A stretch of 64,000 nt of DNA from a virus (lineage: Duplodnaviria; Heunggongvirae; Uroviricota; Caudoviricetes): the IMG/VR virus record IMGVR_UViG_3300027766_000002; one strand, written 5' to 3'. The notes below the pieces were generated by a model. The model saw only the letters and a program-made list of their open reading frames with translations, did no database searches and was not told the origin of the DNA. Positions within the stretch are counted from its first letter, which is position 1. Each line of letters starts with the position of its first letter. Made by a program: the position numbers and the translations under genes. Positions 1-64,000 of the stretch are shown piece after piece.

Positions 1-387
1 TCCGAAATACAGCGTCAGGCTATGCAGATGGCCGACATTATTCTTCTTCCGTTCCGCCCAAAGCGCCGTGACATTAAATCACTGCGTAACCTCGATCCGG
101 TTCTGGATAACGTGCGTAATACCAACCACAAGGTTCGAATCATTGGGGTGATGAACCAATGTCCATCCTTGCCAAACCAGGCGCAGCGTATTATCAACGC
201 CAAAGGTGTAATTGAGTCATTTGGCATCGAGCCTGTGCCGGTTAACCTTTACACCCGCAATGTTTACGACGATGCTGAAGAGTCTGGCCGCACCATCTTC
301 GAAATGGCTGGTGCTGAACGCGATCAGAAGGCGGAAACTGAAATCATCGAGCTTGTTGATTACCTGCTGAACCTGGAGAATAAATAA
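1..387 (+). CDS. parA: ParA-family partition ATPase, C-terminal portion; the ORF is open to the window start, so it is 5'-partial
   Basis: The reading frame is open from position 1. The C-terminal sequence (…VPVNLYTRNVYDDAEESGRTIFEMAG…) resembles ParA/Soj C-termini. It is followed immediately by a small putative centromere-binding gene. Confidence 0.5.
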   Translation, partial: SEIQRQAMQMADIILLPFRPKRRDIKSLRNLDPVLDNVRNTNHKVRIIGVMNQCPSLPNQAQRIINAKGVIESFGIEPVPVNLYTRNVYDDAEESGRTIFEMAGAERDQKAETEIIELVDYLLNLENK

Positions 388-776
388 TGGCGAAGGGTAT
401 GGGTGATTTGACCAAGCGTGTAACGCCACCAGCAGCTTCAGAAGCGAAGCAGCCGGAAATGCAGCCAGCAACACCATCTGCACCATTGCGCAACCCTGTG
501 AAGCCCCAGGGGCGCCCTACGCGTGGTAAGAGCAAGATTCAGTCTCGCACCATGTCGATGGAAGATGAGTACATTGAGCTGATTGATATGCTGGCCGTCA
601 TTCCTCGCTTTGACAAGTTCACACGTTCTGACGTAATCCGCGCGGCTATTTTCCAGCTATCGGAAAAAAGTCCTGCTGAAATCGAAGAGGCTATTAAGCT
701 GAACATTGAAGCGGTGAATGCAAGTGACGTTTCATTCCGCACTGAAGAGATAAAGCGGAAGTTAATGGGAAAATAA
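387..776 (+). CDS. Small partition or centromere-binding protein (ParG/ribbon-helix-helix-like, tentative)
   Basis: ATGA overlap with the parA stop. 129 aa with a basic N-terminal tail and a C-terminal segment (TRSDVIRAAIFQL) that looks like a ribbon-helix-helix motif. Confidence 0.35.
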   Translation: MAKGMGDLTKRVTPPAASEAKQPEMQPATPSAPLRNPVKPQGRPTRGKSKIQSRTMSMEDEYIELIDMLAVIPRFDKFTRSDVIRAAIFQLSEKSPAEIEEAIKLNIEAVNASDVSFRTEEIKRKLMGK

Positions 777-828
777 CTATTCTGAAGGCCTGTAAGTCAG
801 GCCTTTACATTTCAGTTGAGATAAAAAA

Positions 829-1572
829 ATGTTTACAACTAAAAGATTCTATTTAGCAATACTATTAATAAGTATTTGCTCAGCCTTGTTTGTATTTGCC
901 TTAAATGAAATTCCCGGTGGTATAGTTTCGATAATCTGCACGGTCATAGGTGCAATGGGCGCACTTGTTGGAGGATGGTCAACGGGTCGGGCGGTTCAAG
1001 ATGCGGAAAACAAAGCAAAGAAAAACAGTTTTTTCATTTACAAAAAACTTTATTATAGGAGGGTGTTAGTAAACTCATCCTACTCTTCAACTTCATCGGT
1101 TAAATTTTTAACACATAAATTAGCATTAAAGATCGCTGTTGCAATAGTTAAACTCGTTGGGAAGCGTGAGAAGAGTAGCAAGAAATCCGAATCTATTAAA
1201 TCAAAAAAACAAACACTAACTGAATTATATTTAGTCAAAGTAAAGATCAATATTTTCAAAGGTCAGATTGTAACATTTTTTGGTATGATTGGGGCAACCA
1301 CTATGACGTTGGCAATGCAGATGTCAAGCATGCCTGTTGTTGTTCTTCTATGGTACATAATAGTCCTTGAATGCCTTGAGCAAATAATTTCCTACCGTGT
1401 TCGTAAAGGATATTTTGGAGCCAATCGTTATGAGGCGCTTCAGTTGTTGAATTTCATTAATCAAAACAAAGATGACGAAGATGTTACTGGCGGTGGTAGA
1501 CAAGTGTTTAAGGCCGTAGAGGTTATAAAACAAGAAAGTGAATATTCTGCCACAGGGGAATATGCGAAATGA
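829..1572 (+). CDS. Hypothetical multi-pass membrane protein (AT-rich accessory gene)
   Basis: 247 aa ORF with about four hydrophobic helices and a lysine-rich central segment. GC is far below the flanking sequence. Confidence 0.5.
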   Translation: MFTTKRFYLAILLISICSALFVFALNEIPGGIVSIICTVIGAMGALVGGWSTGRAVQDAENKAKKNSFFIYKKLYYRRVLVNSSYSSTSSVKFLTHKLALKIAVAIVKLVGKREKSSKKSESIKSKKQTLTELYLVKVKINIFKGQIVTFFGMIGATTMTLAMQMSSMPVVVLLWYIIVLECLEQIISYRVRKGYFGANRYEALQLLNFINQNKDDEDVTGGGRQVFKAVEVIKQESEYSATGEYAK

Positions 1573-1976
1573 TTAACTCTGAGAGCGCCTCTAAGCTACT
1601 TAGCGTTGGGCTGAATATTCTGACTTTTCACCATCCTATTCGAACGGCGATTGGGTTAATTGTGGCTGTGCTTGTTTGGTGTTTGACAGGAGCATACCCT
1701 GGAATTATCTTGGCATTAGGAATGGAGTCAAATAGCTACTCTAGGTCTACTTTGTCAATTTCTGGCTTTATGATTATTCAAATTAAAACTATATACGATG
1801 GGGTTACTGGGCGAGGGGTCAGTGAAGAAGTTCAATCTATAATTAACGTAATAGAAAAATCACCTATGACAAATGTCCAAAAAAGGCTGAAATACAGTGC
1901 GCTTATTGAGGCGCAAATCGAAAGGTACAGTAAAAGCTCAAAATCTGAACCTGAAGATACGAATGTAACGGAATAA
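1569..1976 (+). CDS. Hypothetical membrane protein (AT-rich accessory gene)
   Basis: ATGA overlap with the upstream gene. 135 aa with two N-terminal hydrophobic helices. AT-rich. Confidence 0.45.
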   Translation: MINSESASKLLSVGLNILTFHHPIRTAIGLIVAVLVWCLTGAYPGIILALGMESNSYSRSTLSISGFMIIQIKTIYDGVTGRGVSEEVQSIINVIEKSPMTNVQKRLKYSALIEAQIERYSKSSKSEPEDTNVTE

Positions 1977-2186
1977 AGTTACCTGCTTCTGTATAATTAA
2001 TATGACTAATATATAATAATATACGGAAGCAGGTTTTTTAAAGTGCCTAACATCAACTTACATCTACCCATCCTACTTTCCTGAAATTCCCAGCCCGCTG
2101 GCTTACAATATTCCCGAAATCACTGCTTTAAAAAAGATTGGTAACTAGCTATCATTCATTTACGTATAACTAACCAGCTACCTACT

Positions 2187-2924
2187 ATGAGCAATTTCTT
2201 TTACCAATGCTTAGGCAACGACGACCAGTATGGATTCATGGAAGAGTGGGATTCGGCCGTCATGGATGAGTGGGTCGCTAAGAACATAGGGCTGTCTCGC
2301 TGTAAAGGCGAAGCTGACCTCTTCGAGACTAAGTGGTTTGATTACCGCGACATGCACCCACTTCAGGCTACAGCTGTATTTACCGAAGAGTACAAACGCC
2401 AGTACGCCAACATCATGCTCACTCACGGTCGTGAAGACTTCCAGAGTGCGCCTTTCAACACCGGTTTAAAACGAGTTCCGTTTCAGGATCAGTCTGCCGC
2501 CAACAAAACCTCACTTTGGAAGGCTCGTCAGTTTGCCGATCGCTACTGCGTTAATTACGGCTACTTCATTGGCACCGTTCTATCGATCGCCGCATCTCGT
2601 CTCTGGGACAAGCTGCCACGCCCTCAACATCTTTGGCAGCCAGAGCTGATTGAGATCTTCGAAGACAGATTGAAGAAACGCGCGTTAACACGTCTGGATA
2701 GCTCTCTTTGGGGTTCTGGCTCTTCTGGGGTAATCGTGCAAGGGGACAACGTTGAAATCCAGCGAGACTACTTTGAGTGGCTTCTCACGCAGATTGAAAA
2801 TCGTGAGCCATCCCGTCGCGTTCTGATTATCTACTCCGCCGTTTGGCTGACAGAGCTTCTGCCCGAACACATAGCGCTTCAGCGCTTCCCTAACGAAATC
2901 ATGGAAGCACGGTCACTGAATTGA
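2187..2924 (+). CDS. Hypothetical protein
   Basis: 245 aa ORF with codon usage typical of the window. Preceded by palindrome-like motifs at 2141-2188. Confidence 0.5.
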   Translation: MSNFFYQCLGNDDQYGFMEEWDSAVMDEWVAKNIGLSRCKGEADLFETKWFDYRDMHPLQATAVFTEEYKRQYANIMLTHGREDFQSAPFNTGLKRVPFQDQSAANKTSLWKARQFADRYCVNYGYFIGTVLSIAASRLWDKLPRPQHLWQPELIEIFEDRLKKRALTRLDSSLWGSGSSGVIVQGDNVEIQRDYFEWLLTQIENREPSRRVLIIYSAVWLTELLPEHIALQRFPNEIMEARSLN

Positions 2925-2980
2925 TTGCCTTCGCCCACTTAGTAAACTTAGTAAACTTAATAAACAAGTTGTTTAGAACG

Positions 2981-3021
2981 ATGGAAAAGCACATGAACAT
3001 GATTAAAGAGGTGGCGCAATG
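2981..3021 (+). CDS. Leader peptide uORF (MEKHMNMIKEVAQ) translationally coupled to the helicase gene
   Basis: It carries the conserved ATGGAAAAGCACATG initiation motif. Its TGA stop overlaps the helicase ATG (ATGA). It contains the AAAGAGG Shine-Dalgarno for the downstream gene. Confidence 0.35.
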
Positions 3022-4359
3022 ACCACCATTTGCCATACCGGACGCCCATTGTCAGAAGAGTTTGATGATGACTTCCAGAACCGATTAACAGCTTACTACT
3101 GCAAGGATCAGGAGTTCCTGTTGCGCGCCGGGGATTTGGTTGATCCGAGCCAATTTGAAAACGCGGCAAACGCAATATTGGTTAACCTGGTTTCCTCTTA
3201 CTTCCGCATGTACAAGAGCGCACCTTCCAGCACGGCCATTCTCGACCAGCTGAAGCGCGCGAAGAAAGATAAGACGATCCGCGAAGAGCTGTTCCCGGAT
3301 GTGGTCGGCGCCTTCAAGCGTGTATTGGGTGAGAAATTGACAGACACCAAATACATGATTGACCGAGTGGCCACTTTTGCCCGGAGCATAGCTTTTGATG
3401 ACGCGCTGATCAAAGCGGCCGAGCTAAAAGAGAAGGGTGACTTCGAACGCGCCATGGAAGTGATGGCCAAGGTGCAGCTGGTGGGCGCGAGTGACACCAT
3501 AGGCATCTACAACTATCTGGGCGAAGCGGCCGAGCGTTTAAAGCAGCGTGAGTATGAGGCGTCTGAGGATTACGTACCAAACAGCATCACTACCGGCATA
3601 CCGCTGCTGGATCGACTGCTGTACCAGAAAGGGTGGGGGCGTCGTGAAATGGTTCTCTTCATGGGCTTCGCGAAGTCTGGTAAATCGACGGCCATGGGTG
3701 AGTTCTCCATTAACGCTACTTTAAAGGGCTTCAACGTTCTGTACGTCTCGCTGGAAGTTCACACCGCAATCTTGTCTGACCGTTTCGACGCACGTCTTTC
3801 TCAAACCGAAATGACGAAGTTGATCGAGAAGCGTGACGATGTTCATAAGAAGCTGGCCGACCTGGGCGCCAGTACCGGTGTGGGCAATTTGTGGGTTGTG
3901 GAGAGACCGTCTGGCAGCTTGTCACCTGCAGACCTCGATCGATTACTTGAAGGCATGAAGTCGAACGGGATGGTTCCTGACATGGTCGTGGTGGATTACG
4001 CCGACCTGATGAAACCAACACGACGCAGCGGCGATGAACGAGCAGATGTGAAAAGCATCTATACCGATCTCCGCGCAGTCTTCGACAAACACAATGCCGC
4101 TGGCATCACTGCATCCCAGACAAACCGAGAGGGTGGGGCGTCTGAGGTAGCCACGATGATGCACGCCGCAGATAACATTGAAAAGGTGCGTATCGCTGAC
4201 CTGGTAATCTCGATCAACAAAACGGAAGAGGAAGCAACGAAGGGTGAAGCGCGCTTGTACTTTGCAGGCTCTCGTAACCAGAAAGGCAACATCAGCATCC
4301 GAGTAAAGCAGAACCTGGAGCAGATGCGGTTTATTCAGGAAATTCTCGACGTTATCTAA
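3019..4359 (+). CDS. DnaB-like replicative DNA helicase (RecA-fold C-terminal domain)
   Basis: Walker A motif GFAKSGKST, followed by Walker B-like VVVDYADLM and a helicase C-terminal domain. 446 aa. Confidence 0.6.
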   Translation: MTTICHTGRPLSEEFDDDFQNRLTAYYCKDQEFLLRAGDLVDPSQFENAANAILVNLVSSYFRMYKSAPSSTAILDQLKRAKKDKTIREELFPDVVGAFKRVLGEKLTDTKYMIDRVATFARSIAFDDALIKAAELKEKGDFERAMEVMAKVQLVGASDTIGIYNYLGEAAERLKQREYEASEDYVPNSITTGIPLLDRLLYQKGWGRREMVLFMGFAKSGKSTAMGEFSINATLKGFNVLYVSLEVHTAILSDRFDARLSQTEMTKLIEKRDDVHKKLADLGASTGVGNLWVVERPSGSLSPADLDRLLEGMKSNGMVPDMVVVDYADLMKPTRRSGDERADVKSIYTDLRAVFDKHNAAGITASQTNREGGASEVATMMHAADNIEKVRIADLVISINKTEEEATKGEARLYFAGSRNQKGNISIRVKQNLEQMRFIQEILDVI

Positions 4360-4450
4360 AAAATAAAGGCGTGGCAAAAATCGCCACGCCTCATTTCCAA
4401 TTCGAGAAATCAAGTTTCTCGCCCTGTTAAAAACAACAAGGGAAAAACAC

Positions 4451-4531
4451 ATGAGCGGCCATCATACCCCATCTTCCCTAATACACACAAAATTGCCTTC
4501 AAATTATGACCGAAGAGGATTGCTGGCATGA
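4451..4531 (+). CDS. 26-codon leader uORF coupled to the primase gene
   Basis: It starts at the conserved GGAAAAACACATG motif. It has no internal stop, and its TGA overlaps the primase ATG (ATGA). Confidence 0.3.
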   Translation: MSGHHTPSSLIHTKLPSNYDRRGLLA

Positions 4532-5643
4532 GCGACATTAAAGAGCTTTTGACCGAGCTGGACTTTGAGCAGTGGCTCGATACAGAGGGCATCATCTATC
4601 GCCGTGGTGGTGTCAGCGCGCGCGGTCGTGAAATAAACATCAAGGAGTGCCCGGTATGCGGCAGCTCCGGTTGGAAGGTGTATTTCAATCTGACCAACAA
4701 CGTCGGCAAATGCTTTGCGGGTGATCACCCAGAAGAGATTCAATTCAACAAGCTGGTATTCCTGAAGCATTACAGCGGCAAGTCACGCCGTGCATTTGAG
4801 GAATACGTGAACAATGCGCTGCTGGAGCAGGGCTGGGCGCCGAAACGAGAAGAGGTAAAACTGACCAGCGCCGTCGAGCTGGAAGGGCCGGTTTCGTTGC
4901 CGCGTCACTATGAGCTTCCGATCGAGGGTCAACTACCCACTTATCTTGTGGAGAGAAATGTAACGCCTGAGCTGGCCAAATATTTCGACCTTAGATACTG
5001 CGTAGAGGGCAAACATGCTTATGTGGATGTCTACAACGACCAGGTTCGTGGCCAAGATTTCGGTATGCGTATTCTGATACCAATTTACGACCTCGATGGT
5101 GTGATGAAAACCTTCCAGGGGCGTGACGTTACTGGCACTGCGGAGCGCCGCTACCTCTTCCCCATGACGTTGCCGGCGTCAGGTAAGTTTCTCTATAACG
5201 GCCACAACGCAGTGGGTAAACAGACTGTCGTGGTGAGCGAGGGTGCATTTGACGTTATTGGGATCAAGCGAGCACTGTTCGATGAGCCAACGCTGCGGGA
5301 TTACGTTGAGCCAATCGGGACGTTTGGTATGCATTTATCTGGTGTAACGACGCAGGACGAAGAGGATCAGTTAGGTGCATTCCTGACGCTCAAAGCGAAG
5401 GGGCTGAAGAACGTCGTAATGATGTGGGACAGTGAGAAGCAGGCAATCCGAAACACAATGGCCGCCGCGCGTAAGCTGGTGGGGATCGGACTTAACGTGA
5501 AGATTGCCTGTTTGGGCAAAGAGGGCGTTGACCCGGGCGACGCATCTGTTGAGGAAATCATCAAAGCATACTTCCGAGCGAAGCCCTACACTCGCCAGCT
5601 TGAGTTAATGGCAAAGGTAAAAGGAATAGCGGCTTTGGTCTGA
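4528..5643 (+). CDS. DnaG-like DNA primase (zinc-ribbon + TOPRIM)
   Basis: A CPVCGSSGW…CFAGDH zinc-binding motif and a TOPRIM-like VVVSEGAFDVIGI segment. It lies adjacent to the helicase. Confidence 0.65.
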   Translation: MSDIKELLTELDFEQWLDTEGIIYRRGGVSARGREINIKECPVCGSSGWKVYFNLTNNVGKCFAGDHPEEIQFNKLVFLKHYSGKSRRAFEEYVNNALLEQGWAPKREEVKLTSAVELEGPVSLPRHYELPIEGQLPTYLVERNVTPELAKYFDLRYCVEGKHAYVDVYNDQVRGQDFGMRILIPIYDLDGVMKTFQGRDVTGTAERRYLFPMTLPASGKFLYNGHNAVGKQTVVVSEGAFDVIGIKRALFDEPTLRDYVEPIGTFGMHLSGVTTQDEEDQLGAFLTLKAKGLKNVVMMWDSEKQAIRNTMAAARKLVGIGLNVKIACLGKEGVDPGDASVEEIIKAYFRAKPYTRQLELMAKVKGIAALV

Positions 5644-5708
5644 CCTAAGAAAATAAGTAGCTAACCACCAATCATTAATTATAATGGCGACCAAAGTTTA
5701 TAAGAGAG

Positions 5709-6491
5709 ATGAAGATGCACCCGAATATCACTCATGAAATCACAAAGCTGGTTAGAGATTCAAAGCTGCCGCTGAACGAAGAAGAGTTCGACTCGGTTGT
5801 TGTCCAGGCTATTCAGGCTGGAGCTGACAGAATTGCGACCGCAGAGGCTGGCAAGTTGCTGCTGGCCGACTATCCGTATTTGACGGTCACCATGGTTGTT
5901 GGCGATGTTCGCCCCAGCGTGGGAAACGAAGCGCCTCGATGCGCTGCGATCGTCAGCTTTATCAGCCGAATGGGAGATTCACCTGTCACACATACAGCCG
6001 CTTACTACAACGGCTACATTGTCCAGACCCAGACCGTTCTTGAAGAGCTGCACCGTGACGACCTATGGAAGTTCGTTGAGTTCATGGACGAAAAATGCGA
6101 AAGCGTGGAGTCCTCTTCGGCCATAAAAGAACTATGGGCAACGAGTGTGGTTGGTGACGACAACACTGCAAATATGAGTGTCCCGGAAGGCATGGTTGAC
6201 CTGGTTCTGGAAGGGCGAGGAACCGCCACCAAAGCGGCTAATGAGAAGAACTTCCCAGCGTTAATGAAATTGACCGGTGGCGATCGTCGCAAGCAGGACA
6301 TTATCAACGCCTGCAGTTCAGCCTGCGATGGCGTTATGGGCGAGTACGAACGTCGCCTGGTGAAGATGTCTAACGAAATGCCAATGTTGATGCAGGAAGC
6401 CAAATCATACGCTCTGCACACCGCTGAAGAGCTTCTGAAGCCTTTCCGCGACCGACAACACGCCGTCATGTCTGGCTGGGGAAGCTGGTAG
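5709..6491 (+). CDS. Hypothetical protein
   Basis: 260 aa ORF followed by a hairpin + T-run terminator at 6509-6530. Confidence 0.5.
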   Translation: MKMHPNITHEITKLVRDSKLPLNEEEFDSVVVQAIQAGADRIATAEAGKLLLADYPYLTVTMVVGDVRPSVGNEAPRCAAIVSFISRMGDSPVTHTAAYYNGYIVQTQTVLEELHRDDLWKFVEFMDEKCESVESSSAIKELWATSVVGDDNTANMSVPEGMVDLVLEGRGTATKAANEKNFPALMKLTGGDRRKQDIINACSSACDGVMGEYERRLVKMSNEMPMLMQEAKSYALHTAEELLKPFRDRQHAVMSGWGSW

Positions 6492-6508
6492 CCTGACAAA
6501 AACGCTAT

Positions 6509-6530
6509 AGCCCCGTATGGGGCTTTTTTA
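6509..6530 (+). terminator. Rho-independent terminator
   Basis: agccccgtatggggct hairpin followed by a TTTTTT run. Confidence 0.6.
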
Positions 6531-6571
6531 TAATTGCGTTAATAAGTGATTAGCTATTTTGGTGATACAGA

Positions 6572-7030
6572 ATGACAGTTTCAAAAACCGACTTTTCGAA
6601 GATCCCATCCATATCGGGCAACAACATGTTCAGCCTGAAGTGCGAGGAAGTGCTGATCCGCAAGGAGCCAACAAGGGCGAGTTACACGGTCTGCCAGCAC
6701 ACGATTCTGGCGTTCAAAGAAGGTCGGCTGCCGCCCGGCTCATTTAGTGAATGTGTAACGGCTATCCGCGGCGGCAAATGCAAAGCGCTGAAAATGATGG
6801 TCGAGGAAGTTCGCGCCGGTGAATCACTCTACTTCGAAGATTACGGTGCTTTGGTTGCTGAAGTTGCAGCTCGTAACAACCAAAGCAGTTTCGGTGGCCA
6901 GCGTAAGACCAAATCCGCGATGTCACTTCTGCCGTCGCGTAAATCAAAAGCAGAAGACACAACAAAAACGGGCGAGTTTGAGGCTATTACAGACCTCCAC
7001 TCAGCCTTAGTGCAAGAGGAAAACACATGA
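6572..7030 (+). CDS. Hypothetical protein
   Basis: 152 aa ORF. ATGA overlap with the next gene. Confidence 0.45.
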   Translation: MTVSKTDFSKIPSISGNNMFSLKCEEVLIRKEPTRASYTVCQHTILAFKEGRLPPGSFSECVTAIRGGKCKALKMMVEEVRAGESLYFEDYGALVAEVAARNNQSSFGGQRKTKSAMSLLPSRKSKAEDTTKTGEFEAITDLHSALVQEENT

Positions 7031-7431
7031 AAGTTTCGGATCTCAAAGTAGGTGAGCGCGCGTATTTCATGGTCGATTTGGAGGGGCAAAGAGCGTGGGA
7101 AGAATGTCGCGTTCTTGCTGTTTCAACATACGGCTATGCGCTTGAGCACAAGGTGAATGGCAAGATTGTGCAGAAGTGGTACGACGCTATTGGAACCGGT
7201 GCAGCGCTTCGATTCCGACGCCTCATCGAGTATTGGCATCAGTGGACAAACAAAGACCACGGTGGGGTTTACGAGCTGGTGATGTTCGCTAACCAAAAAG
7301 CCACCATGGAAGGTTTTGTTCCGACCGCAATCTTCAAATCGACATCGACCGGTGACATCTATTCGCTGCCGATCGAGCAGTTTCACGCTGAATTTACACA
7401 ACACGGGCCAGTACAAGGAGTGCCGTTTTAA
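7027..7431 (+). CDS. Hypothetical protein
   Basis: 134 aa ORF. Its stop overlaps the ligase start. Confidence 0.45.
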   Translation: MKVSDLKVGERAYFMVDLEGQRAWEECRVLAVSTYGYALEHKVNGKIVQKWYDAIGTGAALRFRRLIEYWHQWTNKDHGGVYELVMFANQKATMEGFVPTAIFKSTSTGDIYSLPIEQFHAEFTQHGPVQGVPF

Positions 7432-8753
7432 TGGAAAAGCTGATTACCCTTCGAGCCAAGCTGGATGACATCAAAGCGATGGGAACCAATGCTAAGAAAG
7501 AGGCTTTGGCCAAGCTGGACGACTTCGAGCAAAAAGCCGTGTCGCTGATGCTCAATCCATTCATCCGCTTCGGCATCAAGAAGTATAACGTAGCCCAGGC
7601 GCAGCTGGTGTCCACGCCAAGTGACCAGAAGGTATTGGATGTGTTGGATCAGCTGGCAACGCGGCAGCTGACAGGTGGAGCTGCCGTAACCGCAGTTGAG
7701 TCAATCGTTGGCTCTATGTGTGAGGCTGGTCAGGACGTGTTTCGTCGTTTCCTGCTGAAAGATCCGAAGGCCGGTGTCGGCATCAGCCTTTGCAACAAAA
7801 TCTTCTCGGCGCCGATTCCAGTGTTTGAAGTCCAGCTGGCCACCGCCTACAAGCAAAAGGGTGACAAGTTCCCATTCAAGCCTAACAAACACGCCAAATG
7901 GCCAATGATTGGAAGCATTAAGCTCGATGGGATGCGCGTGATTAGCGAGGTGATTGTGGGTGAAGAAGAGGTTAACTTCCTGTCGCGCACCGGCAATCCA
8001 GTAACGTCACTCGATCACCTTAAACCGGCAATGCTGGAGCTGGCTCGTGCTACCGGTCATCAACACGTCTTCTTTGATGGTGAGGCAACGGTCGGTTCAT
8101 TCAATGGCACTGTTTCAGCGATCCGCAAAAAGAATGTGAAAGCTGTAGGCGCTCAGTTCCACATCTTCGACTTCTTCTTGCCAGAGTGGAAGGCGTTGGC
8201 TAAGACCAAAGAGTACAAAGCCAATGGCATGAAGCTGAAGGAGCGTAAGGCTGCGCTGGTGGCGTGGTTCCGCAATGAGAGAAGCGAAGAGTCAGCGGGT
8301 GATTTAGTGCTGGTTCCCTTTGAAATCTACCTTAGCCATGAAGAGTATATTGCTCGATTCATGCAGCGTTTGGACGAGAACGAAGAAGGGGAAATGGCTT
8401 ACGACCCCAACTCTGTTTATGAATTTAAGCGCTCTCGTGCCTGGTGGAAAATGAAGGATGAGAACGAGGCAGATGGTGAAATCATTGGTTTCCTGCCTGG
8501 CGACCCGGATGCCGGCTTCGCACACACCCTCGGTAAAATCGTTGTGCGTTTGGAGGACGGTACGGAAGTTCGTACTTCAGGCTTCAAACATCAATATCTC
8601 GATGAGATCTGGCTGAATCAGGATAAATACATGGGGCGCATCGTGAAGGTCAATTTCCACGAATACACGCCTGATGGAAGCCTGCGCCACCCACGCCTTA
8701 AATGGCCAAGCTGCCTTCGTGATACTGAAGACAGGATCGGAGACAAGGAATGA
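7431..8753 (+). CDS. ATP-dependent DNA ligase
   Basis: Adenylation motif I KLDGMR (…GSIKLDGMRVI…). 440 aa, a size typical of phage ATP-dependent ligases. Confidence 0.7.
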   Translation: MEKLITLRAKLDDIKAMGTNAKKEALAKLDDFEQKAVSLMLNPFIRFGIKKYNVAQAQLVSTPSDQKVLDVLDQLATRQLTGGAAVTAVESIVGSMCEAGQDVFRRFLLKDPKAGVGISLCNKIFSAPIPVFEVQLATAYKQKGDKFPFKPNKHAKWPMIGSIKLDGMRVISEVIVGEEEVNFLSRTGNPVTSLDHLKPAMLELARATGHQHVFFDGEATVGSFNGTVSAIRKKNVKAVGAQFHIFDFFLPEWKALAKTKEYKANGMKLKERKAALVAWFRNERSEESAGDLVLVPFEIYLSHEEYIARFMQRLDENEEGEMAYDPNSVYEFKRSRAWWKMKDENEADGEIIGFLPGDPDAGFAHTLGKIVVRLEDGTEVRTSGFKHQYLDEIWLNQDKYMGRIVKVNFHEYTPDGSLRHPRLKWPSCLRDTEDRIGDKE

Positions 8754-8964
8754 CATTATGACTTCAACATAATCAGGTGCATATAGTTGTCTTAAATAAA
8801 ACCTAATCTTTTTTTGACGTGCTTTGCATCTTGTCAAAAAAAATCCAGGTTACTCATAACAAATCTATATTTATAGAATGAAGATGGCTTTAAAAATCTT
8901 CTAAATAGGCGTTGTAAGGTTGTGCCTGATAAATATGAGTAATTTCGAAAATTAGAGGTTTGCC

Positions 8965-9381
8965 ATGACAATGATGCTTAAGACCCTTAATGTAAATAAA
9001 TTTGATGTTGAACTCAAGGTAAATGAAGCGGTTGAAAGCCAAGAAATGGATATAGATCTACTTGGGAAATCTTATATTATCGGCCTAGTAAATATGACAG
9101 CTAGCACTTGTGCAACAATAGCAGCAACCAGACGAGTTGGAGGTTCAGACGCTGAGTGGAAATGGACCGTTATCCCCAAGGTATGCCCAAACTGCCGTGA
9201 AGACTTCCAGACGTGTTGTAACAAAGGAAGATACAGCCCTATTATGAGCACTGAATGCGATGATTCTGCTTTTGAATTATTTGTTGGATATATGTTAGAT
9301 AGTGATACAGCTAAAGGAACAATAATCAAGATTATACCTAACTGTCAGTATGCAGGAGGGTTAGTTGGACTTGAAGATTAA
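8965..9381 (+). CDS. Hypothetical Cys-rich protein (AT-rich region)
   Basis: 138 aa ORF with an AGAGG Shine-Dalgarno and multiple Cys residues. AT-rich flanks. Confidence 0.4.
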   Translation: MTMMLKTLNVNKFDVELKVNEAVESQEMDIDLLGKSYIIGLVNMTASTCATIAATRRVGGSDAEWKWTVIPKVCPNCREDFQTCCNKGRYSPIMSTECDDSAFELFVGYMLDSDTAKGTIIKIIPNCQYAGGLVGLED

Positions 9382-9477
9382 ATTTTACCTTAATATTTAA
9401 GTATTAAATGGAAGGGGTAAGTGCTAAATATCAGTTTTCAACGGACTAATTAACACCCAACCCGTAATAAAAGCATT

Positions 9478-9500
9478 AAAGCGCCTCTCTCGGGCGCTTT
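9478..9500. terminator. Bidirectional terminator hairpin
   Basis: aaagcgcctctctcgggcgcttt lies between convergent genes. Confidence 0.5.
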
Positions 9501-9534
9501 AATGCGTTGGGGATAACTATGAAAACCTCTGTTG

Positions 9535-9867
9535 TTACTGGTTTTTTAATCGAGTGAAAGAAATATAGTTACCAAAAAGCTTAGACAAAATTTTCTTTGC
9601 AAAGTACCAACCTACAGCAGCAGTGGTGGCCCAAACGATATAGGCAAAAGTATGATTAAAACCTAAAGTTAAGGCACAGAACTTTGCCGCATACCAGCCG
9701 GCTATCAAAGGTAACAGAAAGCCCAAAAACTTAAAGATCCCTGGGGTGCCATACTTGATTTCAGCCTTACATCCTCTGCAAACATTGGCACCATGTGGAA
9801 TTTCACTTCGGCAGTGTTCACAAGTTATGAGCCTTTGCTCTCCCATCACTTTTTCCCTTATGTGCAA
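9535..9867 (-). CDS. Hypothetical zinc-ribbon membrane protein
   Basis: CxxC…CxxC motifs at the N-terminus, followed by two hydrophobic helices. 110 aa. Confidence 0.45.
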   Translation of the reverse strand: MHIREKVMGEQRLITCEHCRSEIPHGANVCRGCKAEIKYGTPGIFKFLGFLLPLIAGWYAAKFCALTLGFNHTFAYIVWATTAAVGWYFAKKILSKLFGNYISFTRLKNQ

Positions 9868-10037
9868 ATTAAGTCGTTCTTCTACTTGTTAATTTTCATT
9901 TTACCCCAAATCATACCTGAAAGCTTTATCATCAAAATTGGTAGGCTACTGTTTCTAAGAACTGCCGTAAAAATCTGCTTAGACGCCTTTCAAGTGCGGA
10001 TTATCATTTCCGCATCATCCATTTACGAGCCACGTTT

Positions 10038-10379
10038 ATGAACTTCAAACGCTTTTTGTCAGTAAAGAAGCCCTGCGCCAATTGTCCGTTCCTGAAGGAG
10101 AATGGCATTGAGATCGGGGAAGAGCGCCTTGCGGAAATCAAACAGAATTTGCTGGACGACGACATGACCCCGTTCCAGTGCCACAAGACAACGCATCCCA
10201 CTGGTGGTTATCACGACAGTGAGGGCGTTTATCACCCTTCTGGGAAGGAGAAGCATTGTGCTGGCGCAATGGGGTTCCTGTATGCAAAAGGGCGCATGAA
10301 CGTGCCAATGCGTATAGGTTTAATGTCTGGAGTGCTGACTCTTTCCGAATTAAGAGGAATAACCCCGTTGCTTGCGTAG
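10038..10379 (+). CDS. Hypothetical Cys-rich protein
   Basis: 113 aa ORF with CANCPF and CH motifs. Confidence 0.4.
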   Translation: MNFKRFLSVKKPCANCPFLKENGIEIGEERLAEIKQNLLDDDMTPFQCHKTTHPTGGYHDSEGVYHPSGKEKHCAGAMGFLYAKGRMNVPMRIGLMSGVLTLSELRGITPLLA

Positions 10380-10462
10380 GTGATCTGAAACTGATCAACC
10401 GAACCGTCAAAGTGAAAAATCTGTAAGATAGGTATTTACCTACCTACTTATATCGATTATAG

Positions 10463-10740
10463 TCACTCTCGTTTTCGGCGGTGAGCGATTGTTTTACTTT
10501 TAAAATAAATGCAAACGACACTCAGTACCTGGCAGTAGCGTAACAGCCAAACACCAGCAGGGTCAGTCTCCAGCCCTGTTATCGAAATGGAGCAGACTGA
10601 GCGAGTCTGATTACGGAACGCAGAGACGATGGCCACGGCCACCCGACCGATGGGGTAACGAGATGGGTGGGGGTAATTCCGACATGAACACCCGGGTTTA
10701 AAGGCACTTCCGCCCATCTCGTTACGTCATTCCATATTAC
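10463..10740. ncRNA. Candidate structured non-coding RNA or structured DNA element
   Basis: GC-rich. Contains several perfect hairpins, including a 14-bp stem gtaacgagatgggtggg/ccgcccatctcgttac and cagactgagcgagtctg. No convincing ORF. Confidence 0.3.
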
Positions 10741-10821
10741 TTATGTCGTTTATTCTTGGGTTGAATAATCGTAGACGTAGCCCGGCTGGCATGGTTAGCC
10801 AGCACAAATTCAGGGACCGAT

Positions 10822-11031
10822 ATGCAAGACGTTGATGAGCTTAAGCGAGCTGCCGCAACACTCTTTGTCAAAGCTATTCAGCAGAATCGTGGTGATTACG
10901 GCTCCACGAGCACTGTAGAGGCGGTAAAGCGAGGGGGTTCGACGATGACAATAAGCCACAACGGAACTATATCGGCCTACAAAGATGGTGTGCTGAGAGT
11001 GAGAATGGGTAGCATTGTCGGTGATCTGTAA
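10822..11031 (+). CDS. Hypothetical small protein
   Basis: 69 aa ORF. Confidence 0.3.
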   Translation: MQDVDELKRAAATLFVKAIQQNRGDYGSTSTVEAVKRGGSTMTISHNGTISAYKDGVLRVRMGSIVGDL

Positions 11032-11160
11032 TGATTCCATACATCTCAGAGTTTAGATCCACACCACGCACCTAACCTTGGTGCTCGTGACAAGATTTTT
11101 TTAGCTTTGCAGTATCAACGCCCCTCGAAGGGCTACATATAAAATACAAAGGAAAAACAC

Positions 11161-11772
11161 ATGTCAGAAGTCAAAAAGGTTATCACCGCGTCCGACCGTT
11201 CAGCTAAAGGCGTTGTTAAAGCTGTTGCCGATCTGAGCAAGGTTGCAGTCGAGCTGACAGCTCTGGCGCAGTCTAACGTCAACCTGGCCGAAGAAATTGA
11301 GTTCAAGCAATCCCAGCTGGCCGACCTGGATAATCAGATCAACACTAAAGAGCGTGAAGGTGCTGCCCAGCTGCGTCTGCGTGTTATCGAAAACGAAGAC
11401 CGCGTACTGGCTGACCTGATGAAAGCTCGTGGCCTGGCGACCATCTCCGTTGCTGATCTGAACCTGCTGAACACTCGTGCAGTGAACGCTGAAGCAGGCA
11501 ATGAGCAGGCAGTTGAAGAAGCGCGTACCTCTGCATTCCGTCAGGCTGACTCTGCTGCCAAAGCTCAGATTGCTCAGCTGCAGGGCGATCACCGTGTTGA
11601 AATGGCTGAGCTGAACGCAAACAGCAAAGCGAAAGACAACCGCATCGAGTTCCTCGAAGCGCAGGTGACTCAGTTGCAGGGCGAAGTGAAAGCTGAACGT
11701 GACACTCGTCTGGAAATCGCTAAAGCGGAATCTAACCGCCAGGGCGTTACCGTAAACACCGGTAAGAACTAA
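11161..11772 (+). CDS. Hypothetical coiled-coil protein
   Basis: Preceded by AAAGGAAAAACACATG. 203 aa and strongly alpha-helical/coiled-coil. Confidence 0.55.
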   Translation: MSEVKKVITASDRSAKGVVKAVADLSKVAVELTALAQSNVNLAEEIEFKQSQLADLDNQINTKEREGAAQLRLRVIENEDRVLADLMKARGLATISVADLNLLNTRAVNAEAGNEQAVEEARTSAFRQADSAAKAQIAQLQGDHRVEMAELNANSKAKDNRIEFLEAQVTQLQGEVKAERDTRLEIAKAESNRQGVTVNTGKN

Positions 11773-11780
11773 GTTGCGTG

Positions 11781-11802
11781 TCTGTTCCCCTCCGGGGGAA
11801 CA
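11781..11802 (+). terminator. Rho-independent terminator
   Basis: gttcccctccgggggaac hairpin. Confidence 0.5.
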
Positions 11803-11953
11803 GCACATCGTAGAGCGGGTTGGGTTTATTTATTCACTTAAAGACTCCGCTAACAGTCCCTCAGCCCGCTCTACGCTGTGTACGCAGCAGATTATGTCTG
11901 CAATCGGTAGCTGACATCGTCGAACTCCAAACCTTACTTATAGCGCAAATACC

Positions 11954-11976
11954 AAAGGGGCTTCGGCCCCTTTTTT
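11954..11976 (+). terminator. Rho-independent terminator
   Basis: aggggcttcggcccc hairpin followed by TTTTTT. Confidence 0.55.
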
Positions 11977-11988
11977 GTTGAGGCAAAT

Positions 11989-12582
11989 ATGGCAAATATG
12001 AACGATTGGAATGCTTTTGATAGGTACAGAGCACAATTACGGGGCTATGAAGATCACGCCAATAATCGCTTCAGCACAAGGATGCCGGCCAGCTTAACGG
12101 AGGCATTTGAAAGGTCGATGATGAACAGTGATACCTCTTTCACTTACCAGCGTATCCAATACAAGAACACCATGCCTGGCCGGTTCATTCAGGTGATCGG
12201 AGATGGTAGAGAAATTCGACCACTGAGCTGTATGCAGTTACGCACAAACTTTCTCAGCAGCCGCGAGCGCTATAACGTTGCTCAAATGCCAATGATGACT
12301 ACCTCATATGAAGAAGAGCCATCAGACCCTCTCGTAAGCAGAGCGTTTAAAACCGTTGCGCTCTCTTCTTTCGTTACCATTTCAATGTCCACGCTGGATA
12401 GCAGAAGCCGTCACTTCACGCTCTACTTTGCAGACAAATTTTTAGACGGAGCTGTTAGCTTCAGCCCGATATTCTTTGAATCTAACGGCGCACGAGTGCC
12501 GGACAACGCACCGGCTGAAGAATATCTAACCTGGCCTCGTCGCACAGGCAGAAACGAGTTTCTGGCTCGATTTACAAGCTAA
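11989..12582 (+). CDS. Hypothetical protein
   Basis: 197 aa ORF. Confidence 0.45.
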   Translation: MANMNDWNAFDRYRAQLRGYEDHANNRFSTRMPASLTEAFERSMMNSDTSFTYQRIQYKNTMPGRFIQVIGDGREIRPLSCMQLRTNFLSSRERYNVAQMPMMTTSYEEEPSDPLVSRAFKTVALSSFVTISMSTLDSRSRHFTLYFADKFLDGAVSFSPIFFESNGARVPDNAPAEEYLTWPRRTGRNEFLARFTS

Positions 12583-12677
12583 GAATAATAGGTAGTGACC
12601 TACCAAATATTATTGGCTATTCTGGTCACGAATTTATTAGGCAATGGACGCCTACATACTCACGAAGGGAATCAAAA

Positions 12678-13166
12678 ATGTCAGAAGTTAAACTGCCAGA
12701 GTACCAAAGCATCAAGGTGGTTGGCGCTGCAAAAATCGCTTCAATCACCGGCACTGCAATCGGCCTGGATCTCCACAATAGCATTGTAGAGATTGAAGTT
12801 GGCTGCGCCTGGGTTGCTCGCCACCAACCAGAAGTCGGTGGCTACTTTGTTCGCTATGAAGACGGCTATGAGTCGTATTCACCGGCAGAAGCGTTTGAGA
12901 AAGGTTATCTGGCGCTCGCAGACGCAGGTTTCGCTGCTTCATTTGGCGTCTCGTTTGGTATCGCCATCGAGCTGCTTAAAGAGGGTGATCGTGTGGCTCG
13001 CAAGGGCTGGAACGGTAAAGGGATGTGGTTTGAGCTTCAACGCCCGGACGCTGACAGTGACATGACGCTCCCATACATCTATATGCGTACTGCAGACGGG
13101 CAGAACGTACCGTGGCTGGCCAGCCAAACCGATATGCTCAGTGAAGATTGGGTGATCGTGAAATGA
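12678..13166 (+). CDS. Hypothetical protein (DUF2829-like; a paralogue of 55985..56296)
   Basis: 162 aa. The C-terminal KGWNGKG…DW segment is shared with the ORF at 55985. Confidence 0.45.
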   Translation: MSEVKLPEYQSIKVVGAAKIASITGTAIGLDLHNSIVEIEVGCAWVARHQPEVGGYFVRYEDGYESYSPAEAFEKGYLALADAGFAASFGVSFGIAIELLKEGDRVARKGWNGKGMWFELQRPDADSDMTLPYIYMRTADGQNVPWLASQTDMLSEDWVIVK

Positions 13167-13621
13167 CAGACGCAGAACTGGAACAGCAGCTGCTCGACAA
13201 AGGACTAACCGCACCGCGCGTTACGCTGGAGCACATCGAGAGCCTGATTGCTGAAGAGCATTATTTCTCAGCTTACGACGGCATTCGATCAGCTAACCAG
13301 GGCGTCGATGCAGCTTGGTGGGCTAACACGGCCGCCGACCGTCATACGTTTTGCTATTTGCTACTGACCAACGGTTACACTGTCACGGGCGAGAATGCGT
13401 GTGTTAGCAAAGAAAACTTTGATCCTGAGTTGAGCCGCCAGCTGGCGCGCCGCAACGCTATTGCAAAAATTTGGCCTCTTGAGGGCTACCTTTTAAAACA
13501 AACATTGAATGATGAACAGAATGGTAAAAGTGAAAATTTATGGCAAAGAACAGTGCGCCTACTGCAAAAACGCAAAGGAACTGGCCGAACAACTACAGAG
13601 CCAGGGCAAGCTGACGTTTGA
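13163..13621 (+). CDS. Hypothetical protein
   Basis: ATGA overlap with the upstream stop. Its 3' end overlaps the glutaredoxin gene by about 100 nt, so the true end is uncertain. Confidence 0.4.
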   Translation: MTDAELEQQLLDKGLTAPRVTLEHIESLIAEEHYFSAYDGIRSANQGVDAAWWANTAADRHTFCYLLLTNGYTVTGENACVSKENFDPELSRQLARRNAIAKIWPLEGYLLKQTLNDEQNGKSENLWQRTVRLLQKRKGTGRTTTEPGQADV

Positions 13622-13763
13622 GTACATCGACATCCAGGTCGCCGGGATCGGTGCACCAGAGCTGAGTGAACTTGTTGGCCAGCCGGTAAGACAAGTGCCC
13701 CAGATCTTCGTTGATGACAAGCCGGTGGGCGGCTACACTCAGTTTTCAGCGATTAAGTTCTAA
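13521..13763 (+). CDS. Glutaredoxin (NrdH/Grx-like)
   Basis: CAYC active-site motif near the N-terminus and a thioredoxin-fold-like sequence (…VPQIFVDDKPVGGY…). Confidence 0.7.
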   Translation: MVKVKIYGKEQCAYCKNAKELAEQLQSQGKLTFEYIDIQVAGIGAPELSELVGQPVRQVPQIFVDDKPVGGYTQFSAIKF

Positions 13764-13767
13764 GACA

Positions 13768-13793
13768 AGGCTCCGAACGGAGCCTTTTTATTA
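13768..13793 (+). terminator. Rho-independent terminator
   Basis: ggctccgaacggagcc hairpin followed by TTTTTA. Confidence 0.6.
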
Positions 13794-13809
13794 CCCTATA
13801 AAAATCGAA

Positions 13810-14859
13810 TTATGATTCGGTTTGCCGATCTTTTTTGGGATTAAATGATTGTAAGAAGCGCATAAGGAGAAAATCATCAGGGGCTTCAAAATCTACATAC
13901 CCATCAGGTTCAACAAACCCTTGCGCTATCCTTGGATGTCTCAGCGTTTCTTTTGGTAAAGCTTGAGTTGCAAACGGATTATGCAAGATGTATAGGCCAT
14001 CGGCCAGGTGCTCTACATAATCACTTTTTATTGTCTGGTTTACTCTAGGATATAGGGATCCATCAATGGGAGGCGTGAACGTAGAGTAAATGGTATGGGC
14101 AGAAGGGTTGTCAGCTAGCGCCCTCACCTTGCCCCATGTTGCAAGGCTGCTATAAATAACTGCACTTACGTCTGAGTATTCAGGAGTGCAGAAAAACCCC
14201 AAATCTATATGGGCATTTTCATTTTTTATCGCTGCATCAACATTATATGAAATCATGGTATTGGAACCCGATTCTATTGTTGCTTCTTCATCATGGTAAA
14301 GACCATATAAGGTCGCTAGTATGGGTCTGGCCGCGGCAAAATGAGCAAAAGGTCGGTCAAATGAGGCTATAGCGATTACGAATGGCCTATTTTTGCATTG
14401 GGGCAATTGTGAATAACGTGCTCGCAACTTCCTAACTTTAGCAATGAAGCTATTGCTTAATCTGATCGAGCTTTCTGAATTAAATCTATTGAAGTCTCTT
14501 GGCATATCTTCATGACTAAACCCGTAAACGCCTTGTCCTCCCTCAGCTGGAAGAGCTACAGTCGCCTCGATGCAAAACGCACTCTCACTTAAAACCACAA
14601 AATCAGGAGCATCATATGAGAAATCGTTAATTAGCCCTAACTCTTTTAAGTATGCATAAATGTATAATTCCCACAAACAAGGCTCAAATGTTGTTTGGAA
14701 CTCTTTCACGAATTTATTGTCTCTATCCTGAAATCCTTTCGCCCAACCATTTATGACATCTCTCTCAGGTTGGTATTGTTCCTTTTTCATCATAATGTAG
14801 ATAGGGTGTTGCTTTTCAAACGGAACAACATCTTCAAACAGATTTAGCATGAAGCTCAT
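13810..14859 (-). CDS. Hypothetical protein (AT-rich, minus-strand accessory gene)
   Basis: 349 aa ORF on the opposite strand to its neighbours. Low GC. No motif recognised. Confidence 0.5.
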   Translation of the reverse strand: MSFMLNLFEDVVPFEKQHPIYIMMKKEQYQPERDVINGWAKGFQDRDNKFVKEFQTTFEPCLWELYIYAYLKELGLINDFSYDAPDFVVLSESAFCIEATVALPAEGGQGVYGFSHEDMPRDFNRFNSESSIRLSNSFIAKVRKLRARYSQLPQCKNRPFVIAIASFDRPFAHFAAARPILATLYGLYHDEEATIESGSNTMISYNVDAAIKNENAHIDLGFFCTPEYSDVSAVIYSSLATWGKVRALADNPSAHTIYSTFTPPIDGSLYPRVNQTIKSDYVEHLADGLYILHNPFATQALPKETLRHPRIAQGFVEPDGYVDFEAPDDFLLMRFLQSFNPKKDRQTES

Positions 14860-14912
14860 GTTGTTAGTGACCTTAAAATCTATATTGGCGTTATTATTAA
14901 AATGCGAGAAAT

Positions 14913-14941
14913 AAAAAAGCCCCTTTAGAGGGGCTTATTTT
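14913..14941 (-). terminator. Rho-independent terminator (minus strand)
   Basis: aagcccctttagaggggctt hairpin with a T-run on the minus strand. Confidence 0.5.
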
Positions 14942-15471
14942 GCTTTGTGTGACATTCGAACGCCAGATTGACGACGCGGCGCAATAGGTCTATTGCGTTT
15001 AAGCACTCTATTCATCGGAACCATTTGCTGGGTCTGAGCATCATAAGCATACATCTGCCCGTCTGTCGGCATAATTTGAGAACCATCAATGCTTACACCA
15101 GGTGCTACGGCAACTTTAAGAGGAGGTCTGATCGTAGCCTCGATTGAAGCTGCCGCAGGGGTTTTCGTAATTCCAACCCGCACAACTAAAGTTTCACCTA
15201 CTTGAACTCTTGTGCGTTTCTGAGCGCGAAATTTTTTTTCTACCCATTTTGCTCGACCAGCAATGACTTGTCTTTGAGTGCCGACCTGTGCATTTCCAGC
15301 CTTTTCTTGGACTAAGCTGGCAGGGACGATCTTCCCCTCATGCCGAACGTACTCGCCCGAAGCAAGTTTACGCTCAGTGATTTTAGCGGAGGTTTTCTTC
15401 AATTTACGCGTCAGCGCAGCGTAAAGTTGTTCAGCTGAAGGGTTTTCAGTAGTATTTCGTGACGATTGCAT
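14935..15471 (-). CDS. Hypothetical basic protein
   Basis: 178 aa ORF on the minus strand, within the island. Confidence 0.4.
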   Translation of the reverse strand: MQSSRNTTENPSAEQLYAALTRKLKKTSAKITERKLASGEYVRHEGKIVPASLVQEKAGNAQVGTQRQVIAGRAKWVEKKFRAQKRTRVQVGETLVVRVGITKTPAAASIEATIRPPLKVAVAPGVSIDGSQIMPTDGQMYAYDAQTQQMVPMNRVLKRNRPIAPRRQSGVRMSHKAK

Positions 15472-16000
15472 AACCCCTCCTGTGACTGCCGAGTCTATTG
15501 AATTTAGACGTCATGGGGATAGACTTGAGTCTTATATCTCGGTCTACATCAAACCCCAGAGCCGTGTCGTAAATGCCTAGAAGCTCATCTCTGGCTGCTA
15601 TCCAGAAGTAAAGCCCAGCCTTGGTTACATTGTAATGGTCATAAACTGCACAAGCAACCCCGGTCACCAAATCCTTCTTAGCGCGAAAATCAATCTGGAC
15701 ATGGGCATAGTCATTTTCACCATCAGCAAGGTCAAATGCAACAATCCAAGCGCCACTTTCAGGGATGGCAAGTTGCTTGCCGCTGTATTGCGTTTCACCT
15801 AGAAAACTTTCCAGTACAGATTGCTTGTCAATTTTAGTGAACCCAACTGTATATCTGTGGCCCGTACTTAGCCTGCCCGCGAAAAATTCTCTGGCTACAG
15901 CAATTTGAGGCTCTTCTACATCACCAAACAAATAAGGATCAAGATCGTCCGGTTCAGGGACTTCCGTTTCATCCTCAAAATCATGCCACTCCCACTGCAC
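15446..16000 (-). CDS. Hypothetical acidic protein
   Basis: 184 aa ORF on the minus strand. Confidence 0.4.
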   Translation of the reverse strand: MQWEWHDFEDETEVPEPDDLDPYLFGDVEEPQIAVAREFFAGRLSTGHRYTVGFTKIDKQSVLESFLGETQYSGKQLAIPESGAWIVAFDLADGENDYAHVQIDFRAKKDLVTGVACAVYDHYNVTKAGLYFWIAARDELLGIYDTALGFDVDRDIRLKSIPMTSKFNRLGSHRRGYAIVTKYY

Positions 16001-16123
16001 AATTTACCTCGATTTCCTGAAATAATTCTTATTATTTAATCAAATCTTCTTTTTATACGCAATTCTTTCTAAAGGCGTACTCATCTTGGCAAAGGGGCAC
16101 AAATTTCAAAAAATGAAGCCTAA

Positions 16124-16156
16124 ATGATTCCATACTATGTAAGTATGGAATCATTG
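16124..16156. promoter_or_regulatory. Candidate recombinase core site: 13-14 bp perfect inverted repeats around a 5-7 bp spacer
   Basis: aatgattccatact atgta agtatggaatcatt lies immediately upstream of the tyrosine recombinase gene. Confidence 0.4.
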
Positions 16157-16169
16157 ATAAATCAGAGCT

Positions 16170-17330
16170 ATGCTGACCCTAAAAAAAGAGGTTTCGCATA
16201 TGCGTAGTGAATTTGATTTGGCCAAGGCAGCAGAAAACTGTTCCGCAGAGACGATCGCGTTTCTGCAGACCGTTATCGACTCGCCGCTTGATCAGCTGGA
16301 AGATTTCAGTGATTCCGACCCGGTTTTCAGAAAAGCATTCATGCTTTTCACCCGGCTATCTTTGCTGGTGACTCGCCGCCGTCCCGAGCTTGGCGTCCAC
16401 TGCATTTTGATACACGTTCTGCCTAAAATTGGCGATCTCCCTCTGTCAAAAATCACCAAGGTGGTCATTAACCGGCTGACAAACCCGCTGATCGTGGAAG
16501 GTAAAATTGTTCAGGGTAAACGTGTCTTTTCCGTAATGAAGCAGTTCCTCGCTTGGTGTGTGTTCCAGGGTTATCTAGAGAACTCACCAGTTGGCGACAT
16601 TCCACTGAACAAAGTTGGTGGCTCAAACCCTAAGCCCAGGGAGCGCACGCTAACAGACGCTGAAATATGGGTGTTCTGGCATGTATGGGATTACTTCGAA
16701 GTTTGCGAGGTGACGCGCTGGGCTGCCAGATTGACGCTTGCTGCTGCTCGACGCCCTGACGAGATCCTACGTGCAAAATCCGCTGAGTTTGACCTCACCA
16801 ATAACATATGGAACCAGGGTCGTCGTAACAAGTCGAATCGAGACCACCGGTTGCCCATCAGCCCGATTATGAAGCTCTGTATCGAACGGCTGCTTGCCGC
16901 GGGTGAGGGTAGCGAATGGCTATGCCCATCTAACAAGAAAGCAGGGCGGCCGATGTCAAAGGTGGCCATCAGCCAATCTTTGCGCCGAATCCTCGAAACA
17001 CCAGAAATGCTGGCGGTTGAGCCGTTCACTCCACGTGATCTACGCAGGACTGCAAGGAGCTGTCTGGCAAGTTTGGATGTACCGAGTGATGTATCAAGAA
17101 AGGTTTTAAATCAAAGCCTTGAAGGTATAGACCGTGTGTACGACAGGCACGACTATATAGATCAGATGCAAGAAGCACTGTGCAAATACTCAGTATTTTT
17201 GTTTAATATAGTCGAAAGCGAGGGGGTGGAGGATTTGAGCCACAAATACAAAGGCGACCGTCTGGATCTATCAAACAGTCGCCTTGGACTTGGGGTCGTT
17301 AACTTTGGATCGCAGCAAGTATATCCTTGA
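16170..17330 (+). CDS. Tyrosine recombinase / integrase-family protein (the start may be the internal ATG near 16199)
   Basis: C-terminal catalytic region with ARRPDE…FTPRDLRRTARS…RVYDRHDY (R-[H/R]xxR-Y). Confidence 0.6.
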   Translation: MLTLKKEVSHMRSEFDLAKAAENCSAETIAFLQTVIDSPLDQLEDFSDSDPVFRKAFMLFTRLSLLVTRRRPELGVHCILIHVLPKIGDLPLSKITKVVINRLTNPLIVEGKIVQGKRVFSVMKQFLAWCVFQGYLENSPVGDIPLNKVGGSNPKPRERTLTDAEIWVFWHVWDYFEVCEVTRWAARLTLAAARRPDEILRAKSAEFDLTNNIWNQGRRNKSNRDHRLPISPIMKLCIERLLAAGEGSEWLCPSNKKAGRPMSKVAISQSLRRILETPEMLAVEPFTPRDLRRTARSCLASLDVPSDVSRKVLNQSLEGIDRVYDRHDYIDQMQEALCKYSVFLFNIVESEGVEDLSHKYKGDRLDLSNSRLGLGVVNFGSQQVYP

Positions 17331-17679
17331 GCTTTTCATCTGTTAGAGTGCCGGATGATTTTGTTTTGTCTCGTAAGGCATTGATTATCTGGCGCTCTTC
17401 GTCACTTAGACCAGGGAGGTTTTTCTTTATGAATTGGTGGATGACCGGGTATCGTTCTTCCAAAACCAGCATCATGAAGCGAGTCTCATCTGTGCCTAAA
17501 GCTTCAGCAAGAAGGGATACTTTTTCCAATGGCATCGGCAGACGGCCGGTTTTAATATTGGAGAGATTGTTTGCGTTTTCATAGCCAATCTCAGATGCGA
17601 TCTGAGTCTGCGATTTTGGGGATGTCAAAATAAGCCCCTCAATAAATGCCGAAATACGGTTACCTTTTTTAGCGGCCAT
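17299..17679 (-). CDS. XRE-family helix-turn-helix transcriptional regulator (candidate repressor)
   Basis: HTH segment QTQIASEIGYENANNLSNIKTGRLPMPLEKVSLLAEALG. 126 aa. Convergent with, and overlapping, the recombinase 3' end. Confidence 0.6.
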   Translation of the reverse strand: MAAKKGNRISAFIEGLILTSPKSQTQIASEIGYENANNLSNIKTGRLPMPLEKVSLLAEALGTDETRFMMLVLEERYPVIHQFIKKNLPGLSDEERQIINALRDKTKSSGTLTDEKLKDILAAIQS

Positions 17680-17932
17680 AATAGTTTTTTCCTGCTTATT
17701 TATGCGAAATAATTATCAATTACGAGGTGTCATTTGCACCATTGCCCTGAGTGTATTACCGGCTAGAAAGTAAGTAAAGGGTTATCCCTCCTTAATGATA
17801 AGTAACCCACTAACTATTCATCAAAGGCCCATACACCAAGGCTTAATGAGAATTATTTTTGATATAAAACCTTTGATTTTTGTTACATAGCGTATAAGAT
17901 GCCGCCTCGATAAATAAGAACTGTCCCAAAGG

Positions 17933-18151
17933 TTGTTTATGGATGATTTAATCGCCTCCTTGAAGGCACTTGGCGTAGGCATGATTATCGCCGTTCCTTA
18001 CCATTTAGTTTCGGACATTATCCTTCGCTGCAACGGTATCGACATTGACTGCGGAGATGACGCTGTCGCATGTTTTCACATCAGCATTGCGCAAATGAAG
18101 TACACCCTTGCCTGCACTGGCGAAACCAGCCTGGTCACACGTTTTCTTTAA
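17933..18151 (+). CDS. Hypothetical small protein
   Basis: 72 aa ORF downstream of the AT-rich divergent control region. Confidence 0.3.
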   Translation: MFMDDLIASLKALGVGMIIAVPYHLVSDIILRCNGIDIDCGDDAVACFHISIAQMKYTLACTGETSLVTRFL

Positions 18152-18283
18152 ATCTCTTTAGCCTTTCTTAAAATCCAAACCTTGTTACTAGCCTGCGCGT
18201 TAATGGTCTCATTCATTGCGCGCAATGTTATTATCACCACTCAGAAAACAAATTGTTTTCATAAACAAGAGATGGAAAAGCAC

Positions 18284-20578
18284 ATGAAAAATAAACAAAA
18301 AATTAGAAAAGAGGTTCTGACATTTCGCGAAAGTGTACGTAAAGTCGTTGTCATGCTTTCTGGTAAAGATATTCCTGTGGCGGAGCGTGGTAGCCGTGCA
18401 TACGTCGAATATAACAAGGATGGTAAGCCATGCATGGTAAATCTTCCTTCACTGCCAGATGATGCGACTGATGGCCTCATGAACGCGATCCGTGGCTTCC
18501 TTGACCACGAAGTCGCTCACCTCCTTTTCACCGACTCGAAACTGGCATTTAAGCTGCTCGATAAGAAAGACAGCCCAGCTTTTCACCTCTGGAATGCCGT
18601 AGAAGATACCTTCATTGAACGACGTATGGGTGAAGTTTTCTCTGGATCTAAACGCAACCTTGTCAATACGCAACGTCATGTAATTGAAAAACTTTTCGTT
18701 CCGAAAGTGGATGATGCACTAAAGGCTTTATCTCGTAACCCGCGAGAACTCTTTCTTAAGTTCCTGTTAATGCCAGCTTTACGCGCCTGGGCAGGACAAA
18801 CGCCTTTTGTTGAGTTCATGGAGCCGTATTGGGCTTATGTTCGCGATCCTGTATCAAAACTAGATAAAGCTGGTGTGCCGGCTGCTGTGCCAATGTTGAT
18901 GAGCACCGAAGACTGCATCAAGCTGGCAGGCCGAATTTCACTGGCTTTAAAGGAAGAAATGGAGAAACCGGAAGGTAAATCTGGCCATGGTGATTCGGAA
19001 GAAAATGATAAGGAAAATGATTCGCCTGATGATGTAGGTAGTGAACAACCTACTAAATCAAATGATGAATCTAATAGTGATAAGCCTGGTAGTGTCGATG
19101 AGACGCAGGAGGAAGAAGAGCCTGCTCCTGTAATTAATAGTAATGAAGATAATATAAAAGATAAGGAAGACGGCTCTGAATCAGTTCCCGACTCCAGCAA
19201 CGCTAATGACTCCCAGCCTGAAGATGGTGACGCTCACGAAGATGACGCCCCAGCAAAATCAGGTGATGGTGATGATATACCAGAAGGTGAAGAAGAATCT
19301 GAGCAGTCTGAGGGGTTTGGTGGTTTCGAGAGCGACTCGGACGACAATGATCCAGATAATGAGCAGCCTGAAAGTGGTTCGGGCGGTGCAGACGATACTG
19401 GTTCAGCGGCCAACTCAGATGACCAGCAAAGCACACCAGGTGATCTAGAAAGTGATGGTCGTCAGGAAGCCACCCAGGGCGATCTAAACGAAGAAGATGG
19501 CGGTACTGATGACATTCCATTGGACGCAGCGTTTAAGGCGCTGGAAGGCACTGAGGTGGCTCCAGAGCAGGGCATGGAGGAAGCGCTCAACGAGGTAATG
19601 GCCAACGAGCTGATAGGTGTGCCAAAAGGCTCATATCGCCCATATCAACGCTCATATGACTTTATTGGCCCGATTGATGATGTCGAGAACCATCTCCGCA
19701 AAACTCATAAAGCTTTTGGCCGCATCCATCTTAACCGTGGTTTAAAGAACTGGCGTATCGACGACGAAGGCACCAGTTTATTTGCCTCGAATGTCGAGCG
19801 TCGTCTCGCTGATGGATCGGCCTCAACACTGGCCAAAGACCTTGAACGTGCCATTGCGAGTCGTAACAAAGTCCAGTTCGTACCTGGTCAACGTCGTGGA
19901 AAAGTGCATAGCGCCAATTTGTACCGACTGTCTATGAACGATGACCGCGTATTCCGTCGCAAGGAAGACCATAAGGCAGTAAACGCTTGTGTGCAGCAGG
20001 TTATCGACTTGTCTGGCTCGATGCAGGGTTCGAAAATTTGCCTTGCACTGGCCTGCGCCTACACAATTTCTGACGCGCTCGATCGCATAAATGTTCCGAA
20101 CATCATTACCGGGTTTACAACTGCAGGCTGTGACATCGATGCAGCAAGGAAGATGGGTCGCGGCTACAACCGCTATGAATCATTGATGCTCCCCACTATC
20201 AAGGGTTGGCACGAACGAGCAAACACGCCCACCACACGCAAACGCTTAGGCTGCTTGTCAGAGAGATTCCCCCTTGAAGACAACATAGATGGTGAATCAA
20301 TTATGGCTTTAGCTCAGCACTTTGCTGGCCGCATTGAGGATAAGAAAATCATGCTTGTCATGAGTGACGGTGCACCAGCTGGAATCGGTCATGACTTCAG
20401 CGACCATCTTAAAGCTGTGGCGGAGTCAATTGAAGGCAGTGGTCTTATTGAACTAATGGGTATCGGCATTCTTACGGATGCTCCCAGCCGGTTCTACAAG
20501 AACCACGTTGAAGTCAAAAAGGTGGAAGACCTGGGTGCCACTGTCGTGAGGAAATTGTCTCAATTGATACTTGGCTAA
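18284..20578 (+). CDS. cobT: vWA-domain protein with a long acidic low-complexity linker (CobT-like)
   Basis: Start at the GGAAAAGCACATG motif. The C-terminal von Willebrand A domain carries a MIDAS motif VIDLSGSMQGS. The central ~170 aa is D/E/S-rich. It pairs with the downstream AAA+ ATPase. Confidence 0.55.
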   Translation: MKNKQKIRKEVLTFRESVRKVVVMLSGKDIPVAERGSRAYVEYNKDGKPCMVNLPSLPDDATDGLMNAIRGFLDHEVAHLLFTDSKLAFKLLDKKDSPAFHLWNAVEDTFIERRMGEVFSGSKRNLVNTQRHVIEKLFVPKVDDALKALSRNPRELFLKFLLMPALRAWAGQTPFVEFMEPYWAYVRDPVSKLDKAGVPAAVPMLMSTEDCIKLAGRISLALKEEMEKPEGKSGHGDSEENDKENDSPDDVGSEQPTKSNDESNSDKPGSVDETQEEEEPAPVINSNEDNIKDKEDGSESVPDSSNANDSQPEDGDAHEDDAPAKSGDGDDIPEGEEESEQSEGFGGFESDSDDNDPDNEQPESGSGGADDTGSAANSDDQQSTPGDLESDGRQEATQGDLNEEDGGTDDIPLDAAFKALEGTEVAPEQGMEEALNEVMANELIGVPKGSYRPYQRSYDFIGPIDDVENHLRKTHKAFGRIHLNRGLKNWRIDDEGTSLFASNVERRLADGSASTLAKDLERAIASRNKVQFVPGQRRGKVHSANLYRLSMNDDRVFRRKEDHKAVNACVQQVIDLSGSMQGSKICLALACAYTISDALDRINVPNIITGFTTAGCDIDAARKMGRGYNRYESLMLPTIKGWHERANTPTTRKRLGCLSERFPLEDNIDGESIMALAQHFAGRIEDKKIMLVMSDGAPAGIGHDFSDHLKAVAESIEGSGLIELMGIGILTDAPSRFYKNHVEVKKVEDLGATVVRKLSQLILG

Positions 20579-20675
20579 GTCGTGCCGATAAAGATAAGTA
20601 GGCAACTACTTATCTTTTTATCTTAAAATTATTACTATAAGCACCAGATAAACAAAAACGAGAAAGGAAAAGCAC

Positions 20676-21905
20676 ATGAGCGCCGTCCAAGTCCAAGACC
20701 ATGACACCCCAGCGAAGGAAACCATTACCTGCCATTGGTGTTCTTGCGAGTTCCACCACCTTAAATCGCATCTGCAGGGCAAATGCACCGGCATTCCTGA
20801 AGAGCATAAGAGCAGTACCGTTGAAGACATCATCGCGGCATACACCACTCAGTTCCCCGATGCGCCAACGATTTCACCTTTGGCCATTAAGACAATTCAG
20901 ACTCGTAAGCAGGAAATTCAAGCTGCTGAGAGCAAAGCACCGACCGTTAAGGTTGGCTACATCGGCACTGAGGAATACAAGGTGGAGATGGTGGCCGCAC
21001 ACGAGCTGCTTGGAGTAGATCTGAAAAGCCTATCCACCGCGCTAAACCAGCCCCTCAAGGTATCAGTGAACGTGAACACGCCATTCCCAGAGTTTGTACC
21101 AGTGGCCAAAGACAACTACGTATACGGTGACTTTGAGCTTATCAAAGATGTGCTGATGATGATGGAGCTGGGCATTCCAGGCTATCTGTGGGGTCATGCT
21201 GGCACTGGCAAAACCTCTCTCCCAACTCAGCTTTGCGCCCTGATGAATCGACCGGTCATCCGCTCTCAGCACACCGCTTCGACGGAAGAGGCGCATATCT
21301 CCGGGCAGATTCTGGCACGAGACGGTTCAACTTATTTCGAGCCTGGCTTGTTGGCACTGGCAATGCGTCACGGCTGGGTATATCTGGCAGATGAATACGA
21401 CTTTGCATTCCCTCAAATTTTGGGCATCTACCAGCCAGTGCTGGAGGGTGAAGGTCTTGTCATCAAAGAAGCTACCCCAGAGTGGCGCCGCGTTGCACCG
21501 CACAAACGTTTTGCTTTCATCGCCACCGGCAACACAAACGGATCTGGAGACGAAACAGGACTGTATCAGGGTACAAACCTGCAGAACGCCGCCAACTTCT
21601 CTCGCTTTGGAATTGTCTCGAAAGTTCATTACATGAGCCAGCGCGCCGAAACCAACATGCTGGTCAAAGCAGGCGCTACAGATGATTTCGCTCAGAAGCT
21701 GGTGCGCTTCGCAACCCTCATTCGTGAAGGCTACGAAACAAGCGTGATCTCACAACCAATTGGGCCGCGAGAGCTGCTGCTGTCTCTTCAGGTTGGTATT
21801 CGCCGCGGTGACATTCCAGCTGGTCTGCAACGCGCATTCATCAACAAACTCCCTTCAGCGTCTGCCCAGGCAGCGCGCGAGATTGCGGATCGCATTTTCG
21901 TATGA
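20676..21905 (+). CDS. cobS: AAA+ ATPase of the MoxR/CbbQ/CobS family
   Basis: Walker A GHAGTGKTS and Walker B VYLADEYDF. Preceded by AAAGGAAAAGCACATG. Confidence 0.6.
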   Translation: MSAVQVQDHDTPAKETITCHWCSCEFHHLKSHLQGKCTGIPEEHKSSTVEDIIAAYTTQFPDAPTISPLAIKTIQTRKQEIQAAESKAPTVKVGYIGTEEYKVEMVAAHELLGVDLKSLSTALNQPLKVSVNVNTPFPEFVPVAKDNYVYGDFELIKDVLMMMELGIPGYLWGHAGTGKTSLPTQLCALMNRPVIRSQHTASTEEAHISGQILARDGSTYFEPGLLALAMRHGWVYLADEYDFAFPQILGIYQPVLEGEGLVIKEATPEWRRVAPHKRFAFIATGNTNGSGDETGLYQGTNLQNAANFSRFGIVSKVHYMSQRAETNMLVKAGATDDFAQKLVRFATLIREGYETSVISQPIGPRELLLSLQVGIRRGDIPAGLQRAFINKLPSASAQAAREIADRIFV

Positions 21906-22105
21906 GCAAAGGCTGCTTTGGTTCACTGATAGCAGCCTCTGAAACTAATCCCGTTTGCATGGCATGTTCCAGCAAGCGGGATTGCTTTGTTAAGGCACAA
22001 GAGACCGCTATCAAGATTTACGGGAAGTTCGCTGGCTTCCCAAACGACAAAATAAAAAAGACAAGTAAGGCAAAAGCACATGAAAGCATTAATGGTACGA
22101 ACTGA
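21902..22105 (+). CDS. Hypothetical small Cys-containing protein
   Basis: ATGA overlap with cobS. 67 aa. Confidence 0.3.
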   Translation: MSKGCFGSLIAASETNPVCMACSSKRDCFVKAQETAIKIYGKFAGFPNDKIKKTSKAKAHESINGTN

Positions 22106-24437
22106 CTTCTCCCTGGGTGAGTCGTCTTTGAAGGCAGAGCGCGCCGTAGAGAAAGCCCGCGAAATGGGTTACTCGTCGGTGATCTCCGCTGACAGCATGA
22201 ATCTGGCATCCGTAATCCCCTTGCAGATGGCGGCTGGTGACGATGTTGCGGTCATTTGTGGTGTGAAGCTTAACCTGGTTGACGATCCTACATACGAGCA
22301 CCGCGCTCGACTTGCGAAGGAGTCTAAAGGATGTATGGAATCATTAACGCGCGCGCGTAACTACAGCTTCACGGCGCTAATCAAGAACGAGCAGGGCTAT
22401 GTCGATCTCTGCGAACTGATGACGCTGGCAAACACACGCGAGCAGTTTTATCACGTTCCCCGTCTTGAGCTGGCGCAGCTGCTGGCTACGTTCGCCAAAG
22501 GCAACATCATCCTGCTGACCTCGGACATGGGAAGCGTATTCCAGCGCCCGGACTTCGCGAAGATTATCGCCCAGCTGGTTCACGCTGGCGGCCGTGAGAA
22601 CTTTTACTGCGCCGTTTATCCGATTGCTACCCCCCTCTATGACCAGCTGAATAGCAAATCGCTCAAGGTGGCCAGTGCTCTTAAGATCGAGCCGGTGGCG
22701 TTCTACCCTGCTTACTACGAGGCTCCCACTGACGCTGACATCAAAGACATCGCGCATATGGTGCTGAACAACATCAAAATAGACCAGCTGCACCGTATGC
22801 GAATCCCGTATCAACGTGACAATGGCGTTAATGATCGCCGCCACTTACTCCAGCTATTGAAGGAGTTTGCGGTGCGGATGGGTGTCAACGTCACGCCAGC
22901 AATGGTCTCAACAACTCAGGACGCGATCATTGATGCGTGTACATGGCGCTGGCACCCGCTGGAGCCCGCTTTACCAACCATGGCAGATGATGAGCCAGCC
23001 ACATTGCGTAAACTCGCTGTAGAGGGGCTGAGGAAGCGTCTTAGCACCAAAGAGTTCGGCTATGCGCCACCAGCCACAATGCACCGTGATTATGTTGAGC
23101 GTCTGAAGTACGAACTTGATGTTTTAACCCGCCTTGGCTTCTGCGGCTACTTCCTCATGGTTCACGACCTGATGAATTACGCTCGCGGCGCCGGGATTCC
23201 TGTTGGGCCTGGTCGCGGTTCATCCGCTGGCTCTCTTGTCGCCTGGTGCGTGGGGATCACAAACGTAGACCCTATTCGCCATGGATTGCTGTTCGAACGT
23301 TTCATTAACCCTGAACGTCTCGACTTGCCCGATGCTGATCTGGACTTTAGCCAGGCACGTCGCCACGAGGTCATTGAGTACCTGGGTGAGCGTTACGGGG
23401 AGGATTACGTCGCTGGCATTCCCAACTTCACATACCTCGGTGCAGCTTCAGCACTGCGCGACACCGCACGTATCTTTGGCGTGGATTCAGCGGATATGGC
23501 GGTATCGAAAGACCTGCGCTTTGTCGATGACGATTCACTGTCACTCGAAGAGATGCGCGAAGAGCTTTCCAGCCTGGACAAATACGCAGCCAAATACCCG
23601 GACGCATTTAACGCGGCCACTAAACTGCAAAGTCTCATGCGCGGATTCGGCCGCCACGCAGCAGGCATGATCGTAGCCGGTGTGAAGCTGACGGAGCGCA
23701 CACCGGTAGAGCGACGCGGGGATGCGCGTGTAATCGCTTTTGACAAGCGTTACTGCGAATCCATGGGATTGATTAAGTTGGACGTGCTCGGCCTCGCTAC
23801 GCTCGATTTGCTGGCTTATGCGCAGGAATACGTGAAAGAAGCCACGGGCAGCGTGATTGATCTCGATGCAATTCCACTAACTGACAAAAAGGTTCTTGAT
23901 GGCTTTGCCGGTGGCCACACCCAGGGCGTGTTCCAGCTTGAATCAGGTTCGATGCGTAAGCTGCTAAAGGATCTGGGCGGCGGCATTGATCCGATGAGCT
24001 TTGAAACAGTTGTCGCCACGACAGCATTATTCCGACCTGGCCCGATCGAATCTGGAATGTTGGACAGCTACGTTTCGGTGGCCAAAGGCTTCAAAGAGGC
24101 TGATTCCATCCACCAGGTGCTCGATGAGCTTACCTCTGAGACCAATGGGGTAATTCTCTATCAGGAACAAACCATGAAGGCCACGCAGCTGCTGGCCGGC
24201 TTCACGCTCGCGGAAGCTGATGGCGTCCGTAAAGCGATCGGTAAAAAAGACATGGAGAAGATGAAGAAGGTCGGTAACCAGTTTATCGAGCAAGCCCAGG
24301 CTGGCTGGATAGAGGTGAAGTTGGAAGACGGAACCAATCGCCAGTTCCACCGCGCGGAGCACTTCAAATGTGCCGATGGCAAGCTGCGAACCATCGAAGA
24401 AGCAATGCACGATGGCGCCGAAGTTCTGGGTATCTAA
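22080..24437 (+). CDS. dnaE: DNA polymerase III alpha subunit (DnaE), N-terminal about 785 aa (PHP, palm, thumb, most of the fingers)
   Basis: GFCGYFLMVHDLMNYARGAGIPVGPGRGSSAGSLVAW…LLFERFINPERLDLPDADLDF matches the E. coli DnaE catalytic core. It ends at an in-frame TAA, 24 codons before the next in-frame dnaE ORF. Confidence 0.85.
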   Translation: MKALMVRTDFSLGESSLKAERAVEKAREMGYSSVISADSMNLASVIPLQMAAGDDVAVICGVKLNLVDDPTYEHRARLAKESKGCMESLTRARNYSFTALIKNEQGYVDLCELMTLANTREQFYHVPRLELAQLLATFAKGNIILLTSDMGSVFQRPDFAKIIAQLVHAGGRENFYCAVYPIATPLYDQLNSKSLKVASALKIEPVAFYPAYYEAPTDADIKDIAHMVLNNIKIDQLHRMRIPYQRDNGVNDRRHLLQLLKEFAVRMGVNVTPAMVSTTQDAIIDACTWRWHPLEPALPTMADDEPATLRKLAVEGLRKRLSTKEFGYAPPATMHRDYVERLKYELDVLTRLGFCGYFLMVHDLMNYARGAGIPVGPGRGSSAGSLVAWCVGITNVDPIRHGLLFERFINPERLDLPDADLDFSQARRHEVIEYLGERYGEDYVAGIPNFTYLGAASALRDTARIFGVDSADMAVSKDLRFVDDDSLSLEEMREELSSLDKYAAKYPDAFNAATKLQSLMRGFGRHAAGMIVAGVKLTERTPVERRGDARVIAFDKRYCESMGLIKLDVLGLATLDLLAYAQEYVKEATGSVIDLDAIPLTDKKVLDGFAGGHTQGVFQLESGSMRKLLKDLGGGIDPMSFETVVATTALFRPGPIESGMLDSYVSVAKGFKEADSIHQVLDELTSETNGVILYQEQTMKATQLLAGFTLAEADGVRKAIGKKDMEKMKKVGNQFIEQAQAGWIEVKLEDGTNRQFHRAEHFKCADGKLRTIEEAMHDGAEVLGI

Positions 24438-24509
24438 CCGTTTAACGCAGCTTGGATGCCGTATCTGAGCTGCGAAAATTAATACATGGATTGTGATTAA
24501 GAGGCACCA

Positions 24510-25679
24510 ATGAAAGTTTTAGAGACGATTTCCACGAAGCCCGGACTAAGTGATAGCAAAGCAAAAGAGATCTGGGAAGCGTTTGAAAAAAACGGGGCGT
24601 ACCAGTTCAACAAATCTCACTCAGTGGCTTACTCGCTGATTAGCTATCAGTCGATGTTCATGAAAACGCACTACCCTGCCCAATTCTTCGCAGCAGCGCT
24701 GACTATTTTGGGTGATGACAAGCATCAGGGGCTGGTCAAGGACGCGCTGAGCTTTGGCATTCGCATCTTGCCACCAGATGTAAACATCTCAACCAACCGC
24801 ATTGAGATCCGTCAGATGGAAGATGGTACGCAAGTGCTGTATGCGCCCTTCTCAGCTGTTAAAGGATGCTCAGAGAATGGATGCCAGGCAATCATGCGCG
24901 CCCGGGCGAAAGTGGGAGGCCATTTCACAGACATCATGCAGTTTGAAGAGGCGGTTGAGAAGCGCGCCTGCAACAGCCGTGTACGTGACTCTCTCGATCG
25001 TGTCGGTGCATTTGCCAGCATCATTCCCGGCAGCGTACCAGCTACCTCAGAAGAACGACGCCGCGACCAGGCGGAGCTGATGGGTAATCTGGTGATCGAT
25101 GCGGTAAAAGCGACACGCCAGTTTGAAATGAACCCGAAACGCCAGGCTGAAGTAAACGTGCTGATGACGAATATGGCCGCTGAAATGGGGCTGGGTGATG
25201 AGCTTATCCGTCCGAGCATCGGCATCAAACCACGCTTGATGATCATCCTCGACAACGCCAACGGTAACGATGGCAAAACCGGATACTTCATGGAGAACGG
25301 TTATGACGACTTCAAGGCGAAGTTGCTGGTTGCCGGCGATCTTAAAATGGGCGATTTGTACATTACCGGCGTTTGCAAGAAGGTGAAGGACAAAGAAAAG
25401 GACTACACCAAAGACGAGTTAGGCCAGTTTAACGAGTTCATCAAAGCAGAGGTAGCTTTGGTACGACCAACGTACATTCTTACTTGCGGCGCCAAGTCCA
25501 CCAGCCTGTTTAACAACAAATCGAAGCCATCAGATCTTGTTGGCCGCAAAGAGTATCTGCCGGAGTTGGATGTCACGGTATTCTATGGCTTTAATCCCAA
25601 CATTCTCCACTTCCGCCCAGAAGAAGGCGAAAAGCTGGAGTTGATCCTCGCTGACGTTGCCGAGGCAGTAAATTCGTGA
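24510..25679 (+). CDS. dnaE: DNA polymerase III alpha subunit (DnaE), C-terminal about 389 aa, separately initiated
   Basis: …FEKNGAYQFNKSHSVAYSLISYQSMFMKTHYPAQFFAAAL matches E. coli DnaE around residue 870. It has its own AAGAGG Shine-Dalgarno 5 nt before the ATG. It is in the same frame as the upstream ORF. Confidence 0.8.
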   Translation: MKVLETISTKPGLSDSKAKEIWEAFEKNGAYQFNKSHSVAYSLISYQSMFMKTHYPAQFFAAALTILGDDKHQGLVKDALSFGIRILPPDVNISTNRIEIRQMEDGTQVLYAPFSAVKGCSENGCQAIMRARAKVGGHFTDIMQFEEAVEKRACNSRVRDSLDRVGAFASIIPGSVPATSEERRRDQAELMGNLVIDAVKATRQFEMNPKRQAEVNVLMTNMAAEMGLGDELIRPSIGIKPRLMIILDNANGNDGKTGYFMENGYDDFKAKLLVAGDLKMGDLYITGVCKKVKDKEKDYTKDELGQFNEFIKAEVALVRPTYILTCGAKSTSLFNNKSKPSDLVGRKEYLPELDVTVFYGFNPNILHFRPEEGEKLELILADVAEAVNS

Positions 25680-25936
25680 GCAAGCCTCACATCCTCTATA
25701 GGGCAGACTTGCGCTGCCCCAATTGCAAATCAGCGCCTGAAGTCATTCGAATGACGGATGAGAATACCGAGCAATTTTGGTGGGAAGAGAACGGCACGAC
25801 ATATCCCGTTTTATTGCGCCATACAGAGCTGGCAGCACGTCATTGCCCATTCAGGACTGAGATCTACCATCTGACTCTCCCGCTGGCTATTGGCGTTTGG
25901 AAAGAAGAAATTAAAAATAGGAAGCAACGAAAATGA
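25676..25936 (+). CDS. Hypothetical zinc-ribbon protein
   Basis: GTGA overlap with the dnaE stop. CPNC…C motif. 86 aa. Confidence 0.4.
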   Translation: MSKPHILYRADLRCPNCKSAPEVIRMTDENTEQFWWEENGTTYPVLLRHTELAARHCPFRTEIYHLTLPLAIGVWKEEIKNRKQRK

Positions 25937-26313
25937 CTATCGAATTGGCACCGGCGATGATTGAGAAAGCGCGCGAAGCAATTACCCGTTCTAACTTTTG
26001 GGAGTTTATCGACCGCACCATGACGCTTGAGCTGGCCGTGGCCAGCGCCAAATACGACGGCGAACGCGCTCCTAATCGTCTTCGCAAGGCGGCTAAGGCA
26101 ATGCTCAACGTCATTTACGATCCTCTTATGCGTCGATTCGTTGACGGTATCAGTAGTTCGAGCAAGGCGCTGGAAAAGCTGGATGAGCTAAAGGCATACC
26201 GAGACAGCCTGGTGACAAAGGTGGCCAACGAGTTCACCGAGGCGGAAAAGTTTGGTGACGTTGGTGAGTACCGCCGCCATCGAGCCGAGCGCATGATGCA
26301 GAACGCGGCATAG
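25933..26313 (+). CDS. Hypothetical protein
   Basis: ATGA overlap with the upstream gene. 126 aa. Confidence 0.45.
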   Translation: MTIELAPAMIEKAREAITRSNFWEFIDRTMTLELAVASAKYDGERAPNRLRKAAKAMLNVIYDPLMRRFVDGISSSSKALEKLDELKAYRDSLVTKVANEFTEAEKFGDVGEYRRHRAERMMQNAA

Positions 26314-26403
26314 ACGTTGACAGTGACACTTGACCTATTTGTATGCAATATTTGCGATGTCTAAACAAATCTTCAGTAAAGTTTCAGCTAAAAGGGAATG
26401 TAA

Positions 26404-26670
26404 ATGGCGAGTAATTTTGAACGAGTGGAAATTAGCACTTCAGAAAGTGGCAATGTTATCGTGCAGATCTTTGATTACCCAACGAAAGATAAGGGTTGGA
26501 GACGTCTATCTGGCAGAGGTTCCCATGACCGTATTAACTTACCACCTGGTGACTATTCAGAAGCAGAAATTATGGAAGTAATCAAAGAGCATTACGAAGA
26601 AACGAATAAACCATTGCCTGATTTTGATGAGGTTTACGATCACCGAAATGATACGGACGATGAAGAGTAG
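26404..26670 (+). CDS. Hypothetical acidic protein
   Basis: 88 aa ORF. Confidence 0.4.
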   Translation: MASNFERVEISTSESGNVIVQIFDYPTKDKGWRRLSGRGSHDRINLPPGDYSEAEIMEVIKEHYEETNKPLPDFDEVYDHRNDTDDEE

Positions 26671-26677
26671 TTAAGTT

Positions 26678-26710
26678 AAAACCCGCCATTGGGCGGGTTT
26701 CTGTTATTTG
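26678..26710. terminator. Bidirectional terminator
   Basis: cccgccattgggcggg hairpin between convergent genes. Confidence 0.5.
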
Positions 26711-27177
26711 TTAAATGCTCGCTTAAGGTTCGCCACTGTTGCAGGGTGCATAATGGCGTAGTTATCCTCTTTTTCATCATCCCATTCCCAATGGAACAAT
26801 TCAGCGGTCTTATCGTCGGTAACCCCTCGTGTACGACGTGTCAGCCCTGACCAAACGCCCTTAATGTCGTCCAGGTCATACCCTGCGTTTGCCGCCAGGT
26901 CAGTAGAGTAAACACCTTGAGCATCATGCTCTGAAAATTGATCACTCAGCTCAATGAAACTCAGTAGCACGTTGCGGCTTTTCTCACTAAGTCCTTTGAT
27001 AAGGCGACTGGCTTGGGACGAAGAAAGGTCTACTGCAACTCCTGACGAGAAGCCATCTTCCAATACAGCGTCCATCACCTCCCGCTTAACACCACGGACA
27101 CATAACTGGATGATTTCGTATTGGGTTGGCTCAGACAACTCTTTCAATTGCTCAGCAGAAATAAACAGGCCACTCAT
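26704..27177 (-). CDS. Hypothetical protein (minus strand)
   Basis: 157 aa ORF on the opposite strand to its neighbours. Confidence 0.45.
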   Translation of the reverse strand: MSGLFISAEQLKELSEPTQYEIIQLCVRGVKREVMDAVLEDGFSSGVAVDLSSSQASRLIKGLSEKSRNVLLSFIELSDQFSEHDAQGVYSTDLAANAGYDLDDIKGVWSGLTRRTRGVTDDKTAELFHWEWDDEKEDNYAIMHPATVANLKRAFNK

Positions 27178-27369
27178 AAAGCTTTCCTTGGGTTAATGTG
27201 TGTCAACGACCGAAACTCTACACAAGGTTAATACAGATAAGCAAGACAATTCTTTTCTTCAATCTTGCTGTTAAGGATCTTTAATTTAGAGAGTTTCAAT
27301 AAGAGCCTCAGCTGTAAATTTAAGTCTTAGGAACTTTGTGTGTTAGAATCAAATACCAAAAATAACTAA

Positions 27370-27813
27370 ATGACTATTACGCACATGAACAATATCCTTG
27401 ATCAAATTATCATCGACCTTGAGTTTAATCGCGATGACCTTGAGGCGGTCTGGCAACGACAACCAGTGCTACTCATGCAGTACGGTGCAAGACTGGCGCA
27501 AGCTGAAAGACAAGTGGCTGATGCTAAGCGCGGCCTCGATGCTATTGAGGCCAAACTTTATGACTCGCACCGTAAAGACTTGAGTATGAACGGCATCAAG
27601 TTCAACGAATCAATCCTCGATGCCAAGGTAAAGACCAGCGTCAGCTACCTATCTCATCGACAAAAGCTGGATGACGCTCGTTACCTGGCTGACATGTACA
27701 AACATGCCGTTGCGGCCTTCAACCACCGAAAAGACATGATCGTGCAGGCATCTAAGCTCGCCATTATTGAAATCGAACGCATGGATGCCGAACGTTTTAA
27801 TCGTTCCTCCTGA
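27370..27813 (+). CDS. Hypothetical alpha-helical protein
   Basis: 147 aa ORF. Confidence 0.45.
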   Translation: MTITHMNNILDQIIIDLEFNRDDLEAVWQRQPVLLMQYGARLAQAERQVADAKRGLDAIEAKLYDSHRKDLSMNGIKFNESILDAKVKTSVSYLSHRQKLDDARYLADMYKHAVAAFNHRKDMIVQASKLAIIEIERMDAERFNRSS

Positions 27814-27934
27814 TACCCTATTTTTATATCTGGATTATAGCTAGTTAACTAGCTATTATGCACTTGCTCGTTAGCGAGTCACGACTGCCCAAAGTGCAAC
27901 GCACCCTCGGCCAAAAACAATAATGGAGAAACAC

Positions 27935-28939
27935 ATGTCATCAGCATTAATGAACCTTCTGAGCAAAGCTCGCGGCGACATCGCAGCTAAACGTGGTAAC
28001 AACGTCGATATGGCTCGCCTGAAGGATGGCGATAACTACCTGCGTCTGTTCCCAAACAAAGACGATCCTGACGGCGTCTTCTATCAAACGTGGGGTATGC
28101 ACTTCGTTAAGTACCAGAACGACGAAGGCAAAGAAGCAACCACCGCTTACGTGTGTGATCAGCACACCCATGGTCGTGCTTGCCAGCTGTGCGAAATGGT
28201 GATGGAAGGTAAAGCTCGTCACAAAGGCAACAAAGCAATGGAAGACCGCATTCAGGCAATGCGCGCCACTCCACGCTATCTGGTTAACGGCGTACTTTCT
28301 GCTCGTGAAGATTTCGCTGATGCGAAAGAAACCCAGCTGATTGAACTGCCAGCAACCGTGTTCGATGACATTCTGAAAGTTATCGGCGAAGACCTTTCCG
28401 ATGAAATTGGTAACCCGCTGAGCAAAACTGAAGGCTATGCGTTCTGCATTACCCGTACCGGTTCTGGTCGCGACACCAAATACAGCGTGTCGCCTAAGCG
28501 TAAAGTCTTCAAAGGCAACATCGAAGACAAGTTCTGGAACAAGCAGCATGACCTGATTGCTTTCGCAAACCAGGCTGACGAAACCAAATTGCTGGCTACC
28601 ACGCGTCATATGAGCCGTCAGATTGGAATCGCTGCACCTTCTGCGATTGCCGCTGTTAAATCAACAACCAACTCAGCAGCAGCACTGCCAGGCTTCGGCT
28701 CCATCACCGGCCACGACGACGCCCCAGCGACTACTCACGGTGCAGCAGCTGTTGCGCGTGAAGAGACCCCGGCGCCATCGTCCATCGTTGATGAAGAGGT
28801 TGCTCGTGCGGTTGAAGCTGAGTTCGTGCCAGAAGCTGAAAAAGTTGCTGAGCCAGTGGCGGCAACGCCAGCGGCAGAAGCACCTGCAGCAGCAGACCCG
28901 GCACTGGATTCACTTCTGGCTGAGCTAGAAGGTCTGTAA
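27935..28939 (+). CDS. Putative gp32-like single-stranded DNA-binding protein with an acidic Ala/Pro/Glu-rich C-terminal tail
   Basis: Preceded by ATGGAGAAACACATG. It has a basic N-terminus and an LRLFP segment like gp32 LKLD…IRFLP. An H/C cluster YVCDQHTHGRACQLC has gp32-like Zn-ligand spacing. The C-terminal tail is acidic. Confidence 0.5.
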   Translation: MSSALMNLLSKARGDIAAKRGNNVDMARLKDGDNYLRLFPNKDDPDGVFYQTWGMHFVKYQNDEGKEATTAYVCDQHTHGRACQLCEMVMEGKARHKGNKAMEDRIQAMRATPRYLVNGVLSAREDFADAKETQLIELPATVFDDILKVIGEDLSDEIGNPLSKTEGYAFCITRTGSGRDTKYSVSPKRKVFKGNIEDKFWNKQHDLIAFANQADETKLLATTRHMSRQIGIAAPSAIAAVKSTTNSAAALPGFGSITGHDDAPATTHGAAAVAREETPAPSSIVDEEVARAVEAEFVPEAEKVAEPVAATPAAEAPAAADPALDSLLAELEGL

Positions 28940-28956
28940 TCGTCGAATAGACGGAA

Positions 28957-28987
28957 AGAAGGCGTCTTCGGACGCCTTACTTTTTGG
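28957..28987 (+). terminator. Rho-independent terminator (UUCG tetraloop)
   Basis: aaggcgtcttcggacgcctt followed by a T-run. An identical 20-mer recurs at 57667. Confidence 0.6.
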
Positions 28988-28999
28988 AAGGAGCATACC

Positions 29000-29950
29000 T
29001 TGAACTACTTATTCGTCGATGGTAACAGCCTCGGCTACTACCACCAGCAGCAGAAAGAGAAACTTCACAACGGTGAAATGGAAGTGCAGGCGATTTTCGG
29101 CTTCGTCAAAAACGTTCGTCGTTACGCCTCCATCCTTCACGCGCGGCCAATTGTCTTTTGGGACGGATTCAGCGATCGCCGCCGTTCGTTTTACCCAGAG
29201 TACAAATCCAACCGAGACGACAACCCAGAAATGCTGAAGATGAAAGAAGGCTTTTCCAAGCAAAAGCCTTACATCGTCAACATGATGAAAGTGCTGGGCG
29301 TAAACCAGTTCACGGCCAAAGATGGCGAAGCTGATGATCTGGCCGGCATGTTCGTTGAGAAGTTAGTTAATTCACCTGCAGTTGAGCACATCTATCTGCT
29401 CACTGGCGATCAGGACTGGCTTCAGCTGGTTAGCGAAAAGGTTACATGGGTGACAGTACGAGCCGACGCCCAGCATAAACAGATCAACTTCGAGCAGTTT
29501 TCGGAGCTTACTGGCTATGCAACTCCCCGCGGCTTTCTCGAAGGCAAAGCACTTCAGGGCGACAAGTCCGACAATATTGCTGCTGTAGGTGGCATTGGTG
29601 ACGGTGGCGCCAAGGAGATCATTGCAGAGTACGGCAGCGTTGTAACGATGGTGCGGGGCATTATGGACGGCAGCATTGTCATCGACAAAGGTCGCCATAA
29701 AACAGCATTCAACAACCTGGCCAAGAACGCTTTCAACGAGAAAACCAAATGTCGGATGCTCGAAGCCTTCAAGCGCAACATGTCACTGATGAACCTCATC
29801 AAAACTCAATTCCCACCGACTGTAATCGAGCCAGTAAAAGCTGAGCGCGACCAGAAAGCATTTGAGCAAATGTGCCTGGAGCTTAACTTCCGGTCGTTCC
29901 TTGAAGATATGGACGTGTTCAAGCTGCCATTCGAAAGGTACTGCGCATGA
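29000..29950 (+). CDS. 5'-3' exonuclease / flap endonuclease (RNase H-like, T4 Rnh/T5 D15 type), TTG start
   Basis: N-terminal LFVDGNSLGYY, the GEADDL acidic cluster, and the helix-3-turn-helix motif LQGDKSDNIAAVGGIG. Confidence 0.75.
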   Translation: MNYLFVDGNSLGYYHQQQKEKLHNGEMEVQAIFGFVKNVRRYASILHARPIVFWDGFSDRRRSFYPEYKSNRDDNPEMLKMKEGFSKQKPYIVNMMKVLGVNQFTAKDGEADDLAGMFVEKLVNSPAVEHIYLLTGDQDWLQLVSEKVTWVTVRADAQHKQINFEQFSELTGYATPRGFLEGKALQGDKSDNIAAVGGIGDGGAKEIIAEYGSVVTMVRGIMDGSIVIDKGRHKTAFNNLAKNAFNEKTKCRMLEAFKRNMSLMNLIKTQFPPTVIEPVKAERDQKAFEQMCLELNFRSFLEDMDVFKLPFERYCA

Positions 29951-30207
29951 TCCGCTCTTTGTTCACCGGACACCCATCAACCTACACCGCGCTGGCCAAA
30001 GAGGTCGTTTTCCTTCATGGGGAAAGCGCAGTGACCTGTCTGCCAACAATTCTGTCACGCGCCGGGATGAGCGTTACCAAACGCGAGCTGGGGAAGGTTT
30101 CAGATCAGGTTGTGAAAATGCTGTCACGCGTAAAGAAAAACCTTAATTGCGACTCGATTGAGTGGAACGAGGCGAAAGCCGCAGAACGTATAAAACCACA
30201 AGGATAA
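29947..30207 (+). CDS. Hypothetical protein
   Basis: ATGA overlap with the upstream gene. 86 aa. Confidence 0.35.
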   Translation: MIRSLFTGHPSTYTALAKEVVFLHGESAVTCLPTILSRAGMSVTKRELGKVSDQVVKMLSRVKKNLNCDSIEWNEAKAAERIKPQG

Positions 30208-30212
30208 AACAC

Positions 30213-31289
30213 ATGGCTAAATCAAAACTCGCTCAGGCGCTGAATAAAGCGATGGGCAAAAATGACACTATCCAGAAAGTCGAGCAGTGGCTCGATACCG
30301 GATATGCTCCACTGAATCGCGCCATTTCTGGCCGCTACGATGGCGGTATGCCAGCTGGTCGCATCGTTGAGATCTTCGGTCCACCTTCTGCCGGCAAAAC
30401 GTTTCTCGCCACCAGAGCGATGATTGCTGCTCAGCGTATGGGTGGCGTTGCAGCCTTCTTTGACCACGAAAACAGCTTTGATGTTGGCCTAGCGGTGGGC
30501 ATGGGATTAGATGCTGACGAAGATGAAGGCTTTTGGGTGTACAAGCAGCCAAACACCTTCGAGGACTCAGTGGAAAACATCGGCATCCTGCTTAACACCA
30601 TCCGTAGCAACGAGCTGATCCCCAAAGATGCGCCGATCGTCATCGTGACCGACTCACTGGCATCAATGGTGCCGCGCTCGAAAGCAGAGAAGTTCACCAA
30701 GATGGCTGAAGGCACTGCGAAGGATAAAGACGAGCTGAACATGAACGACAACACGGCTCTGGCGCGCGCAACTTCAGCGAACTTCCCTACCCTTGCCCAA
30801 TGGTGCCGCCAGTACAACTGTCTTCTGATCGTGCTGAACCAGGTGCGTACCAAGATTGGCGTGATGTTTGGCGATCCGACCACTTCACCCGGTGGTGATT
30901 CACCGAAGTTCTACGCTTCTGTGCGCATCCGTTTGGGTGCAAGCCAGCTGAAGGATGGCAAAGAGAAGATCGGCCAGTGCGTCGGTGCTGAAGTCGTTAA
31001 AAACAAAGTGGCGCCGCCATTCGAGAAATGCAGCTGGAATTTCTATTACGACACTAACCGCGGCCTCGATGTGGTGGAGTCACTGGTTGAGCATATGCTT
31101 GAAGAAGGCTTGCTACCAAAGAACTCTTCTGGCCGCGTTGAGATTGGCGATAAGAAATACACCAAATCTCAGATCGTCGATATGTACCGCCAAAAGCCGA
31201 TGGAAGAAATCGTTGCGGCGCTGGCCAAGATTGACAGCGATAAGCGCGCCAAAGTTGAGGCCGCGAAAGAGACCGCTGAAGTAGAGTAA
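30213..31289 (+). CDS. RecA/UvsX-family recombinase
   Basis: Walker A region GRIVEIFGPPSAGKTFLA, closely similar to RecA. Preceded by AAGGATAAAACACATG. Confidence 0.65.
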   Translation: MAKSKLAQALNKAMGKNDTIQKVEQWLDTGYAPLNRAISGRYDGGMPAGRIVEIFGPPSAGKTFLATRAMIAAQRMGGVAAFFDHENSFDVGLAVGMGLDADEDEGFWVYKQPNTFEDSVENIGILLNTIRSNELIPKDAPIVIVTDSLASMVPRSKAEKFTKMAEGTAKDKDELNMNDNTALARATSANFPTLAQWCRQYNCLLIVLNQVRTKIGVMFGDPTTSPGGDSPKFYASVRIRLGASQLKDGKEKIGQCVGAEVVKNKVAPPFEKCSWNFYYDTNRGLDVVESLVEHMLEEGLLPKNSSGRVEIGDKKYTKSQIVDMYRQKPMEEIVAALAKIDSDKRAKVEAAKETAEVE

Positions 31290-31315
31290 TGAGGCTAACA
31301 AATAGCCATTTAATC

Positions 31316-31346
31316 GAGGGGTGCTAACGCACCCCTTCTTTTTTGA
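31316..31346 (+). terminator. Rho-independent terminator
   Basis: gggtgctaacgcaccc hairpin followed by TTCTTTTTT. Confidence 0.6.
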
Positions 31347-31406
31347 TTGCAATTAGGTAGGTAACTACCTATTTTATATAAGCACTATAAAACATCGGAA
31401 AAACAC

Positions 31407-31595
31407 ATGATTAAGTTCTACACCTTCACAATTGGAGTGATTGCATCTGCCTTAGCGGTGTATCGATTCATTGTGCCAGCACTGTTCTCACTGAGTGATG
31501 ATTTCGCCATGGTTTTGGCCGTTGTTATCGCTCTTTCTTATCCGGTCGCCCTGGTGACCATCTCTAAAAAAGTATGGAAACGCAAAAAGAAATGA
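31407..31595 (+). CDS. Small membrane protein (NfeD-like partner, tentative)
   Basis: 62 aa with two hydrophobic helices. Preceded by GGAAAAACACATG. Its stop overlaps the next gene's start. Confidence 0.4.
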   Translation: MIKFYTFTIGVIASALAVYRFIVPALFSLSDDFAMVLAVVIALSYPVALVTISKKVWKRKKK

Positions 31596-32437
31596 AAAAG
31601 GTAATTGTCGCTCTGCTACTGGCAGCATCCGCATTCACGCTAACAGCGTGTGATCGTGAAACCGTCCCTGCGGGCTACGTTGGTGTGAAAGTCGATCTGT
31701 ATGGCACTGAGAAGGGCGTACAGCAGCAGGTTGTTGGTGTTGGCCGCTACTGGCTGACCATTAACGAAGAGCTGTACAAGTTCCCAACGTTTAACCAGCT
31801 GCACACGTATCATGACCCGTTCGTCTTCCAGACTTCAGACAGTATGACTATCTCCGCGCATGTTGGTGTTGAGTACGCTGTCGAATCTGACAAGGTGGCC
31901 AAAGTGTTCCAGACGTATCGCAAAGGTGTGGACGACATCACCACCAGCAACCTGCGTCAGAACATTTCAGATGCGCTGATCAAGCACTCTACTGATATGA
32001 ACATCACGCAGCTGGCTGCCGGTGGCAAAACTAAATTGCTTGATGCCGTGACCAAGGATCTACGCGCCAGTCTTGAGCCTATTGGCATCCACATCGTGAA
32101 ACTGAGCTGGACGACTGACCTGGATTATCCAAAGCAGGTTAAAGACTCCATTAACGCCAAGATCGAAGCAAACCAGAAAGCAGCGCGGGTAGAGAACGAA
32201 GTCGCTCAATCCAAAGCTGAAGCCCAAAAGGCTATCGAGTTGGCGCGAGGTGAAGCCGAATCCAATCGCATTCGTGCTGAAGCGGAGGCTAACGCTATCA
32301 CCCTGCGCGGCCAGGCGCTTCGTAGTAATCCTGAAGTGCTGCAACTGGAGGCGATCAATCGCTGGGATGGCAAGACGCCTGTTTATGTCGCTGGAGGCGG
32401 CAATAGCGCCCCACCATTCGTTCAGTTCAAGCCGTAA
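31592..32437 (+). CDS. SPFH/band-7 (stomatin/prohibitin-like) lipoprotein
   Basis: Signal peptide with a lipobox LTAC, a central SPFH-like domain, and a C-terminal coiled-coil EAQKAIELARGEAESNRIRAEAEA. Confidence 0.55.
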   Translation: MKKVIVALLLAASAFTLTACDRETVPAGYVGVKVDLYGTEKGVQQQVVGVGRYWLTINEELYKFPTFNQLHTYHDPFVFQTSDSMTISAHVGVEYAVESDKVAKVFQTYRKGVDDITTSNLRQNISDALIKHSTDMNITQLAAGGKTKLLDAVTKDLRASLEPIGIHIVKLSWTTDLDYPKQVKDSINAKIEANQKAARVENEVAQSKAEAQKAIELARGEAESNRIRAEAEANAITLRGQALRSNPEVLQLEAINRWDGKTPVYVAGGGNSAPPFVQFKP

Positions 32438-32444
32438 CAAACGC

Positions 32445-32474
32445 AAGGCGTCCAGTTGGACGCCTTTTTCTTTC
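32445..32474 (+). terminator. Rho-independent terminator
   Basis: ggcgtccagttggacgcc followed by TTTTTC. Confidence 0.55.
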
Positions 32475-32512
32475 TGTCATTATGACCCACAAGAAAACAA
32501 CTTGTTTGCTGA

Positions 32513-32755
32513 GTGAATATGAAATTCAAACACATACCACTTATTGACGTTACAACGCCCCGCTCCTTTCGGATCGCGATAGTTGACTGCTATTGGCTGA
32601 CCAAGGTAGAGAACGTTGTAACTAATGAGCGTTACGGGAACTACATGTACAACTCAGACAGACGCGTTGTGGAGCGAGTATTCGAACGTCACATTCAAGA
32701 GGATGGTTACAGTGTCACACATATCCCCCTCGCGTTTATTGAAAGGAGAGATTAA
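32513..32755 (+). CDS. Hypothetical protein
   Basis: 80 aa ORF. Confidence 0.35.
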   Translation: MNMKFKHIPLIDVTTPRSFRIAIVDCYWLTKVENVVTNERYGNYMYNSDRRVVERVFERHIQEDGYSVTHIPLAFIERRD

Positions 32756-33457
32756 GTGTCTTTTGCATTAGAACCCATTGAACCAGAAATGACCCAGGTT
32801 CGGGGCGATAACGTTTCAAACCACCCTGCTTTTGGGATGGTTTCAGTAAACCGCATCCACTCAACCGGCACTACCTTATTCGCTTCTGACCTTCGCCATG
32901 CTGAAATCATAGAGCTGGAGATCTACGAAGGCCAGATGGTTGAAAGGGATGGTGTGCAAAACCCGGCGCGCGCTACACGACGCCCTATAACATCTATCAG
33001 CCTCAGCTCATCTCAATGGGCGACTCTGGTTTGCAGCTTTGGCCTCGGCGAAGGTGTCCCATGTACGCTCAATCGCACTAAAACCGGCGATAGCGTTCGC
33101 ATTCCTCCCATCAAACGGATGGAGTCCACGCGTCAGCGATTTGACCGGAACATTGAAGAAGCAGCCCAGCGCCAGCTGGCAAACCTTGCTGAAGATCTGC
33201 AATCCCTCAGAACTTTAATGGCCAAGGGGAAAGCCGGTAAGCGCGAGCTGGAAGAGTTGTACCGTTCAATGTCTGCCCATCTGGGCAACCTGCCTAAAAA
33301 CCTATCGTTCTCAACCCAACTGATCCAAGAGTCGATGGACAGCATTGTGTCGGCCGGAAAAGCCGAATTAGAAGCGTCAGCCGTTGGCGTGGCACTTCGC
33401 CTAGGGATCAAAGAAATTGGCCGCCTGGCCGAACTGGAGAACAAAGCTGATGAGTAA
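32756..33457 (+). CDS. Hypothetical protein
   Basis: 233 aa ORF. Confidence 0.45.
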   Translation: MSFALEPIEPEMTQVRGDNVSNHPAFGMVSVNRIHSTGTTLFASDLRHAEIIELEIYEGQMVERDGVQNPARATRRPITSISLSSSQWATLVCSFGLGEGVPCTLNRTKTGDSVRIPPIKRMESTRQRFDRNIEEAAQRQLANLAEDLQSLRTLMAKGKAGKRELEELYRSMSAHLGNLPKNLSFSTQLIQESMDSIVSAGKAELEASAVGVALRLGIKEIGRLAELENKADE

Positions 33458-33806
33458 CATCGAAGGTATCAAATGGGTGGCTGATGGTGAGCCGAATTTC
33501 TACACGCTGCTTTCAGACAAGAACTGGTTCGGGAAACTCCAGATGAACGGAGAGATGCACACCGTCGCGCAGGAGAAGTTTTTAAATGGCCTGTTCCCAC
33601 ACTTGAAAGAAGAGGCGAGTAAGTCAGTAACGCCGCTCACACCTGTAAAAATAATCGAAATCATGATCGATTGGCTGGAGTGCAACGTGGATATGGGCAC
33701 ACCTATCATCTTTGACAATGATGATGACAACACTGATTCGGCAAAAGCCTTGCCAGCTATGTACGAAGCTCTGCGCATTCTTCGAGGTATAGGGGGGCAA
33801 TCTTGA
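33417..33806 (+). CDS. Hypothetical protein
   Basis: 129 aa ORF. Confidence 0.4.
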   Translation: MAAWPNWRTKLMSNIEGIKWVADGEPNFYTLLSDKNWFGKLQMNGEMHTVAQEKFLNGLFPHLKEEASKSVTPLTPVKIIEIMIDWLECNVDMGTPIIFDNDDDNTDSAKALPAMYEALRILRGIGGQS

Positions 33807-34146
33807 CTGTTGTATGCGAAAGCGTGTGGCCGGGTGTCGATTGGTTTACTCCGGGTAAGGAGTATAGCGGTGTGTCAGATTCTGATGGCCAGGCGCTGCA
33901 TACCACTGACGACTTTGGGGAAGATGCCCTGATCTTCATTGACCACTCTCATCACGGCATCTTCAAGACCAAGAAGGATTAACTGATGGTAAGCCAGCAG
34001 AAAGATGACAAGGCGGCTGAGCGCCAGAGATGGATTGCGGAAGGCGTAGAACTCGCCATAAGTCACCTTGAAAGATCTGACTTTGGTGAAGAAAACGACA
34101 TTCGCCTACTTCGCGAATTGTCTCTAAAACTCAAAAAGGAAATGCC

Positions 34147-34593
34147 ATGACCAGTAAACCAAAGGGAAGCGCTCTGACAGCGCTTTACAGCGCTTCTAAC
34201 GCTGCGCTTGATGAAGTAGACCAGTTAAGAGCGGATGGCTTCCCGCAGCCATTGTGGGCTGAATCCATGCGCACTGCGATTGGGGAAATGGGCGCCCCCG
34301 ATGTGGCTGAGAATGAGCAACCCTGGCAAAAGCTGATCCGCGTGTATGCCGAAGAGATTGGGCCGACACCAGAACCAGAGCAAGCATTGCTGCTGAAGCT
34401 GTTCAAGGAGGCAGGTGAGAACTTACCAATTTGGCCAGGCACTTGCCACGAGGTTTTTCATTCGCAATTTAGAAAGATCGACATCTTTGAAAATTCAGTA
34501 GATGGCAAAGAGGCGATCGTCTGGTTCCTCCTTCACCTGGATGATTGCTTCCCCCGAGTAGCCGCGAAGATGTGGCCTGTAGATAACAATTAA
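34147..34593 (+). CDS. Hypothetical protein
   Basis: 148 aa ORF. A 56-codon ORF at 33976..34146 ends in ATGA on its start. Confidence 0.45.
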   Translation: MTSKPKGSALTALYSASNAALDEVDQLRADGFPQPLWAESMRTAIGEMGAPDVAENEQPWQKLIRVYAEEIGPTPEPEQALLLKLFKEAGENLPIWPGTCHEVFHSQFRKIDIFENSVDGKEAIVWFLLHLDDCFPRVAAKMWPVDNN

Positions 34594-34653
34594 TCGCCTA
34601 TTTAAGTCAAATATAATTAAGTAACCAACAACTTATAATAAGGGTATAAACAC

Positions 34654-34923
34654 ATGAAAACGCTTGTCAGAATCCACTCAAGTTGTGATTTCTCAGTCTT
34701 CCCTCTGTTCATTGTTGAAGCAGGGAATGAGGAACTGATGGACGAGGCCATTGAACGCGCTATTAACAAATGCACCGGCTATGACGATGACCAGATAACC
34801 ATCGACGAGAGCAATGTACGCTGGCGCGGCAGCCAATGTTGGTATCAGGAAGATACCCAACCGCTCTCCAATGAGGATGCAGAAACACTGGTGAGGATCT
34901 TATCGTTAGAAACCTACAGCTAA
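34654..34923 (+). CDS. Hypothetical protein
   Basis: Preceded by AAGGGTATAAACACATG. 89 aa. Confidence 0.45.
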   Translation: MKTLVRIHSSCDFSVFPLFIVEAGNEELMDEAIERAINKCTGYDDDQITIDESNVRWRGSQCWYQEDTQPLSNEDAETLVRILSLETYS

Positions 34924-35124
34924 CGCTTTCCTTACATTTCAAAAATAGGTTACTATCTACCTATCTTATGGAGTTCGCATGACAGTAGCTTTGCAATTAA
35001 CCTCTCTCCTTCTGGTACTTTTATGCCGTCAGATGAAGAAAGCCTTCGAGCCAATGCCCGGGCGCGTTTATTACCCCTTCATGCTCAGCACCGCATTATT
35101 CATGTTCCTGTCGCCGGTGCTGAA

Positions 35125-35490
35125 ATGAAACGGATCTCGTTAATCGCATTATTGATGCTTCCCACTTTAGCCCAGGCTAACAGCCTGAAAACGTTGCAGT
35201 GTCACGCTGCCATCGTTCATTCAGTTGGAGAGCGAATCACTGGAGTTTCAGAGCGGATGACCGGTGTGCTGGTCGTTGACAGCGGTATGGAGTTTTACGC
35301 GCTGCTCGGCTCTACGATTTACAAGTCTCCCCCGCTGAAATCGCGGAAGAAGATGAAATTTGGTGTTGGCTCGGATGGCCAGACCTTTATTAAAAAGGAT
35401 GCCGTGTACAGCGTGTCTTCTCAGGACACTAGTATCATATTTGACGAGTGTTCCGAGGTTAGTAATGATTTACACCATGCAGAAAAGTGA
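35125..35490 (+). CDS. Hypothetical secreted protein (signal peptide MKRISLIALLMLPTLAQA)
   Basis: Internal start of the listed ORF 35023..35490, chosen because it gives a canonical signal peptide. Confidence 0.35.
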   Translation: MKRISLIALLMLPTLAQANSLKTLQCHAAIVHSVGERITGVSERMTGVLVVDSGMEFYALLGSTIYKSPPLKSRKKMKFGVGSDGQTFIKKDAVYSVSSQDTSIIFDECSEVSNDLHHAEK

Positions 35491-35677
35491 GATCCAAAAA
35501 GAGAGCGGTTACTGGCGCGCAAAGGGCTTTAAGCGTGAAGGGAACGAAGAGCTTCTGGATCGCTGGGACTGCACCATCACCTTCAAGCGCAAGCAGTGGC
35601 AGCACTTCGATAAGCTGAAAAACGAAATGACGATCACCGCACCGACACTCTTTGGGCTTCTTAAGAAAATCATCTAA
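35468..35677 (+). CDS. Hypothetical small protein
   Basis: GAGG Shine-Dalgarno before the ATG at 35468. 69 aa. Confidence 0.3.
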   Translation: MYTMQKSEIQKESGYWRAKGFKREGNEELLDRWDCTITFKRKQWQHFDKLKNEMTITAPTLFGLLKKII

Positions 35678-35711
35678 CTGGTTATCAAGAATTGACTGAG
35701 GTATGTGGCTA

Positions 35712-35952
35712 TTACATACCGCAGTCAATGGCATTTGCCGAAGTACGCAACTCTACATACCGCAGTCAAGAAATCACATATTCTGGTTGGTTCAGGGTGG
35801 TTTTCATTGACTGCGGTATGCATATTACGTATCGCAGTCAAGATGGGATGTGAGACGCATATCTCAGTGAAGATTGCATACCGCAGTCAATATCACATAC
35901 CGCAGCCAATAAACCGCATATCGCAGTCAATAAACTGCATACCTCAGTCAAT
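35712..35952. repeat. Iteron array: about 9 copies of a 14-19 bp CATACCGCAGTCAA(T) repeat, one of them inverted
   Basis: Direct repeats seen at 35714, 35754, 35808 (inverted), 35828, 35878, 35897, 35916, 35930 and 35942. They lie immediately downstream of the repA stop, since repA is on the minus strand. Confidence 0.7.
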
Positions 35953-36967
35953 TTTCGGGTTTGGATTTAGCGAGGGCTTCTGCCAGTTTGACGGGATCTA
36001 TACCTGCAGTTTTCAAAGCCTTAATGACTTCGTCGTAGTTCTCTTCTGACGGCGGCTGCTCTTCAACCTTTTGTTTAGGCAGCTTAGAAGTCTGGATCAG
36101 CTTCGGATTGCGGTAGTGAACGACGAAGAAGGTGGAGTTTCCGCGTTTGGTTTCGGTGTATTCGAGGTACCCGATTTCTTTCAGTTGCTCCATGGCCTTT
36201 CTAACAGTGTGATTTTGCGTGTAAACGCTTGAAGTCAGGTTAAGCCGGTCACGAAGGCGCTTCATCGAAATGGGAGCGTGGTTCTGGGGTAGACTTTCAA
36301 TGAAGGTGTACAGAGCCTGGGCTGATTCTTTACGTGGCAGTGCATCAATGGCTTTAAGTCGAAGCAGCACACGCCTGTCCATGTCATAGAGTTCGAAGAG
36401 CTTAGGCTCAGCTTCTATTTCAACAACGTTTTCAACGACATCGTATGAGGCTGATTTTACCAGGTGTGTCACCCACCCTTTCGTATCGTTCTGGAACTTA
36501 AGCGTTACGGATGCCAATTTAAACAGGGAGTTACTGATACGATCTCGCATCTTCTGGTTGGAACGTCGGCTATCGAACCCACACATCTTAACGAACTCGA
36601 CAAACGTGAGCTTAAGCGCACTTCCCTGCACCCCATGCTCAGCCATTGAGCGAACGATCCCCAGCCATACCTTGAAATCAGTGTCCATATCCAAACGTGA
36701 CCCTGTAATTTTCACGTCGTTGTAGCCTTCGCTCTTGGCTATGGACAACTGGACAAGTTCTTCGGTCGCATCTGTGATATTTTTACGGTTGGTCTTGCTC
36801 TTACTCGTTGATTTTAGGGTAGGAACAAACAGGCCGAGACGCATGAGAGGAACCGGCTGAACAGTGCTGGAGCTGTTAATATCCAGTGAAACGATCTCAC
36901 CTGTCGATTTGTTTGTTTCTTCCAAATTCATCGGTAAGGTTTTGGATTTCTTGACCATTTTATGCAC
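35948..36967 (-). CDS. repA: Replication initiator RepA (Rep_3/iteron-plasmid type)
   Basis: 339 aa on the minus strand, flanked on both sides by iterons. Winged-helix-like initiator sequence features. Confidence 0.55.
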   Translation of the reverse strand: MHKMVKKSKTLPMNLEETNKSTGEIVSLDINSSSTVQPVPLMRLGLFVPTLKSTSKSKTNRKNITDATEELVQLSIAKSEGYNDVKITGSRLDMDTDFKVWLGIVRSMAEHGVQGSALKLTFVEFVKMCGFDSRRSNQKMRDRISNSLFKLASVTLKFQNDTKGWVTHLVKSASYDVVENVVEIEAEPKLFELYDMDRRVLLRLKAIDALPRKESAQALYTFIESLPQNHAPISMKRLRDRLNLTSSVYTQNHTVRKAMEQLKEIGYLEYTETKRGNSTFFVVHYRNPKLIQTSKLPKQKVEEQPPSEENYDEVIKALKTAGIDPVKLAEALAKSKPEN

Positions 36968-36994
36968 CAGCAGTTGTTCACATGCCGTAAGTGT

Positions 36995-37102
36995 AACTGC
37001 ATATCTCAGTCAAGGTAAATACATACCGCAGTTAATGGATTTGCGTACCGCAGTTGGTAGGTTCACATGTCGCAGTCATGATTCTGCACACTACAGTCAA
37101 GA
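36995..37102. repeat. Second iteron array upstream of repA (about 5 degenerate copies of TACCGCAGT)
   Basis: actgcatatctcagtcaagg, acataccgcagttaatgg, gtaccgcagttgg, catgtcgcagtcatg and cactacagtcaag. Confidence 0.6.
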
Positions 37103-37300
37103 TCGATCCTGTCTCAGCCCTGTGGTGGCGTGGGTTTGCGGCGATCGGGGATCTCTTTTGGATCTCCATTGGGATCACTTTAGGATCAATTTATTGGATC
37201 GACACTGTGGAAATTGGGGATAAGCAAAACAGGCAGTTGCAGCCTAACGCCAAATTTATGCGTTACAGTCGCAAATATTTCCACCAGCAAGAGTAGACCA

Positions 37301-37945
37301 ATGGATCTTAAACGAACACGCTGGGTTCGCCGTCTCGAAGATGGCACCTATACCATTGAGCCAGACAGCAAACTTAACTCCCAGAAAGAACTATGCGACC
37401 TCTGTGGAATTGCATCAAAATGCCCAATTAACGAGGCACGGCATAAGTTCAAGGCTACAGGAGCTGACTTCCACTTAAATTCTTGTCTGCGGTATGTGCC
37501 GCTTATCGCGTTTCGTAAACCGATCATCGGATTGAATGAGCCTTACTTCAACACGCTCCGAAGCGGAGTTACCTGGGTTAGCCGTGTAGAGCCAGGCAAA
37601 ATCGTGTGTCTGGTAGACGCAGCGAACGGAGAGCGAATCAGGTTCGCAAAAGTGGATCGAGTATGTTCGGGGCCCTACGAAGAAATGCTTCGAAAACACA
37701 GCCGATTCAACCACCTTTGCATGGGTGGTGAAAGCGTCGAAAAGGTTTCTGAAGTAATCCGTAAATCCTATGGGCATTTTCTGAAGCCTGATAGTCAGCT
37801 GACGGCCATTTATCTGCGGAGCATCAGCCGTGAACATGACGTTGAATATCACACGGATCATGAACTTGAGTTAGAAGATCCTCGGGCAAAAGCACCAGTG
37901 ATAGATATGGCCTCGCTTCGCAGAAAGCACGAGAAAACGATTTGA
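37301..37945 (+). CDS. Hypothetical protein
   Basis: Internal ATG of the listed ORF 37214..37945. 214 aa. Confidence 0.4.
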   Translation: MDLKRTRWVRRLEDGTYTIEPDSKLNSQKELCDLCGIASKCPINEARHKFKATGADFHLNSCLRYVPLIAFRKPIIGLNEPYFNTLRSGVTWVSRVEPGKIVCLVDAANGERIRFAKVDRVCSGPYEEMLRKHSRFNHLCMGGESVEKVSEVIRKSYGHFLKPDSQLTAIYLRSISREHDVEYHTDHELELEDPRAKAPVIDMASLRRKHEKTI

Positions 37946-38018
37946 ACCTATAAGATGGGTGAACGCACCAGAGCTTACGTTCACCCTCTTAGAGAAGCGT
38001 ACAGCGGGCTTGTGCTAT

Positions 38019-38387
38019 CTACCGCTCAATCAAATCGCCATCCCCATTCATCCACATGCCATCAGCCAAATAAACCCACTCATCTGGATCATCGGTGACT
38101 CGCAGATCTTCATAGAGCGAAGTCAGGTCGCTACCAACAATCATTTGTTTGTATTTGTTGTAATTTCTCCGAACGTCGTAATAAGTTTCAACATCGTAAT
38201 CCTGTTCCCTCAGCTCATCATCTGAAGAGACATTTAGAGTTTTCTTTAGGCCTACTATGTTGAAGATCCATTTTAAGCCGTTTTTGACATAGTATGCCGA
38301 CGTATAGGCGTCCTCGTCTGGCACACGTTCATAACCAAGTTTTAATGCGATCTGAATTTGTTCAGTAACTGAAAGCACAATTGCCAT
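38019..38387 (-). CDS. Hypothetical acidic protein (minus strand)
   Basis: 122 aa ORF. Confidence 0.4.
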   Translation of the reverse strand: MAIVLSVTEQIQIALKLGYERVPDEDAYTSAYYVKNGLKWIFNIVGLKKTLNVSSDDELREQDYDVETYYDVRRNYNKYKQMIVGSDLTSLYEDLRVTDDPDEWVYLADGMWMNGDGDLIER

Positions 38388-38607
38388 TATGATCCCTATT
38401 ATGCTGTGTAAAACATCATCTTAGAGCGCCTTTGCTATGGAGTTAAGGAATTTAAAACTTGTCCCTCCAGATAGTAGGTAGTTAGCTACTTATAAATATT
38501 GCATAATAGCCAGCCTGCGAACCAACCCAATAGCCTATAGCTCTGAATTGATGGCCTATTCAGTGTTGGTAACATTGCGTTGAATTTATAACAAGCTGGA
38601 AGAACAC

Positions 38608-39693
38608 ATGACTATACCGTATGGCGTGATCTCTGATCCCCACTACCACAAATGGAATACTTTCGCGGTTTCTGACGCCAACGGGCTTAATTCCCGCCTG
38701 GCCATTCTGCTTGAATCGACAAAGGAAGCTGCGATTGCCATCAAAGAGGCTGGGGCAAAGCATCTGTTTGTTGCAGGTGATACGTTCCATGTACGCGGCA
38801 CTATAACGCCATCTGTACTGCACTACGTGACGGAAACCTACAAGTGGATCATCAATGAGCTTGGCCTTGAAGTGGTCATGCTGGCCGGCAACCACGACCT
38901 CGAAACCAACGATTCTGTCTACAGCGCTAACGCAGCTGCCTCACTGCAGTCGATCGGGGTGCATATCGTTTGTGGGCAGCAGCCGTTCAGCATTGAAGTT
39001 GGTGATGTGAATGTTCATTTCATCAGCTGGCGTAACTCCCACGCCGAGCTTTTGAGTGATATGAAGGCGTTGCGAAATCGTCTTGAGGGCGACAACCACG
39101 ACATCATCATTCATACCTCAGTCAATAAAGCGATCCCGACCATGCCCGATGTGGGCATCGATGCGCAGGAGCTGAAGGACATTGGCTTCCGCCTGGTTTT
39201 GTCTGGTCATTACCATAACCACAAAGAAGTCCTGCCCGGAGTCGTCAGTGTAGGTGCGTTAACGCACCAGAATTGGGGTGATGTTGGAACTTTGGCCGGC
39301 TACATGATCGTACAGCCAGATGGCAGTTTTACCCAGCATGAAACCTCCGCTCCAAAGTTCGTCAACCTCGAAGAGGGCGTTGATGACAGCGAAGTACGCG
39401 GCAATTACGTTCGTTTCTACGCGACTATTGAAGCCGACGAAGAAGGCGTAAAGATAAAAAACACCCTCAACTCCATGGGCGCCAAAGGCGTCGTGTGCAA
39501 CTTCGTTCGTAAATCCTCAATGATGACCGGCTCCGCCAGCACTTCTGCTACGTCAAAGATAGATAGCCTTGGAGAGTCAGTGAGCGCTTACTGTCAGATT
39601 ATGCACGACACTGACGGCGGTTTTGATGTGAAGGCATTGGGCGCGCTTTGCAGCGACATCCTGATTGAAGCGGAAACCGGAACTTCAGAATGA
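38608..39693 (+). CDS. sbcD: SbcD/Mre11-like nuclease (calcineurin-like phosphoesterase)
   Basis: Phosphoesterase motifs DPHYH, GDTFH, GNHD and GHYH. Preceded by GGAAGAACACATG. Confidence 0.75.
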   Translation: MTIPYGVISDPHYHKWNTFAVSDANGLNSRLAILLESTKEAAIAIKEAGAKHLFVAGDTFHVRGTITPSVLHYVTETYKWIINELGLEVVMLAGNHDLETNDSVYSANAAASLQSIGVHIVCGQQPFSIEVGDVNVHFISWRNSHAELLSDMKALRNRLEGDNHDIIIHTSVNKAIPTMPDVGIDAQELKDIGFRLVLSGHYHNHKEVLPGVVSVGALTHQNWGDVGTLAGYMIVQPDGSFTQHETSAPKFVNLEEGVDDSEVRGNYVRFYATIEADEEGVKIKNTLNSMGAKGVVCNFVRKSSMMTGSASTSATSKIDSLGESVSAYCQIMHDTDGGFDVKALGALCSDILIEAETGTSE

Positions 39694-39926
39694 TCACCGG
39701 CAAATACCAGTGGGCTGTAAATATCCTGAACAACGGAGGGACGGTCACACTCCATCGTTTTACATACCGCAGTGAACGAGTGCGCTACAAGCTCAACCGT
39801 CTTTATCGTGACGGAGTCTTAGATCGCGCTTTGTACAAAACTCACCTGGAGTTTCGTCTCAAGAAAGATCAGCCAAAGCTGACTAACCTGGCATCCAAAA
39901 TAAAACATACAGAGAAAAGCACATGA
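39690..39926 (+). CDS. Hypothetical protein
   Basis: ATGA overlaps on both sides. Contains an isolated iteron copy (39760-39776). Confidence 0.4.
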   Translation: MITGKYQWAVNILNNGGTVTLHRFTYRSERVRYKLNRLYRDGVLDRALYKTHLEFRLKKDQPKLTNLASKIKHTEKST

Positions 39927-41839
39927 AATTTTTGTCAATGAAGGTTGAGAACTTCATGGCGCTGGCCGAAGCGGAAGTTGAACTCTCCGACCGCGGGCTG
40001 GTGCTGATCCAGGGTATCAACACTGACGACTCATCAGCTTCCAGCAATGGCGCTGGCAAGTCCACTCTCATGAACAGCTTAATGTGGTGCATCTATGGCG
40101 AAACTGCCCACGGTGTGAAGGGTGAGGAAGTTCTGTCAACGGGGAACGAGAAGAACTGTCGCGTTCAAGTGACCATAGAGGACGAAGGCAAAAAGTTCGC
40201 GATCATCCGTCACCGCAACCACAAAGAGTTTAAAAACCGTCTGATTGTTCGTGGTGAAGATGGCGACATGACTAAAGGCAAAGACACGCTTACGCAGGAG
40301 CTTGTCGAACGGCTGATTGGCGCATCGAAGGAAGTGTTCACCGCATCGATTTATGCAAGCCAGGAGGCTATGCCAGACCTGCCGGGCATGACTGACAAGA
40401 ACCTTAAAGCGATAGTGGAAGAAGCTGCTGGTGTTGACCGTTTGACCCGGGCGTATTCAATTGCTCGCGAACGAGCAAATGCAGCTGCCGCGCGTGTAGA
40501 TAACGTTAAGACCAAGATGGAAGGCACTCTGTCGCTGGTGGACTCAGCTGAAACAGAGCTGAAGTCTGCAAAGGCATCCTCAGAAGAGTGGGAAAAGAGC
40601 CGCAGTCAGCGTTTGGAAAAGTCCCGCGAAGATCTGACCGGCGCTGAAGTTGAGCTGGCAGAGGCGGAGCTGGAGCTGCGAACCATTCCAGAACAGATCC
40701 GCGATAAGCAGAACGCCATTACCGCAGAGCGTGAAAAACTGGCAACTAAAGATGAACACGACAAAAAGCTGGTTCGTGTCCGGGCTGTTATTTCCGAAGC
40801 GGAAGGCAACATCCGTTCCGCAGAGACGTTAAAAGCGTCAGCGGTTAAACGTGCCCACAATAACAAAGCGCAGGCTGATGCCATTGATTCCAAGGTTGGC
40901 ACTCCGTGCCCAACATGCGGAAAGGCTTATTGCAGCGAAGATTTATCAACCGTTAAGGAGAACTATATTGGCCAGGCACGCAGTGAAATTGCAGAAGCGC
41001 AGGCATCAGCAGCGACAGTGGCTGAACAGCAAGGCCGCCTTGATAAAGCGCGCGGCATCGAGCGAGCACTTATCGACGCAACACCAGACGTCTCAGCCAT
41101 CGTTGCCCGAATCCAGCAGCTTAATGGCGAGCTAAGCACCCTAAATAAGCGCTCCGGTGAGCTGGGTTTGCTTGAGACCACCTTCCGCCGCGCTAAGGCT
41201 GAAGTGGATCGTGTCATGGCAGAAGTGAATCCGTTTCTGGCGAGCATTACGCGCCATGAAGAGAGCCTGCGCGCCAATAAATCTAAATACGCAGAACTTA
41301 AAACAGAACTTAAAAACCATCAGGATCAGGCTCAGCTGCTTGAGAAAGCGCGCCAGGTATATTCCCCAGCCGGTGTGCGTTCGCACATTCTCAGTTCAGT
41401 GACGCCGTTCCTGAACATGCGCACCGCCGAATATCTCAACACGCTATCTGACGGCAATATCGTTGCTGAATGGTCAACCATGGAGACCACTAAGAAAGGT
41501 GAGATCCGCGACAAATTCAACATCAATGTGTCGAAAGCAGGTTCCAGCAAATCATTCATGGGTTTATCCGGTGGTGAGAAACGAAAGGTGCGAATTTCTT
41601 GCTCACTGGCATTGCAGGATCTGGTGGCCAGCCGCGCCAGCAAAAACATCCAGCTGTTTATCGGTGATGAAATTGACGATGCGCTGGACTCAGCAGGGCT
41701 TGAGCGCTTGATGGGCATCCTTGAGACCAAGGCGCGCGAGCGTGGCACCGTGATGATCATCAGCCACAAAGAAATGAAATCATGGTTCCGCGAAACTATC
41801 ACCGTTGAAGTGAAGGATGGCCGCAGCTATGTCAGTTAA
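39923..41839 (+). CDS. sbcC: SbcC/Rad50-like SMC ATPase
   Basis: Walker A NGAGKSTLMN, long coiled coils, a CPTCGKAY zinc hook, the signature LSGGEKRKV and Walker B IGDEIDDALD. Confidence 0.8.
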   Translation: MKFLSMKVENFMALAEAEVELSDRGLVLIQGINTDDSSASSNGAGKSTLMNSLMWCIYGETAHGVKGEEVLSTGNEKNCRVQVTIEDEGKKFAIIRHRNHKEFKNRLIVRGEDGDMTKGKDTLTQELVERLIGASKEVFTASIYASQEAMPDLPGMTDKNLKAIVEEAAGVDRLTRAYSIARERANAAAARVDNVKTKMEGTLSLVDSAETELKSAKASSEEWEKSRSQRLEKSREDLTGAEVELAEAELELRTIPEQIRDKQNAITAEREKLATKDEHDKKLVRVRAVISEAEGNIRSAETLKASAVKRAHNNKAQADAIDSKVGTPCPTCGKAYCSEDLSTVKENYIGQARSEIAEAQASAATVAEQQGRLDKARGIERALIDATPDVSAIVARIQQLNGELSTLNKRSGELGLLETTFRRAKAEVDRVMAEVNPFLASITRHEESLRANKSKYAELKTELKNHQDQAQLLEKARQVYSPAGVRSHILSSVTPFLNMRTAEYLNTLSDGNIVAEWSTMETTKKGEIRDKFNINVSKAGSSKSFMGLSGGEKRKVRISCSLALQDLVASRASKNIQLFIGDEIDDALDSAGLERLMGILETKARERGTVMIISHKEMKSWFRETITVEVKDGRSYVS

Positions 41840-42545
41840 TGAGCTGAGTTACATCCAGTTCCGGCAAGTGGTTTCTGTACTGGCATCCATTAACCTCCTG
41901 TCGGATTACGTGGACGAGCCGGTACGGCCTAAGTGGTACTTCGAGCTAAGCGAGGTAGATGACGCGCAGCGCGCCGCGTTAACGGAGTTGCTTGACGCCA
42001 GCCCGGTCATGACGACGCTGACGCATGAAAGCAACATAAAGCCGCTTATGATCAACTTAGCAGATCCGAGCGGCTATCTGCCTCGCGAGTGCGGTCTGGT
42101 CACTCTGAGTGACATAAACACGTTGACCATGAGTATTGGCGACCCGTCACTGTATCTGGATAGCCAGCAAATCAGCGCGTTCAACACTTTTATCCGCCGT
42201 CTAAAAAACAAATCGGAGCTGGTGGCCAGCGGTGGCACTGCATTCGAAAGCGTTGCTATCAAATTCGAAGAAGGTGATGACCTCATCCGAAACACTATTG
42301 TTGAGTTTAAGGATGGCAAAGGTGAGACCATTTTTGTCGCTGACGGCGATACACATGAAAATGTTAAGCACAATCTGCCGAAGAACTACTTAAGTGAATT
42401 GTGTGAGTTCGTTGCGCAAACAATGATGACCTCAGAGGATGATGATTCATTGTTCAATGAGCTGCTGGGCGTACCATCAAGAAGCCAGCAAAAAGATGAA
42501 CCGGTTAAAACGCAGGAAGCCCACCCTCAGTGGGGAACATGGTAA
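41829..42545 (+). CDS. Hypothetical protein
   Basis: Its start overlaps the sbcC 3' end. About 238 aa. Confidence 0.45.
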   Translation: MSVNELSYIQFRQVVSVLASINLLSDYVDEPVRPKWYFELSEVDDAQRAALTELLDASPVMTTLTHESNIKPLMINLADPSGYLPRECGLVTLSDINTLTMSIGDPSLYLDSQQISAFNTFIRRLKNKSELVASGGTAFESVAIKFEEGDDLIRNTIVEFKDGKGETIFVADGDTHENVKHNLPKNYLSELCEFVAQTMMTSEDDDSLFNELLGVPSRSQQKDEPVKTQEAHPQWGTW

Positions 42546-42554
42546 GGAGACCAT

Positions 42555-43124
42555 ATGAGTAAGTTGATTAAAATCGTCGGGTTAGACCCCAGCATGAGTA
42601 ACTTTGGCATCGCTGCCGGCACACTCGATCTGGACACCAATGAAGTTAAGGTCACGCGCTTTGAGCTGGCTGAAACGAAGGCCGGTGGCAAGAAGAAAAC
42701 GGTTCGCGTGAACAGCGACGATCTGCGCCGCGCTGGTGAGATTTGGGCGAAAGCAAAGCCAATGATTGATGAGGCACATATCGTTTTTGCTGAGCTGCCG
42801 GTGGGTAGCCAATCGTCTCGTGCTCAAACCAGCTATGGCATTTGCATCGGCGTTCTGGCAAGCATTCAAAAGCCGTTAATTCAGATCACCCCTGACGAAA
42901 TCAAGAAGTATGTCGGCGGTAAAGCGAGTGTTGCTAAAGAGGACATCATTGAGTGGGCTACTCAGGAGCAACCAGACGCCCCCTGGCTTCGCCACAAGTC
43001 CAAAGGTGAAATGGTGCTGACCGGTAAGAATGAGCATCTTGCTGACGCTGTAGCGGCGATTTACGTCGGTTTAGATACTGATCAATTCAAGCAGGTGGTA
43101 AGCGTACTGAAAGCAATTTTATGA
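42555..43124 (+). CDS. RuvC-like Holliday junction resolvase
   Basis: VGLDPSMSNFGIA (first catalytic Asp), FAELPVG (Glu) and HLADAVAAIYVG (last Asp pair) align to RuvC catalytic motifs. Confidence 0.55.
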   Translation: MSKLIKIVGLDPSMSNFGIAAGTLDLDTNEVKVTRFELAETKAGGKKKTVRVNSDDLRRAGEIWAKAKPMIDEAHIVFAELPVGSQSSRAQTSYGICIGVLASIQKPLIQITPDEIKKYVGGKASVAKEDIIEWATQEQPDAPWLRHKSKGEMVLTGKNEHLADAVAAIYVGLDTDQFKQVVSVLKAIL

Positions 43125-43163
43125 TTTATCGTTGATAGGTAGTCAACTACCTACTATCATGAC

Positions 43164-43189
43164 GGCCACTATATGTAGTGGCCTTTTTA
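43164..43189 (+). terminator. Hairpin + T-run immediately upstream of the nrdA RBS (terminator or attenuator)
   Basis: ggccactatatgtagtggcc followed by TTTTTA. Confidence 0.4.
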
Positions 43190-43201
43190 TTGGGAAAACA
43201 C

Positions 43202-45526
43202 ATGATTAACATCCAGAAACGTGACGGGCGATCGGAGCCACTGAGCGAAGAAAAGTATAACCGCGTGGTAATGTGGGCGGTCGAAGGCGTTGAAAACGTC
43301 AGTGCATCAGCCATTGCCCTCGGTGCTTCTGCCAGCATTTTTGACGGCATGACCACCAGCCAGTTGCATGAGGCGCTGGTGAAAGCCGCAGCTGATTTGA
43401 TCAGCCCGGAAACTCCGAACTACTCCCAGGTTGCAGCCCGTCTTAATCTGTTCAAAATGCGCAAAGATGCGTTTGGTCAGTATGAATACCCCGACCTGTA
43501 CATGCACATCGTGAACCTCGTTAATCGTGGCATTTACGATGAAGATTTGTTGAAACGCTATCATCCAAACGAAATTAACGAGCTGGGCAAATATCTCGAT
43601 ACCGCTCGCGATGATCTGTTTGGCTACGCGGCCACCGTGCAGCTGCAGGGCAAATATCTTGTCCAGAACCGCGTCACTGGAAAAATTCACGAAGCACCGC
43701 AACACATTTATATGCTGGTGGGCATGTGTCTGTTCCAGGATTGGCAGGACGGCACCAGTGGTAAAACTCGTCTGGAAATGGTCAAAGGCTTCTATGATGT
43801 CACCAGTACATTCAAGCTCTCATTGCCAACCCCAATCATGGCAGGTGTTCGCACACCGACGCGCCAGTTCTCAAGCTGCGTACTGATTGAATCTGGCGAC
43901 AGTCTAAAAGCCATCAATGGTACAGCTGCCGCGATCGTCGATTACGTTTCTCAACGTGCCGGCATCGGCATTAGCTTTGGCCGCATCCGTGCGCTGGGAA
44001 GCGAAATCCGTGGTGGCGAAGCGACCCACACTGGCGTTATCCCGTTCCTGAAGCATTTCCAGACAGCCGTTAAATCCTGTTCTCAGGGTGGTGTCCGTGG
44101 CGGCGCAGCTACTGCGTATTATCCGTTCTGGCATCTGGAAACTGAAAGCCTGCTGGTGCTGAAAAACAACCGCGGTGTGGATGAGAACCGTGTACGTCAT
44201 CTTGACTACGGTGTGTTGCTGAACCGTCTGATGTACCGCCGTCTTATTCGTGAAGAGAACATCACTCTGTTTAGCCCGAATGATGTGCCTGGTCTTTATG
44301 ACGCTTATTTCGAAGATCAGGATCTATTCGAAGAACTTTACCTGAAATACGAAGCTGACCCGGCTATTCGCAAGAAGAGTGTTTCCGCCGTTGAGCTGTT
44401 CTCTTCCATGATGCAGGAGCGCGCTTCTACCGGTCGTATTTATATCGGCAACGCTGATCACATGAACGAGCATAGCTCCTTCATCCAGAGCATTGCGCCA
44501 GTGCGTATGTCAAACCTGTGTGCTGAGATTACGCTGCCAACCAAACCGCTGGTGAAAACTGACGATCCCAACGGCGAGATCGCTCTTTGTACACTGTCAG
44601 CGTTTAACCTCGGCGCCATCGATTCTCTGGGTGACCTGCAGGAAGTCGCATTCTTTGCAGTCGCGGCACTCGACTCACTGCTTGATTACCAAAACTACCC
44701 AATGGAAGCCGCAGAGCGTGGAGCAAAAGCGCGCCGCAGCCTGGGTATTGGTGTAACCAACTTTGCGTATTACCTGGCGAAGAATGGCTTTAAATACTCC
44801 GATCTCGAAGGCAACAAGCTGGTTCACGAAACGTTTGAAGCGATTCAGTATTACCTTCTGGACGCCAGCTGCAAATTAGCTGAAGCGAAAGGCGCGTGTG
44901 AGTGGTTCGACGAAACCAAATACTCTCTCGGCCAGCTGCCAATTGACCACTATCGCAAGTCCCTGGATGGTCAGGAGATCAATGCGAAGCATCCGCTGCT
45001 ACTCCCATGGGAACAGCTGCGCCACCGCATCAAAGTGCATGGTCTGCGTAACTCTACGCTGACAGCTCAGATGCCGTGCGAAACGTCGAGCCAGATCACC
45101 AACTCTACGAACGGCATCGAGCCGCCGCGCGGCGCTGTGTCCATCAAATCCTCTAAAGAAGGCGCCATCAAAATGGTTGTGCCTGACTATGAGAACCTGA
45201 AAGGGCAATACGAATACCTGTGGGATATGCCGAGCAACTACGGCTATCTGACCAAAGTGGCGATCATTCAGAAGTTCTTCGACCAGTCTATTTCGACCAA
45301 CACGAACTATGATCCTGAGCGCTTCCCTAATGGCAAAGTCCCAATGGAAACGCTGCTTGATGATCTGCTCACCGCCTACCAGCTGGGCATTAAAACTCTC
45401 TATTACCACAACACGCGCGACGGTGCCGGCCAAACGGAAGACACCAGCGATGTGACCAGCGCGCTCCAGGCTAATCAAGAGCCAATTCTTGACGACGAGC
45501 CTGATTGCGACACCTGCACCATCTAA
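43202..45526 (+). CDS. nrdA: Ribonucleotide reductase class Ia large subunit NrdA
   Basis: N-terminal ATP-cone. Near-identity to E. coli NrdA blocks, for example LPTPIMAGVRTPTRQFSSCVLIE. C-terminal CxxC tail. Confidence 0.95.
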   Translation: MINIQKRDGRSEPLSEEKYNRVVMWAVEGVENVSASAIALGASASIFDGMTTSQLHEALVKAAADLISPETPNYSQVAARLNLFKMRKDAFGQYEYPDLYMHIVNLVNRGIYDEDLLKRYHPNEINELGKYLDTARDDLFGYAATVQLQGKYLVQNRVTGKIHEAPQHIYMLVGMCLFQDWQDGTSGKTRLEMVKGFYDVTSTFKLSLPTPIMAGVRTPTRQFSSCVLIESGDSLKAINGTAAAIVDYVSQRAGIGISFGRIRALGSEIRGGEATHTGVIPFLKHFQTAVKSCSQGGVRGGAATAYYPFWHLETESLLVLKNNRGVDENRVRHLDYGVLLNRLMYRRLIREENITLFSPNDVPGLYDAYFEDQDLFEELYLKYEADPAIRKKSVSAVELFSSMMQERASTGRIYIGNADHMNEHSSFIQSIAPVRMSNLCAEITLPTKPLVKTDDPNGEIALCTLSAFNLGAIDSLGDLQEVAFFAVAALDSLLDYQNYPMEAAERGAKARRSLGIGVTNFAYYLAKNGFKYSDLEGNKLVHETFEAIQYYLLDASCKLAEAKGACEWFDETKYSLGQLPIDHYRKSLDGQEINAKHPLLLPWEQLRHRIKVHGLRNSTLTAQMPCETSSQITNSTNGIEPPRGAVSIKSSKEGAIKMVVPDYENLKGQYEYLWDMPSNYGYLTKVAIIQKFFDQSISTNTNYDPERFPNGKVPMETLLDDLLTAYQLGIKTLYYHNTRDGAGQTEDTSDVTSALQANQEPILDDEPDCDTCTI

Positions 45527-45617
45527 AGCGTGGGGCAGCCGCCCCACCGTCTCCAATCAATTGAACACCTGTGCCAGCGCATCACAATGCTGGCACGTAA
45601 AACAACGAGGAAAACAC

Positions 45618-46751
45618 ATGAGCCAATATTCAACGTTCCGGCTTGGGGCGAACGACGCGACAAAAGAACCTATGTTCCTTGGCCTGTCAGTAAACGTATC
45701 TCGCTATGACCAGCAAAAATATCGCCTGTTTGAGAAGCTGATCGAGAAGCAGCTCTCTTTCTTCTGGCGCCCTGAAGAAGTGGACATTTCTAAAGATCGC
45801 ATTGAGTTCAACAACAAACTGCAACCGCATGAGCGACACATCTTCCTGAGCAACCTCCGTTACCAAACTCTTCTGGACTCCGTACAGGGTCGCAGCCCGA
45901 ACGCTACATTGCTGCCGCTGGCGTCCATTCCAGAGCTGGAGACGTGGATTGAAACGTGGTCATTCTCAGAGACCATTCATAGCCGCAGCTACACGCACAT
46001 CATTCGTGGCATGGTCGATAACCCGGCTGAAATTTTCGACGGCATTGTGAGCGATGAAGAAATTGTGAGCCGCGCCGCATCGGTTACTGAGCAGTATGAC
46101 GCCCTGTATCAGCTGATCTGCGCTCGCGAGTATCTATCAGAGCAGGAAGGCCGTTTTGATGAGATTTATGGCGAACTTGCCATGGAGAAACAGGTTTACC
46201 GCACCCTGGTAGCAGTAAACGCTCTGGAGGCAATTCGCTTCTATGTCAGCTTCGCCTGCACGTTTTCTTTTGGTGAGCGTGGACTACTGGAAGGCAATAC
46301 AAAAATTATGCGCTTCATCGCGCGTGATGAGGCTCTGCATTGTCACTCTACAGAAATGATGATCAAGTACATGCGCGTCGGCAAAGAGGGTGAGCAGTGG
46401 AAGGCTGTGGCTGATGAGCTTGAGCCCTTTGTTTACCAGACCATGAAGGACGTGGCTGAGCAGGAGATGCGCTGGGCAGAACATCTTTTCAAAGATGGCT
46501 CTATGATCGGCCTCAATGCAGAAATCCTGAAGCAGTACGTGAAATATCGCACCAACGTTAGCCTGCGTCGCATGGGGCTTAAGCCAATTTTCGAAGATGC
46601 GTTAAATGACCCACTGCCGTGGATGAACAAATGGCTGCTGAGTGACCAGGTGCAAGTGGCGCCGCAAGAAGTTGAGGTTGGCTCATATCTGGTTGGGCAG
46701 ATTGACTCAACGGTGAGTTCGAAGAGCCTGAAGAAGTTCGCCGATATTTGA
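45618..46751 (+). CDS. nrdB: Ribonucleotide reductase class Ia small subunit NrdB
   Basis: KEPMF…RYDQQKY…LSFFWRPEEVD, highly similar to E. coli NrdB. Preceded by GAGGAAAACACATG. Confidence 0.95.
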   Translation: MSQYSTFRLGANDATKEPMFLGLSVNVSRYDQQKYRLFEKLIEKQLSFFWRPEEVDISKDRIEFNNKLQPHERHIFLSNLRYQTLLDSVQGRSPNATLLPLASIPELETWIETWSFSETIHSRSYTHIIRGMVDNPAEIFDGIVSDEEIVSRAASVTEQYDALYQLICAREYLSEQEGRFDEIYGELAMEKQVYRTLVAVNALEAIRFYVSFACTFSFGERGLLEGNTKIMRFIARDEALHCHSTEMMIKYMRVGKEGEQWKAVADELEPFVYQTMKDVAEQEMRWAEHLFKDGSMIGLNAEILKQYVKYRTNVSLRRMGLKPIFEDALNDPLPWMNKWLLSDQVQVAPQEVEVGSYLVGQIDSTVSSKSLKKFADI

Positions 46752-46833
46752 TGAATTTACGTGTTGGATGCCTACGTCCAACACGTTACTATGTTGAAAA
46801 TAAAGTGATTGTTTATATAAATAAGGAAACAAG

Positions 46834-47691
46834 ATGTTTACTGGCATTATGGACAAAGTGAAGCTGTTCGGTGACAAAGTTGTCGGCTTCAAGCCAGATC
46901 TTTACGAGCTGCATCCGGGTTACGGCGATCATACTCTGGACATCTATGAGATGGTTAACCAATTCCACGGGCTGTTTCAGCATCCTCAACGTATAGCTGC
47001 AACACCGGCGCTGCTTCGCTTACGTGCAAAACTTATTCGCGAAGAAGCTGTTGAAGAAGGCATCCCAGCTGCCGATAACTCAAATTTAGAGAAGATATTG
47101 GATGCGATGGCTGACTTCCTCTATGTCGGTATTGGCACTATGGTGGCGATCCGCGGCGGCGCACCTATGGGGATGAGTATCTATACCCAGGATCAAAGCG
47201 TAGGTCGATTCCATGAGACTTTGTCTATGACTTCCGCAGCGATCGATGATGTGAAGCTACCGTTTTATGAAGCTGGCAAAGTCGCTGATGAGCTTGAGGC
47301 TCTTGCGACCAAAATTGAGTCAGAGAATTTGTCAGAAGGTGCTCTTATTAACGAGCTGCGCCGAGTCCTGAACATGCTTTATGTCGCCTGCAGCATGACC
47401 TATCGCCTGGCTGATTTAATGGACATCAACATTGTAGAGCTGGTGGCGGAAGTTCACCGTTCCAACATGACGAAGCTGTGGCCGGGTGACGATGCAGAGC
47501 GGGCTGTGGCGGTGGATCGCTGCCAGTACGACCATTCAGATCTGGGCTTCCGTGCCTGTGAAGGTACTGATTTAAGAATCGGATTCCGCATCTCCGATGG
47601 CAAAATCCTCAAGTCACCAACCTACAGTGAAGCTGATCTGGTTGGCTTTGTTGCGACGGCTGAGACATCTACTATTGTGAAGGAATTATGA
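46834..47691 (+). CDS. Putative all-alpha NTP pyrophosphohydrolase (MazG-like, tandem domains), tentative
   Basis: EExxE-type motif LIREEAVEEGIPAAD in the first half and a similar helical repeat in the second half. Confidence 0.35.
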   Translation: MFTGIMDKVKLFGDKVVGFKPDLYELHPGYGDHTLDIYEMVNQFHGLFQHPQRIAATPALLRLRAKLIREEAVEEGIPAADNSNLEKILDAMADFLYVGIGTMVAIRGGAPMGMSIYTQDQSVGRFHETLSMTSAAIDDVKLPFYEAGKVADELEALATKIESENLSEGALINELRRVLNMLYVACSMTYRLADLMDINIVELVAEVHRSNMTKLWPGDDAERAVAVDRCQYDHSDLGFRACEGTDLRIGFRISDGKILKSPTYSEADLVGFVATAETSTIVKEL

Positions 47692-47772
47692 AGATGCGCC
47701 TTGTAGTTAAATGGCTATAAAGGTATATTTGATTCTTATGCGAAATAAACCTTATCAGAATATCTGATTTAT

Positions 47773-47800
47773 AGACGCCCTTATGGGCGTCTTTTTTTTT
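47773..47800 (+). terminator. Rho-independent terminator
   Basis: gacgcccttatgggcgtc followed by T9. Confidence 0.65.
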
Positions 47801-47886
47801 GCTGTTAAGTTATAGGGTTGCTTTTATGGCGCTCTTTTTTTACTTATTATAAGATAGGTAATCACCTACCTATCAAAGAAACCAAG

Positions 47887-48972
47887 ATGACAAGTTTACT
47901 CAACAAACCTTTCACTAATGGCCTGGCGACGGATTACACATACCGTTCAGTAATTAGCCGGGTTCAATCAGAAGGCATGGCCTCTGGCGACAGAACTGGA
48001 ACCGGCACAAAAGGAACCTGTTTCTTAGCAACCGATTACCTGCTGACTGGTGCATCAGTGCCACTTGTTTCCAGCAAAAAAACCAACCTCAAACCTCTTC
48101 TGGTTGAGCTGGAGTGGTATCTCAAAGGCACTGGCAATATCGGCTTCCTGAAAGAGCATGGCGTCAAAATCTGGGACGCATGGGCCGATGAGAACGATGA
48201 CCTCGGGCCGGTCTACGGAAAGCAATGGCGCAGCCTGGAAGATACCCGGATTATCCTCAGCAGCGATCTACAAAAGTATCTTGATCGTGGTTACTTGCTT
48301 GAAACTGAAATTGACGAAAAACGCTCCCTTGTCACCAGAAACGTTGACCAGCTGGCGCGTATCGTTAACACGCTTCGCACCAACCCATCCGATCGCCGAA
48401 TGCTGATGAGTGCATGGAACGTGGCTCAGCTGGAAGACATGGCACTGCCACCTTGCCACTTTGCGTTTTACGTGTGGAGTCGTGAGCTGGATTTCCCAAC
48501 CCGTTTGTCGATGGCAAGTGATGTCGGCCGGACGCACTCTCAGTACGGGCATGAAAGCATGTATAGCCGCCTGCTTGAGCTGCTGGATTCTGGCACTGAG
48601 ATTAATGACGAGCTGATGGACAGCCTGGGTATTCCAAAGCGAGTTCTTTGCTCTACGGTAATGCAGCGCAGCGTTGATGTGTTTGTCGGTATGCCTTTCA
48701 ACATTGCTGGGTACGGCATCCTGACTCACTTCATTGCCCAAATTACCGGCCACATGGCCGCGTCTCTGACTCATTACGGATGTGACGTCCATCTCTATGA
48801 CAATCACCAAGAGGCGGTTGAAGAACTTCAGGCGCGCGAGATCCCCAAAAGCTCTGACCCGGTGGTCATCCTTCCCGAAGCATGGGAAGAGATTGACGAT
48901 TTCCGCTGGGATGGCGTCGTGGTTGAAGGCTATGAACCACTGCCATGGATCAAGGTTCCGGTGGCGGTGTAG
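47887..48972 (+). CDS. thyA: Thymidylate synthase (ThyA) with two insertions relative to E. coli ThyA
   Basis: DRTGTGT, WADENDDLGPVYGKQWR, MSAWNV, LPPCHF and DVFVGMPFNIAGY. 362 aa against about 264. Confidence 0.85.
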   Translation: MTSLLNKPFTNGLATDYTYRSVISRVQSEGMASGDRTGTGTKGTCFLATDYLLTGASVPLVSSKKTNLKPLLVELEWYLKGTGNIGFLKEHGVKIWDAWADENDDLGPVYGKQWRSLEDTRIILSSDLQKYLDRGYLLETEIDEKRSLVTRNVDQLARIVNTLRTNPSDRRMLMSAWNVAQLEDMALPPCHFAFYVWSRELDFPTRLSMASDVGRTHSQYGHESMYSRLLELLDSGTEINDELMDSLGIPKRVLCSTVMQRSVDVFVGMPFNIAGYGILTHFIAQITGHMAASLTHYGCDVHLYDNHQEAVEELQAREIPKSSDPVVILPEAWEEIDDFRWDGVVVEGYEPLPWIKVPVAV

Positions 48973-48974
48973 CA

Positions 48975-49391
48975 ATGACCAGGGGAATGATTGTTTTTTG
49001 TGAGATCGACAATGTTTTGGCTGAGGTAAATCACCGCAGCTCATTGTCGGCCGAGGATGATCGTCTGGTAATGGGCGATGGTCTTATCTTCCCCACCAGC
49101 CGAATGCTCCGGGGCTTTATGCGCTCCGGGGCAGAGATTGCTTTGGTTTCAAATCGCTCAGCCAAATTGAGTGAGGCTACGAAGCAATGGCTAAAAGGGG
49201 CTGGCATTGATTACGACTGGCTTTACTTCGGCGGAATGACGCCCAAGTACGGAGCTTTTTTGAAAAAGACTTTGCAGGAGCATCGGGTCGATCGACTTAT
49301 TGCAGCGGTAGGCGCCAGCCAAGAGTTTGTCAGCGTAATGGCAAGCCACCCAAACCGCCCTGTTTGTTATGTCGTCCGAAAGGGAGAGTGA
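48975..49391 (+). CDS. Hypothetical protein (possible HAD-like hydrolase, weak)
   Basis: IVFCEIDNVL resembles HAD motif I, but the catalytic Asp is not clear. Confidence 0.3.
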   Translation: MTRGMIVFCEIDNVLAEVNHRSSLSAEDDRLVMGDGLIFPTSRMLRGFMRSGAEIALVSNRSAKLSEATKQWLKGAGIDYDWLYFGGMTPKYGAFLKKTLQEHRVDRLIAAVGASQEFVSVMASHPNRPVCYVVRKGE

Positions 49392-49393
49392 CC

Positions 49394-49897
49394 ATGTTTA
49401 TGATTGCTGCGGTGGCCAAGAACGGCGCCATCGGAAAAGGGAATCAGCTGCCATGGCGCAGCAAAGAAGATCTGCAAATTTTCAAGCGCATGACAACCGG
49501 TAAGATTGTTGTTATGGGGCGTAAAACAGCGGAAAGCCTGGGTAAGCCACTGCCTGACCGTGTCAACGTTGTTATCAGTCGCGATGCGGCCCGTGTACCG
49601 GCTGGCTTCTCCCATATGAGAGGTATGCCTGATGTGGCTAAGTTGTCTGTCTACTCAAACCAAGAGGTGGCCATTATTGGGGGAGCTGAGGTCTATCGAC
49701 TCGCCATGCCATACGTCTATCGTGTTTATCTGACGCACCTTGATGTTGAAGTGCCCGACGCAGATACCTTTTTCCCCATGGATGAAATGGCCGCCGCAAA
49801 TCTGATTTCCCTTGAGACGTTAGTGGTGCAAGAGGAAACGGAAACAACGCCAGCCTTTAAACAAGTTGTTTATGGAGATAAAGAATGGATCGCATAG
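49394..49897 (+). CDS. folA: Dihydrofolate reductase
   Basis: MIAAVAKNGAIGKGNQLPWR…DLQIFKRMTTGK…VVMGRKT matches the FolA signature. Confidence 0.8.
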   Translation: MFMIAAVAKNGAIGKGNQLPWRSKEDLQIFKRMTTGKIVVMGRKTAESLGKPLPDRVNVVISRDAARVPAGFSHMRGMPDVAKLSVYSNQEVAIIGGAEVYRLAMPYVYRVYLTHLDVEVPDADTFFPMDEMAAANLISLETLVVQEETETTPAFKQVVYGDKEWIA

Positions 49898-50520
49898 GTT
49901 TGGCTGGCGCCCAGGGAACGGGCAAAACGACTTTAGCCAAGCGTCTCGCACTTAAGTACGGTTACAAGTTTGTCGATGCTGGCGTCGGCGCGCTGATGAG
50001 TAAGCTAGGCGTTGTGGTTGGCAAAGAAATGCCTCTCTTCGAACGACTGCAGGTGCAGCTGGCCGTCGCAAACCACATTGCCGACAAATCCAATGGCTCA
50101 GGCAGTTTCGTAATGGATCGAACGCCAATTGACGTTATGGCCTACACCATCGACCTCTTCCACCAGGTTAATGATGATCGTTGTGTTTCGCTGTTTGATG
50201 AGATTCAACAGGTGTGTTCTCGAACCGCAATTGCGAACTACAACGTGATTGTTGGTTTGCGCCCGGGGATCGAGCTTTCTCAAGAGGACAAAGATCGAGA
50301 GCAGCGGGGCTCTCTCGACCCTTTGTATGTTCGCAGAATTGATGCGCTGGTGTGTGGCGAACTGAACAATCTCAACCTCTTTGAGAACAAGCTGAATCTT
50401 ACAGTCGGCTTTTTCCCGCCAACTTTAACGGATCTGGATGCGCGAATTACTTCATTTAGCCAATACATCCGAAATTCCGCAGAAGCACACAAGCGGCCAG
50501 TCGATAGCGCCTTGCACTAA
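49885..50520 (+). CDS. P-loop nucleotide/nucleoside monophosphate kinase-like protein
   Basis: Walker A GAQGTGKTT at the N-terminus. 211 aa, adjacent to thyA and folA. Confidence 0.45.
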   Translation: MDRIGLAGAQGTGKTTLAKRLALKYGYKFVDAGVGALMSKLGVVVGKEMPLFERLQVQLAVANHIADKSNGSGSFVMDRTPIDVMAYTIDLFHQVNDDRCVSLFDEIQQVCSRTAIANYNVIVGLRPGIELSQEDKDREQRGSLDPLYVRRIDALVCGELNNLNLFENKLNLTVGFFPPTLTDLDARITSFSQYIRNSAEAHKRPVDSALH

Positions 50521-50581
50521 ATGTTGAACCCCTCTCGTGGTGCGCAACAATACGCGCACCACATGATCACGGAATACAAGC

Positions 50582-51001
50582 ATGACCACCGACCTTCTCT
50601 TGCAGGATGAAATCGACCGGAAGACGGTTGAAGCGCTCGAACGAGTGGTGACCGAATTTGAGTCAAAACTTATGACTGCTCGTGAGGCAAGAATTGCCAT
50701 CCGCGCAGTGTTTGAGAGTGTCCAGGGGCTGCTGACTGAATCCATCAGCGAAATTCTAAATCAGGTGATGACTCAGTTTGCTAACGAACCAGGTAAGCCC
50801 ATTTTTCCCATGCACCTGGCAATGCCAGGCGGCAACACTATTTTCATCAGCGTTGATCTCGACGACAAAACGATGCGTGTTCTAAACGTCACCACCGGTG
50901 CTGAACTGGCCAGGGTCGTGTGTGACACGCAGACCGAGACAATCAAAAAGGCAGCTGCGTTTGCCAAAAACGCCATTGTCAAAGGAGCTAAAAAATTATG
51001 A
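50582..51001 (+). CDS. Hypothetical protein
   Basis: 139 aa ORF. Confidence 0.4.
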   Translation: MTTDLLLQDEIDRKTVEALERVVTEFESKLMTAREARIAIRAVFESVQGLLTESISEILNQVMTQFANEPGKPIFPMHLAMPGGNTIFISVDLDDKTMRVLNVTTGAELARVVCDTQTETIKKAAAFAKNAIVKGAKKL

Positions 51002-51540
51002 TCGCAACCGGGCTGGACATTGAATCAACTGGGCTGGACTTCCGCGGTGGCCATCGAGTCATCGAGATCGCCCTATCCTCCTACAACATCATCACCAAAG
51101 AGAAGATAGCAAGCCTGGAGATGCGCTTTAACCCTCGGCGAACCATCCAACCAGAAGCGCAAAAGGTGCATGGTATCTCATTAGAGATGCTGGCCACCGC
51201 CCCACTCTTTGAAGATAAAGCCCCTGAGCTTATCGCGATGTTGGACGCAAGCGACTTTTACATTGCTCACAATGGAGAAGGCTTTGATGGCCCGTTCCTG
51301 CAACATGAGTTCAATCACTCTGGTCACACCATGCCAGACAAGCCCATGTTTGACACGATGTTAGAGGGGCTGTGGGCTACAGAAGATGGGAAGCGCCCTC
51401 GCCTGCAAGAGCTGGCTTTTGCGTTGGGGCTGGTCTATGACACGGAGAAAGCGCATAGCGCCCTCTACGATGTAGATCTGATGATGGAATGCTTCTTCCT
51501 TGCTCGTGAGAAATACAACCTATTCCAGCTTACTTTTTAA
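50998..51540 (+). CDS. DnaQ-like 3'-5' exonuclease (DEDDh)
   Basis: LDIESTG (Exo I), AHNGEGFDGPFL (Exo II) and HSALYDVDL (Exo III). Confidence 0.7.
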   Translation: MIATGLDIESTGLDFRGGHRVIEIALSSYNIITKEKIASLEMRFNPRRTIQPEAQKVHGISLEMLATAPLFEDKAPELIAMLDASDFYIAHNGEGFDGPFLQHEFNHSGHTMPDKPMFDTMLEGLWATEDGKRPRLQELAFALGLVYDTEKAHSALYDVDLMMECFFLAREKYNLFQLTF

Positions 51541-51549
51541 GTTTGTATA

Positions 51550-51573
51550 AAGGCCGCGGAAAGCGGCCTATTT
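51550..51573. terminator. Bidirectional terminator
   Basis: ggccgcggaaagcggcc hairpin between convergent genes. Confidence 0.5.
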
Positions 51574-51990
51574 ACATGGATAGACAACAATGAAAGATTT
51601 AAGCGCAACAACCTCTACTGACATATCACCCATTTCTTTCATCATTTTCCTACCTTCTTCGCTGACTAAAAAACTTTGCAGCGTTAAATCCAGTAAATCC
51701 CCGTTGATAGTTAAATCAGGAGGTGAGCAAAACAATGGTTTTTTGTTTATAAGGGCGGAAAAAACATTTGAAACGTTAAAACCGTTGGCAACGCCATTCA
51801 AATAAATACTGTCAATCGATGATCTATTTGATTTTTTTCCAATGGCTTTATTTTCAACGTATTCAACGTATTCATTTAGCGTGAATTTACTTTCGCGGGC
51901 AGCAAATGCTGATAAGGAAGATACGCAGGAAAGACAAGCTATCAAGAGGAAAATTGTTTTTTTCATACTTAAACTAAATTTATTTTGCAA
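51568..51990 (-). CDS. Hypothetical secreted protein (AT-rich, minus-strand moron-like gene)
   Basis: Signal peptide MKKTIFLLIACLSCVSSLSAFA. 140 aa. Low GC. Opposite strand to its neighbours. Confidence 0.5.
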   Translation of the reverse strand: MQNKFSLSMKKTIFLLIACLSCVSSLSAFAARESKFTLNEYVEYVENKAIGKKSNRSSIDSIYLNGVANGFNVSNVFSALINKKPLFCSPPDLTINGDLLDLTLQSFLVSEEGRKMMKEMGDMSVEVVALKSFIVVYPCK

Positions 51991-52130
51991 GTGTTACCGC
52001 TATTCTAGACCAAACAATTAGTGTTACAACATATTTTTTAAGCCTAATTAAATTGCTTTTTCCCCTAACTCAGTTTGGCAAAATAGCTGTCATCAACGAA
52101 GCACATTTAAAACAACGAAAGGAAAAGCAC

Positions 52131-52934
52131 ATGTCCAACGCAGCCCAAACAAACGTTTCTGACCTCGATGCTCTGTCTGCGATCTTGGCATCCCTTGATG
52201 AAACCCCAGCCGCCGCTGACACTCAGATGAAAGGCATTGATTCTTTGCTCGATGAGCTGGAAACGAACGCAGCTGAGGCCGCCACATCGACACCAGAGAG
52301 CATCGTGGCAAAGATCGAAAACGAATTACCGGTTACGCCAGCTGCTGCTTCAGGTGATATGGAGCAGGTGATCATTGATTTAGAAGAGTCGAACACGGCC
52401 ACACCGCCAGAGAAATCAACTGAGATTTTAGCCGGTGGCGAAGAGAATATTCTCCCGGTGATTGAAGAACCGGCCGCACCTGAAGTTCAGGAGGAAAAGC
52501 AACCTGAACCTAAGCCTAAAAAAGCCAGCACACCTCGTGGCGCTCGATTCACCTTTGACGGTAAGGACGATGCCTTCTTTGAGAAAGCTGGCCTGCAGCG
52601 CGAGGATTTCATGAAGTGCTACAACGAGGCTCCAGTGAAGGCAATGGACAAAATCCAAAACATTATGCACTGGTTCAGTGGTGGCCCGGATCTGAGCGTA
52701 TATACCCGTATTTCGTTGCACTCATTAATCGCTGACAAAACGGTCAGCAGCAATAGCCTCAAACTGGCTATGATGAGCTATCCAGAGAAGCCCTATCCAG
52801 TTGGCACTGCCTCCACTCAGGCTGGCCAAATGATGGCAGTATTTCCGGCGCTGGGTATCGCTGAGAAAGATGGGAAATCCTTAACCCTTAATGCTGATTC
52901 TCCTATCGTCAAAAAGTTTATGGCGGAAGAGTAA
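52131..52934 (+). CDS. Hypothetical acidic protein
   Basis: Preceded by AAAGGAAAAGCACATG. 267 aa. Confidence 0.5.
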   Translation: MSNAAQTNVSDLDALSAILASLDETPAAADTQMKGIDSLLDELETNAAEAATSTPESIVAKIENELPVTPAAASGDMEQVIIDLEESNTATPPEKSTEILAGGEENILPVIEEPAAPEVQEEKQPEPKPKKASTPRGARFTFDGKDDAFFEKAGLQREDFMKCYNEAPVKAMDKIQNIMHWFSGGPDLSVYTRISLHSLIADKTVSSNSLKLAMMSYPEKPYPVGTASTQAGQMMAVFPALGIAEKDGKSLTLNADSPIVKKFMAEE

Positions 52935-53101
52935 AGAGACCATCTAAATTCGCCCACGGGAAGGACGCTGTGGGCTTAACGCAAATAAACAATACAAACC
53001 CATCCACTTCGCGAGAAATGCTTCCCTCGCGCTTCCCTGAACGTATTTTTCATGCTGATATAGTCAAACAAAAACAATACCACTCTGGGGTAGAGGGAAT
53101 G

Positions 53102-53494
53102 ACAACAGTAACCACTGAGAAAGAACTCGCACAAGCAATAAAATCTAACCAATCCACTATTACCATCACCGGCGATCTGTCTAAGAAAACATTAAAAATT
53201 CACGCGACAGGCTCAGTTGCATGGGCAGTCGTAGCCGCCAGTCTTATCGTGGCGGGAGGCGCAGCGTTTGTAACCATGGGATCTGGTGGTACCGCGACAC
53301 CCGTTGCAGCCCCCACCGCTGCACTGGCAGGTGCTGGCGCAACGTCGGTGCTTGGTATTGGCGCTACCACGTCAGCCATCAGTGTGATCTTGGCCTCTGG
53401 GGGCGTAGCTGCTGGCATGAAAACTCTTAAGTCCCTTAGAAAATATAAAGTCGTCGAGAAATCAGAAGGTATGCTTGTCCTAAACCGTAGATAA
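53102..53494 (+). CDS. Hypothetical membrane protein with a Gly/Ala-rich hydrophobic C-terminus
   Basis: Internal ATG with a GGAGGG-like Shine-Dalgarno. The listed ORF 52970..53494 may start earlier. Confidence 0.35.
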   Translation, partial: TTVTTEKELAQAIKSNQSTITITGDLSKKTLKIHATGSVAWAVVAASLIVAGGAAFVTMGSGGTATPVAAPTAALAGAGATSVLGIGATTSAISVILASGGVAAGMKTLKSLRKYKVVEKSEGMLVLNRR

Positions 53495-53582
53495 CATAAG
53501 GGCGCAAAGCGCCCTTATTACATTGCTAACGAAATAATAATTTGCGATCATATAGGTAGTTAGCTACCTACTAAGGGTTATC

Positions 53583-54197
53583 ATGATTGCCGCAGAGAAG
53601 ATTAAAAAGCGCGAGCGTGACAAAGAGCTGCGCGACCTGTGGCGCACTCCGCGATGGCTATTTGAGGCCATTCAGAAATACCTTGGCATCCAGTTTGACG
53701 TTGACGTGGCTTGTGATGCCGGCAATGCCCTACTGCCTAACTTTATCGGCAAGGAAAGAGACGCGCTTGTTTGTGATTGGGGTGAACCTGGCACAAATGC
53801 TTTTCTCAATCCGCCGTATTCCAAGATTAGACCCTGGATAGAGGCAGCTATGCGTGAGCAGCGTCGCGGCGTATCGACAGTAATGTTGATCCCCCAATCA
53901 CTTGATACCGCCTGGTATGAGTTCGCCACAGAATCAGCTAATGAGACGGTGGTGCTGACCGGTGGGCGTGTAGCCTTTCTGGAACCAGGCGTGGAGCTGG
54001 GGATGGTAGAAGTACGTGAAAACCCTGGTGGGAGTATGCTGGTGGTCTTCCGCGGCCACTGCCACCAGGCTGGGCACATTCTTCGCAAGGTTTCACTGCC
54101 AGTAATGAAAGAGCTGGGTGGTTATGATCCTTCAAAAGCAATCAGAAAGAAGCGCCCCTCCAAGAAGAAACAACCCACGTTGGAGGTGGCAGCTTAG
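53583..54197 (+). CDS. dam: Phage Dam-type DNA N6-adenine methyltransferase
   Basis: WRTPRWLFEAI…DVACD…NPPYS motifs typical of the small phage N6-adenine MTase family. Confidence 0.65.
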   Translation: MIAAEKIKKRERDKELRDLWRTPRWLFEAIQKYLGIQFDVDVACDAGNALLPNFIGKERDALVCDWGEPGTNAFLNPPYSKIRPWIEAAMREQRRGVSTVMLIPQSLDTAWYEFATESANETVVLTGGRVAFLEPGVELGMVEVRENPGGSMLVVFRGHCHQAGHILRKVSLPVMKELGGYDPSKAIRKKRPSKKKQPTLEVAA

Positions 54198-54380
54198 CAC
54201 CACCACAAACCCAACTTATCCAACCTGCTTCCGTATATTTATATACTGGTTAGTTATTTATTTATAGAGAAGCAGGTCGGTCGTAAGCAACCCACCAGCC
54301 CTTGTCATACCTAGGTTTTTTGGTAGATCACCTTCCCAGAAAAATTATGATCGCTGGACATTAATCAAAAGGAATTACAC

Positions 54381-54614
54381 ATGGCACACCCTACCAACGT
54401 AGTGGCACTGATCGACACTGATTTTCTCGCCAATGCACGTCAGCTACTCAAAAGCCGCGATCAGTCATTCACGCTTTATGAGTGGGCGCTTAAGGCGATC
54501 CGCGGTGGACAGCATACCAATGAAGTTGAGCAGCTGATCGGCGAGTTAATCAACGAAGTTCATGGGCTGAATGTTCAACTTCACGGCCGCACTGAGCAGA
54601 AAGCCACCGCTTAA
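54381..54614 (+). CDS. Hypothetical protein
   Basis: Preceded by AAAGGAATTACACATG. 77 aa. Confidence 0.4.
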   Translation: MAHPTNVVALIDTDFLANARQLLKSRDQSFTLYEWALKAIRGGQHTNEVEQLIGELINEVHGLNVQLHGRTEQKATA

Positions 54615-54649
54615 AATAGTAACCTTATTAAATAGTCATTTAGCTATTT

Positions 54650-55150
54650 ACCGTCTGATCTGCCAGTGCTAACATCCCGCCGTCATTTCTCGGAATGGCT
54701 CGGCAGATGGGTGGAGGATTATGGCGCTGGCGTCTGCTTAAAGGAACCTGTTACCAGCGATCGAACCGGGACGCGAAAGCCGCTCGGGGAGAGGGAGAAT
54801 CAAAGCAGGAGAGAAAAGGAGTCACTGTAGGTTGTCGAAACCAGACGAGTTCCAAGAGGTTGGTGTCTGGTGTTCCCCTCCTACAGTGAGGAAGGATCTT
54901 GATTCTGGGGTATTGCTGCCCACAACCTTCCTAACCGGGACTGGCATTGGATCTCGGTCATAGTTTCTGGCTATGATTTGCTCAGGTTAGCGTGGGATTT
55001 TCAACCCTGCTTCCCTGGGTGAATTATATCCAGAACACACAACCTCTCACTCCGTTCGAGGGAAACCTCACATTCGTTCGGTTTCTCACTTCTAAACCCA
55101 TTCTGGGTATTATCTTATATTTTCAAATAGATACTAATTGCGCGCGAGAA
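54650..55150. ncRNA. Candidate structured non-coding RNA region (about 450 nt, GC-rich, multiple hairpins)
   Basis: There is no credible ORF. Stems include ggagtcactgtagg/cctacagtga, ccagac…gtctgg, ggaagg/ccttcc and atctgcc/ggcagat. Confidence 0.3.
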
Positions 55151-55220
55151 ATTTGCGAATTTCATTGATCTATACCATTAATCATATATGATTTGGTTAA
55201 TGGAGATTATGGAGGTTTGC

Positions 55221-55811
55221 ATGAAAAAGTTAGATATTAGTGATCACATCTATACCAGACTGGCTAAGCACGCAGTCGGCTTTGAAACCCCTGAAAGCGT
55301 AATCGAACGACTGCTAGATGCTTATGAGATTGTTCCGGGGCAGAAACCCAAATTGACTTTCATACCTGAAAATGAAGAAGAATTTAAAGCAAGACTAGTT
55401 GAATCTCGTCATGCTTACGTCGAACTCAGAATGGAAGATGGCACGATTCAGGCCGGTGAATGGAGCGCTCATTCATTCAAAGATAGCTCTAACTTAAGAG
55501 CGAATATCTGGTCAGGTTATCTTCGAAATTGGTCGAAGAGGGGAATTGTTGCAGCAACTTTTGAGGTCGTAATGTCCCCGAACAGTGAAGACCAAATTGT
55601 ACAATCCGCCAAATTCGAAAAGTACGTAATTAACCAACACGCCAGTGGCTCCATTTCCGTTAAGGTAAATGATATGGATGCAAGACCAGTTAAACCAGTG
55701 CTGAGGAAGATAGCTGAGGCACTTGATGTCAGCATTGTCAATTCAAACAACAATGATCTTAATACACGCCAGCTTGGGGCATCGATTATCAAAGCTCTTA
55801 ACCCCTTATAA
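55221..55811 (+). CDS. Hypothetical protein (AT-rich)
   Basis: GGAGG Shine-Dalgarno before the ATG at 55221. Low GC. Followed by a terminator at 55801-55822. Confidence 0.45.
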   Translation: MKKLDISDHIYTRLAKHAVGFETPESVIERLLDAYEIVPGQKPKLTFIPENEEEFKARLVESRHAYVELRMEDGTIQAGEWSAHSFKDSSNLRANIWSGYLRNWSKRGIVAATFEVVMSPNSEDQIVQSAKFEKYVINQHASGSISVKVNDMDARPVKPVLRKIAEALDVSIVNSNNNDLNTRQLGASIIKALNPL

Positions 55812-55984
55812 TGGGGTTTTTTAACAATCAATAAATAAGTAGTTGACTACCTACAATCAAAATATTAAATTGACCGTGTCAGGACGACGACGGCGCTGGT
55901 TTAGCGCTTGCTCCATGGACGGAGCACAAACACGGCTGGGTTCGCCCAGCCGTAACTCTCTGTGTCTCAAGAAGGGATTCGTTT

Positions 55985-56296
55985 GTGAACATGTTGTTGT
56001 CTTACGCAGACGTTTTGACCGGCATTAAAACCGGCGCCTCCTTCGCTCGTCAGAAATGGCCTGCCGACACATCCATACGACTCCGCACCGGGGTGATCAG
56101 CTCAAGCGAATACCAGAAAACTGAAGGCAAAGTGTTCTTCGGCCTTCCGCTCAACCTTTTTGAAGTCCACCAGCCAGATGGTTACACCGTATTTCCTGGT
56201 TTAGAGATGGTTCTTCCAAATGGCAAGGTGGTTGATTACCTGGCTTCGATGATTGACCAGCTCGCCTGCGATTGGAAACGAGTGGAAACTAAATGA
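55985..56296 (+). CDS. Hypothetical protein (DUF2829-like; a paralogue of 12678..13166)
   Basis: 103 aa. Shares an ARxKW…DW pattern with the 12678 ORF. Confidence 0.4.
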   Translation: MNMLLSYADVLTGIKTGASFARQKWPADTSIRLRTGVISSSEYQKTEGKVFFGLPLNLFEVHQPDGYTVFPGLEMVLPNGKVVDYLASMIDQLACDWKRVETK

Positions 56297-56811
56297 TCAG
56301 CTATTTGTTCTTCAAGCGCTGCTACGAGCGCCAGCTTCGGCTGATGGAAATCCGCATCCGTGAACTTGAGTTACGTTGCGATCGCCTGTCCGATGCTTTG
56401 GTTACGTTCGGCACCGCAGCCGGTGTAAAGCATGTCGAGAAGCAACGTGGCCGTTCTGAAGTGGAGTTGTGGGGGTTGTCCGATCCGCCAGTTTTTCTAG
56501 GGAAGGAAAAATCTCATGCAGCAGTACCAGCTTCAACGACTTCGGCGCGCAGCGCAGCCCCTGTTAGTGATGTTAACCATGTGCCTTTTGTGTACATCGA
56601 TAACGACGATGTTCCAGCTCGCGCCAGCGTCTCTCAGAGTGCCAGCAGTTCGCACCATAGCAGCCCCGCAAGCTGTTGCTCCGTCAGCAGCAGTTCCAGC
56701 CACACCAGCCACTATTCTTCCCACGCGAGCCATAGTGGATTCGACCATGGCGGTGGAAGCTATGACACAGGCAGTTCCTTCGATTCAGGTGGATCGTTCG
56801 GCTGCGATTAA
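56293..56811 (+). CDS. Hypothetical protein with a Ser/His-rich low-complexity C-terminus
   Basis: ATGA overlap with the upstream gene. The C-terminal 70 aa are dominated by Ser and His. Confidence 0.4.
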   Translation: MISYLFFKRCYERQLRLMEIRIRELELRCDRLSDALVTFGTAAGVKHVEKQRGRSEVELWGLSDPPVFLGKEKSHAAVPASTTSARSAAPVSDVNHVPFVYIDNDDVPARASVSQSASSSHHSSPASCCSVSSSSSHTSHYSSHASHSGFDHGGGSYDTGSSFDSGGSFGCD

Positions 56812-56823
56812 AGGAGATGCCTA

Positions 56824-56997
56824 ATGTGGTTCAAAGGCATAGTGCTTTTTGGTTTTGTGGTGATTGTTTCGTGGATCATCAATCTCGTGAAGGTTTTCAC
56901 GACTGACATCCCGGTGCCCCTCTGGGGAGGCAAAGAGATTGCCAGAGTAATCGGCATTTTCATTCCGCCCCTGGGTGCAGCGCTCGGATTCTTTTAG
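56824..56997 (+). CDS. Small membrane protein (57 aa, two hydrophobic helices)
   Basis: AGGAG Shine-Dalgarno 7 nt upstream of the ATG. Not in the ORF track because it is shorter than 60 aa. Confidence 0.35.
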   Translation: MWFKGIVLFGFVVIVSWIINLVKVFTTDIPVPLWGGKEIARVIGIFIPPLGAALGFF

Positions 56998-57086
56998 CCC
57001 GTAACGTAGTGCTTTTACCCCGTTTTGGGCGCGCTACGATATGACCACTTAGAAAACAAGTTGTTAAATAAACAAAGGAAAAACGC

Positions 57087-57512
57087 ATGTTTGGTTTGCT
57101 GAAAAAGAAAACCCGTAAAGCAGTAATCGAAGTTAAAAAAATGGAGAACCGCGACGCGGTTGAAGCGACTGTCTGGGGCGGTTACTACATTTCATATTTC
57201 GATGGCGACTGCTCACCAGCAGAAGTCGCTGTGCTTGAAAAGACCATGGCCGCAACTCCTTCATTTGCGCCTTTCGCTGGTGAGATCGCTCAGCTCAGCT
57301 CTAACGTGCGTCAGCAGTTCGAAGCAAGCGCACGCCGCGCAGCTGCCCAGGCTCTTCGTGAGTTAGAAGATATTGCAGGCACCACTGATGCAGTGGACGT
57401 TCTGTGCCTGTGTATCGACATTGCTGACAACGATGGCATTGGCGAAGACGAAATGAAAGCCCTTAAGAAGATTGCTCAGGCACTTCAACTTTCACTCGAT
57501 CCGTACATCTGA
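57087..57512 (+). CDS. TerB-like domain protein (tentative)
   Basis: Preceded by AAAGGAAAAACGCATG. The C-terminal DIADNDGIGEDEMKALKKIAQAL resembles a TerB motif. Confidence 0.35.
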   Translation: MFGLLKKKTRKAVIEVKKMENRDAVEATVWGGYYISYFDGDCSPAEVAVLEKTMAATPSFAPFAGEIAQLSSNVRQQFEASARRAAAQALRELEDIAGTTDAVDVLCLCIDIADNDGIGEDEMKALKKIAQALQLSLDPYI

Positions 57513-57664
57513 TGATCCGAAACCTTCGCCTCGGCGCTGCCGGGTTCTTTGCACTGCTTGCAGTCATGGTGGATTTTGCCAGCCGGTTGATGTCAGTGCT
57601 CACCGATGGCGCATTGCTTGCGGTCGCAGTTGTCATTCTTCTACCACTACTGAAAAAGCAGTAA
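57512..57664 (+). CDS. Small membrane protein (50 aa)
   Basis: TGATG overlap with the upstream stop. Hydrophobic throughout. Followed by a terminator. Confidence 0.3.
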   Translation: MIRNLRLGAAGFFALLAVMVDFASRLMSVLTDGALLAVAVVILLPLLKKQ

Positions 57665-57666
57665 CC

Positions 57667-57693
57667 AAAGGCGTCTTCGGACGCCTTTTTATT
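57667..57693 (+). terminator. Rho-independent terminator (identical hairpin to 28957)
   Basis: aaggcgtcttcggacgcctt followed by TTTTATT. Confidence 0.6.
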
Positions 57694-57811
57694 CGCTCCA
57701 CTCCCCTGCCCAAGCCGAACCAAATTGCTTAGTGGCCTTTTCCGATGGTGGCAATATACACCCATCGAGAAAACAAGTTGTTATCACAAATAAGAAAACA
57801 AGGAAAAGCAC

Positions 57812-58345
57812 ATGTGTATTTTATGCGAATTGAAAAAAGCTGCCGCCAAGCAATCTAAAGAGCGCACCTCTGAAGTCAGCCTCTCAGAAGTGGCCAAACA
57901 TGCTCGTGCGATCGTCGGCAAAGAGAATCTGCATCCAGTGCAAGCTATTGCAGCACTGCAATTCCTGATGCCGGTAATGAAAGACCCAGAGATGATGCTG
58001 GAGTTGCTTATTAAGGCTGACGATGAAGCCCTGGCAAACAAAGCCCCTCGCACTAGTGATAGCACTGTAGGCTCGATCCAACGTGTAGAAGAGCTGGAAA
58101 AAGAAGTCGCACGCCTTAATTCCCAGATCAATCTGCAGGCCACCAATGGAAAGGCAATGGGTGACGCTCTGGCATCGTTAAGCGCGAGCATGAATATCGA
58201 GCTGCCGGTTCTGGATGGGGCAAACCCGCGCTCTACCGTAAAAGCCTTGTCTGCTGTGGCAGACAAACTCGAAAGCCATAAAGCAGGTATTGAGTTCTGG
58301 ATGCGTGAAATTACCAACCGCCACGATCTAAACAAAGTCGCTTAA
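57812..58345 (+). CDS. Hypothetical coiled-coil protein
   Basis: Preceded by AAGGAAAAGCACATG. 177 aa. Confidence 0.5.
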   Translation: MCILCELKKAAAKQSKERTSEVSLSEVAKHARAIVGKENLHPVQAIAALQFLMPVMKDPEMMLELLIKADDEALANKAPRTSDSTVGSIQRVEELEKEVARLNSQINLQATNGKAMGDALASLSASMNIELPVLDGANPRSTVKALSAVADKLESHKAGIEFWMREITNRHDLNKVA

Positions 58346-58399
58346 CCTTTTCTATGGCGCTGCAAAGCGCCTAAACAAATTGTTTATTGAGATAATTAA

Positions 58400-58735
58400 A
58401 TGTCTAAGTTACGCGTTTGGCACGTTCCTCAAGTGCCTATGAAGTCGTTCAAAGTTGAAGTTTCAAGCGTTGAAGAAGCCGTCAAGCTAATGGATACCTT
58501 GGCTCAGTATGATCTCTTTCAGTATGAGAATCAGATCAAGCCAGACTACTGCAACGCTTCGGGCCTGCAGCTGTATGACGAAACCCTCTCCGATGAGGAC
58601 GTCCTTGAAATGGAACTGGATGACAAATGGATCGACTGGTATCACGAGTCAGACCAAGGTTATTGGGATAACCCCCGGCAGTACCTGGAAGAGTACAAAC
58701 AGCCCAGCACCCCAGCAGAACACTCGAAGGTTTAA
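58400..58735 (+). CDS. Hypothetical acidic protein
   Basis: 111 aa ORF. Confidence 0.45.
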   Translation: MSKLRVWHVPQVPMKSFKVEVSSVEEAVKLMDTLAQYDLFQYENQIKPDYCNASGLQLYDETLSDEDVLEMELDDKWIDWYHESDQGYWDNPRQYLEEYKQPSTPAEHSKV

Positions 58736-58737
58736 AT

Positions 58738-59340
58738 ATGGACATCATCATCGACAAAGCTCGCACTTATGCGACCGCTGCTCACGGCGCTGTTGGTCAA
58801 CGCCGCAAGTACACTAACGAGCCGTACATCACCCACCCAACCGCTGTTGCCGAGCTGGTTCGTGCGCATGGCGGAACCAGAGACATGATTGCGGCCGCGT
58901 ATCTTCACGATGTCATTGAAGACACTCAGTTGACCTTTGACGATCTGAAAGAGGCGTTTGGCGAGAGTATTGCCTGGAAGGTTGACGCGTTGACCAATAA
59001 AGCCGGCAAAGAAGATGGCAACCGCGTACAGCGTTTCGTTATCAACTGCCGCGGGCTGATTAATAGCCTCGATGAAGAAACGATGGTGATTAAGCTGTGC
59101 GATCTGCTGCATAACACCTCTTCCATCGTTGAGCATGACCATGGATTCGCTGCGATCTACCTCGCTGAAAAAGAGTTCATGATGGATGAAATCTTCGGCC
59201 TGATGGAAGGCGGTCTGGCCGACATTGTCCGCGCAAAATTAGTCTGGGGCTATGAACAGTTGAGCACCAGCTTCAAGGCGCGCCATTTGAAGCATCTGCG
59301 CACCATCCAGACTGCGTGGAGTGAACAAGATGCAGCATGA
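58738..59340 (+). CDS. SpoT/RelA-like HD-domain hydrolase (small alarmone hydrolase-like)
   Basis: YTNEPYITHPTAVAELV…AAAYLHDVIEDT matches the (p)ppGpp-hydrolase HD signature (…GEPYI.HP..VA…LHDvVEDT). 200 aa, with no synthetase domain. Confidence 0.55.
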   Translation: MDIIIDKARTYATAAHGAVGQRRKYTNEPYITHPTAVAELVRAHGGTRDMIAAAYLHDVIEDTQLTFDDLKEAFGESIAWKVDALTNKAGKEDGNRVQRFVINCRGLINSLDEETMVIKLCDLLHNTSSIVEHDHGFAAIYLAEKEFMMDEIFGLMEGGLADIVRAKLVWGYEQLSTSFKARHLKHLRTIQTAWSEQDAA

Positions 59341-60070
59341 GACCACCAGCACCCTCGATCGCCAGGCATTGATGGAGACGTTTCTAAAGGGTGTTCCAAC
59401 CGAAGAGCTTCTCAACTACGACATTAACAGTTGGTATGCGCACAAAGCGCAAGAGCAAGCCGAGGAAATGCGCGATGAAATGGACTCACCCGCTGGTGGA
59501 CTTTTGAAATTCCTCAGTAGTGGGCCGATGTCAGGTATGGCAGCAATGATGTTCGCCAGGGAGTTTAAGGACACACCGGCCACTAACTATTATGAGCTGG
59601 TGTATCAATTGCCTGAATTGGGGGTTTTCACGGTCACTATCCAACGTAATGATGGAGAGACGCCGGCTCTTCAATTGGCCGCAGCTAAAGACCGTATTGC
59701 CATGCTCGAAGAATCTCAAGCACAGGTGATTCAGGCGCGTGATTTGTACAAGCAGAGCTGGCAGCAGTCATCTCTACAATCGATGTCACGATCATTCCGC
59801 GAGGCAGTAAGAGCTGCGCGCAAGCTGTGGCTGGATGAGAATGATCCAAAGGACGGCACTGACTGCGTCACTCCATTCGACCAGTTTCTATACACGGAAG
59901 TTGTTTCTGGTGAGGGTGTCGATTTGCCAGACCTCTTCGAGCTGATGGAGTGGGCGAAATACCCAGCCTATGGGCGCGATCTCAACTCAGTGGCCAAGGG
60001 TAAGATGTCACGTCTTATTCTGGCCGCAACCGGTTTGGGGGAGGCGTCACTTACAGTAAGCGATCGGTAA
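59330..60070 (+). CDS. Hypothetical protein
   Basis: Its ATG overlaps the upstream TGA. 246 aa. Confidence 0.45.
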   Translation: MQHETTSTLDRQALMETFLKGVPTEELLNYDINSWYAHKAQEQAEEMRDEMDSPAGGLLKFLSSGPMSGMAAMMFAREFKDTPATNYYELVYQLPELGVFTVTIQRNDGETPALQLAAAKDRIAMLEESQAQVIQARDLYKQSWQQSSLQSMSRSFREAVRAARKLWLDENDPKDGTDCVTPFDQFLYTEVVSGEGVDLPDLFELMEWAKYPAYGRDLNSVAKGKMSRLILAATGLGEASLTVSDR

Positions 60071-61378
60071 TTCTTTCAGACATGTGGTGTAGCGCGGGGA
60101 AAGCATCTCGCGCTTCATCTGCCATTGGTTATCAACCCCCTGCCCTGCGAACCAAACCTTTCCCAACCCTGTTTTATTAATCTTGTCGATGACACCCATC
60201 AGCTCATCTGCTTTGGCGCGCGGCTGATGTTCGCTAAACATATCGAGCTGAGCGACACCGCTCTGGAAGAAGTCGCCGAGCATTATCCCTGCGCGCGCGT
60301 AGCGATAGCCGTCACGCCAGATACCTTTCAGACACTGCATGGCAAACGCTACAATGTCACGCGTGTCGGCGGTCGGATATTCGCAGGTAATCGAAGCACT
60401 GTTGCCATATTGAAGCTCATTGGCGTAGCGGCTTGTTGCTATGAACACGGTGACAAGCCGGCAACGTGATTTTTGCTCTCTCAACTTCTCCGACGCGCGT
60501 ACGGCATAAGTGCAAACGGCATGTTCCATGTCCTCCAGCTTTTCAACGCGTTGCCCAAAGGATTTGGAGGTGACGATCTGCTGCTTTGGTGGCGGCTGCT
60601 CTTCAAGTGGGATGCACGATTCACCATTCAGCTCACGCACGGTGCGTTCAAGCACTACACCAAAATTTTTGCGGATCATTGTCGTGTTGGCCTGTGCCAG
60701 CTGAAGTGCTGTTTCAATACCCATCTGGTTTAGCCTCTTAGTTAATCGGCCCCCAACACCCCAGACATCACTTACACCGACCAGAGCCATCAGTTTGCGC
60801 TGTCGCACCGGGCTGGATAAGTCCAGCACCCCGTTTGTTTTTGACCATTTTTTGGCAGCGTGATTTGCCAGTTTTGCCAAAGTTTTACTTTGCGCAAACC
60901 CTACACCTACGGTGAGAAATGTCTCCTGTTTTATTCGATTTCGAAGCTGGTGGCCGAACTCTTCAAGGGGCATGTAACCAGAAATTCCCGATACATCGAG
61001 GAAACTTTCGTCAATGCTGTAAATTTCTTGGCCTGGCGCCATCTCCCCCATGATAGTCATCATTCGCTTGCTCATGTCAGCATAGAGGGCATAATTACTT
61101 GAAAAGACCACTACGCCCTTCTCTTCAAAGAAACGCTCGTTTTTGAATAGTGGATCGCCCATTTTTATGCCTAATTTCTTTGCTTCAGCAGATCTAGCAA
61201 CGATGCAGCCGTCGTTGTTAGAACAGACGATGACTGGTTTTCCTCGCAGATCAGGTCGGAAAATTGTCTCACAAGAGGCGTAAAATGAATTAGCATCGAC
61301 GAGGGCAAACATCTGGCTACTCTCTAAAATTACTGTACGCATATACAGTATAATAGATCGGCCTTTTCGATTAGCCAA
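60047..61378 (-). CDS. umuC: Y-family translesion DNA polymerase UmuC
   Basis: MFALVDANSFYASCETIFRPDLRGKPVIVCSNNDGCIVARSAEAKKLGIKMGDP is near-identical to the E. coli UmuC N-terminus. Confidence 0.85.
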   Translation of the reverse strand: MANRKGRSIILYMRTVILESSQMFALVDANSFYASCETIFRPDLRGKPVIVCSNNDGCIVARSAEAKKLGIKMGDPLFKNERFFEEKGVVVFSSNYALYADMSKRMMTIMGEMAPGQEIYSIDESFLDVSGISGYMPLEEFGHQLRNRIKQETFLTVGVGFAQSKTLAKLANHAAKKWSKTNGVLDLSSPVRQRKLMALVGVSDVWGVGGRLTKRLNQMGIETALQLAQANTTMIRKNFGVVLERTVRELNGESCIPLEEQPPPKQQIVTSKSFGQRVEKLEDMEHAVCTYAVRASEKLREQKSRCRLVTVFIATSRYANELQYGNSASITCEYPTADTRDIVAFAMQCLKGIWRDGYRYARAGIMLGDFFQSGVAQLDMFSEHQPRAKADELMGVIDKINKTGLGKVWFAGQGVDNQWQMKREMLSPRYTTCLKELPIAYCK

Positions 61379-61404
61379 ATGGAAAGGGGCGATCCGCCCC
61401 TTTG

Positions 61405-62055
61405 TTAGTAGTTGGTAAATTGAGCATATGGAACCCTAAGCCCACCGCGAACGCCAAATGACTGCGCATATGTTGGCTGCTTTTTGCTGACGTATCGGCA
61501 TTGGATTTGAGTCCCTGTCCACTTGGTAATAAGCCCAGAGTAACCCACAACCGCGCCATCGTCAGATATGTTCCCAGGCAACGCATTCATTAAAATCCAT
61601 GGGTTAAAGTTGACATTAAAGGACACGGTGGATGAATCCACCGGTGAGTTGGCAGGAAGGTCAATAAAGCCTCTGATGCGCGGCGCAAGCTCTGCGCTTT
61701 TTGCACTCCATACCAGTTGTCCTCTAGCGTTCAAAACATCCAGATAACCACTCTGGATCGCAACGTTTCGGCTGGTTCTAATAATGCGACCACTATTGTT
61801 CTGAAAGCACCAGCCGCCAGGCATCGCGAACGCACCGGGATTTAACTGATACCAATAGAGATACCCAGGTTGTGGCCAACTGTTATTTGGTAAAAAGCCA
61901 AAAGGATAGTCACCGCCAAATGGGTTTTTGACTTGGTAATAGCCTATGTCAGTTAGGCCAGTAATATTTCTGATGTCTGAAAAAAGTGTGGTTCTATTGT
62001 CAGAATCGACCATGACCGCGCCAGCATCGTTGAATAACTCAAATCCATATGACAT
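61405..62055 (-). CDS. Hypothetical protein (paralogue of the next ORF)
   Basis: AGGAGA Shine-Dalgarno. 216 aa. Its N-terminus MSYGFELFNDAGAVMVDSDN parallels MAFGLQCWDGSGRLVVDLSD of the next ORF. Confidence 0.45.
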   Translation of the reverse strand: MSYGFELFNDAGAVMVDSDNRTTLFSDIRNITGLTDIGYYQVKNPFGGDYPFGFLPNNSWPQPGYLYWYQLNPGAFAMPGGWCFQNNSGRIIRTSRNVAIQSGYLDVLNARGQLVWSAKSAELAPRIRGFIDLPANSPVDSSTVSFNVNFNPWILMNALPGNISDDGAVVGYSGLITKWTGTQIQCRYVSKKQPTYAQSFGVRGGLRVPYAQFTNY

Positions 62056-62064
62056 GTGATCTCC

Positions 62065-62361
62065 TTATGCGTACCGGTACACTTCAACCGTGAACGTCTC
62101 AGGCGAGTTGTAGCCATTCATCTGGTACAAAGTGAAACTGTTTGTGCCTGTGACGCAATAACAATCTACGAACCCTCCGAACGAGTTGTGCGTGATGATA
62201 GCGAATGAATTTGAAGCATTGATCCCTGGTACAGATTGGGTAAATGATCTAGCCCCTGATGCCATTTTTGCAGTGTATGTGCCAATAAAACGGCAATTGT
62301 AATCGCTAAGATCGACGACAAGCCTGCCGCTCCCATCCCAGCACTGAAGCCCGAAAGCCAT
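62065..62361 (-). CDS. Hypothetical protein (98 aa; internal start of the listed ORF 62065..62466)
   Basis: AAGGA Shine-Dalgarno 8 nt before the ATG at 62361. Its N-terminus is paralogous to that of 61405..62055. Confidence 0.4.
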   Translation of the reverse strand: MAFGLQCWDGSGRLVVDLSDYNCRFIGTYTAKMASGARSFTQSVPGINASNSFAIITHNSFGGFVDCYCVTGTNSFTLYQMNGYNSPETFTVEVYRYA

Positions 62362-62496
62362 GGTTAAAATCCTTTTCAACCGTTGAAAGTGTTGACATTT
62401 TACAATTAGCATAACGCCGTAAACAAATTGTTTTATGCCGTGTCTTATATGGAATAATAACACCAATAAGAAAACAAATTGTTTAATGGTGGAATT

Positions 62497-64000
62497 ATGA
62501 CTACAGCGCTTTCAATTATCGAAGCTACATCCCCTGGAAGTGACATCGCATTCCGCAAGGAATTAGCGATCATCAATAACATTGTGGCCGAGTGCGACAA
62601 AGAGATCGCTCTGATGCACGAGGTTCATGATTACGTGTATGGGGATGACCGGTATCAGATGATTAATCGACTGTTAGAGCTGAACCACCAGCCAGATTGC
62701 AGCGCGCGCCCCGGCAGCACCCTTTCCAAAGTTAACTTGCAGCATGTGAAGGAAAACATTCACGCCCGTTATTGGCAGCGAGTGACGGAAATGACGAACG
62801 TTCTGATGATCATGCCAGCTGCGCGCCGCGAGGAATGGCGTGAGCAATTCATCTACGGGAAGATGGAGGTGTCCGAGGAACGTAAAACGGGAATGTTCAA
62901 GGACACTTACCGTGTTAAGAAATATGTGGGCGTTCCAGAGTTCACCCTTAACACTGTTGTGCCAACCATGGTGTCGTTGCTCAACGACCGGCACAAATAT
63001 CTGGTTGAGCGTGTGCATGGGCTATTCAAGGCGCTGAGTCCGAACCACAAAACGAACAAGGTCTTTGGCTTCTCGGAAAAGATGATCATCTCCTATGTTT
63101 TTACCGACTACTGGAATGACAGCGTTTCAATCAACCACCGTAAAGAAGATGTGCTCGACGACCTGCGAGTGATGCTTCACTTCTTCGCGCATCAGGAAAT
63201 TACTGAGGTGGCGCCGTCACGTCATGTCTTCAGCGCGCTTTACCGTGACAATAAAGAAATGAACACTTGGTACAGCATCGATGGCAATCTGATGCGCGTG
63301 AAGATGTTCAAAAATGGGAACCTACACATTCAGGTACACCCAGACGTGGCCTGGAAACTCAATGAAGTTCTGGCGGTGGCCATGCCAGCCTCAATCCCAT
63401 CTGAATTGCGTAAGCCACCTGCCAAGAGCGCCCCGCCCAAAGAGTTTGGGCATGTTCATACGGAAGTTAGCAGCCAGGCCAGAAGAGCGTTATCAACGAT
63501 GAGTAATCGTTACGGCAGTTGGTCGTACAGTCATCATGGCTTGTCAAAATCAGAGATAGAGAAGGCTGATGCTGTCATCAAGCGGATCGGCGGCGTCCAG
63601 ACCAGCAGTCATTGCTTTAAATTTCCATATGAGCCTGGCAACATCATTAGCATGATCATGGCCACCGGTCAGATACCGGATGTAGTTGCCCACCAGTTCT
63701 ACCCTACCCCAAAAACAATCGCGGATTATGTTGCGGCGGCGCTCAATATGAAGCCAGGCGAGACACTGCTTGAGCCTTCAGCTGGTCGAGGTGATTTGTT
63801 GGCGTCCGTTCCGTTGGCAAGCGAGTTCGCGACCTGCGTCGAAGTGGCTACGTTGTTTGCTGAAATCTTAAAAGAGAAAGGCTACCAAGATGTGCATAAC
63901 GCCGACTTCATTGACTGGTCGAAAGACTATGCCCAGATGAAGTTCGACAAGATCGCCATGAATCCGCCGTACTCCGAAGGCCGTGCCAAAACTCACACAC
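62497..64000 (+). CDS. Large protein with a C-terminal N6-adenine methyltransferase-like domain; 3'-partial, runs off the window
   Basis: Open frame from the ATG at 62497 to the window end, which is why it is absent from the complete-ORF track. HQFYPTP…EPSAGRGDL…IAMNPPYS motifs. Confidence 0.5.
   Translation, partial: MTTALSIIEATSPGSDIAFRKELAIINNIVAECDKEIALMHEVHDYVYGDDRYQMINRLLELNHQPDCSARPGSTLSKVNLQHVKENIHARYWQRVTEMTNVLMIMPAARREEWREQFIYGKMEVSEERKTGMFKDTYRVKKYVGVPEFTLNTVVPTMVSLLNDRHKYLVERVHGLFKALSPNHKTNKVFGFSEKMIISYVFTDYWNDSVSINHRKEDVLDDLRVMLHFFAHQEITEVAPSRHVFSALYRDNKEMNTWYSIDGNLMRVKMFKNGNLHIQVHPDVAWKLNEVLAVAMPASIPSELRKPPAKSAPPKEFGHVHTEVSSQARRALSTMSNRYGSWSYSHHGLSKSEIEKADAVIKRIGGVQTSSHCFKFPYEPGNIISMIMATGQIPDVVAHQFYPTPKTIADYVAAALNMKPGETLLEPSAGRGDLLASVPLASEFATCVEVATLFAEILKEKGYQDVHNADFIDWSKDYAQMKFDKIAMNPPYSEGRAKTHT

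Follow-up and report, generated by a model that had tools for sequence, protein, structure and literature searches.

Immediately upstream of repA, the plasmid replicon of phage P1 has five incC iterons about 21 bp apart and, beyond them, a GC-rich spacer, a GATC cluster and tandem DnaA boxes. A further nine copies in mixed orientation make up incA downstream of the gene, the ninth of which adjoins the repA end, and the parAB operon comes directly after incA. Experiments on FIB replicons demonstrated that the upstream iterons belong to the origin and that the downstream block is sufficient by itself to displace a resident plasmid, in line with handcuffing (PMC11983097). In RK2, deletion of the region containing the solitary iteron 10 raises the copy number 1.5-2-fold (PMC11983097). 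In a survey of phage-plasmids, 130 of the 193 with a typable replicon were IncFIB, chiefly members of the SSU5 supercommunity (PMC7969092).

The DNA analysed here, referred to as the window, is a 64,000-nucleotide stretch of the IMG/VR virus record IMGVR_UViG_3300027766_000002. Comparison with the systems above suggests that positions 35692-37223 are very probably the plasmid-maintenance replicon of an SSU5-like phage-plasmid, of the P1 oriR/incA or RepFIB type (Table 1). This low-copy kind of replicon (phage P1/IncFIB type) is already known and well understood and, as judged from the sequence, the sole unusual feature of the present example is a small number of extra, strictly conserved sites in the neighbouring genes that resemble initiator-binding sites. 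As in P1, itself a phage-plasmid, five iterons precede repA, here at intervals of 21-22 bp, and a GC-rich spacer, a GATC cluster and tandem DnaA boxes follow in the same order. The GATC/DnaA-box segment is ~70% identical in DNA to P1 oriR, in which five Dam sites are annotated, and positions 37206-37223 align with the annotated 18-bp DnaA site of P1. Downstream of repA, ten copies are present against the nine of incA, both arrays mix orientations, and the final copy here extends over the stop codon of repA. However, the P1 iterons (GATGTGTGCTGGAGGGAAA) and those of the window (CATACCGCAGTCAA core) are unrelated in sequence, the RepA protein has ~40 more C-terminal residues than P1 RepA, and the partition genes, with a small (221-aa) ParA/MipZ-like ATPase, are located ~35 kb away from the array. 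Iterons within the neighbouring genes are not annotated in P1. A sequence-only reading of the window had placed a plasmid-type replicon at 35700-37110. The replicon is present, but this extent is too short, given that the GATC cluster and DnaA-box-like sites reach to 37223. The P1 oriR/incA (RepFIB) architecture had not been identified specifically in that reading.

Table 1 Positions of the replicon, of isolated iteron-like sites and of further genes in the window
Feature	Position	Strand	Description
Partition genes	1..776	+	3' part of a ParA/MipZ-like ATPase gene (1-387) and a 129-aa partner gene (387-776)
Isolated iteron-like site	35276..35289	-	1 mismatch, PWM 14.9 bits; in ORF 35023-35490, ~0.4 kb past the control array
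Downstream control array (equivalent to P1 incA/RepFIB E-K repeats)	35692..35951	+	10 iterons, 22-30 bits
Head-to-head iteron pair, 9-bp spacer	35692..35728		second such pair; both inverted copies pair with a neighbour
Head-to-head iteron pair, 7-bp spacer	35807..35841	.	TTGACTGCGGTATG-catatta-CGTATCGCAGTCAA, read from the sequence
repA, Rep_3-family initiator	35948..36958	-	336 aa from the ATG at 36958; Pfam, phrog_775, P1 homology
Extra DnaA-box-like 9-mer	36974..36982	+	TTGTTCACA, separating the repA start from the origin iterons
Origin iterons (equivalent to P1 incC)	37000..37100	+	five copies: 37000, 37022, 37044, 37066, 37087
GATC (Dam-site) cluster	37101..37200	.	8 GATC in 100 bp, densest in the 64-kb window
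Two tandem DnaA-box-like 9-mers	37206..37223	-	ATTTCCACA, TTATCCCCA; 1 mismatch each to TTWTNCACA
Isolated iteron-like site	37483..37496	-	1 mismatch, 18.9 bits; in ORF 37301-37945, ~0.26 kb past the DnaA boxes
Isolated iteron-like site	39112..39125	+	1 mismatch, 22.7 bits; in the SbcD-like metallophosphoesterase gene, codons HTSVN
Isolated iteron-like site	39763..39776	+	1 mismatch, 20.5 bits; in small ORF 39690-39926
Dam-type N6-adenine methyltransferase gene	53583..54197	+	Pfam Dam (PF05869), 4.1e-36

The minus-strand ORF between the two arrays (35948-36967) offers an alternative in-frame GTG at 36967, but the likely start of repA is the ATG at 36958, because it is the annotated start in the plasmid of Cronobacter sp. 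JZ38, one of the closest relatives, and corresponds in alignment to the ATG annotated in IncFIB(K) plasmids. A Rep_3-like repA had been proposed in the sequence-only reading, along with an HMM search against Rep_3 (PF01051) as a check. This search, carried out with PF01051 and PF21205, matched both domains above their curated cut-offs: Rep3_N (41.8 bits against a cut-off of 22.4, E = 1.7e-10) at residues 117-223, the N-terminal winged helix (WH1), and Rep3_C (24.6 bits against 21.1, E = 3e-5) at residues 234-285, the C-terminal winged helix (WH2). RepA also matched phrog_775 (2.4e-127) and shares 51% identity (E = 7e-95) with the experimentally characterised P1 RepA across P1 residues 21-286, nearly the full P1 protein. 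The identity is 57% to SSU5 RepA, and 97.9% to the RepA of the JZ38 plasmid and of that from Enterobacter sp. CP102. An NCBIfam search with RepA gave no meaningful match, PDB sequence and profile searches with the protein found nothing, and a single-sequence AlphaFold2 model (mean pLDDT of 40.7) was too poor for use against the WH1-WH2 fold of RepE, pi and pPS10 RepA; the family was settled by the Pfam matches and the P1 homology.

The motif CATACCGCAGTCAA occurs 17 times in the window with up to two mismatches, compared to 0.32 expected from shuffles. Fifteen iteron copies directly adjoin the gene in two arrays, one on either side of repA, in agreement with the sequence-only reading, and the upstream set of about five that it reported is exactly five. 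These upstream copies are strictly phased; the last three (37044, 37066 and 37087) are degenerate, and the five score 17.7-26.0 bits with a PWM trained on the array iterons only. On the downstream side about nine copies had been counted, and we found ten, namely nine with at most two mismatches (35692(-), 35715, 35756, 35807(-), 35828, 35877, 35896, 35917 and 35938) and one with three, at 35858. Eight of them are oriented as the origin iterons. A single inverted copy (given as 35808) had been recognised before; there are in fact two, at 35692 and 35807. By analogy with other Rep_3 systems, the head-to-head pairs that these form may bind RepA dimers.

Small ParA systems use arrays of short repeats as centromeres, and the partner protein encoded at 387-776 is without an assigned DNA target. 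Rather than serving mainly in replication control, the arrays could accordingly act as centromere-like sites of the distant ParA-like system or as the operators of a phage regulator. We regard this as extremely improbable given that the same repeat also makes up the five phased copies alongside the GATC cluster and the DnaA boxes, precisely the location of the origin iterons in P1 and IncFIB. Moreover, the repeat changes with the RepA type, three iteron types being found for three RepA groups in phage-plasmids, and IncFIB(K) plasmids carry the same repeat together with the unrelated SopAB partition system. No copy of the motif was found near the par genes.

Six of the GATC sites beyond the origin iterons are spaced at roughly 11 bp (37143-37197), and none of the GATC positions varies when the origin is aligned with those of IncFIB(K) plasmids. 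This cluster is presumed to be the region of origin opening and methylation control. At the position aligned to the extra DnaA-box-like 9-mer TTGTTCACA, IncFIB(K) plasmids have a perfect TTATCCACA. The Dam-type methyltransferase encoded by the element is possibly relevant to this GATC-rich origin.

The systems used for comparison included the IncFIB(K)-type K. pneumoniae plasmid pM63-1 and the RepFIB replicons of P307, F and pO157. The CATACCGCAGTCAA core is present in the arrays of pM63-1, pBckp206-2 and 16 further genomes, and the PWM derived from the window arrays recovers the IncFIB(K) arrays. The origin can be aligned from end to end with those of IncFIB(K) plasmids (mean column identity of 77%), with the upstream iterons in register, and the RepA of IncFIB(K) has the same length as that encoded here. 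The head-to-head pair with the 7-bp spacer is also found in pM63-1 (4062-4096 of locus L008), and the IncFIB(K) downstream array displays the same mixture of orientations and the same stop-proximal copy, although it contains 5-7 copies (16-bit PWM threshold) compared to 10 here. Three further differences were observed. The RepA of the window forms a branch separate from IncFIB(K) RepA. The IncFIB(K) replicon is paired with sopAB, whereas the cassette of the window is wedged in among genes of the phage backbone. Finally, the distal iterons of IncFIB(K) plasmids are intergenic, with three or four located 0.36-0.6 kb upstream of repA and, in many of these plasmids, a solitary iteron 0.5-0.8 kb downstream, whereas those of the window are in coding sequence.

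SSU5 carries its RepA cassette in the identical slot, between the SSU5_068 and SSU5_070 orthologues and upstream of the SbcD-like and SbcC-like genes. The SSU5-like RepA proteins of phage-plasmids are homologous to that of the window, and iteron arrays flank their genes on both sides as here. However, these iterons are of the ATCCACTGTAGTGAG or the ACCGCTGACAGCATA type and, in SSU5, the origin module is duplicated, with at least 20 array iterons. The cassette of the window shares the slot of SSU5 but has a different iteron specificity. In sequence, its RepA and iterons fit IncFIB(K)-type conjugative plasmids (78-80% RepA identity) better than other phage-plasmids (49-58%). This shows that phage-plasmids and conjugative plasmids of the IncFIB(K) type can exchange the replicon cassette, which matters for the prediction of incompatibility and for the design of curing cassettes.

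The closest relatives of the element are two ~109-kb plasmids, from Cronobacter sp. JZ38 and Enterobacter sp. CP102, and five IMG/VR contigs. Both plasmids, of which that of JZ38 is near-identical to the element, are circular and contain terminase, capsid and tail genes. Synteny with SSU5 is evident from the gene order and from amino-acid identities of 72-78% (the product of ORF 37301-37945, the SbcD-like protein and NrdA). The element thus combines the SSU5-like backbone synteny, phage structural genes, and a RepA with a ParA-like ATPase that characterise SSU5-like phage-plasmids. The low-copy plasmid, or prophage-plasmid, lifestyle suggested in the sequence-only reading is borne out by this synteny and by the circular relatives with phage structural genes. 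The identity of RepA to its JZ38 and CP102 counterparts exceeds the DNA identity of the wider region (93-95%), which, like the circular relatives and the prevalence of IncFIB among typed phage-plasmids, speaks for a replicon in use. A megablast of the replicon against phage records gave no match, and the relatives came from protein-level searches only. Searching genome contigs with the protein of ORF 37301-37945 yielded no relatives of intermediate divergence, and a RepA search of genome contigs returned only plasmids at or below 80% identity, leaving the range of 80%-97% empty. While plasmids at 79% RepA identity are typed as IncFIB, the JZ38 and CP102 plasmids have no replicon type in the MOB-suite typing given by PLSDB. 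The main value of the present assignment lies in annotation, as it provides a plasmid-mode origin, an initiator and a control array for this poorly typed SSU5-like branch.

Genes for partition, lytic replication and integration are also encoded. Positions 1-384 specify the C-terminal 128 aa of a 221-aa ATPase, the gene of which is cut by the window start. The 221-aa protein of JZ38 matches AAA_31, MipZ and CbiA, and its C-terminus shares 95% identity with this fragment; the 129-aa partner is 93% identical to the JZ38 neighbour. Of the parA/parG-like pair proposed for the window start, the ParA-like ATPase was confirmed, whereas the ParG label gained no backing from a Pfam search with the partner, which gave no match. 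The lytic replication genes recognised in the same reading are present, encoding a DnaB-like helicase, a primase and DnaE, and a tyrosine recombinase (phage-type integrase) is located at 16170-17330.

A mechanism can be carried over as a whole, by homology, from P1 and FIB/RepFIB replicons. RepA monomers would bind the five upstream iterons and, jointly with host DnaA bound to the DnaA boxes on the flank, would bring about opening of the GATC-rich segment and loading of the host replisome. Through the iterons adjoining the repA start, RepA would limit its own expression. No sigma-70-like repA promoter was found by a consensus scan of the iteron region or by eye, and hence this autoregulation is assumed rather than located. 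The ten downstream iterons, lying outside the origin, would titrate RepA and pair with the origin iterons via RepA (handcuffing), and titration and handcuffing would together result in low copy number and incompatibility.

Alternatively, the RepA cassette could be a remnant that is inactive or active only under certain conditions, like the FIB of F, with the prophage maintained by other means such as DnaE, helicase and primase or integration via the tyrosine recombinase. The FIB replicon of F looks intact yet is partly defective (PMC11983097), so that an intact appearance is no proof of activity. The element does encode a complete set of replication enzymes as well as an integrase of the phage type, and repA has neither a clear promoter nor, on inspection, a strong ribosome-binding site. 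Nevertheless, a remnant is quite unlikely. The repA ORF is intact and 97.9-100% conserved across the seven relatives, and active plasmid families share the core of the origin, the GATC sites and the register of the iterons. The assemblies of the closest relatives gave circular plasmids of their own, the element has a gene for a partition ATPase, and no plasmid-type initiator other than RepA was seen in this slot throughout the SSU5 group.

In R6K, looping takes place between the gamma-origin iterons and distant single sites. These sites and the solitary iteron of RK2 lie outside the main arrays and affect replication control, and sites in a comparable position were found here. Four isolated copies with at most one mismatch (35276, 37483, 39112 and 39763) are present in the genes around the replicon, compared to 0.03 expected per 64 kb. 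The sequence-only reading had noted one isolated iteron, at 39760-39776; this copy is real (plus strand, 39763-39776, one mismatch) but is one of four rather than the only one. Four of the six outlying sites scored at least 18.9 bits with the PWM, whereas the maximum across 40 simulated windows was 17.7 bits. Unlike the RK2 and R6K sites, which are in non-coding DNA and belong to unrelated initiators (TrfA and pi), the candidate sites here are in coding DNA.

It is an almost even proposition that these four conserved copies are extra RepA sites that add titration or handcuffing capacity, a second-level deduction that builds on the replicon assignment. Alternatively, the replicon is real but the isolated copies are functionless, being chance matches favoured by protein motifs and kept only for the peptides that they encode. 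This is a serious contender, somewhat short of an even chance. Two of the sites are located in conserved motifs, HTS(V/I)NKA of the SbcD-like protein and NSC(L/I)RYVP of the ORF 37301-37945 product, and the codons of site 39112 have only three mismatches in the orthologues of SSU5 (11 of 14 positions matching) and E. hormaechei. The flanking genes of SSU5 and of 18 representative loci with other iteron types contain no convincing copy of their own iteron, compared to the four in the window, suggesting that such sites are not required by this class of elements generally. Two of the six outlying copies, those with two mismatches at 33803 and 44202, vary among the clade members.

Several observations argue against functionless copies. 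In addition to the excess over expectation, none of the four sites is more than 2.8 kb away from the replicon, and no such copy occurs in the remaining 60 kb of the JZ38 plasmid. Among the eight clade members, none of the 56 nt of the four sites is a variable column, compared to 17% of the columns in the coding flanks (joint P about 3.5e-4), and the synonymous positions within the sites are likewise invariant; site 39112 sits within a clade-invariant run of 25 nt. The SSU5 orthologue of site 37483 differs at six of the 14 positions, mostly synonymously, with the changes in the window being toward the iteron. Site 39763 is missing in the orthologues of SSU5 and E. hormaechei, and the orthologous codons of relatives using other iterons are without the isolated sites. 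The possible role in handcuffing or copy-number control that the sequence-only reading had suggested for its isolated copy gains support from the site statistics and the conservation, and iteron 10 of RK2 provides a precedent.

Three candidate interpretations were discarded. Dispersed iterons as a family-wide feature were rejected in favour of a clade-specific one, since neither SSU5 nor the 18 representative IMG/VR loci with other iteron types have copies of their own iteron at the orthologous positions. The copies at 33803 and 44202 were dropped as further dispersed sites because of their variation in the clade and because ~0.5 such matches are expected by chance. The TTGACT within the iterons was considered as a source of dispersed promoters, which was dropped after inspection of site 37483, as no well-spaced -10 element follows it.

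On this view, sites 35276 and 37483, the two nearest to the replicon, would correspond to the distal intergenic iterons of IncFIB(K) plasmids, apparently re-created inside coding sequence. We tentatively propose, at somewhat less than even confidence, that after uptake of an IncFIB(K)-like cassette, selection created RepA sites within ORF 35023-35490, ORF 37301-37945, the SbcD-like nuclease gene and the small ORF, mostly through synonymous or conservative codon changes, and that these sites extend the handcuffing and titration network and replace the distal intergenic iterons. If bound by RepA, the in-gene copies would represent a clear case of replication-control sites evolving in coding sequence where intergenic space is short. 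RepA occupancy of these sites might also affect how the adjacent lytic-phase nuclease genes are expressed or replicated.

The minus-strand ORF at 35948-36967 encodes an initiator in which both Rep_3 halves exceeded the curated Pfam cut-offs (Rep3_N, 41.8 bits against 22.4; Rep3_C, 24.6 against 21.1), bearing out the Rep-family membership proposed from sequence alone, and which matched PHROG 775 (2.4e-127). RepA shares 97.9% identity with the 'RepB family' initiators of the plasmids of Cronobacter sp. JZ38 (109 kb) and Enterobacter sp. CP102 (110 kb), ~79% with initiators from thousands of IncFIB-typed Klebsiella/Enterobacter plasmids, 57% with SSU5 RepA and 51% with the RepA of phage P1 (286 aa; P1 residues 21-286). 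The ATG at 36958 is the probable start of repA, giving a product of 336 aa; JZ38 has the same annotated start, and the annotated ATG in IncFIB(K) plasmids lies at the aligned position.

A search of the 64-kb window with CATACCGCAGTCAA, allowing up to two mismatches, returned 17 matches compared with 0.32 from shuffles, and none of the 100 control shuffles reached 17. The conserved iteron unit is ~16-17 bp (R-CATACCGCAGTCAA-K). The upstream count of about five in the sequence-only reading stands, the three of the five copies most distant from repA (37044, 37066 and 37087) being degenerate, but the downstream array holds ten copies rather than about nine, and two of them are inverted rather than one, each head-to-head with its neighbour (35692/35715 and 35807/35828).

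Features of the replicon, isolated iteron-like copies and split polymerase gene (origin parts ordered outward from the repA start)
Feature	Position (strand)	Remark
Downstream iterons, ≤2 mismatches (n = 9)	35692(-), 35715, 35756, 35807(-), 35828, 35877, 35896, 35917, 35938
Downstream iteron, 3 mismatches	35858	
DnaA-box-like 9-mer	36974-36982	nearest repA start
Five phased iterons	37000-37100	beyond the 9-mer; copies at 37000, 37022, 37044, 37066, 37087; strict 21-22 bp register
GC-rich spacer		between the five iterons and the GATC cluster
Eight GATC sites	37101-37200	densest GATC cluster of the window (window mean 4.9 per kb)
Two tandem DnaA-box-like 9-mers	37206-37223	one mismatch each
Isolated copy, ≤1 mismatch	35276(-)	PWM 14.9 bits
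Isolated copy, ≤1 mismatch	37483(-)	PWM 18.9 bits
Isolated copy, ≤1 mismatch	39112(+)	PWM 22.7 bits
Isolated copy, ≤1 mismatch	39763(+)	PWM 20.5 bits
DnaE cistron 1	22080-24437	PHP, pol III alpha and finger domains
DnaE cistron 2	24510-25679	HHH_6

The upstream region has the same order and spacing as the annotated plasmid origin of P1, oriR (incC iterons 10-14, five Dam sites and an 18-bp DnaA site). The segment of GATC sites and DnaA boxes is ~70% identical to P1 oriR at the DNA level, whereas the iteron sequence is unrelated to that of P1. IncFIB(K) origins align with the entire window origin at 77% mean column identity; the GATC sites do not vary and the iterons keep their register. The downstream array resembles P1 incA: both contain copies in mixed orientations, and the repA stop codon is overlapped by the final copy here and by incA copy 9 in P1; IncFIB(K) plasmids show the same downstream pattern, including a head-to-head pair with a 7-bp spacer.

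By homology to the characterised replicons, the five upstream iterons would bind RepA monomers, which with DnaA would open the GATC-rich region, and the downstream array would serve as a control element, titrating RepA and pairing with the origin via RepA (handcuffing). These roles of the two arrays are supported by experiments on FIB replicons, which assigned the upstream repeats to the origin and showed that the downstream block by itself displaces a resident FIB plasmid (PMC11983097). The repA promoter was not located. Judged on family, architecture and homology, the segment is very likely a functional P1/RepFIB-type replicon, and the plasmid replicon that the sequence-only reading placed at 35700-37110 is upheld. 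It is a new and somewhat divergent member of the P1/RepFIB replicon family, a known kind of system, and IncFIB-type replicons had already been recognised in this phage-plasmid group; the conserved iteron copies inside genes are a modest addition.

In SSU5, the origin module upstream of repA is tandemly duplicated (19301-19520 and 19676-19920), each module having a DnaA box (TTATTCACA or TTATACACA), a GATC cluster and ~5 iterons, with ~15 iterons in both orientations downstream of repA. A Dam-family N6-adenine methyltransferase gene lies at 53583-54197 (PF05869, 4e-36) and is shared with SSU5 and JZ38; with it, the element might control methylation of its own GATC-rich plasmid origin.

The 64-kb window is part of an SSU5-like phage-plasmid. 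The genes flanking the cassette are arranged as in SSU5 (SSU5_068 orthologue, repA, SSU5_070 orthologue, SbcD-like and SbcC-like genes, nrdAB), and backbone proteins are 72-78% identical to those of SSU5 (49% for the small SSU5_068 orthologue). The closest relatives are circular plasmids at 93-95% DNA identity bearing terminase, capsid, tape-measure and tail genes, and the same clade includes five IMG/VR contigs. In one survey, IncFIB accounted for 130 of 193 replicon-typable phage-plasmids, mostly of the SSU5 supercommunity (PMC7969092). Positions 1-384 encode the C-terminal 128 residues of a ParA/MipZ-like ATPase 221 aa long, 95% identical to a JZ38 protein matching AAA_31, MipZ and CbiA, so the parA-like gene recognised earlier was correctly named. 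The 129-aa partner encoded next had no match in Pfam and is plausibly a putative ParG-like protein. The proposed lytic replication genes were likewise all found (DnaB-like helicase, primase and DnaE, together with a ligase).

Among 80 IMG/VR loci sharing the SbcD-like backbone gene, CATACCGCAGTCAA iterons were confined to the window's own clade; other RepA groups, at 49-58% identity to the window RepA, had iteron types ACCGCTGACAGCATA and AACCACTGTAGWGAG. The window RepA and iterons are nearer to those of sopAB-carrying conjugative IncFIB(K) plasmids (78-80%) than to those of other phage-plasmids, and no RepA relatives of 80-97% identity were found. This affinity, the variation of iteron type with RepA group and the missing intermediates fit the view that plasmids and phage-plasmids have exchanged replicon cassettes at a conserved slot. 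Apparent 1-2 kb insertions split the downstream array from repA in two relatives, L072 (IMGVR_UViG_2775507056_000002, 440-772) and L101, and the distal upstream iteron group from repA in a third, L118; these are natural cases of candidate control iterons acting at a distance.

The one isolated iteron reported earlier, at 39763, is real, but four such copies exist, against 0.03 expected per 64 kb. Scored with a PWM trained on array copies only, 40 simulated windows reached at most 17.7 bits and had 0.125 matches of ≥16 bits per window. All four lie ≤2.8 kb from the replicon, within coding sequence and using conserved motifs; the remaining 60 kb of the JZ38 plasmid gave zero iteron matches. In the orthologous codons of SSU5 and an E. 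hormaechei plasmid, 3-6 of 14 positions differ at 39112 and 37483, largely synonymously, and the 39763 site has no similarity. Across the eight clade members, where 18% of aligned columns vary, the four sites had 0 of 56 variable nucleotide columns compared with 41 of 240 in the ±30-nt flanks (joint probability of four invariant sites ~3.5e-4, from each gene's fraction of invariant 14-mers). The sites are probably under DNA-level selection and plausibly represent auxiliary candidate RepA sites; that they are functional ones is a tentative proposal, though a realistic one. Two-mismatch copies at 33803 and 44202 vary within the clade and were set aside as probable chance matches.

In phage-plasmids with other iteron types, SSU5 and 18 representative loci, the resident iteron was not dispersed in this way, and such copies are not a general feature of phage-plasmids. 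IncFIB(K) plasmids with the same iteron have intergenic distal iterons: regularly a group at 0.36-0.6 kb upstream of repA, and often also a single copy on its downstream side, at 0.5-0.8 kb. Sites 37483 and 35276, at 0.53 kb upstream and 0.66 kb downstream respectively, match these distances but are in genes. Two IncFIB(K) plasmids, L008 (pM63-1; 4549) and L010 (11550), have exactly the 37483 variant, CATACCGCAGACAA, as their solitary distal iteron. In RK2, loss of a region with the solitary 'iteron 10' raised copy number 1.5-2-fold (PMC11983097).

The DnaE-type polymerase is split over two cistrons (22080-25679) lying 72 nt apart, with an AAGAGG Shine-Dalgarno before the second ATG, unlike the single 1172-aa ORF of SSU5. 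The JZ38 and CP102 plasmids have the same split, with products of 785 aa and of 389 or 397 aa; their PLSDB gene tables show no CDS at this locus. ARAGORN found no tRNA genes in 1-64000; SSU5 has a tRNA-Asn close to CobT/CobS-like ('porphyrin biosynthesis') genes. The region at 13810-17679 differs among the window, JZ38 and CP102; it includes a tyrosine integrase at 16170-17330 (Phage_integrase, 6.8e-8) and is annotated in JZ38 with a HEPN/Toprim-associated-domain protein, a tyrosine integrase and an XRE regulator. The variable genes, including one for an adenylate/guanylate cyclase that is present in CP102 but not in JZ38 at another variable spot downstream of the DnaE genes, may be cargo or defence genes.

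Follow-up and report, generated by a model that had tools for sequence, protein, structure and literature searches.

Several families of large, ornate RNAs are known from bacteria and their phages, among them ROOL, GOLLD, OLE and raiA, all of which lack a known biochemical function, and ROOL and GOLLD are often phage-borne (PMC12286853, PMC10861870). The locus described here belongs to an SSU5/pHCM2-type phage-plasmid, of which we analyzed one stretch of 64 kb (hereafter the window), and we use the name T1 for the structured RNA found at positions 54682-55111 on its + strand. T1 resembles the four families in its length of several hundred nucleotides, its many covarying helices and its many invariant unpaired nucleotides; it is also a discrete gene and, as are ROOL and GOLLD, is carried by mobile elements. 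Unlike them, T1 occurs in phage-plasmids of Enterobacteriaceae and not in Firmicutes or rumen phages, is tied to a gene for a 77-aa protein instead of lying beside tRNA genes, and has no match to any Rfam 15 model.

Three further groups of RNAs invite comparison. Like the c4 RNA of P1/P7, CB of N15 and CI of P4, T1 is made in the lysogen of a phage-plasmid, contains repeated loop words and is transcribed from a promoter inside a rightward gene block that leads, in some relatives, to an antirepressor; unlike these RNAs of ~80-100 nt, T1 measures ~430 nt, possesses a five-arm core that is missing there, and has neither a match to the C4 model nor, for its repeated loop, a complementary target in the window or in 48 kb of SSU5. 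RNA II of ColE1, which measures ~500 nt, is structured, plasmid-borne and rich in G in some stretches. T1 shares these three traits, and a functional link with RNase H is conceivable, but no RNA I counterpart was found for it, the Rep-protein replicon lies elsewhere, and the RNA is retained in elements without rnhA. CsrB/CsrC and 6S are stable trans-acting RNAs that sequester proteins, and the repeated surface motifs of T1 could similarly titrate a protein; T1 differs in having only two copies of its loop, in GGA motifs that are not conserved between clades and in the absence of an Rfam match.

We regard it as very probable that T1 is a real structured RNA gene. Whether its product is a trans-acting RNA or a ribonucleoprotein particle is a separate matter, for which we see slightly less than an even chance. 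The best explanation overall, which we hold with somewhat better than even confidence, is that SSU5/pHCM2-type phage-plasmids carry an independent gene whose product is a large non-coding RNA, ~430 nt long and highly structured.

The locus and its distribution

The first-pass annotation of the window had singled out its longest gap as a region without a credible ORF, and this description stands: at a threshold of 75 aa, the 573 nt at 54615-55187 are the longest internal stretch without an ORF, and the ORFs within it are only 33-64 aa long, none of them conserved. The accompanying description as GC-rich is correct relative to the following ORF (0.514 vs 0.423) and incorrect in absolute terms, the mean of the window being 0.488. 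The features of the locus are collected in Table 1.

Table 1. Features of the T1 locus and its flanks, in window coordinates.
Feature	Position	Strand	Basis or remark
Gene for 77-aa protein (phrog_5343)	54381..54614	+	Invariant upstream neighbour of the RNA
Sigma-70-type promoter: TTTACC (54647-52), 17-nt spacer, TG (54667-68), TAACAT (54670-75)	54647..54675	+	Conserved hexamers
Structured RNA T1, ~430 nt	54682..55111, 3' end possibly to ~55125 in U-rich tail	+	RNAalifold, nhmmer
5' hairpin at inferred start (GUCAUU / AAUGGC)	54682..54699	+	Alignments
5' domain: long hairpin 54702-54738; helix 54747-52/54804-09 enclosing 54754-58/54782-88	54702..54809	+	Helices 2-4
Conserved purine-rich linker (GGGGAGAGGGAGAAUCAAAGCAGGAGAGAAAAGGAG)	54785..54822	+	Conserved alignment blocks
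Central domain: 3-bp closing helix 54818-20/55029-31 around five arms	54818..55031	+	Helices 6-15
Five central arms	54823-54888, 54889-54932, 54934-54958, 54959-54975, 54982-55018	+	Helices 6-15
Invariant apical loop AGAGGUUG	54855..54862	+	Complementary to invariant CAACCUCU at 55040-55047
Two tandem 3' hairpins with the same loop word	55039..55085	+	Alignment, covariation
First 3' hairpin, CCUC-UCACUCCGUUC-GAGG	55043-61	+	23-nt block invariant in family
Second 3' hairpin, GAAACC-UCACAUUCGUUC-GGUUUC	55062-85	+	Compensatory pairs 3/6
Weak terminator-like hairpin ACCCA-UUC-UGGGU with U-rich tail	55096..55125 (site 55096-55108)	+	Terminator-like site
AT-rich ORF, 196 aa (context only)	55221..55811	+	Insertion in variable slot holding rnhA in most relatives

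A megablast search against phage records gave no match, and sensitive blastn matched 54706-55080 to Salmonella phage SSU5, Escherichia phage Cyrano and Klebsiella phage-plasmids at 68-70% identity. T1 was found in 681 PLSDB plasmids, 12 phage records, 79 IMG/VR contigs (retrieved by a 23-nt invariant block) and 232 of 5,426 complete E. coli genomes; almost none of these carriers has an annotation in the region. The PLSDB hosts include Klebsiella, Escherichia, Enterobacter, Salmonella, Citrobacter, Cronobacter and others, the matching plasmids are nearly all non-mobilizable and of ~105-120 kb, and the closest record is the Enterobacter plasmid pCP102 (97% identity). In E. coli, it is the Cyrano version that is present in 4% of the complete genomes; all its occurrences except two are on plasmids, and PGAP gives it no annotation. 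Conservation covers the full ~430 nt on the + strand, with ~58-69% identity between the clade of the window and that of SSU5, and in every relative the nhmmer match runs over model positions 4-460. With a covariance model built on 54823-54932, the window yielded a single hit (105 bits), as did 48 kb of SSU5. Existing annotations also require correction, since the start of the SSU5 'RNase H' CDS and the Cyrano CDS CYRAN_81 both fall inside the RNA.

The 23-nt block additionally occurs in Buttiauxella and Kluyvera genomes. A 21-23-nt form of the hairpin block was further seen in a GC-rich phage lineage and a few MAGs, where its contexts include the inside of a 442-aa ORF and the ribosome-binding region of an anti-sigma gene (Acidobacteria). 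We considered this block as a widespread functional motif and rejected it, because the contexts are unrelated and the count is near chance expectation.

Fold, covariation and non-coding nature of T1

Covariation was assessed in an alignment of 16 representatives, one per 3%-divergence cluster, four of which constitute the clade of the window; over the 583-nt extract this clade is ~58% identical to the SSU5 clade. From the 16 sequences RNAalifold predicted 103 pairs, 33 of them with compensatory double changes, and 98.7% of the 1,648 cells form a standard pair, as compared with 91.4 ± 0.4 in shuffled controls, none of which (0/500) reached the observed value. When the 3' partners were slid by 1-3 columns, only 1-5 compensatory pairs were counted, and the covariation score, 0.317 in the true register, lay between 0.04 and 0.08. 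The compensatory changes mostly separate the two clades and thus represent few independent events per pair, yet they affect 33 different pairs and leave almost no broken cells. Base-pairing is therefore conserved in relatives, a check that the first-pass annotation had proposed. All three perfect stems quoted in that annotation are present, namely tcactgtagg/cctacagtga (54822-31/54880-89), ccagac/gtctgg (54841-46/54865-70) and ggaagg/ccttcc (54890-95/54926-31); they correspond to helices 7, 9 and 11 and covary across relatives. The 10-bp stem, for example, reads CACUGUAGG/CCUACAGUG in the window and CACUUUAUG/CAUAAAGUG in SSU5, with a U·G intermediate in one Klebsiella lineage.

Fixed or alternating G·U pairs are numerous (for example, in alignment columns 44-62, 281-286, 303-309 and 334-347); read from the opposite strand they would be A·C, so it is the + strand that folds. 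Thermodynamic folding showed the same asymmetry: the + strand of 54640-55120 has a minimum free energy of -172.7 kcal/mol (z = -2.77), which no dinucleotide shuffle matched (0/100), whereas the - strand has z = -1.47 and 10 of 100 shuffles were as good. The comparative analysis thus shows ~15-18 predicted helices on the + strand that are kept by compensatory changes.

These observations also bear on the reading of the region as a DNA-level element (a packaging site, an origin or a single-strand initiation signal) or as a decayed or frameshifted gene, neither of which would involve an RNA; we consider this highly improbable. Inverted repeats are present in the region, and some records start near the locus (PQ492289, NZ_CP030322 and NZ_CP040729), but the starts of circular-plasmid records are arbitrary, and in the SSU5 virion record the locus lies at 78.8 kb of 103 kb. 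A double-stranded DNA site such as pac or ori, which the first-pass annotation had offered as an option, leaves unexplained why pairs are kept via G·U intermediates on one strand only; moreover, the region is transcribed and has a conserved promoter directed into it (see below). A decayed gene is at odds with the stop codons in all six frames of all 16 representatives (3-15 per frame per member) and with the lack of codon periodicity, the 164 between-clade substitutions being distributed 56/56/52 by position modulo 3. Indels are mostly not multiples of 3, and gap lengths are mostly 1 or 2. The stops in every frame together with the missing periodicity rule out a coding or frameshifted ORF, the latter being the discovery that would have spoken against an RNA according to the first-pass annotation. 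The T1 region is non-coding.

Within this fold, conservation is distributed unevenly. The sequence of the 5' hairpin is wholly different in each clade (CCGGAUUGAUUCCGG, CCAGUCGUAGACUGG, GAUUUCGA..UCGAAAUC), and the hairpin itself is always kept. The 5' domain comprises 24 pairs, 7 of them compensatory, with 96-99.5% of cells paired. In the purine-rich linker, AGAAUC (54796-54801) could form a 6-bp pseudoknot with GAUUCU (54901-54906); this candidate is 100% paired in 16/16 sequences, with 1 compensatory and 2 one-sided changes. The first of the five central arms contains the 10-bp and 6-bp stems mentioned above, and its apical loop AGAGGUUG is a candidate for long-range pairing with CAACCUCU: the complementary words are present in both the window and SSU5, and 8 of 8 pairs can form in all 16 sequences, a match that never varies and is hence neutral with respect to covariation. 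Almost every SSU5-type locus contains two copies of the loop word TCACTNCGTTC, and the tandem 3' loops both carry UCAC(N1-2)UUCGUUC. The terminator-like helix is kept through G·U changes (CCCA/UGGG vs CCUG/UGGG). Two different strands of T1 share one co-varying word, so that alternative, possibly intermolecular, pairings are also conserved; this is no more than a hint of homo-oligomerisation through intermolecular helices, the behaviour of ROOL and GOLLD. Taken together, the invariant unpaired nucleotides and the candidate long-range pairings point to a compact tertiary fold.

The whole window gave no match to Rfam 15 at the gathering score. At E <= 10, the region of the window, its SSU5 counterpart and the Klebsiella T2 region described below yielded only microRNA-model noise, with 20-27 bits against cut-offs of 45-85; the families covered include ROOL, GOLLD, OLE, raiA, HEARO, group I/II introns, RNase P, tmRNA, 6S, CsrB, C4 and RNAI. 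The Rfam scan proposed at the outset thus identified no family, and the suggestion of an intron remnant or a known ribozyme found no counterpart at either threshold. ARAGORN found no tRNA or tmRNA gene in the 64-kb window. In our literature search an RNA at this locus was nowhere described; T1 could be among the 10,006 candidates in a bulk catalogue of viral structured RNAs (PMC10690425). Judged by these comparisons, T1 constitutes a new large structured RNA family that shows no detectable relation to any known one. It displays what is generally expected of a structured non-coding RNA gene, that is, compensatory pairs, no coding signal, a promoter and a published transcription signal.

Promoter, expression and neighbouring genes

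The promoter lies ~30 nt past the stop codon of the 77-aa gene, with its TG one base before the -10 box, and the consensus in the family is TTtAcn-17-(TGn)TAnnAT. The positions that define the hexamers are invariant in the family, and the sequence of the spacer varies. In 64 of 64 distinct upstream sequences the best sigma-70 match was found at the same aligned place; its spacer invariably measured 17 nt, and TGn was present in most. Transcription would thus start near G54682.

Published RNA-seq data supply the transcript evidence. In E. coli LF82 grown in LB, CYRAN_81 was expressed 12-fold above the prophage median and was among the few Cyrano genes at 5-fold or more, a list from which the flanking CYRAN_80 (the 77-aa gene) and CYRAN_82 (RNase H) are absent (PMC9928086). 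CYRAN_81 is a spurious 44-aa CDS (78657-78791) located wholly within the Cyrano copy of the RNA, and the evidence accordingly comes from a single strain, as the gene-level value of a short CDS that is itself mis-annotated. Because CYRAN_81 reached this level and its neighbours were unlisted, the RNA region appears to be autonomously expressed in the plasmid (lysogenic) state. Of the interpretations in the first-pass annotation, that of a structured non-coding RNA is therefore strongly supported, by covariation, strand-specific G·U pairs, a conserved promoter and published expression. Since the 3' hairpin is a weak terminator, the RNA may be partly read through into rnhA, and, with no terminator after the 77-aa gene, a long operon transcript probably includes the region as well during lytic growth. 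An antisense promoter-like site opposite the 3' part of the RNA is good only in the clade of the window, and a conserved antisense promoter was rejected on this basis.

Gene order around T1 is constant and consists of a Dam-type methyltransferase gene, the 77-aa gene, a gap of ~580 nt and then usually rnhA. In every annotated relative, a homologue of the 77-aa gene immediately precedes the conserved non-coding region. A metagenome scan with an alignment of the 77-aa homologues recovered 66 loci; all 63 complete ones contain a large conserved non-coding region ~50 nt past the 77-aa gene, which is T1 in 55 and a different one, T2, in 8, and three loci that are Pectobacterium-like or truncated have no non-coding region at that place. 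The 77-aa protein belongs to a PHROG family without assigned function and matched no Pfam family and nothing in PADLOC. A single-sequence AlphaFold model (pLDDT 59) was too poor for a fold search; our impression is of a putative ribbon-helix-helix-like protein. It is the first candidate for a partner or regulator of the RNA.

On the downstream side, rnhA starts within 400 nt in 97 of the 115 testable T1 loci, and the remaining 18, including the window, have another gene on either strand (IS elements, a LysR-type regulator, lipoproteins or unknown ORFs). The AT-rich ORF of the window illustrates this variability. The statement in the first-pass annotation that the structured region stands upstream of this gene is true for the window but incidental, the gene being a lineage-specific insertion at a place where most relatives have rnhA; it is absent from the 97%-identical pCP102, which joins ~55150 to ~55830. 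The ORF has its own promoter-like site at 55165-55192 and a weak N-terminal match to DUF7557 below the Pfam cut-off, with no PHROG or PADLOC match.

The position of T1 suggests that it could be a cis-acting 5' leader that controls the downstream genes, normally rnhA and accessory genes, by attenuation, antitermination or translation control. The RNA is on the same strand as rnhA and directly upstream of it in the 97 loci, our reading of the alignment revealed no separate convincing rnhA promoter between the two, and the weakness of the 3' terminator would allow transcription to continue. We nevertheless regard a leader as unlikely. Elements that lack rnhA or have something else in its place, in some cases a minus-strand gene or an IS element, still carry an intact RNA, promoter and 77-aa gene, and in the window the next ORF has a promoter-like site of its own. 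In the LF82 lysogen, the 12-fold expression of the RNA region over background contrasts with an unlisted rnhA gene, and 430 nt with a five-arm core far exceeds known bacterial leaders. A leader or riboswitch would have a constant downstream gene, and here 18 of 115 T1 loci and 2 of 9 T2 loci depart from the usual one, in some cases with a gene on the other strand. The fixed upstream gene and the variable downstream gene argue against a dedicated leader and support a unit composed of the 77-aa gene and the RNA.

Candidate roles and the sister regions T2 and T3

The RNA sits in a block of DNA-metabolism genes with rnhA as its usual neighbour, which raises the idea of a pre-primer or R-loop RNA of a replication origin, similar to RNA II of ColE1: a G-rich transcript would hybridise to its template and be cut by RNase HI for priming. 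The size and degree of structure of T1 resemble those of RNA II, G clusters are conserved (GGGGAGAGGGAG, GAUGGGUGGAGG), GC skew is +0.2 to +0.4 over 54676-54875 (the 5' half of the RNA), and the RNA is transcribed in the plasmid state; in SSU5-type elements it is followed by an AT-rich stretch and a conserved CG/CA tract. This tract is, however, largely lost in the clade of the window, cumulative GC skew makes no turn at the RNA locus, and the plasmids are typed as IncFIB or rep_cluster replicons whose Rep protein is encoded elsewhere. A replicon of the ColE1 type would have an antisense RNA I gene facing the 5' part of the primer RNA and an origin at the primer's 3' end; neither the RNAI model nor any other Rfam model matched on either strand, and the sole antisense promoter-like site, which faces the 3' part, is strong in the clade of the window only. 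The RNA also persists without rnhA, and a primer needs no invariant unpaired loops. A primer function thus seems quite unlikely to us.

Expression in the lysogen also brings to mind an immunity-type antisense regulator like P1 c4, N15 CB or P4 CI, which would pair with the RNA of a downstream antirepressor or lytic gene and block its expression. An Ant gene is located 1.8 kb downstream on the same strand in SSU5, a Rha-family gene is present in a Klebsiella relative, and tandem hairpins with the same loop word are also a feature of c4-type RNAs. On the other hand, T1 is 4-5 times larger than those RNAs and matches no C4 model in Rfam, and Ant is absent from the corresponding position in Cyrano and in the window. 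The complement of the loop word, GAACGAAGTGA, occurs in the window only as the opposite strand of the RNA itself, and 48 kb of SSU5 contain only chance one-mismatch matches. We consider such a regulator improbable.

T1 has a dedicated promoter, is expressed in the lysogen, adopts a large covarying fold rich in invariant unpaired nucleotides, and combines a fixed upstream with a free downstream neighbour; a stable, tertiary-folded RNA acting in trans fits these features best. We propose that T1 would be a discrete and stable transcript, produced constitutively while the element is a plasmid, and would act in trans as a folded particle, either as RNA alone or with protein. Its invariant unpaired parts, namely the two UCAC..UUCGUUC loops, the purine tract and the AGAGGUUG loop, would serve as binding surfaces. 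Most plausibly the role is a lysogeny-phase task: T1 may help to maintain the element, control its lytic switch or interfere with systems of the host or of competitors; control of whichever gene stands downstream would be less likely than such a task.

The slot between the 77-aa gene and rnhA is not always occupied by T1. In 30 Klebsiella plasmids of other replicon clusters, a 77-aa homologue that is 45-49% identical and rnhA flank a region of ~480 nt, T2, which has its own promoter-like site and a variable 5' hairpin. Seven T2 sequences gave 148 predicted pairs, with 96.7% paired, and 12 compensatory pairs as compared with 0-2 in slid controls. Pectobacterium elements of the Drgb1 type have a third conserved region of ~400 nt, T3, slightly further downstream, with 6 compensatory pairs from two sequences only. 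Profile HMMs in both directions and a covariance model of the T1 core detected no homology among T1, T2 and T3. A bolder proposal, which we put forward tentatively and consider doubtful, is that T1 founds a new class of large, tertiary-folded phage-plasmid RNA that operates as a ribozyme, an RNA-only particle or an RNA-protein particle in the plasmid phase, and that it is one of at least three unrelated large RNAs (T1, T2 and T3) that separate SSU5-like lineages maintain in a shared neighbourhood, which would be a dedicated 'RNA slot'. If true, such a slot would represent a role so far undescribed for temperate phages.

Structured orphan RNAs as long as several hundred nucleotides are seldom encountered, and mostly in hosts that are awkward to study. 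The hosts of T1, in contrast, are tractable: E. coli (4% of complete genomes), S. Typhi (with pHCM2), Klebsiella and Enterobacter are organisms in which gene deletion, complementation in trans, pull-downs, structure probing and cryo-EM are routine. SSU5-type elements spread resistance genes, and T1 is widespread in clinically important Enterobacteriaceae. As one of the few loci that these phage-plasmids express in the lysogen, T1 probably bears on the maintenance of the element or on its lytic switch.

Non-coding regions downstream of the 77-aa gene

T1, the structured RNA directly downstream of the 77-aa gene, is full-length in the metagenome contig L111 (Ga0256408_1000129, 110,345 bp), whose 77-aa protein is 100% identical to that of the window; L111 is probably the origin of the window or an element almost identical to it. 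In Klebsiella plasmids, the slot that T1 fills elsewhere, flanked by the 77-aa gene homologue and rnhA, holds a second conserved non-coding region, T2, of approximately 480 nt and unrelated to T1 in sequence. Thirty Klebsiella plasmids, of replicon types rep_cluster_2469/711, carry T2; its fold comprises 148 predicted pairs, with 12 compensatory pairs as compared with 0-2 in slid controls, and a long covarying inverted repeat encloses a terminator-like hairpin. A third conserved non-coding region, T3 (approximately 400 nt), is present in Pectobacterium-type elements, where it lies 0.5-1 kb 3' of the 77-aa homologue, beyond inserted minus-strand genes. T3 could not be aligned with T1 or T2, and the comparison of its only two sequences yielded 6 compensatory pairs.

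Locations of T1-associated sites, related regions and neighboring genes
Feature	Location	Remarks
T2	L103 (K. pneumoniae pKSB1_7G.2) 3226-3800	further copies L104, L106-L110, L164-L172
T3	L102 (Pectobacterium plasmid Drgb1) 4300-4800; L174 3205-3700	
Invariant T1 hairpin block AACCTCTCACTNCGTTCGAGG	window 55039-55061; L030 6307-6329	further loci listed: L094, L095, L097-L099, L101
11-mer of AACCTCTCACTNCGTTCGAGG	L030, also at 6033-6043 and 13577-13587	
Promoter-like site GTGAGA-16-TATAAT	window 55050-55023, minus strand	10/12 matches
T1 helices sharing a word	window 54747-52/54804-09 and 54989-95/55006-12	A3 (T1 alignment) columns 84-89, 141-146, 329-335, 346-351
CG/CA tract ACACGCACGCGTGCGCGCACGCGCGAGG	L001 (SSU5) ~4440-4500	between T1 and rnhA
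Reduced tract GCGCGCGAG	window 55140-55150	window's clade
SSU5_090 'Rnase H' CDS	NC_018843.1 79147-79911	
CYRAN_81	OV696614.1 (Cyrano) 78657-78791	44 aa
AT-rich ORF	window 55221-55811	196 aa, GC 0.42
rnhA replaced 3' of T1		L085, L086, L100, L117, L153, L156, L158, L163
Dam methyltransferase	window 53583-54197	
Tad2-like ORF	window 55985-56296	103 aa
TerB	window 57087-57512	

Short sites and alternative pairings in T1

The same word occurs in the 5' strand of one T1 helix and in the 3' strand of another, and it covaries at both strands between clades, from CCUG to CUCA. Because both strands change together, conservation extends to the crossed pairings of A3 columns 142-146 with 346-350 and of columns 86-90 with 328-332; an alternative conformation or an intermolecular contact could lie behind this, as could coincidence. 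The promoter-like site on the minus strand is oriented antisense into the T1 central domain; it is a good match in the window's clade alone and a weak one (8/12) in SSU5-type sequences.

The invariant hairpin block of T1 was also observed in unrelated places. In a GC-rich phage lineage (loci L030, L021 and L057), it lies within a 442-aa ORF, its 11-mer occurs three times, and close by is the word CGTGCGCGCACG, which resembles the tract that precedes rnhA in SSU5; the block is additionally found in MAGs of Acidobacteria, Gammaproteobacteria and Bacteroidales. The number of such occurrences outside T1 is approximately that expected by chance.

Between T1 and rnhA, the alternating CG/CA tract of SSU5, which contains a 12-nt perfect palindrome, is conserved at the equivalent place in other SSU5-type loci and is followed by an A8 run. 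This tract, which is reduced in the window's clade, might serve as an operator or as a DNA-level site of another kind.

Gene content and annotation around T1

Two public-record annotations that overlap T1 are erroneous: the start of SSU5_090 reaches approximately 150 nt into T1, PGAP-annotated relatives placing the rnhA start later, and CYRAN_81 is a spurious CDS entirely within T1.

A hotspot of gene turnover lies directly 3' of the T1 3' hairpin. What stands there instead of rnhA, on either strand, is an IS3-like element, a LysR-type regulator, lipoproteins or uncharacterised ORFs (222, 269 and 357 aa). In the window, the AT-rich ORF occupies the place that rnhA holds in most relatives and is an insertion relative to pCP102 (97% identical). 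This ORF, which shows a weak N-terminal match to DUF7557 below the cut-off and no match in PHROG or PADLOC, may be a moron. Farther downstream, the 103-aa ORF has a match to the Tad2-like domain of Pfam (Thoeris anti-defence 2-like), scoring 31.6 bits where the cut-off is 25, which, together with the Dam methyltransferase and TerB, places T1 in an accessory, anti-defence-flavoured block.

Follow-up and report, generated by a model that had tools for sequence, protein, structure and literature searches.

A predicted small alarmone hydrolase of the PaSpo group encoded as a solo gene in the accessory region of an SSU5-type phage-plasmid

What does a lone 200-residue HD-domain protein do for the element that encodes it? 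The question is raised by a gene in a 64,000-nucleotide stretch of Caudoviricetes DNA (IMG/VR record IMGVR_UViG_3300027766_000002; this whole stretch is referred to here as the window), for which an earlier note had proposed a role in blunting the host stringent response or counteracting alarmone-based immunity. The open reading frame is present exactly as described in that note, and a Shine-Dalgarno-like sequence precedes its ATG (Table 1), and the spacer between the two contains the stop codon (TAA, 58733-58735) of the gene upstream. PGAP picks the same ATG in the copy of the gene on a 109-kb Cronobacter plasmid, as do the gene calls of six metagenome or SRA contigs encoding the identical protein. 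The window and Cronobacter copies are separated by 23 synonymous and 6 non-synonymous differences (dN/dS=0.066). Hence, from the shared start calls, the Shine-Dalgarno sequence and the dN/dS ratio, the reading frame is a real gene under purifying selection. The numbers of consensus promoters and terminators detected were within the expectation from shuffled sequence, so that no transcription unit could be defined around the gene. A search of the 64-kb window for tRNA genes found none.

Table 1. Coordinates of the hydrolase gene, its predicted active-site residues and neighbouring genes in the window
Feature	Position	Strand	Basis or remark
Tad2-like (DUF2829) protein, 103 aa	55985..56296	+	PF11195, 31.6 bits against a cut-off of 25, E=2.5e-7; 2.4 kb upstream of the hydrolase, same gene array
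P22 gp17 homologue, 111 aa	58400..58735	+	Pfam GP17 PF17420 ('superinfection exclusion gene product 17'), E=1.8e-46; PHROG 1510, E=1.6e-50
Shine-Dalgarno-like GAAGG	58726..58730	+	7 nt 5' of the hydrolase ATG; read from the sequence
Small alarmone hydrolase CDS (predicted)	58738..59340	+	ATG start, 200 aa plus stop; PaSpo-type RSH hydrolase domain
R23-K24 (RelSeq R44-K45)	58804..58809	+	1vj7 alignment; predicted substrate phosphate contacts
H33 (RelSeq H53)	58834..58836	+	1vj7 alignment; predicted first metal ligand, with Y30 (RelSeq Y50) just upstream
H57-D58-V-I-E61-D62 (RelSeq H77 D78 / E81 D82)	58906..58923	+	motif LHDVIEDT; predicted HD metal dyad and catalytic ED dyad
D122-L-L-H-N126 (RelSeq D144 and N148)	59101..59115	+	1vj7 alignment; D122 the predicted fourth metal ligand
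Downstream gene, 246 aa, no assigned function	59330..60070	+	gene calls; overlaps the hydrolase 3' end by 11 nt

The protein is a stand-alone hydrolase of the SpoT/Mesh1 HD type, that is, a small alarmone hydrolase (SAH), as had been suggested. The HMM comparison with RelA/SpoT HD families proposed in the earlier note places residues 8-130 in Pfam HD_4 (PF13328; 56.2 bits against a cut-off of 27.2, E=4.4e-15), and the generic Pfam HD family also matches (26.3 bits against a cut-off of 22), as does PHROG 990, 'metal-dependent phosphohydrolase' (E=7.7e-38). NCBIfam TIGR00691 (spoT_relA) matches at positions 4-122, which correspond to its N-terminal hydrolase part (E=4.4e-24), and the N-terminal hydrolase part of the NCBIfam SpoT model is matched likewise. 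The whole-protein score against TIGR00691 (84.8 bits) is far below the cut-off of 499, as expected for a one-domain protein. No second Pfam domain was found, and the 200 residues hold no synthetase or regulatory domain, the feature that separates SAHs from long RSH enzymes; this agrees with the description of an HD signature and nothing else. In a sequence search of the PDB, Rel/SpoT hydrolase domains ranked best, with E values down to 5e-17 (8acu, 6yxa and 1vj7, E=1e-15 to 1e-17), followed by significant matches to Lmo0812, Leptospira SAH, RelH, P. aeruginosa SAH, Mesh1 and, weakest among the RSH hydrolases (E=1.6e-3), the Bacteroides (p)ppApp hydrolase Aph1 (7smg). The sole other entry was RalA-binding protein 1 (E=0.62). 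Closer similarity to dNTPase/YfbR-type enzymes had been named as the result that would speak against an alarmone hydrolase, and HD families of the YfbR, dGTPase or SAMHD1 type were absent from the matches in Pfam and NCBIfam (both at E<=1), the PDB sequence search and the fold search.

From an alignment of 43 homologues, AlphaFold2 predicts a single compact, all-helical domain of 11 helices (pLDDT 96.6, pTM 0.91). All Foldseek matches to the PDB with E<=0.001 were Mesh1, SAH, RelH, SpoT, Rel, Lmo0812 or Aph1, which assigns the model to the RSH hydrolase fold. The top matches were Mesh1, P. aeruginosa SAH, RelH, SpoT and Rel, with target-normalised TM scores of 0.74-0.80 for the small hydrolases, and the model superposes on the 178-residue chains of Mesh1 over ~180 alignment columns with an rmsd of ~3 A. 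Residue equivalences with RelSeq were read one by one from a HMMER/phmmer alignment to 1vj7. The H...HD...D metal tetrad (H33, H57, D58, D122), the catalytic dyad (E61, D62) and the substrate-contact residues (R23, K24, Y30, N126) are all present, and all ten are invariant in the 43-homologue alignment. From structural work on RelSeq and Mesh1, we take the tetrad to bind the metal, the dyad to be catalytic and the remaining four residues to contact the substrate. The near-identical copy on the Cronobacter plasmid carries E61G in the ED dyad, so that at least one host can apparently do without the hydrolase function.

Among phage proteins, the best match by tblastn is gp099 of Salmonella phage SSU5, termed PaSpo (YP_006906731.1); the two proteins are 50% identical along their whole length, C-terminal helices included (E=5e-61). 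The window protein is much closer to PaSpo than to PVP-SE1 gp220 (32% over 115 aa) or to Mesh1, P. aeruginosa SAH and RelH (21-24%), and from its sequence it is an orthologue of SSU5 PaSpo in a diverged Enterobacter/Cronobacter lineage. With this proximity and the intact active site, it is very probably an active RSH-type 3'-pyrophosphohydrolase of the PaSpo group. When co-expressed in E. coli, SSU5 PaSpo neutralised all five toxSAS tested (CapRel, PhRel, PhRel2, FaRel2 and FaRel), and it was proposed that incoming phages could bypass alarmone-based defence by means of the hydrolases they encode (Jimmy et al. 2020, PMC7229694). PaSpo has since been co-expressed as a laboratory tool that detoxifies CapRel (PMC9712102), and it likewise detoxifies FaRel2, in this case with removal of the tRNA modification as the stated mode of action (PMC11559606). 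This evidence is from co-expression in E. coli, and our literature search found no phage SAH that rescues a phage from a toxSAS defence in a real infection. The earlier note's suggestion that the window protein counters toxSAS, CapRel or (p)ppApp-based immunity thus coincides with a proposal that has been partly demonstrated for PaSpo; for the window protein we infer such a role from orthology and the conserved residues, its activity, substrates and expression timing being likewise predictions. CapRel-type defences are recorded for Enterobacter (PMC13423816). Enterobacter is also the likely host genus of the element.

The best structural match of the model is the complex of Mesh1 with NADPH (5vxa), and human MESH1 acts as an NADPH phosphatase. 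Together with the versatility of RSH hydrolase chemistry (bioRxiv 2021.04.30.441581), this would accommodate a physiological substrate that is neither an alarmone nor tRNA but another 3'-phosphorylated nucleotide. We regard such a substrate as highly improbable, since the SSU5 orthologue rescues cells from enzymes that make (pp)pApp or pyrophosphorylated tRNA and hence accepts those substrates, and the gene context contains no pointer to NADPH metabolism. In vitro, MESH1 and the SAH ATfaRel allow tRNA that carries a pyrophosphate on its CCA end to be aminoacylated again (bioRxiv 2021.04.30.441581), and substrate preference within the SAHs has been stated, for another phage SAH, not to be readable from sequence (PMC12846349).

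The hydrolase gene is part of a co-directional array in which TerB-like, DUF3927, Dam methylase and Tad2-like genes are also found, and a DUF4942 methyltransferase is encoded further downstream in related contigs. The Tad2 family comprises anti-Thoeris sponges. TerB and DUF3927 genes also precede the hydrolase in the window and plasmid lineages. PADLOC returned no match for the hydrolase or its neighbours. The gp17-like gene immediately upstream, whose stop lies 2 nt before the hydrolase ATG, is a variable cassette that is present in three contigs (L005-L007) and absent from two others (L003 and L004) and from the Cronobacter plasmid, all of which are otherwise near-identical. In phage P22, protein 17 releases the exclusion exerted by heterologous prophages such as Fels-1 (PMC4837284). 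The 246-aa protein encoded downstream has no Pfam match and no homology to SSU5_100, the product of the gene that follows PaSpo in SSU5. A word search of 5.8 billion proteins retrieved only one close cluster, and a HMMER scan of 1.84 billion representatives gave 187 weak matches in two separate modules; the protein is thus a mosaic of two small, widespread modules, and 3 of 43 relatives match Ead/Ea22-like families in Pfam. Its AlphaFold model (pLDDT 78, pTM 0.49) consists of helices, a hairpin and a long helix, for which Foldseek found nothing in the PDB below E=1, and as modelled the protein lacks an alarmone-synthetase fold.

These tight gene junctions bear on whether the hydrolase could be a type IV antitoxin that neutralises the product of the adjacent 246-aa or upstream gene, as ATfaRel does for FaRel. 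SAH antitoxins exist (PMC7229694), and the 11-nt overlap downstream and the 2-nt gap upstream suggest that the genes are probably co-translated. However, the 246-aa protein has no Pfam synthetase domain, nucleotidyltransferase fold or PDB match and its relatives include Ead/Ea22-like phage proteins, and the upstream gene is a homologue of P22 gp17 that near-identical elements do without. Conserved adjacency to a synthetase, as in the ATfaRel-type systems, was not found; the flanking genes differ among SSU5, Klebsiella, Raoultella and one other lineage, and no neighbour is conserved. In addition, no RelA/SpoT synthetase is annotated by PGAP in the related 109-kb plasmid, and a Pfam scan of ten ORFs from window segments that do not align to this plasmid revealed no synthetase domain. 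Since no synthetase is adjacent or was found on the element by these searches and the neighbours vary by lineage, the hydrolase is best described as an accessory gene that stands on its own, and we assign almost no probability to an antitoxin function.

The carrier was identified by comparison with known plasmids and phages. Just two plasmids, both non-mobilizable and 109-110 kb in size, have near matches to a 2.1-kb region containing the hydrolase; one is from Cronobacter sp. JZ38 and the other from Enterobacter sp. CP102 (NZ_CP104015.1). The window DNA is ~90% identical to these two 109-kb phage-plasmids, and alignments to the Cronobacter plasmid, at 87-97% identity, cover 52.3 of its 64 kb. 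The Cronobacter plasmid encodes RepB, ParB and a ParA/MipZ ATPase together with terminase, major capsid, tape measure and tail proteins. A megablast search of phage genomes with the 2.1-kb region gave no match, and SSU5 emerged only at the protein level. At that level, colinearity of the window with SSU5 extends from ~30.8 to 86 kb, and the core proteins are 50-83% identical (helicase 79%, primase 83%, ligase 74%, polymerase 81%, NrdA 77%). The identical hydrolase is also encoded on contigs of 110,224 and 110,739 bp. From the colinearity with SSU5, the identity to the 109-kb plasmids and the combination of plasmid and virion genes, we conclude that the window is part of an SSU5-type phage-plasmid.

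A resident plasmid-prophage might in principle use the hydrolase to the benefit of its host, shielding it in the manner of Aph1 from (p)ppApp-making toxins of competitors such as Tas1-type secretion effectors. Fold and sequence of the window protein do match Aph1 (7smg), SSU5 PaSpo neutralises the (pp)pApp-producing FaRel, and the element is a stably maintained 110-kb plasmid that also carries the defence gene PD-T7-5 and thus supplies host-benefit functions. However, Aph1 is the weakest of the RSH hydrolase matches, and the gene is co-oriented with the replication block and with early-type accessory genes instead of forming a separately transcribed moron, which makes such lysogenic conversion very unlikely in our estimation.

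By tblastn, full-length homologues of the hydrolase were found in 166 plasmids, most of them non-mobilizable, enterobacterial and 105-115 kb in size, and an SSU5-type primase (at least 60% identity) was found in ~754 plasmids. From these rough counts, the hydrolase is present on roughly a quarter of SSU5-type plasmids. The genus totals, which are not intersections and are therefore indicative only, are 41 records with the hydrolase and 49 with the primase in Salmonella, and 55 and 345, respectively, in Klebsiella. The gene is thus patchily distributed, being common in the SSU5-type plasmids of Salmonella and rare in those of Klebsiella.

Upstream of the hydrolase, a long series of genes for replication and nucleotide metabolism runs in the same direction (NrdAB, ThyA, DHFR, primase, helicase, ligase and polymerase). 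The genes that share the array with the hydrolase fit a counter-defence neighbourhood or one devoted to host take-over, although this is circumstantial. In the latter case, the main role of the enzyme would be to degrade the (p)ppGpp made by RelA/SpoT and so keep the stringent response from throttling translation, nucleotide supply and replication, whether in the lytic cycle or during plasmid maintenance. The active site is the same as that of (p)ppGpp hydrolases, the gene follows the replication and nucleotide-metabolism block, and, according to one report, phage infection is restricted by the stringent response and phages evolve means to counter it (bioRxiv 10.64898/2026.01.27.700999). On the other hand, the immediate neighbours are counter-defence-like and not metabolic, toxSAS neutralisation is the only phenotype on record for the SSU5 orthologue, and the patchy distribution is better suited to an arms-race accessory gene than to a general replication aid. 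We therefore consider host take-over rather unlikely as the main role, although it is compatible with counter-defence: one enzyme can do both, and the two are not mutually exclusive.

We propose that the window protein is best explained overall as a PaSpo-orthologous SAH whose solo gene would disarm toxSAS/CapRel effectors, a reading that we hold with reasonable confidence. A metal, which would be Mn2+ by analogy with Rel, SpoT and Mesh1, may be held by H33, H57, D58 and D122, and E61-D62 would activate a water molecule for removal of the 3'-pyrophosphate from (p)ppGpp and (p)ppApp. The same chemistry could extend to tRNA to which a toxic alarmone synthetase has added a pyrophosphate at the 3'-CCA end, as has been reported for SAHs. 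Expressed by the element from a solo accessory gene, the enzyme would then disarm toxSAS/CapRel-type abortive-infection effectors and, as a side effect, host alarmone levels would drop and allow translation and replication to go on. That the main selected role is to disarm such effectors, through degradation of (pp)pApp or removal of the tRNA 3'-pyrophosphate, appears moderately likely. It is weakened by the E61G substitution in the Cronobacter copy, by the limitation of the gene to about a quarter of SSU5-type plasmids and by an identity of only 50% to the enzyme that has been assayed. A more elaborate version, which we think improbable, treats the hydrolase as one exchangeable cassette of a modular counter-defence island that also includes the Tad2-like, P22-gp17-like, methyltransferase and Ea22-like genes, its patchy presence tracking the CapRel/toxSAS complement of the hosts; the diverged Enterobacter/Cronobacter lineage of 200-aa proteins might then have shifted its substrate range, for example to pyrophosphorylated tRNA, or work with the 246-aa protein as a partner. 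Lysogenic protection, non-alarmone substrates and an antitoxin function have, even when taken together, only a small share of the probability beside the counter-toxSAS role.

The SAH family, its phage-encoded stand-alone form and the idea of a counter-toxSAS function have all been published already, and the window protein, a diverged PaSpo orthologue by sequence, comes from a less-sampled lineage. It leaves knowledge of alarmone hydrolases and toxSAS immunity unchanged, and its practical value is mainly in annotation. All of the ~30 full-length enterobacterial plasmid matches that were listed, of the 166 in total, are named 'HD domain-containing protein', and some Klebsiella database entries of the family are wrongly named 'GTP pyrophosphokinase'; such entries can be renamed as PaSpo-type small alarmone hydrolases with a tested orthologue. 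The protein also provides a diverged natural variant of PaSpo for comparisons of substrate range, and the stretch of SSU5-type phage-plasmids in which counter-defence genes cluster could be mined.

Among characterized enzymes, the long bifunctional Rel/SpoT proteins contain the HD domain that is the best PDB match by sequence, but the window protein lacks their synthetase, TGS and ACT domains. Metazoan Mesh1, P. aeruginosa SAH and C. glutamicum RelH are the best structural matches and have the same metal and catalytic residues, although they are cellular housekeeping enzymes and not genes of mobile elements. SAHs of the PbcSpo type, represented by the PVP-SE1 SAH and Cellulomonas marina ATfaRel, are also stand-alone RSH hydrolases with HD and ED motifs in common with the window protein, and they neutralise toxSAS (PMC7229694). 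Salmonella phage PVP-SE1 gp220, which from its annotation and a weak HD_4 match we take to be the PbcSpo-type SAH of that phage, is a shorter protein of 169 aa without the C-terminal helices, and ATfaRel belongs to a conserved three-gene toxin-antitoxin operon, which the window hydrolase does not. SSU5 PaSpo differs in being encoded by a Salmonella element and in its length of 213 aa, the window protein having a 17-residue deletion in the C-terminal region; the flanks also differ, with the gp17-like gene upstream and the unrelated 246-aa gene downstream in the window, and with a umuC-like gene as a further difference. In spite of these differences, both proteins consist of a single RSH hydrolase domain with all catalytic residues in common, both are encoded without a synthetase partner, and their genes share a location in the accessory part of colinear SSU5-type genomes, where they follow the Dam methylase gene and are close to that of the DUF4942 methyltransferase.

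The copy of the small alarmone hydrolase on the Cronobacter sp. JZ38 plasmid (NZ_CP017663.1, L001 12395-12997) is 97% identical to the window's and carries an E61G substitution in the catalytic ED dyad (DVIEDT to DVIGDT). Since E61 is invariant across the 43 other homologues in the family alignment, the Cronobacter copy may represent a natural loss-of-function allele. Some Klebsiella pneumoniae homologues (protein database matches P0009 and P0011) are named 'GTP pyrophosphokinase' by NCBI, a label that is misleading because these hydrolase-only proteins are without a synthetase domain.

Features of the window discussed here, in order of position
Feature	Coordinates	Strand	Evidence or note
Apparent second DUF2829/Tad2-like gene, 162 aa	12678-13166	+	DNA alignment to Cronobacter plasmid
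PD-T7-5 match, 348 aa	13810-14859	-	PADLOC model, E=1.4e-100
ORF adjoining PD-T7-5 gene	14935-15471	-	No family match
ORF adjoining PD-T7-5 gene	15446-16000	-	No family match
DUF2829/Tad2-like gene, 103 aa	55985-56296	+	Pfam Tad2-like, 31.6 bits (threshold 25)
P22 protein 17 homologue	58400-58735	+	PF17420, E=1.8e-46
246-aa gene	59330-60070	+	11-nt overlap with hydrolase stop
UmuC-like Y-family polymerase gene	60047-61378	-	Pfam IMS, IMS_C, DUF4113
DUF8377/PHROG 4524 gene, next minus-strand gene after the UmuC-like gene	61405-62055	-

Directly 5' of the hydrolase gene lies a homologue of P22 protein 17, which is reported to relieve the exclusion exerted by Fels-1-type prophages (PMC4837284). 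The gp17-like gene is present in three related hydrolase-carrying elements (L005-L007) and missing from two others (L003 and L004) and from the Cronobacter plasmid. Because its presence varies among otherwise near-identical elements, it is, as judged by this comparison, a cassette gained or lost recently.

Given its PADLOC match to PD-T7-5, with PD-T7-1 as a second, weaker match, the 348-aa protein is a predicted anti-phage defence gene product aboard the phage-plasmid. The Cronobacter relative does not align over this stretch and has a 'HEPN/Toprim-associated domain' gene in the corresponding region, which suggests a spot at which defence genes are exchanged. The element also appears to carry two DUF2829/Tad2-like genes, the longer of which shows ∼93% DNA identity to a Cronobacter plasmid stretch containing a DUF2829 gene (PGAP annotation). 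Both products are possible anti-Thoeris sponges.

The 246-aa protein downstream of the hydrolase is a mosaic of two modules, one (residues ∼1-135) found again in proteins of 130-440 aa and the other, a short motif (∼150-195), in numerous 60-120-aa proteins. A fold search against the PDB gave no match, and SSU5_096, from the colinear Salmonella phage SSU5, is similar to a 67-aa stretch of it. No UmuD/S24-peptidase gene is present upstream of the UmuC-like gene. Unlike SSU5, in which umuC is not annotated within the 100 kb examined, the window carries this polymerase gene convergent with the hydrolase cluster.
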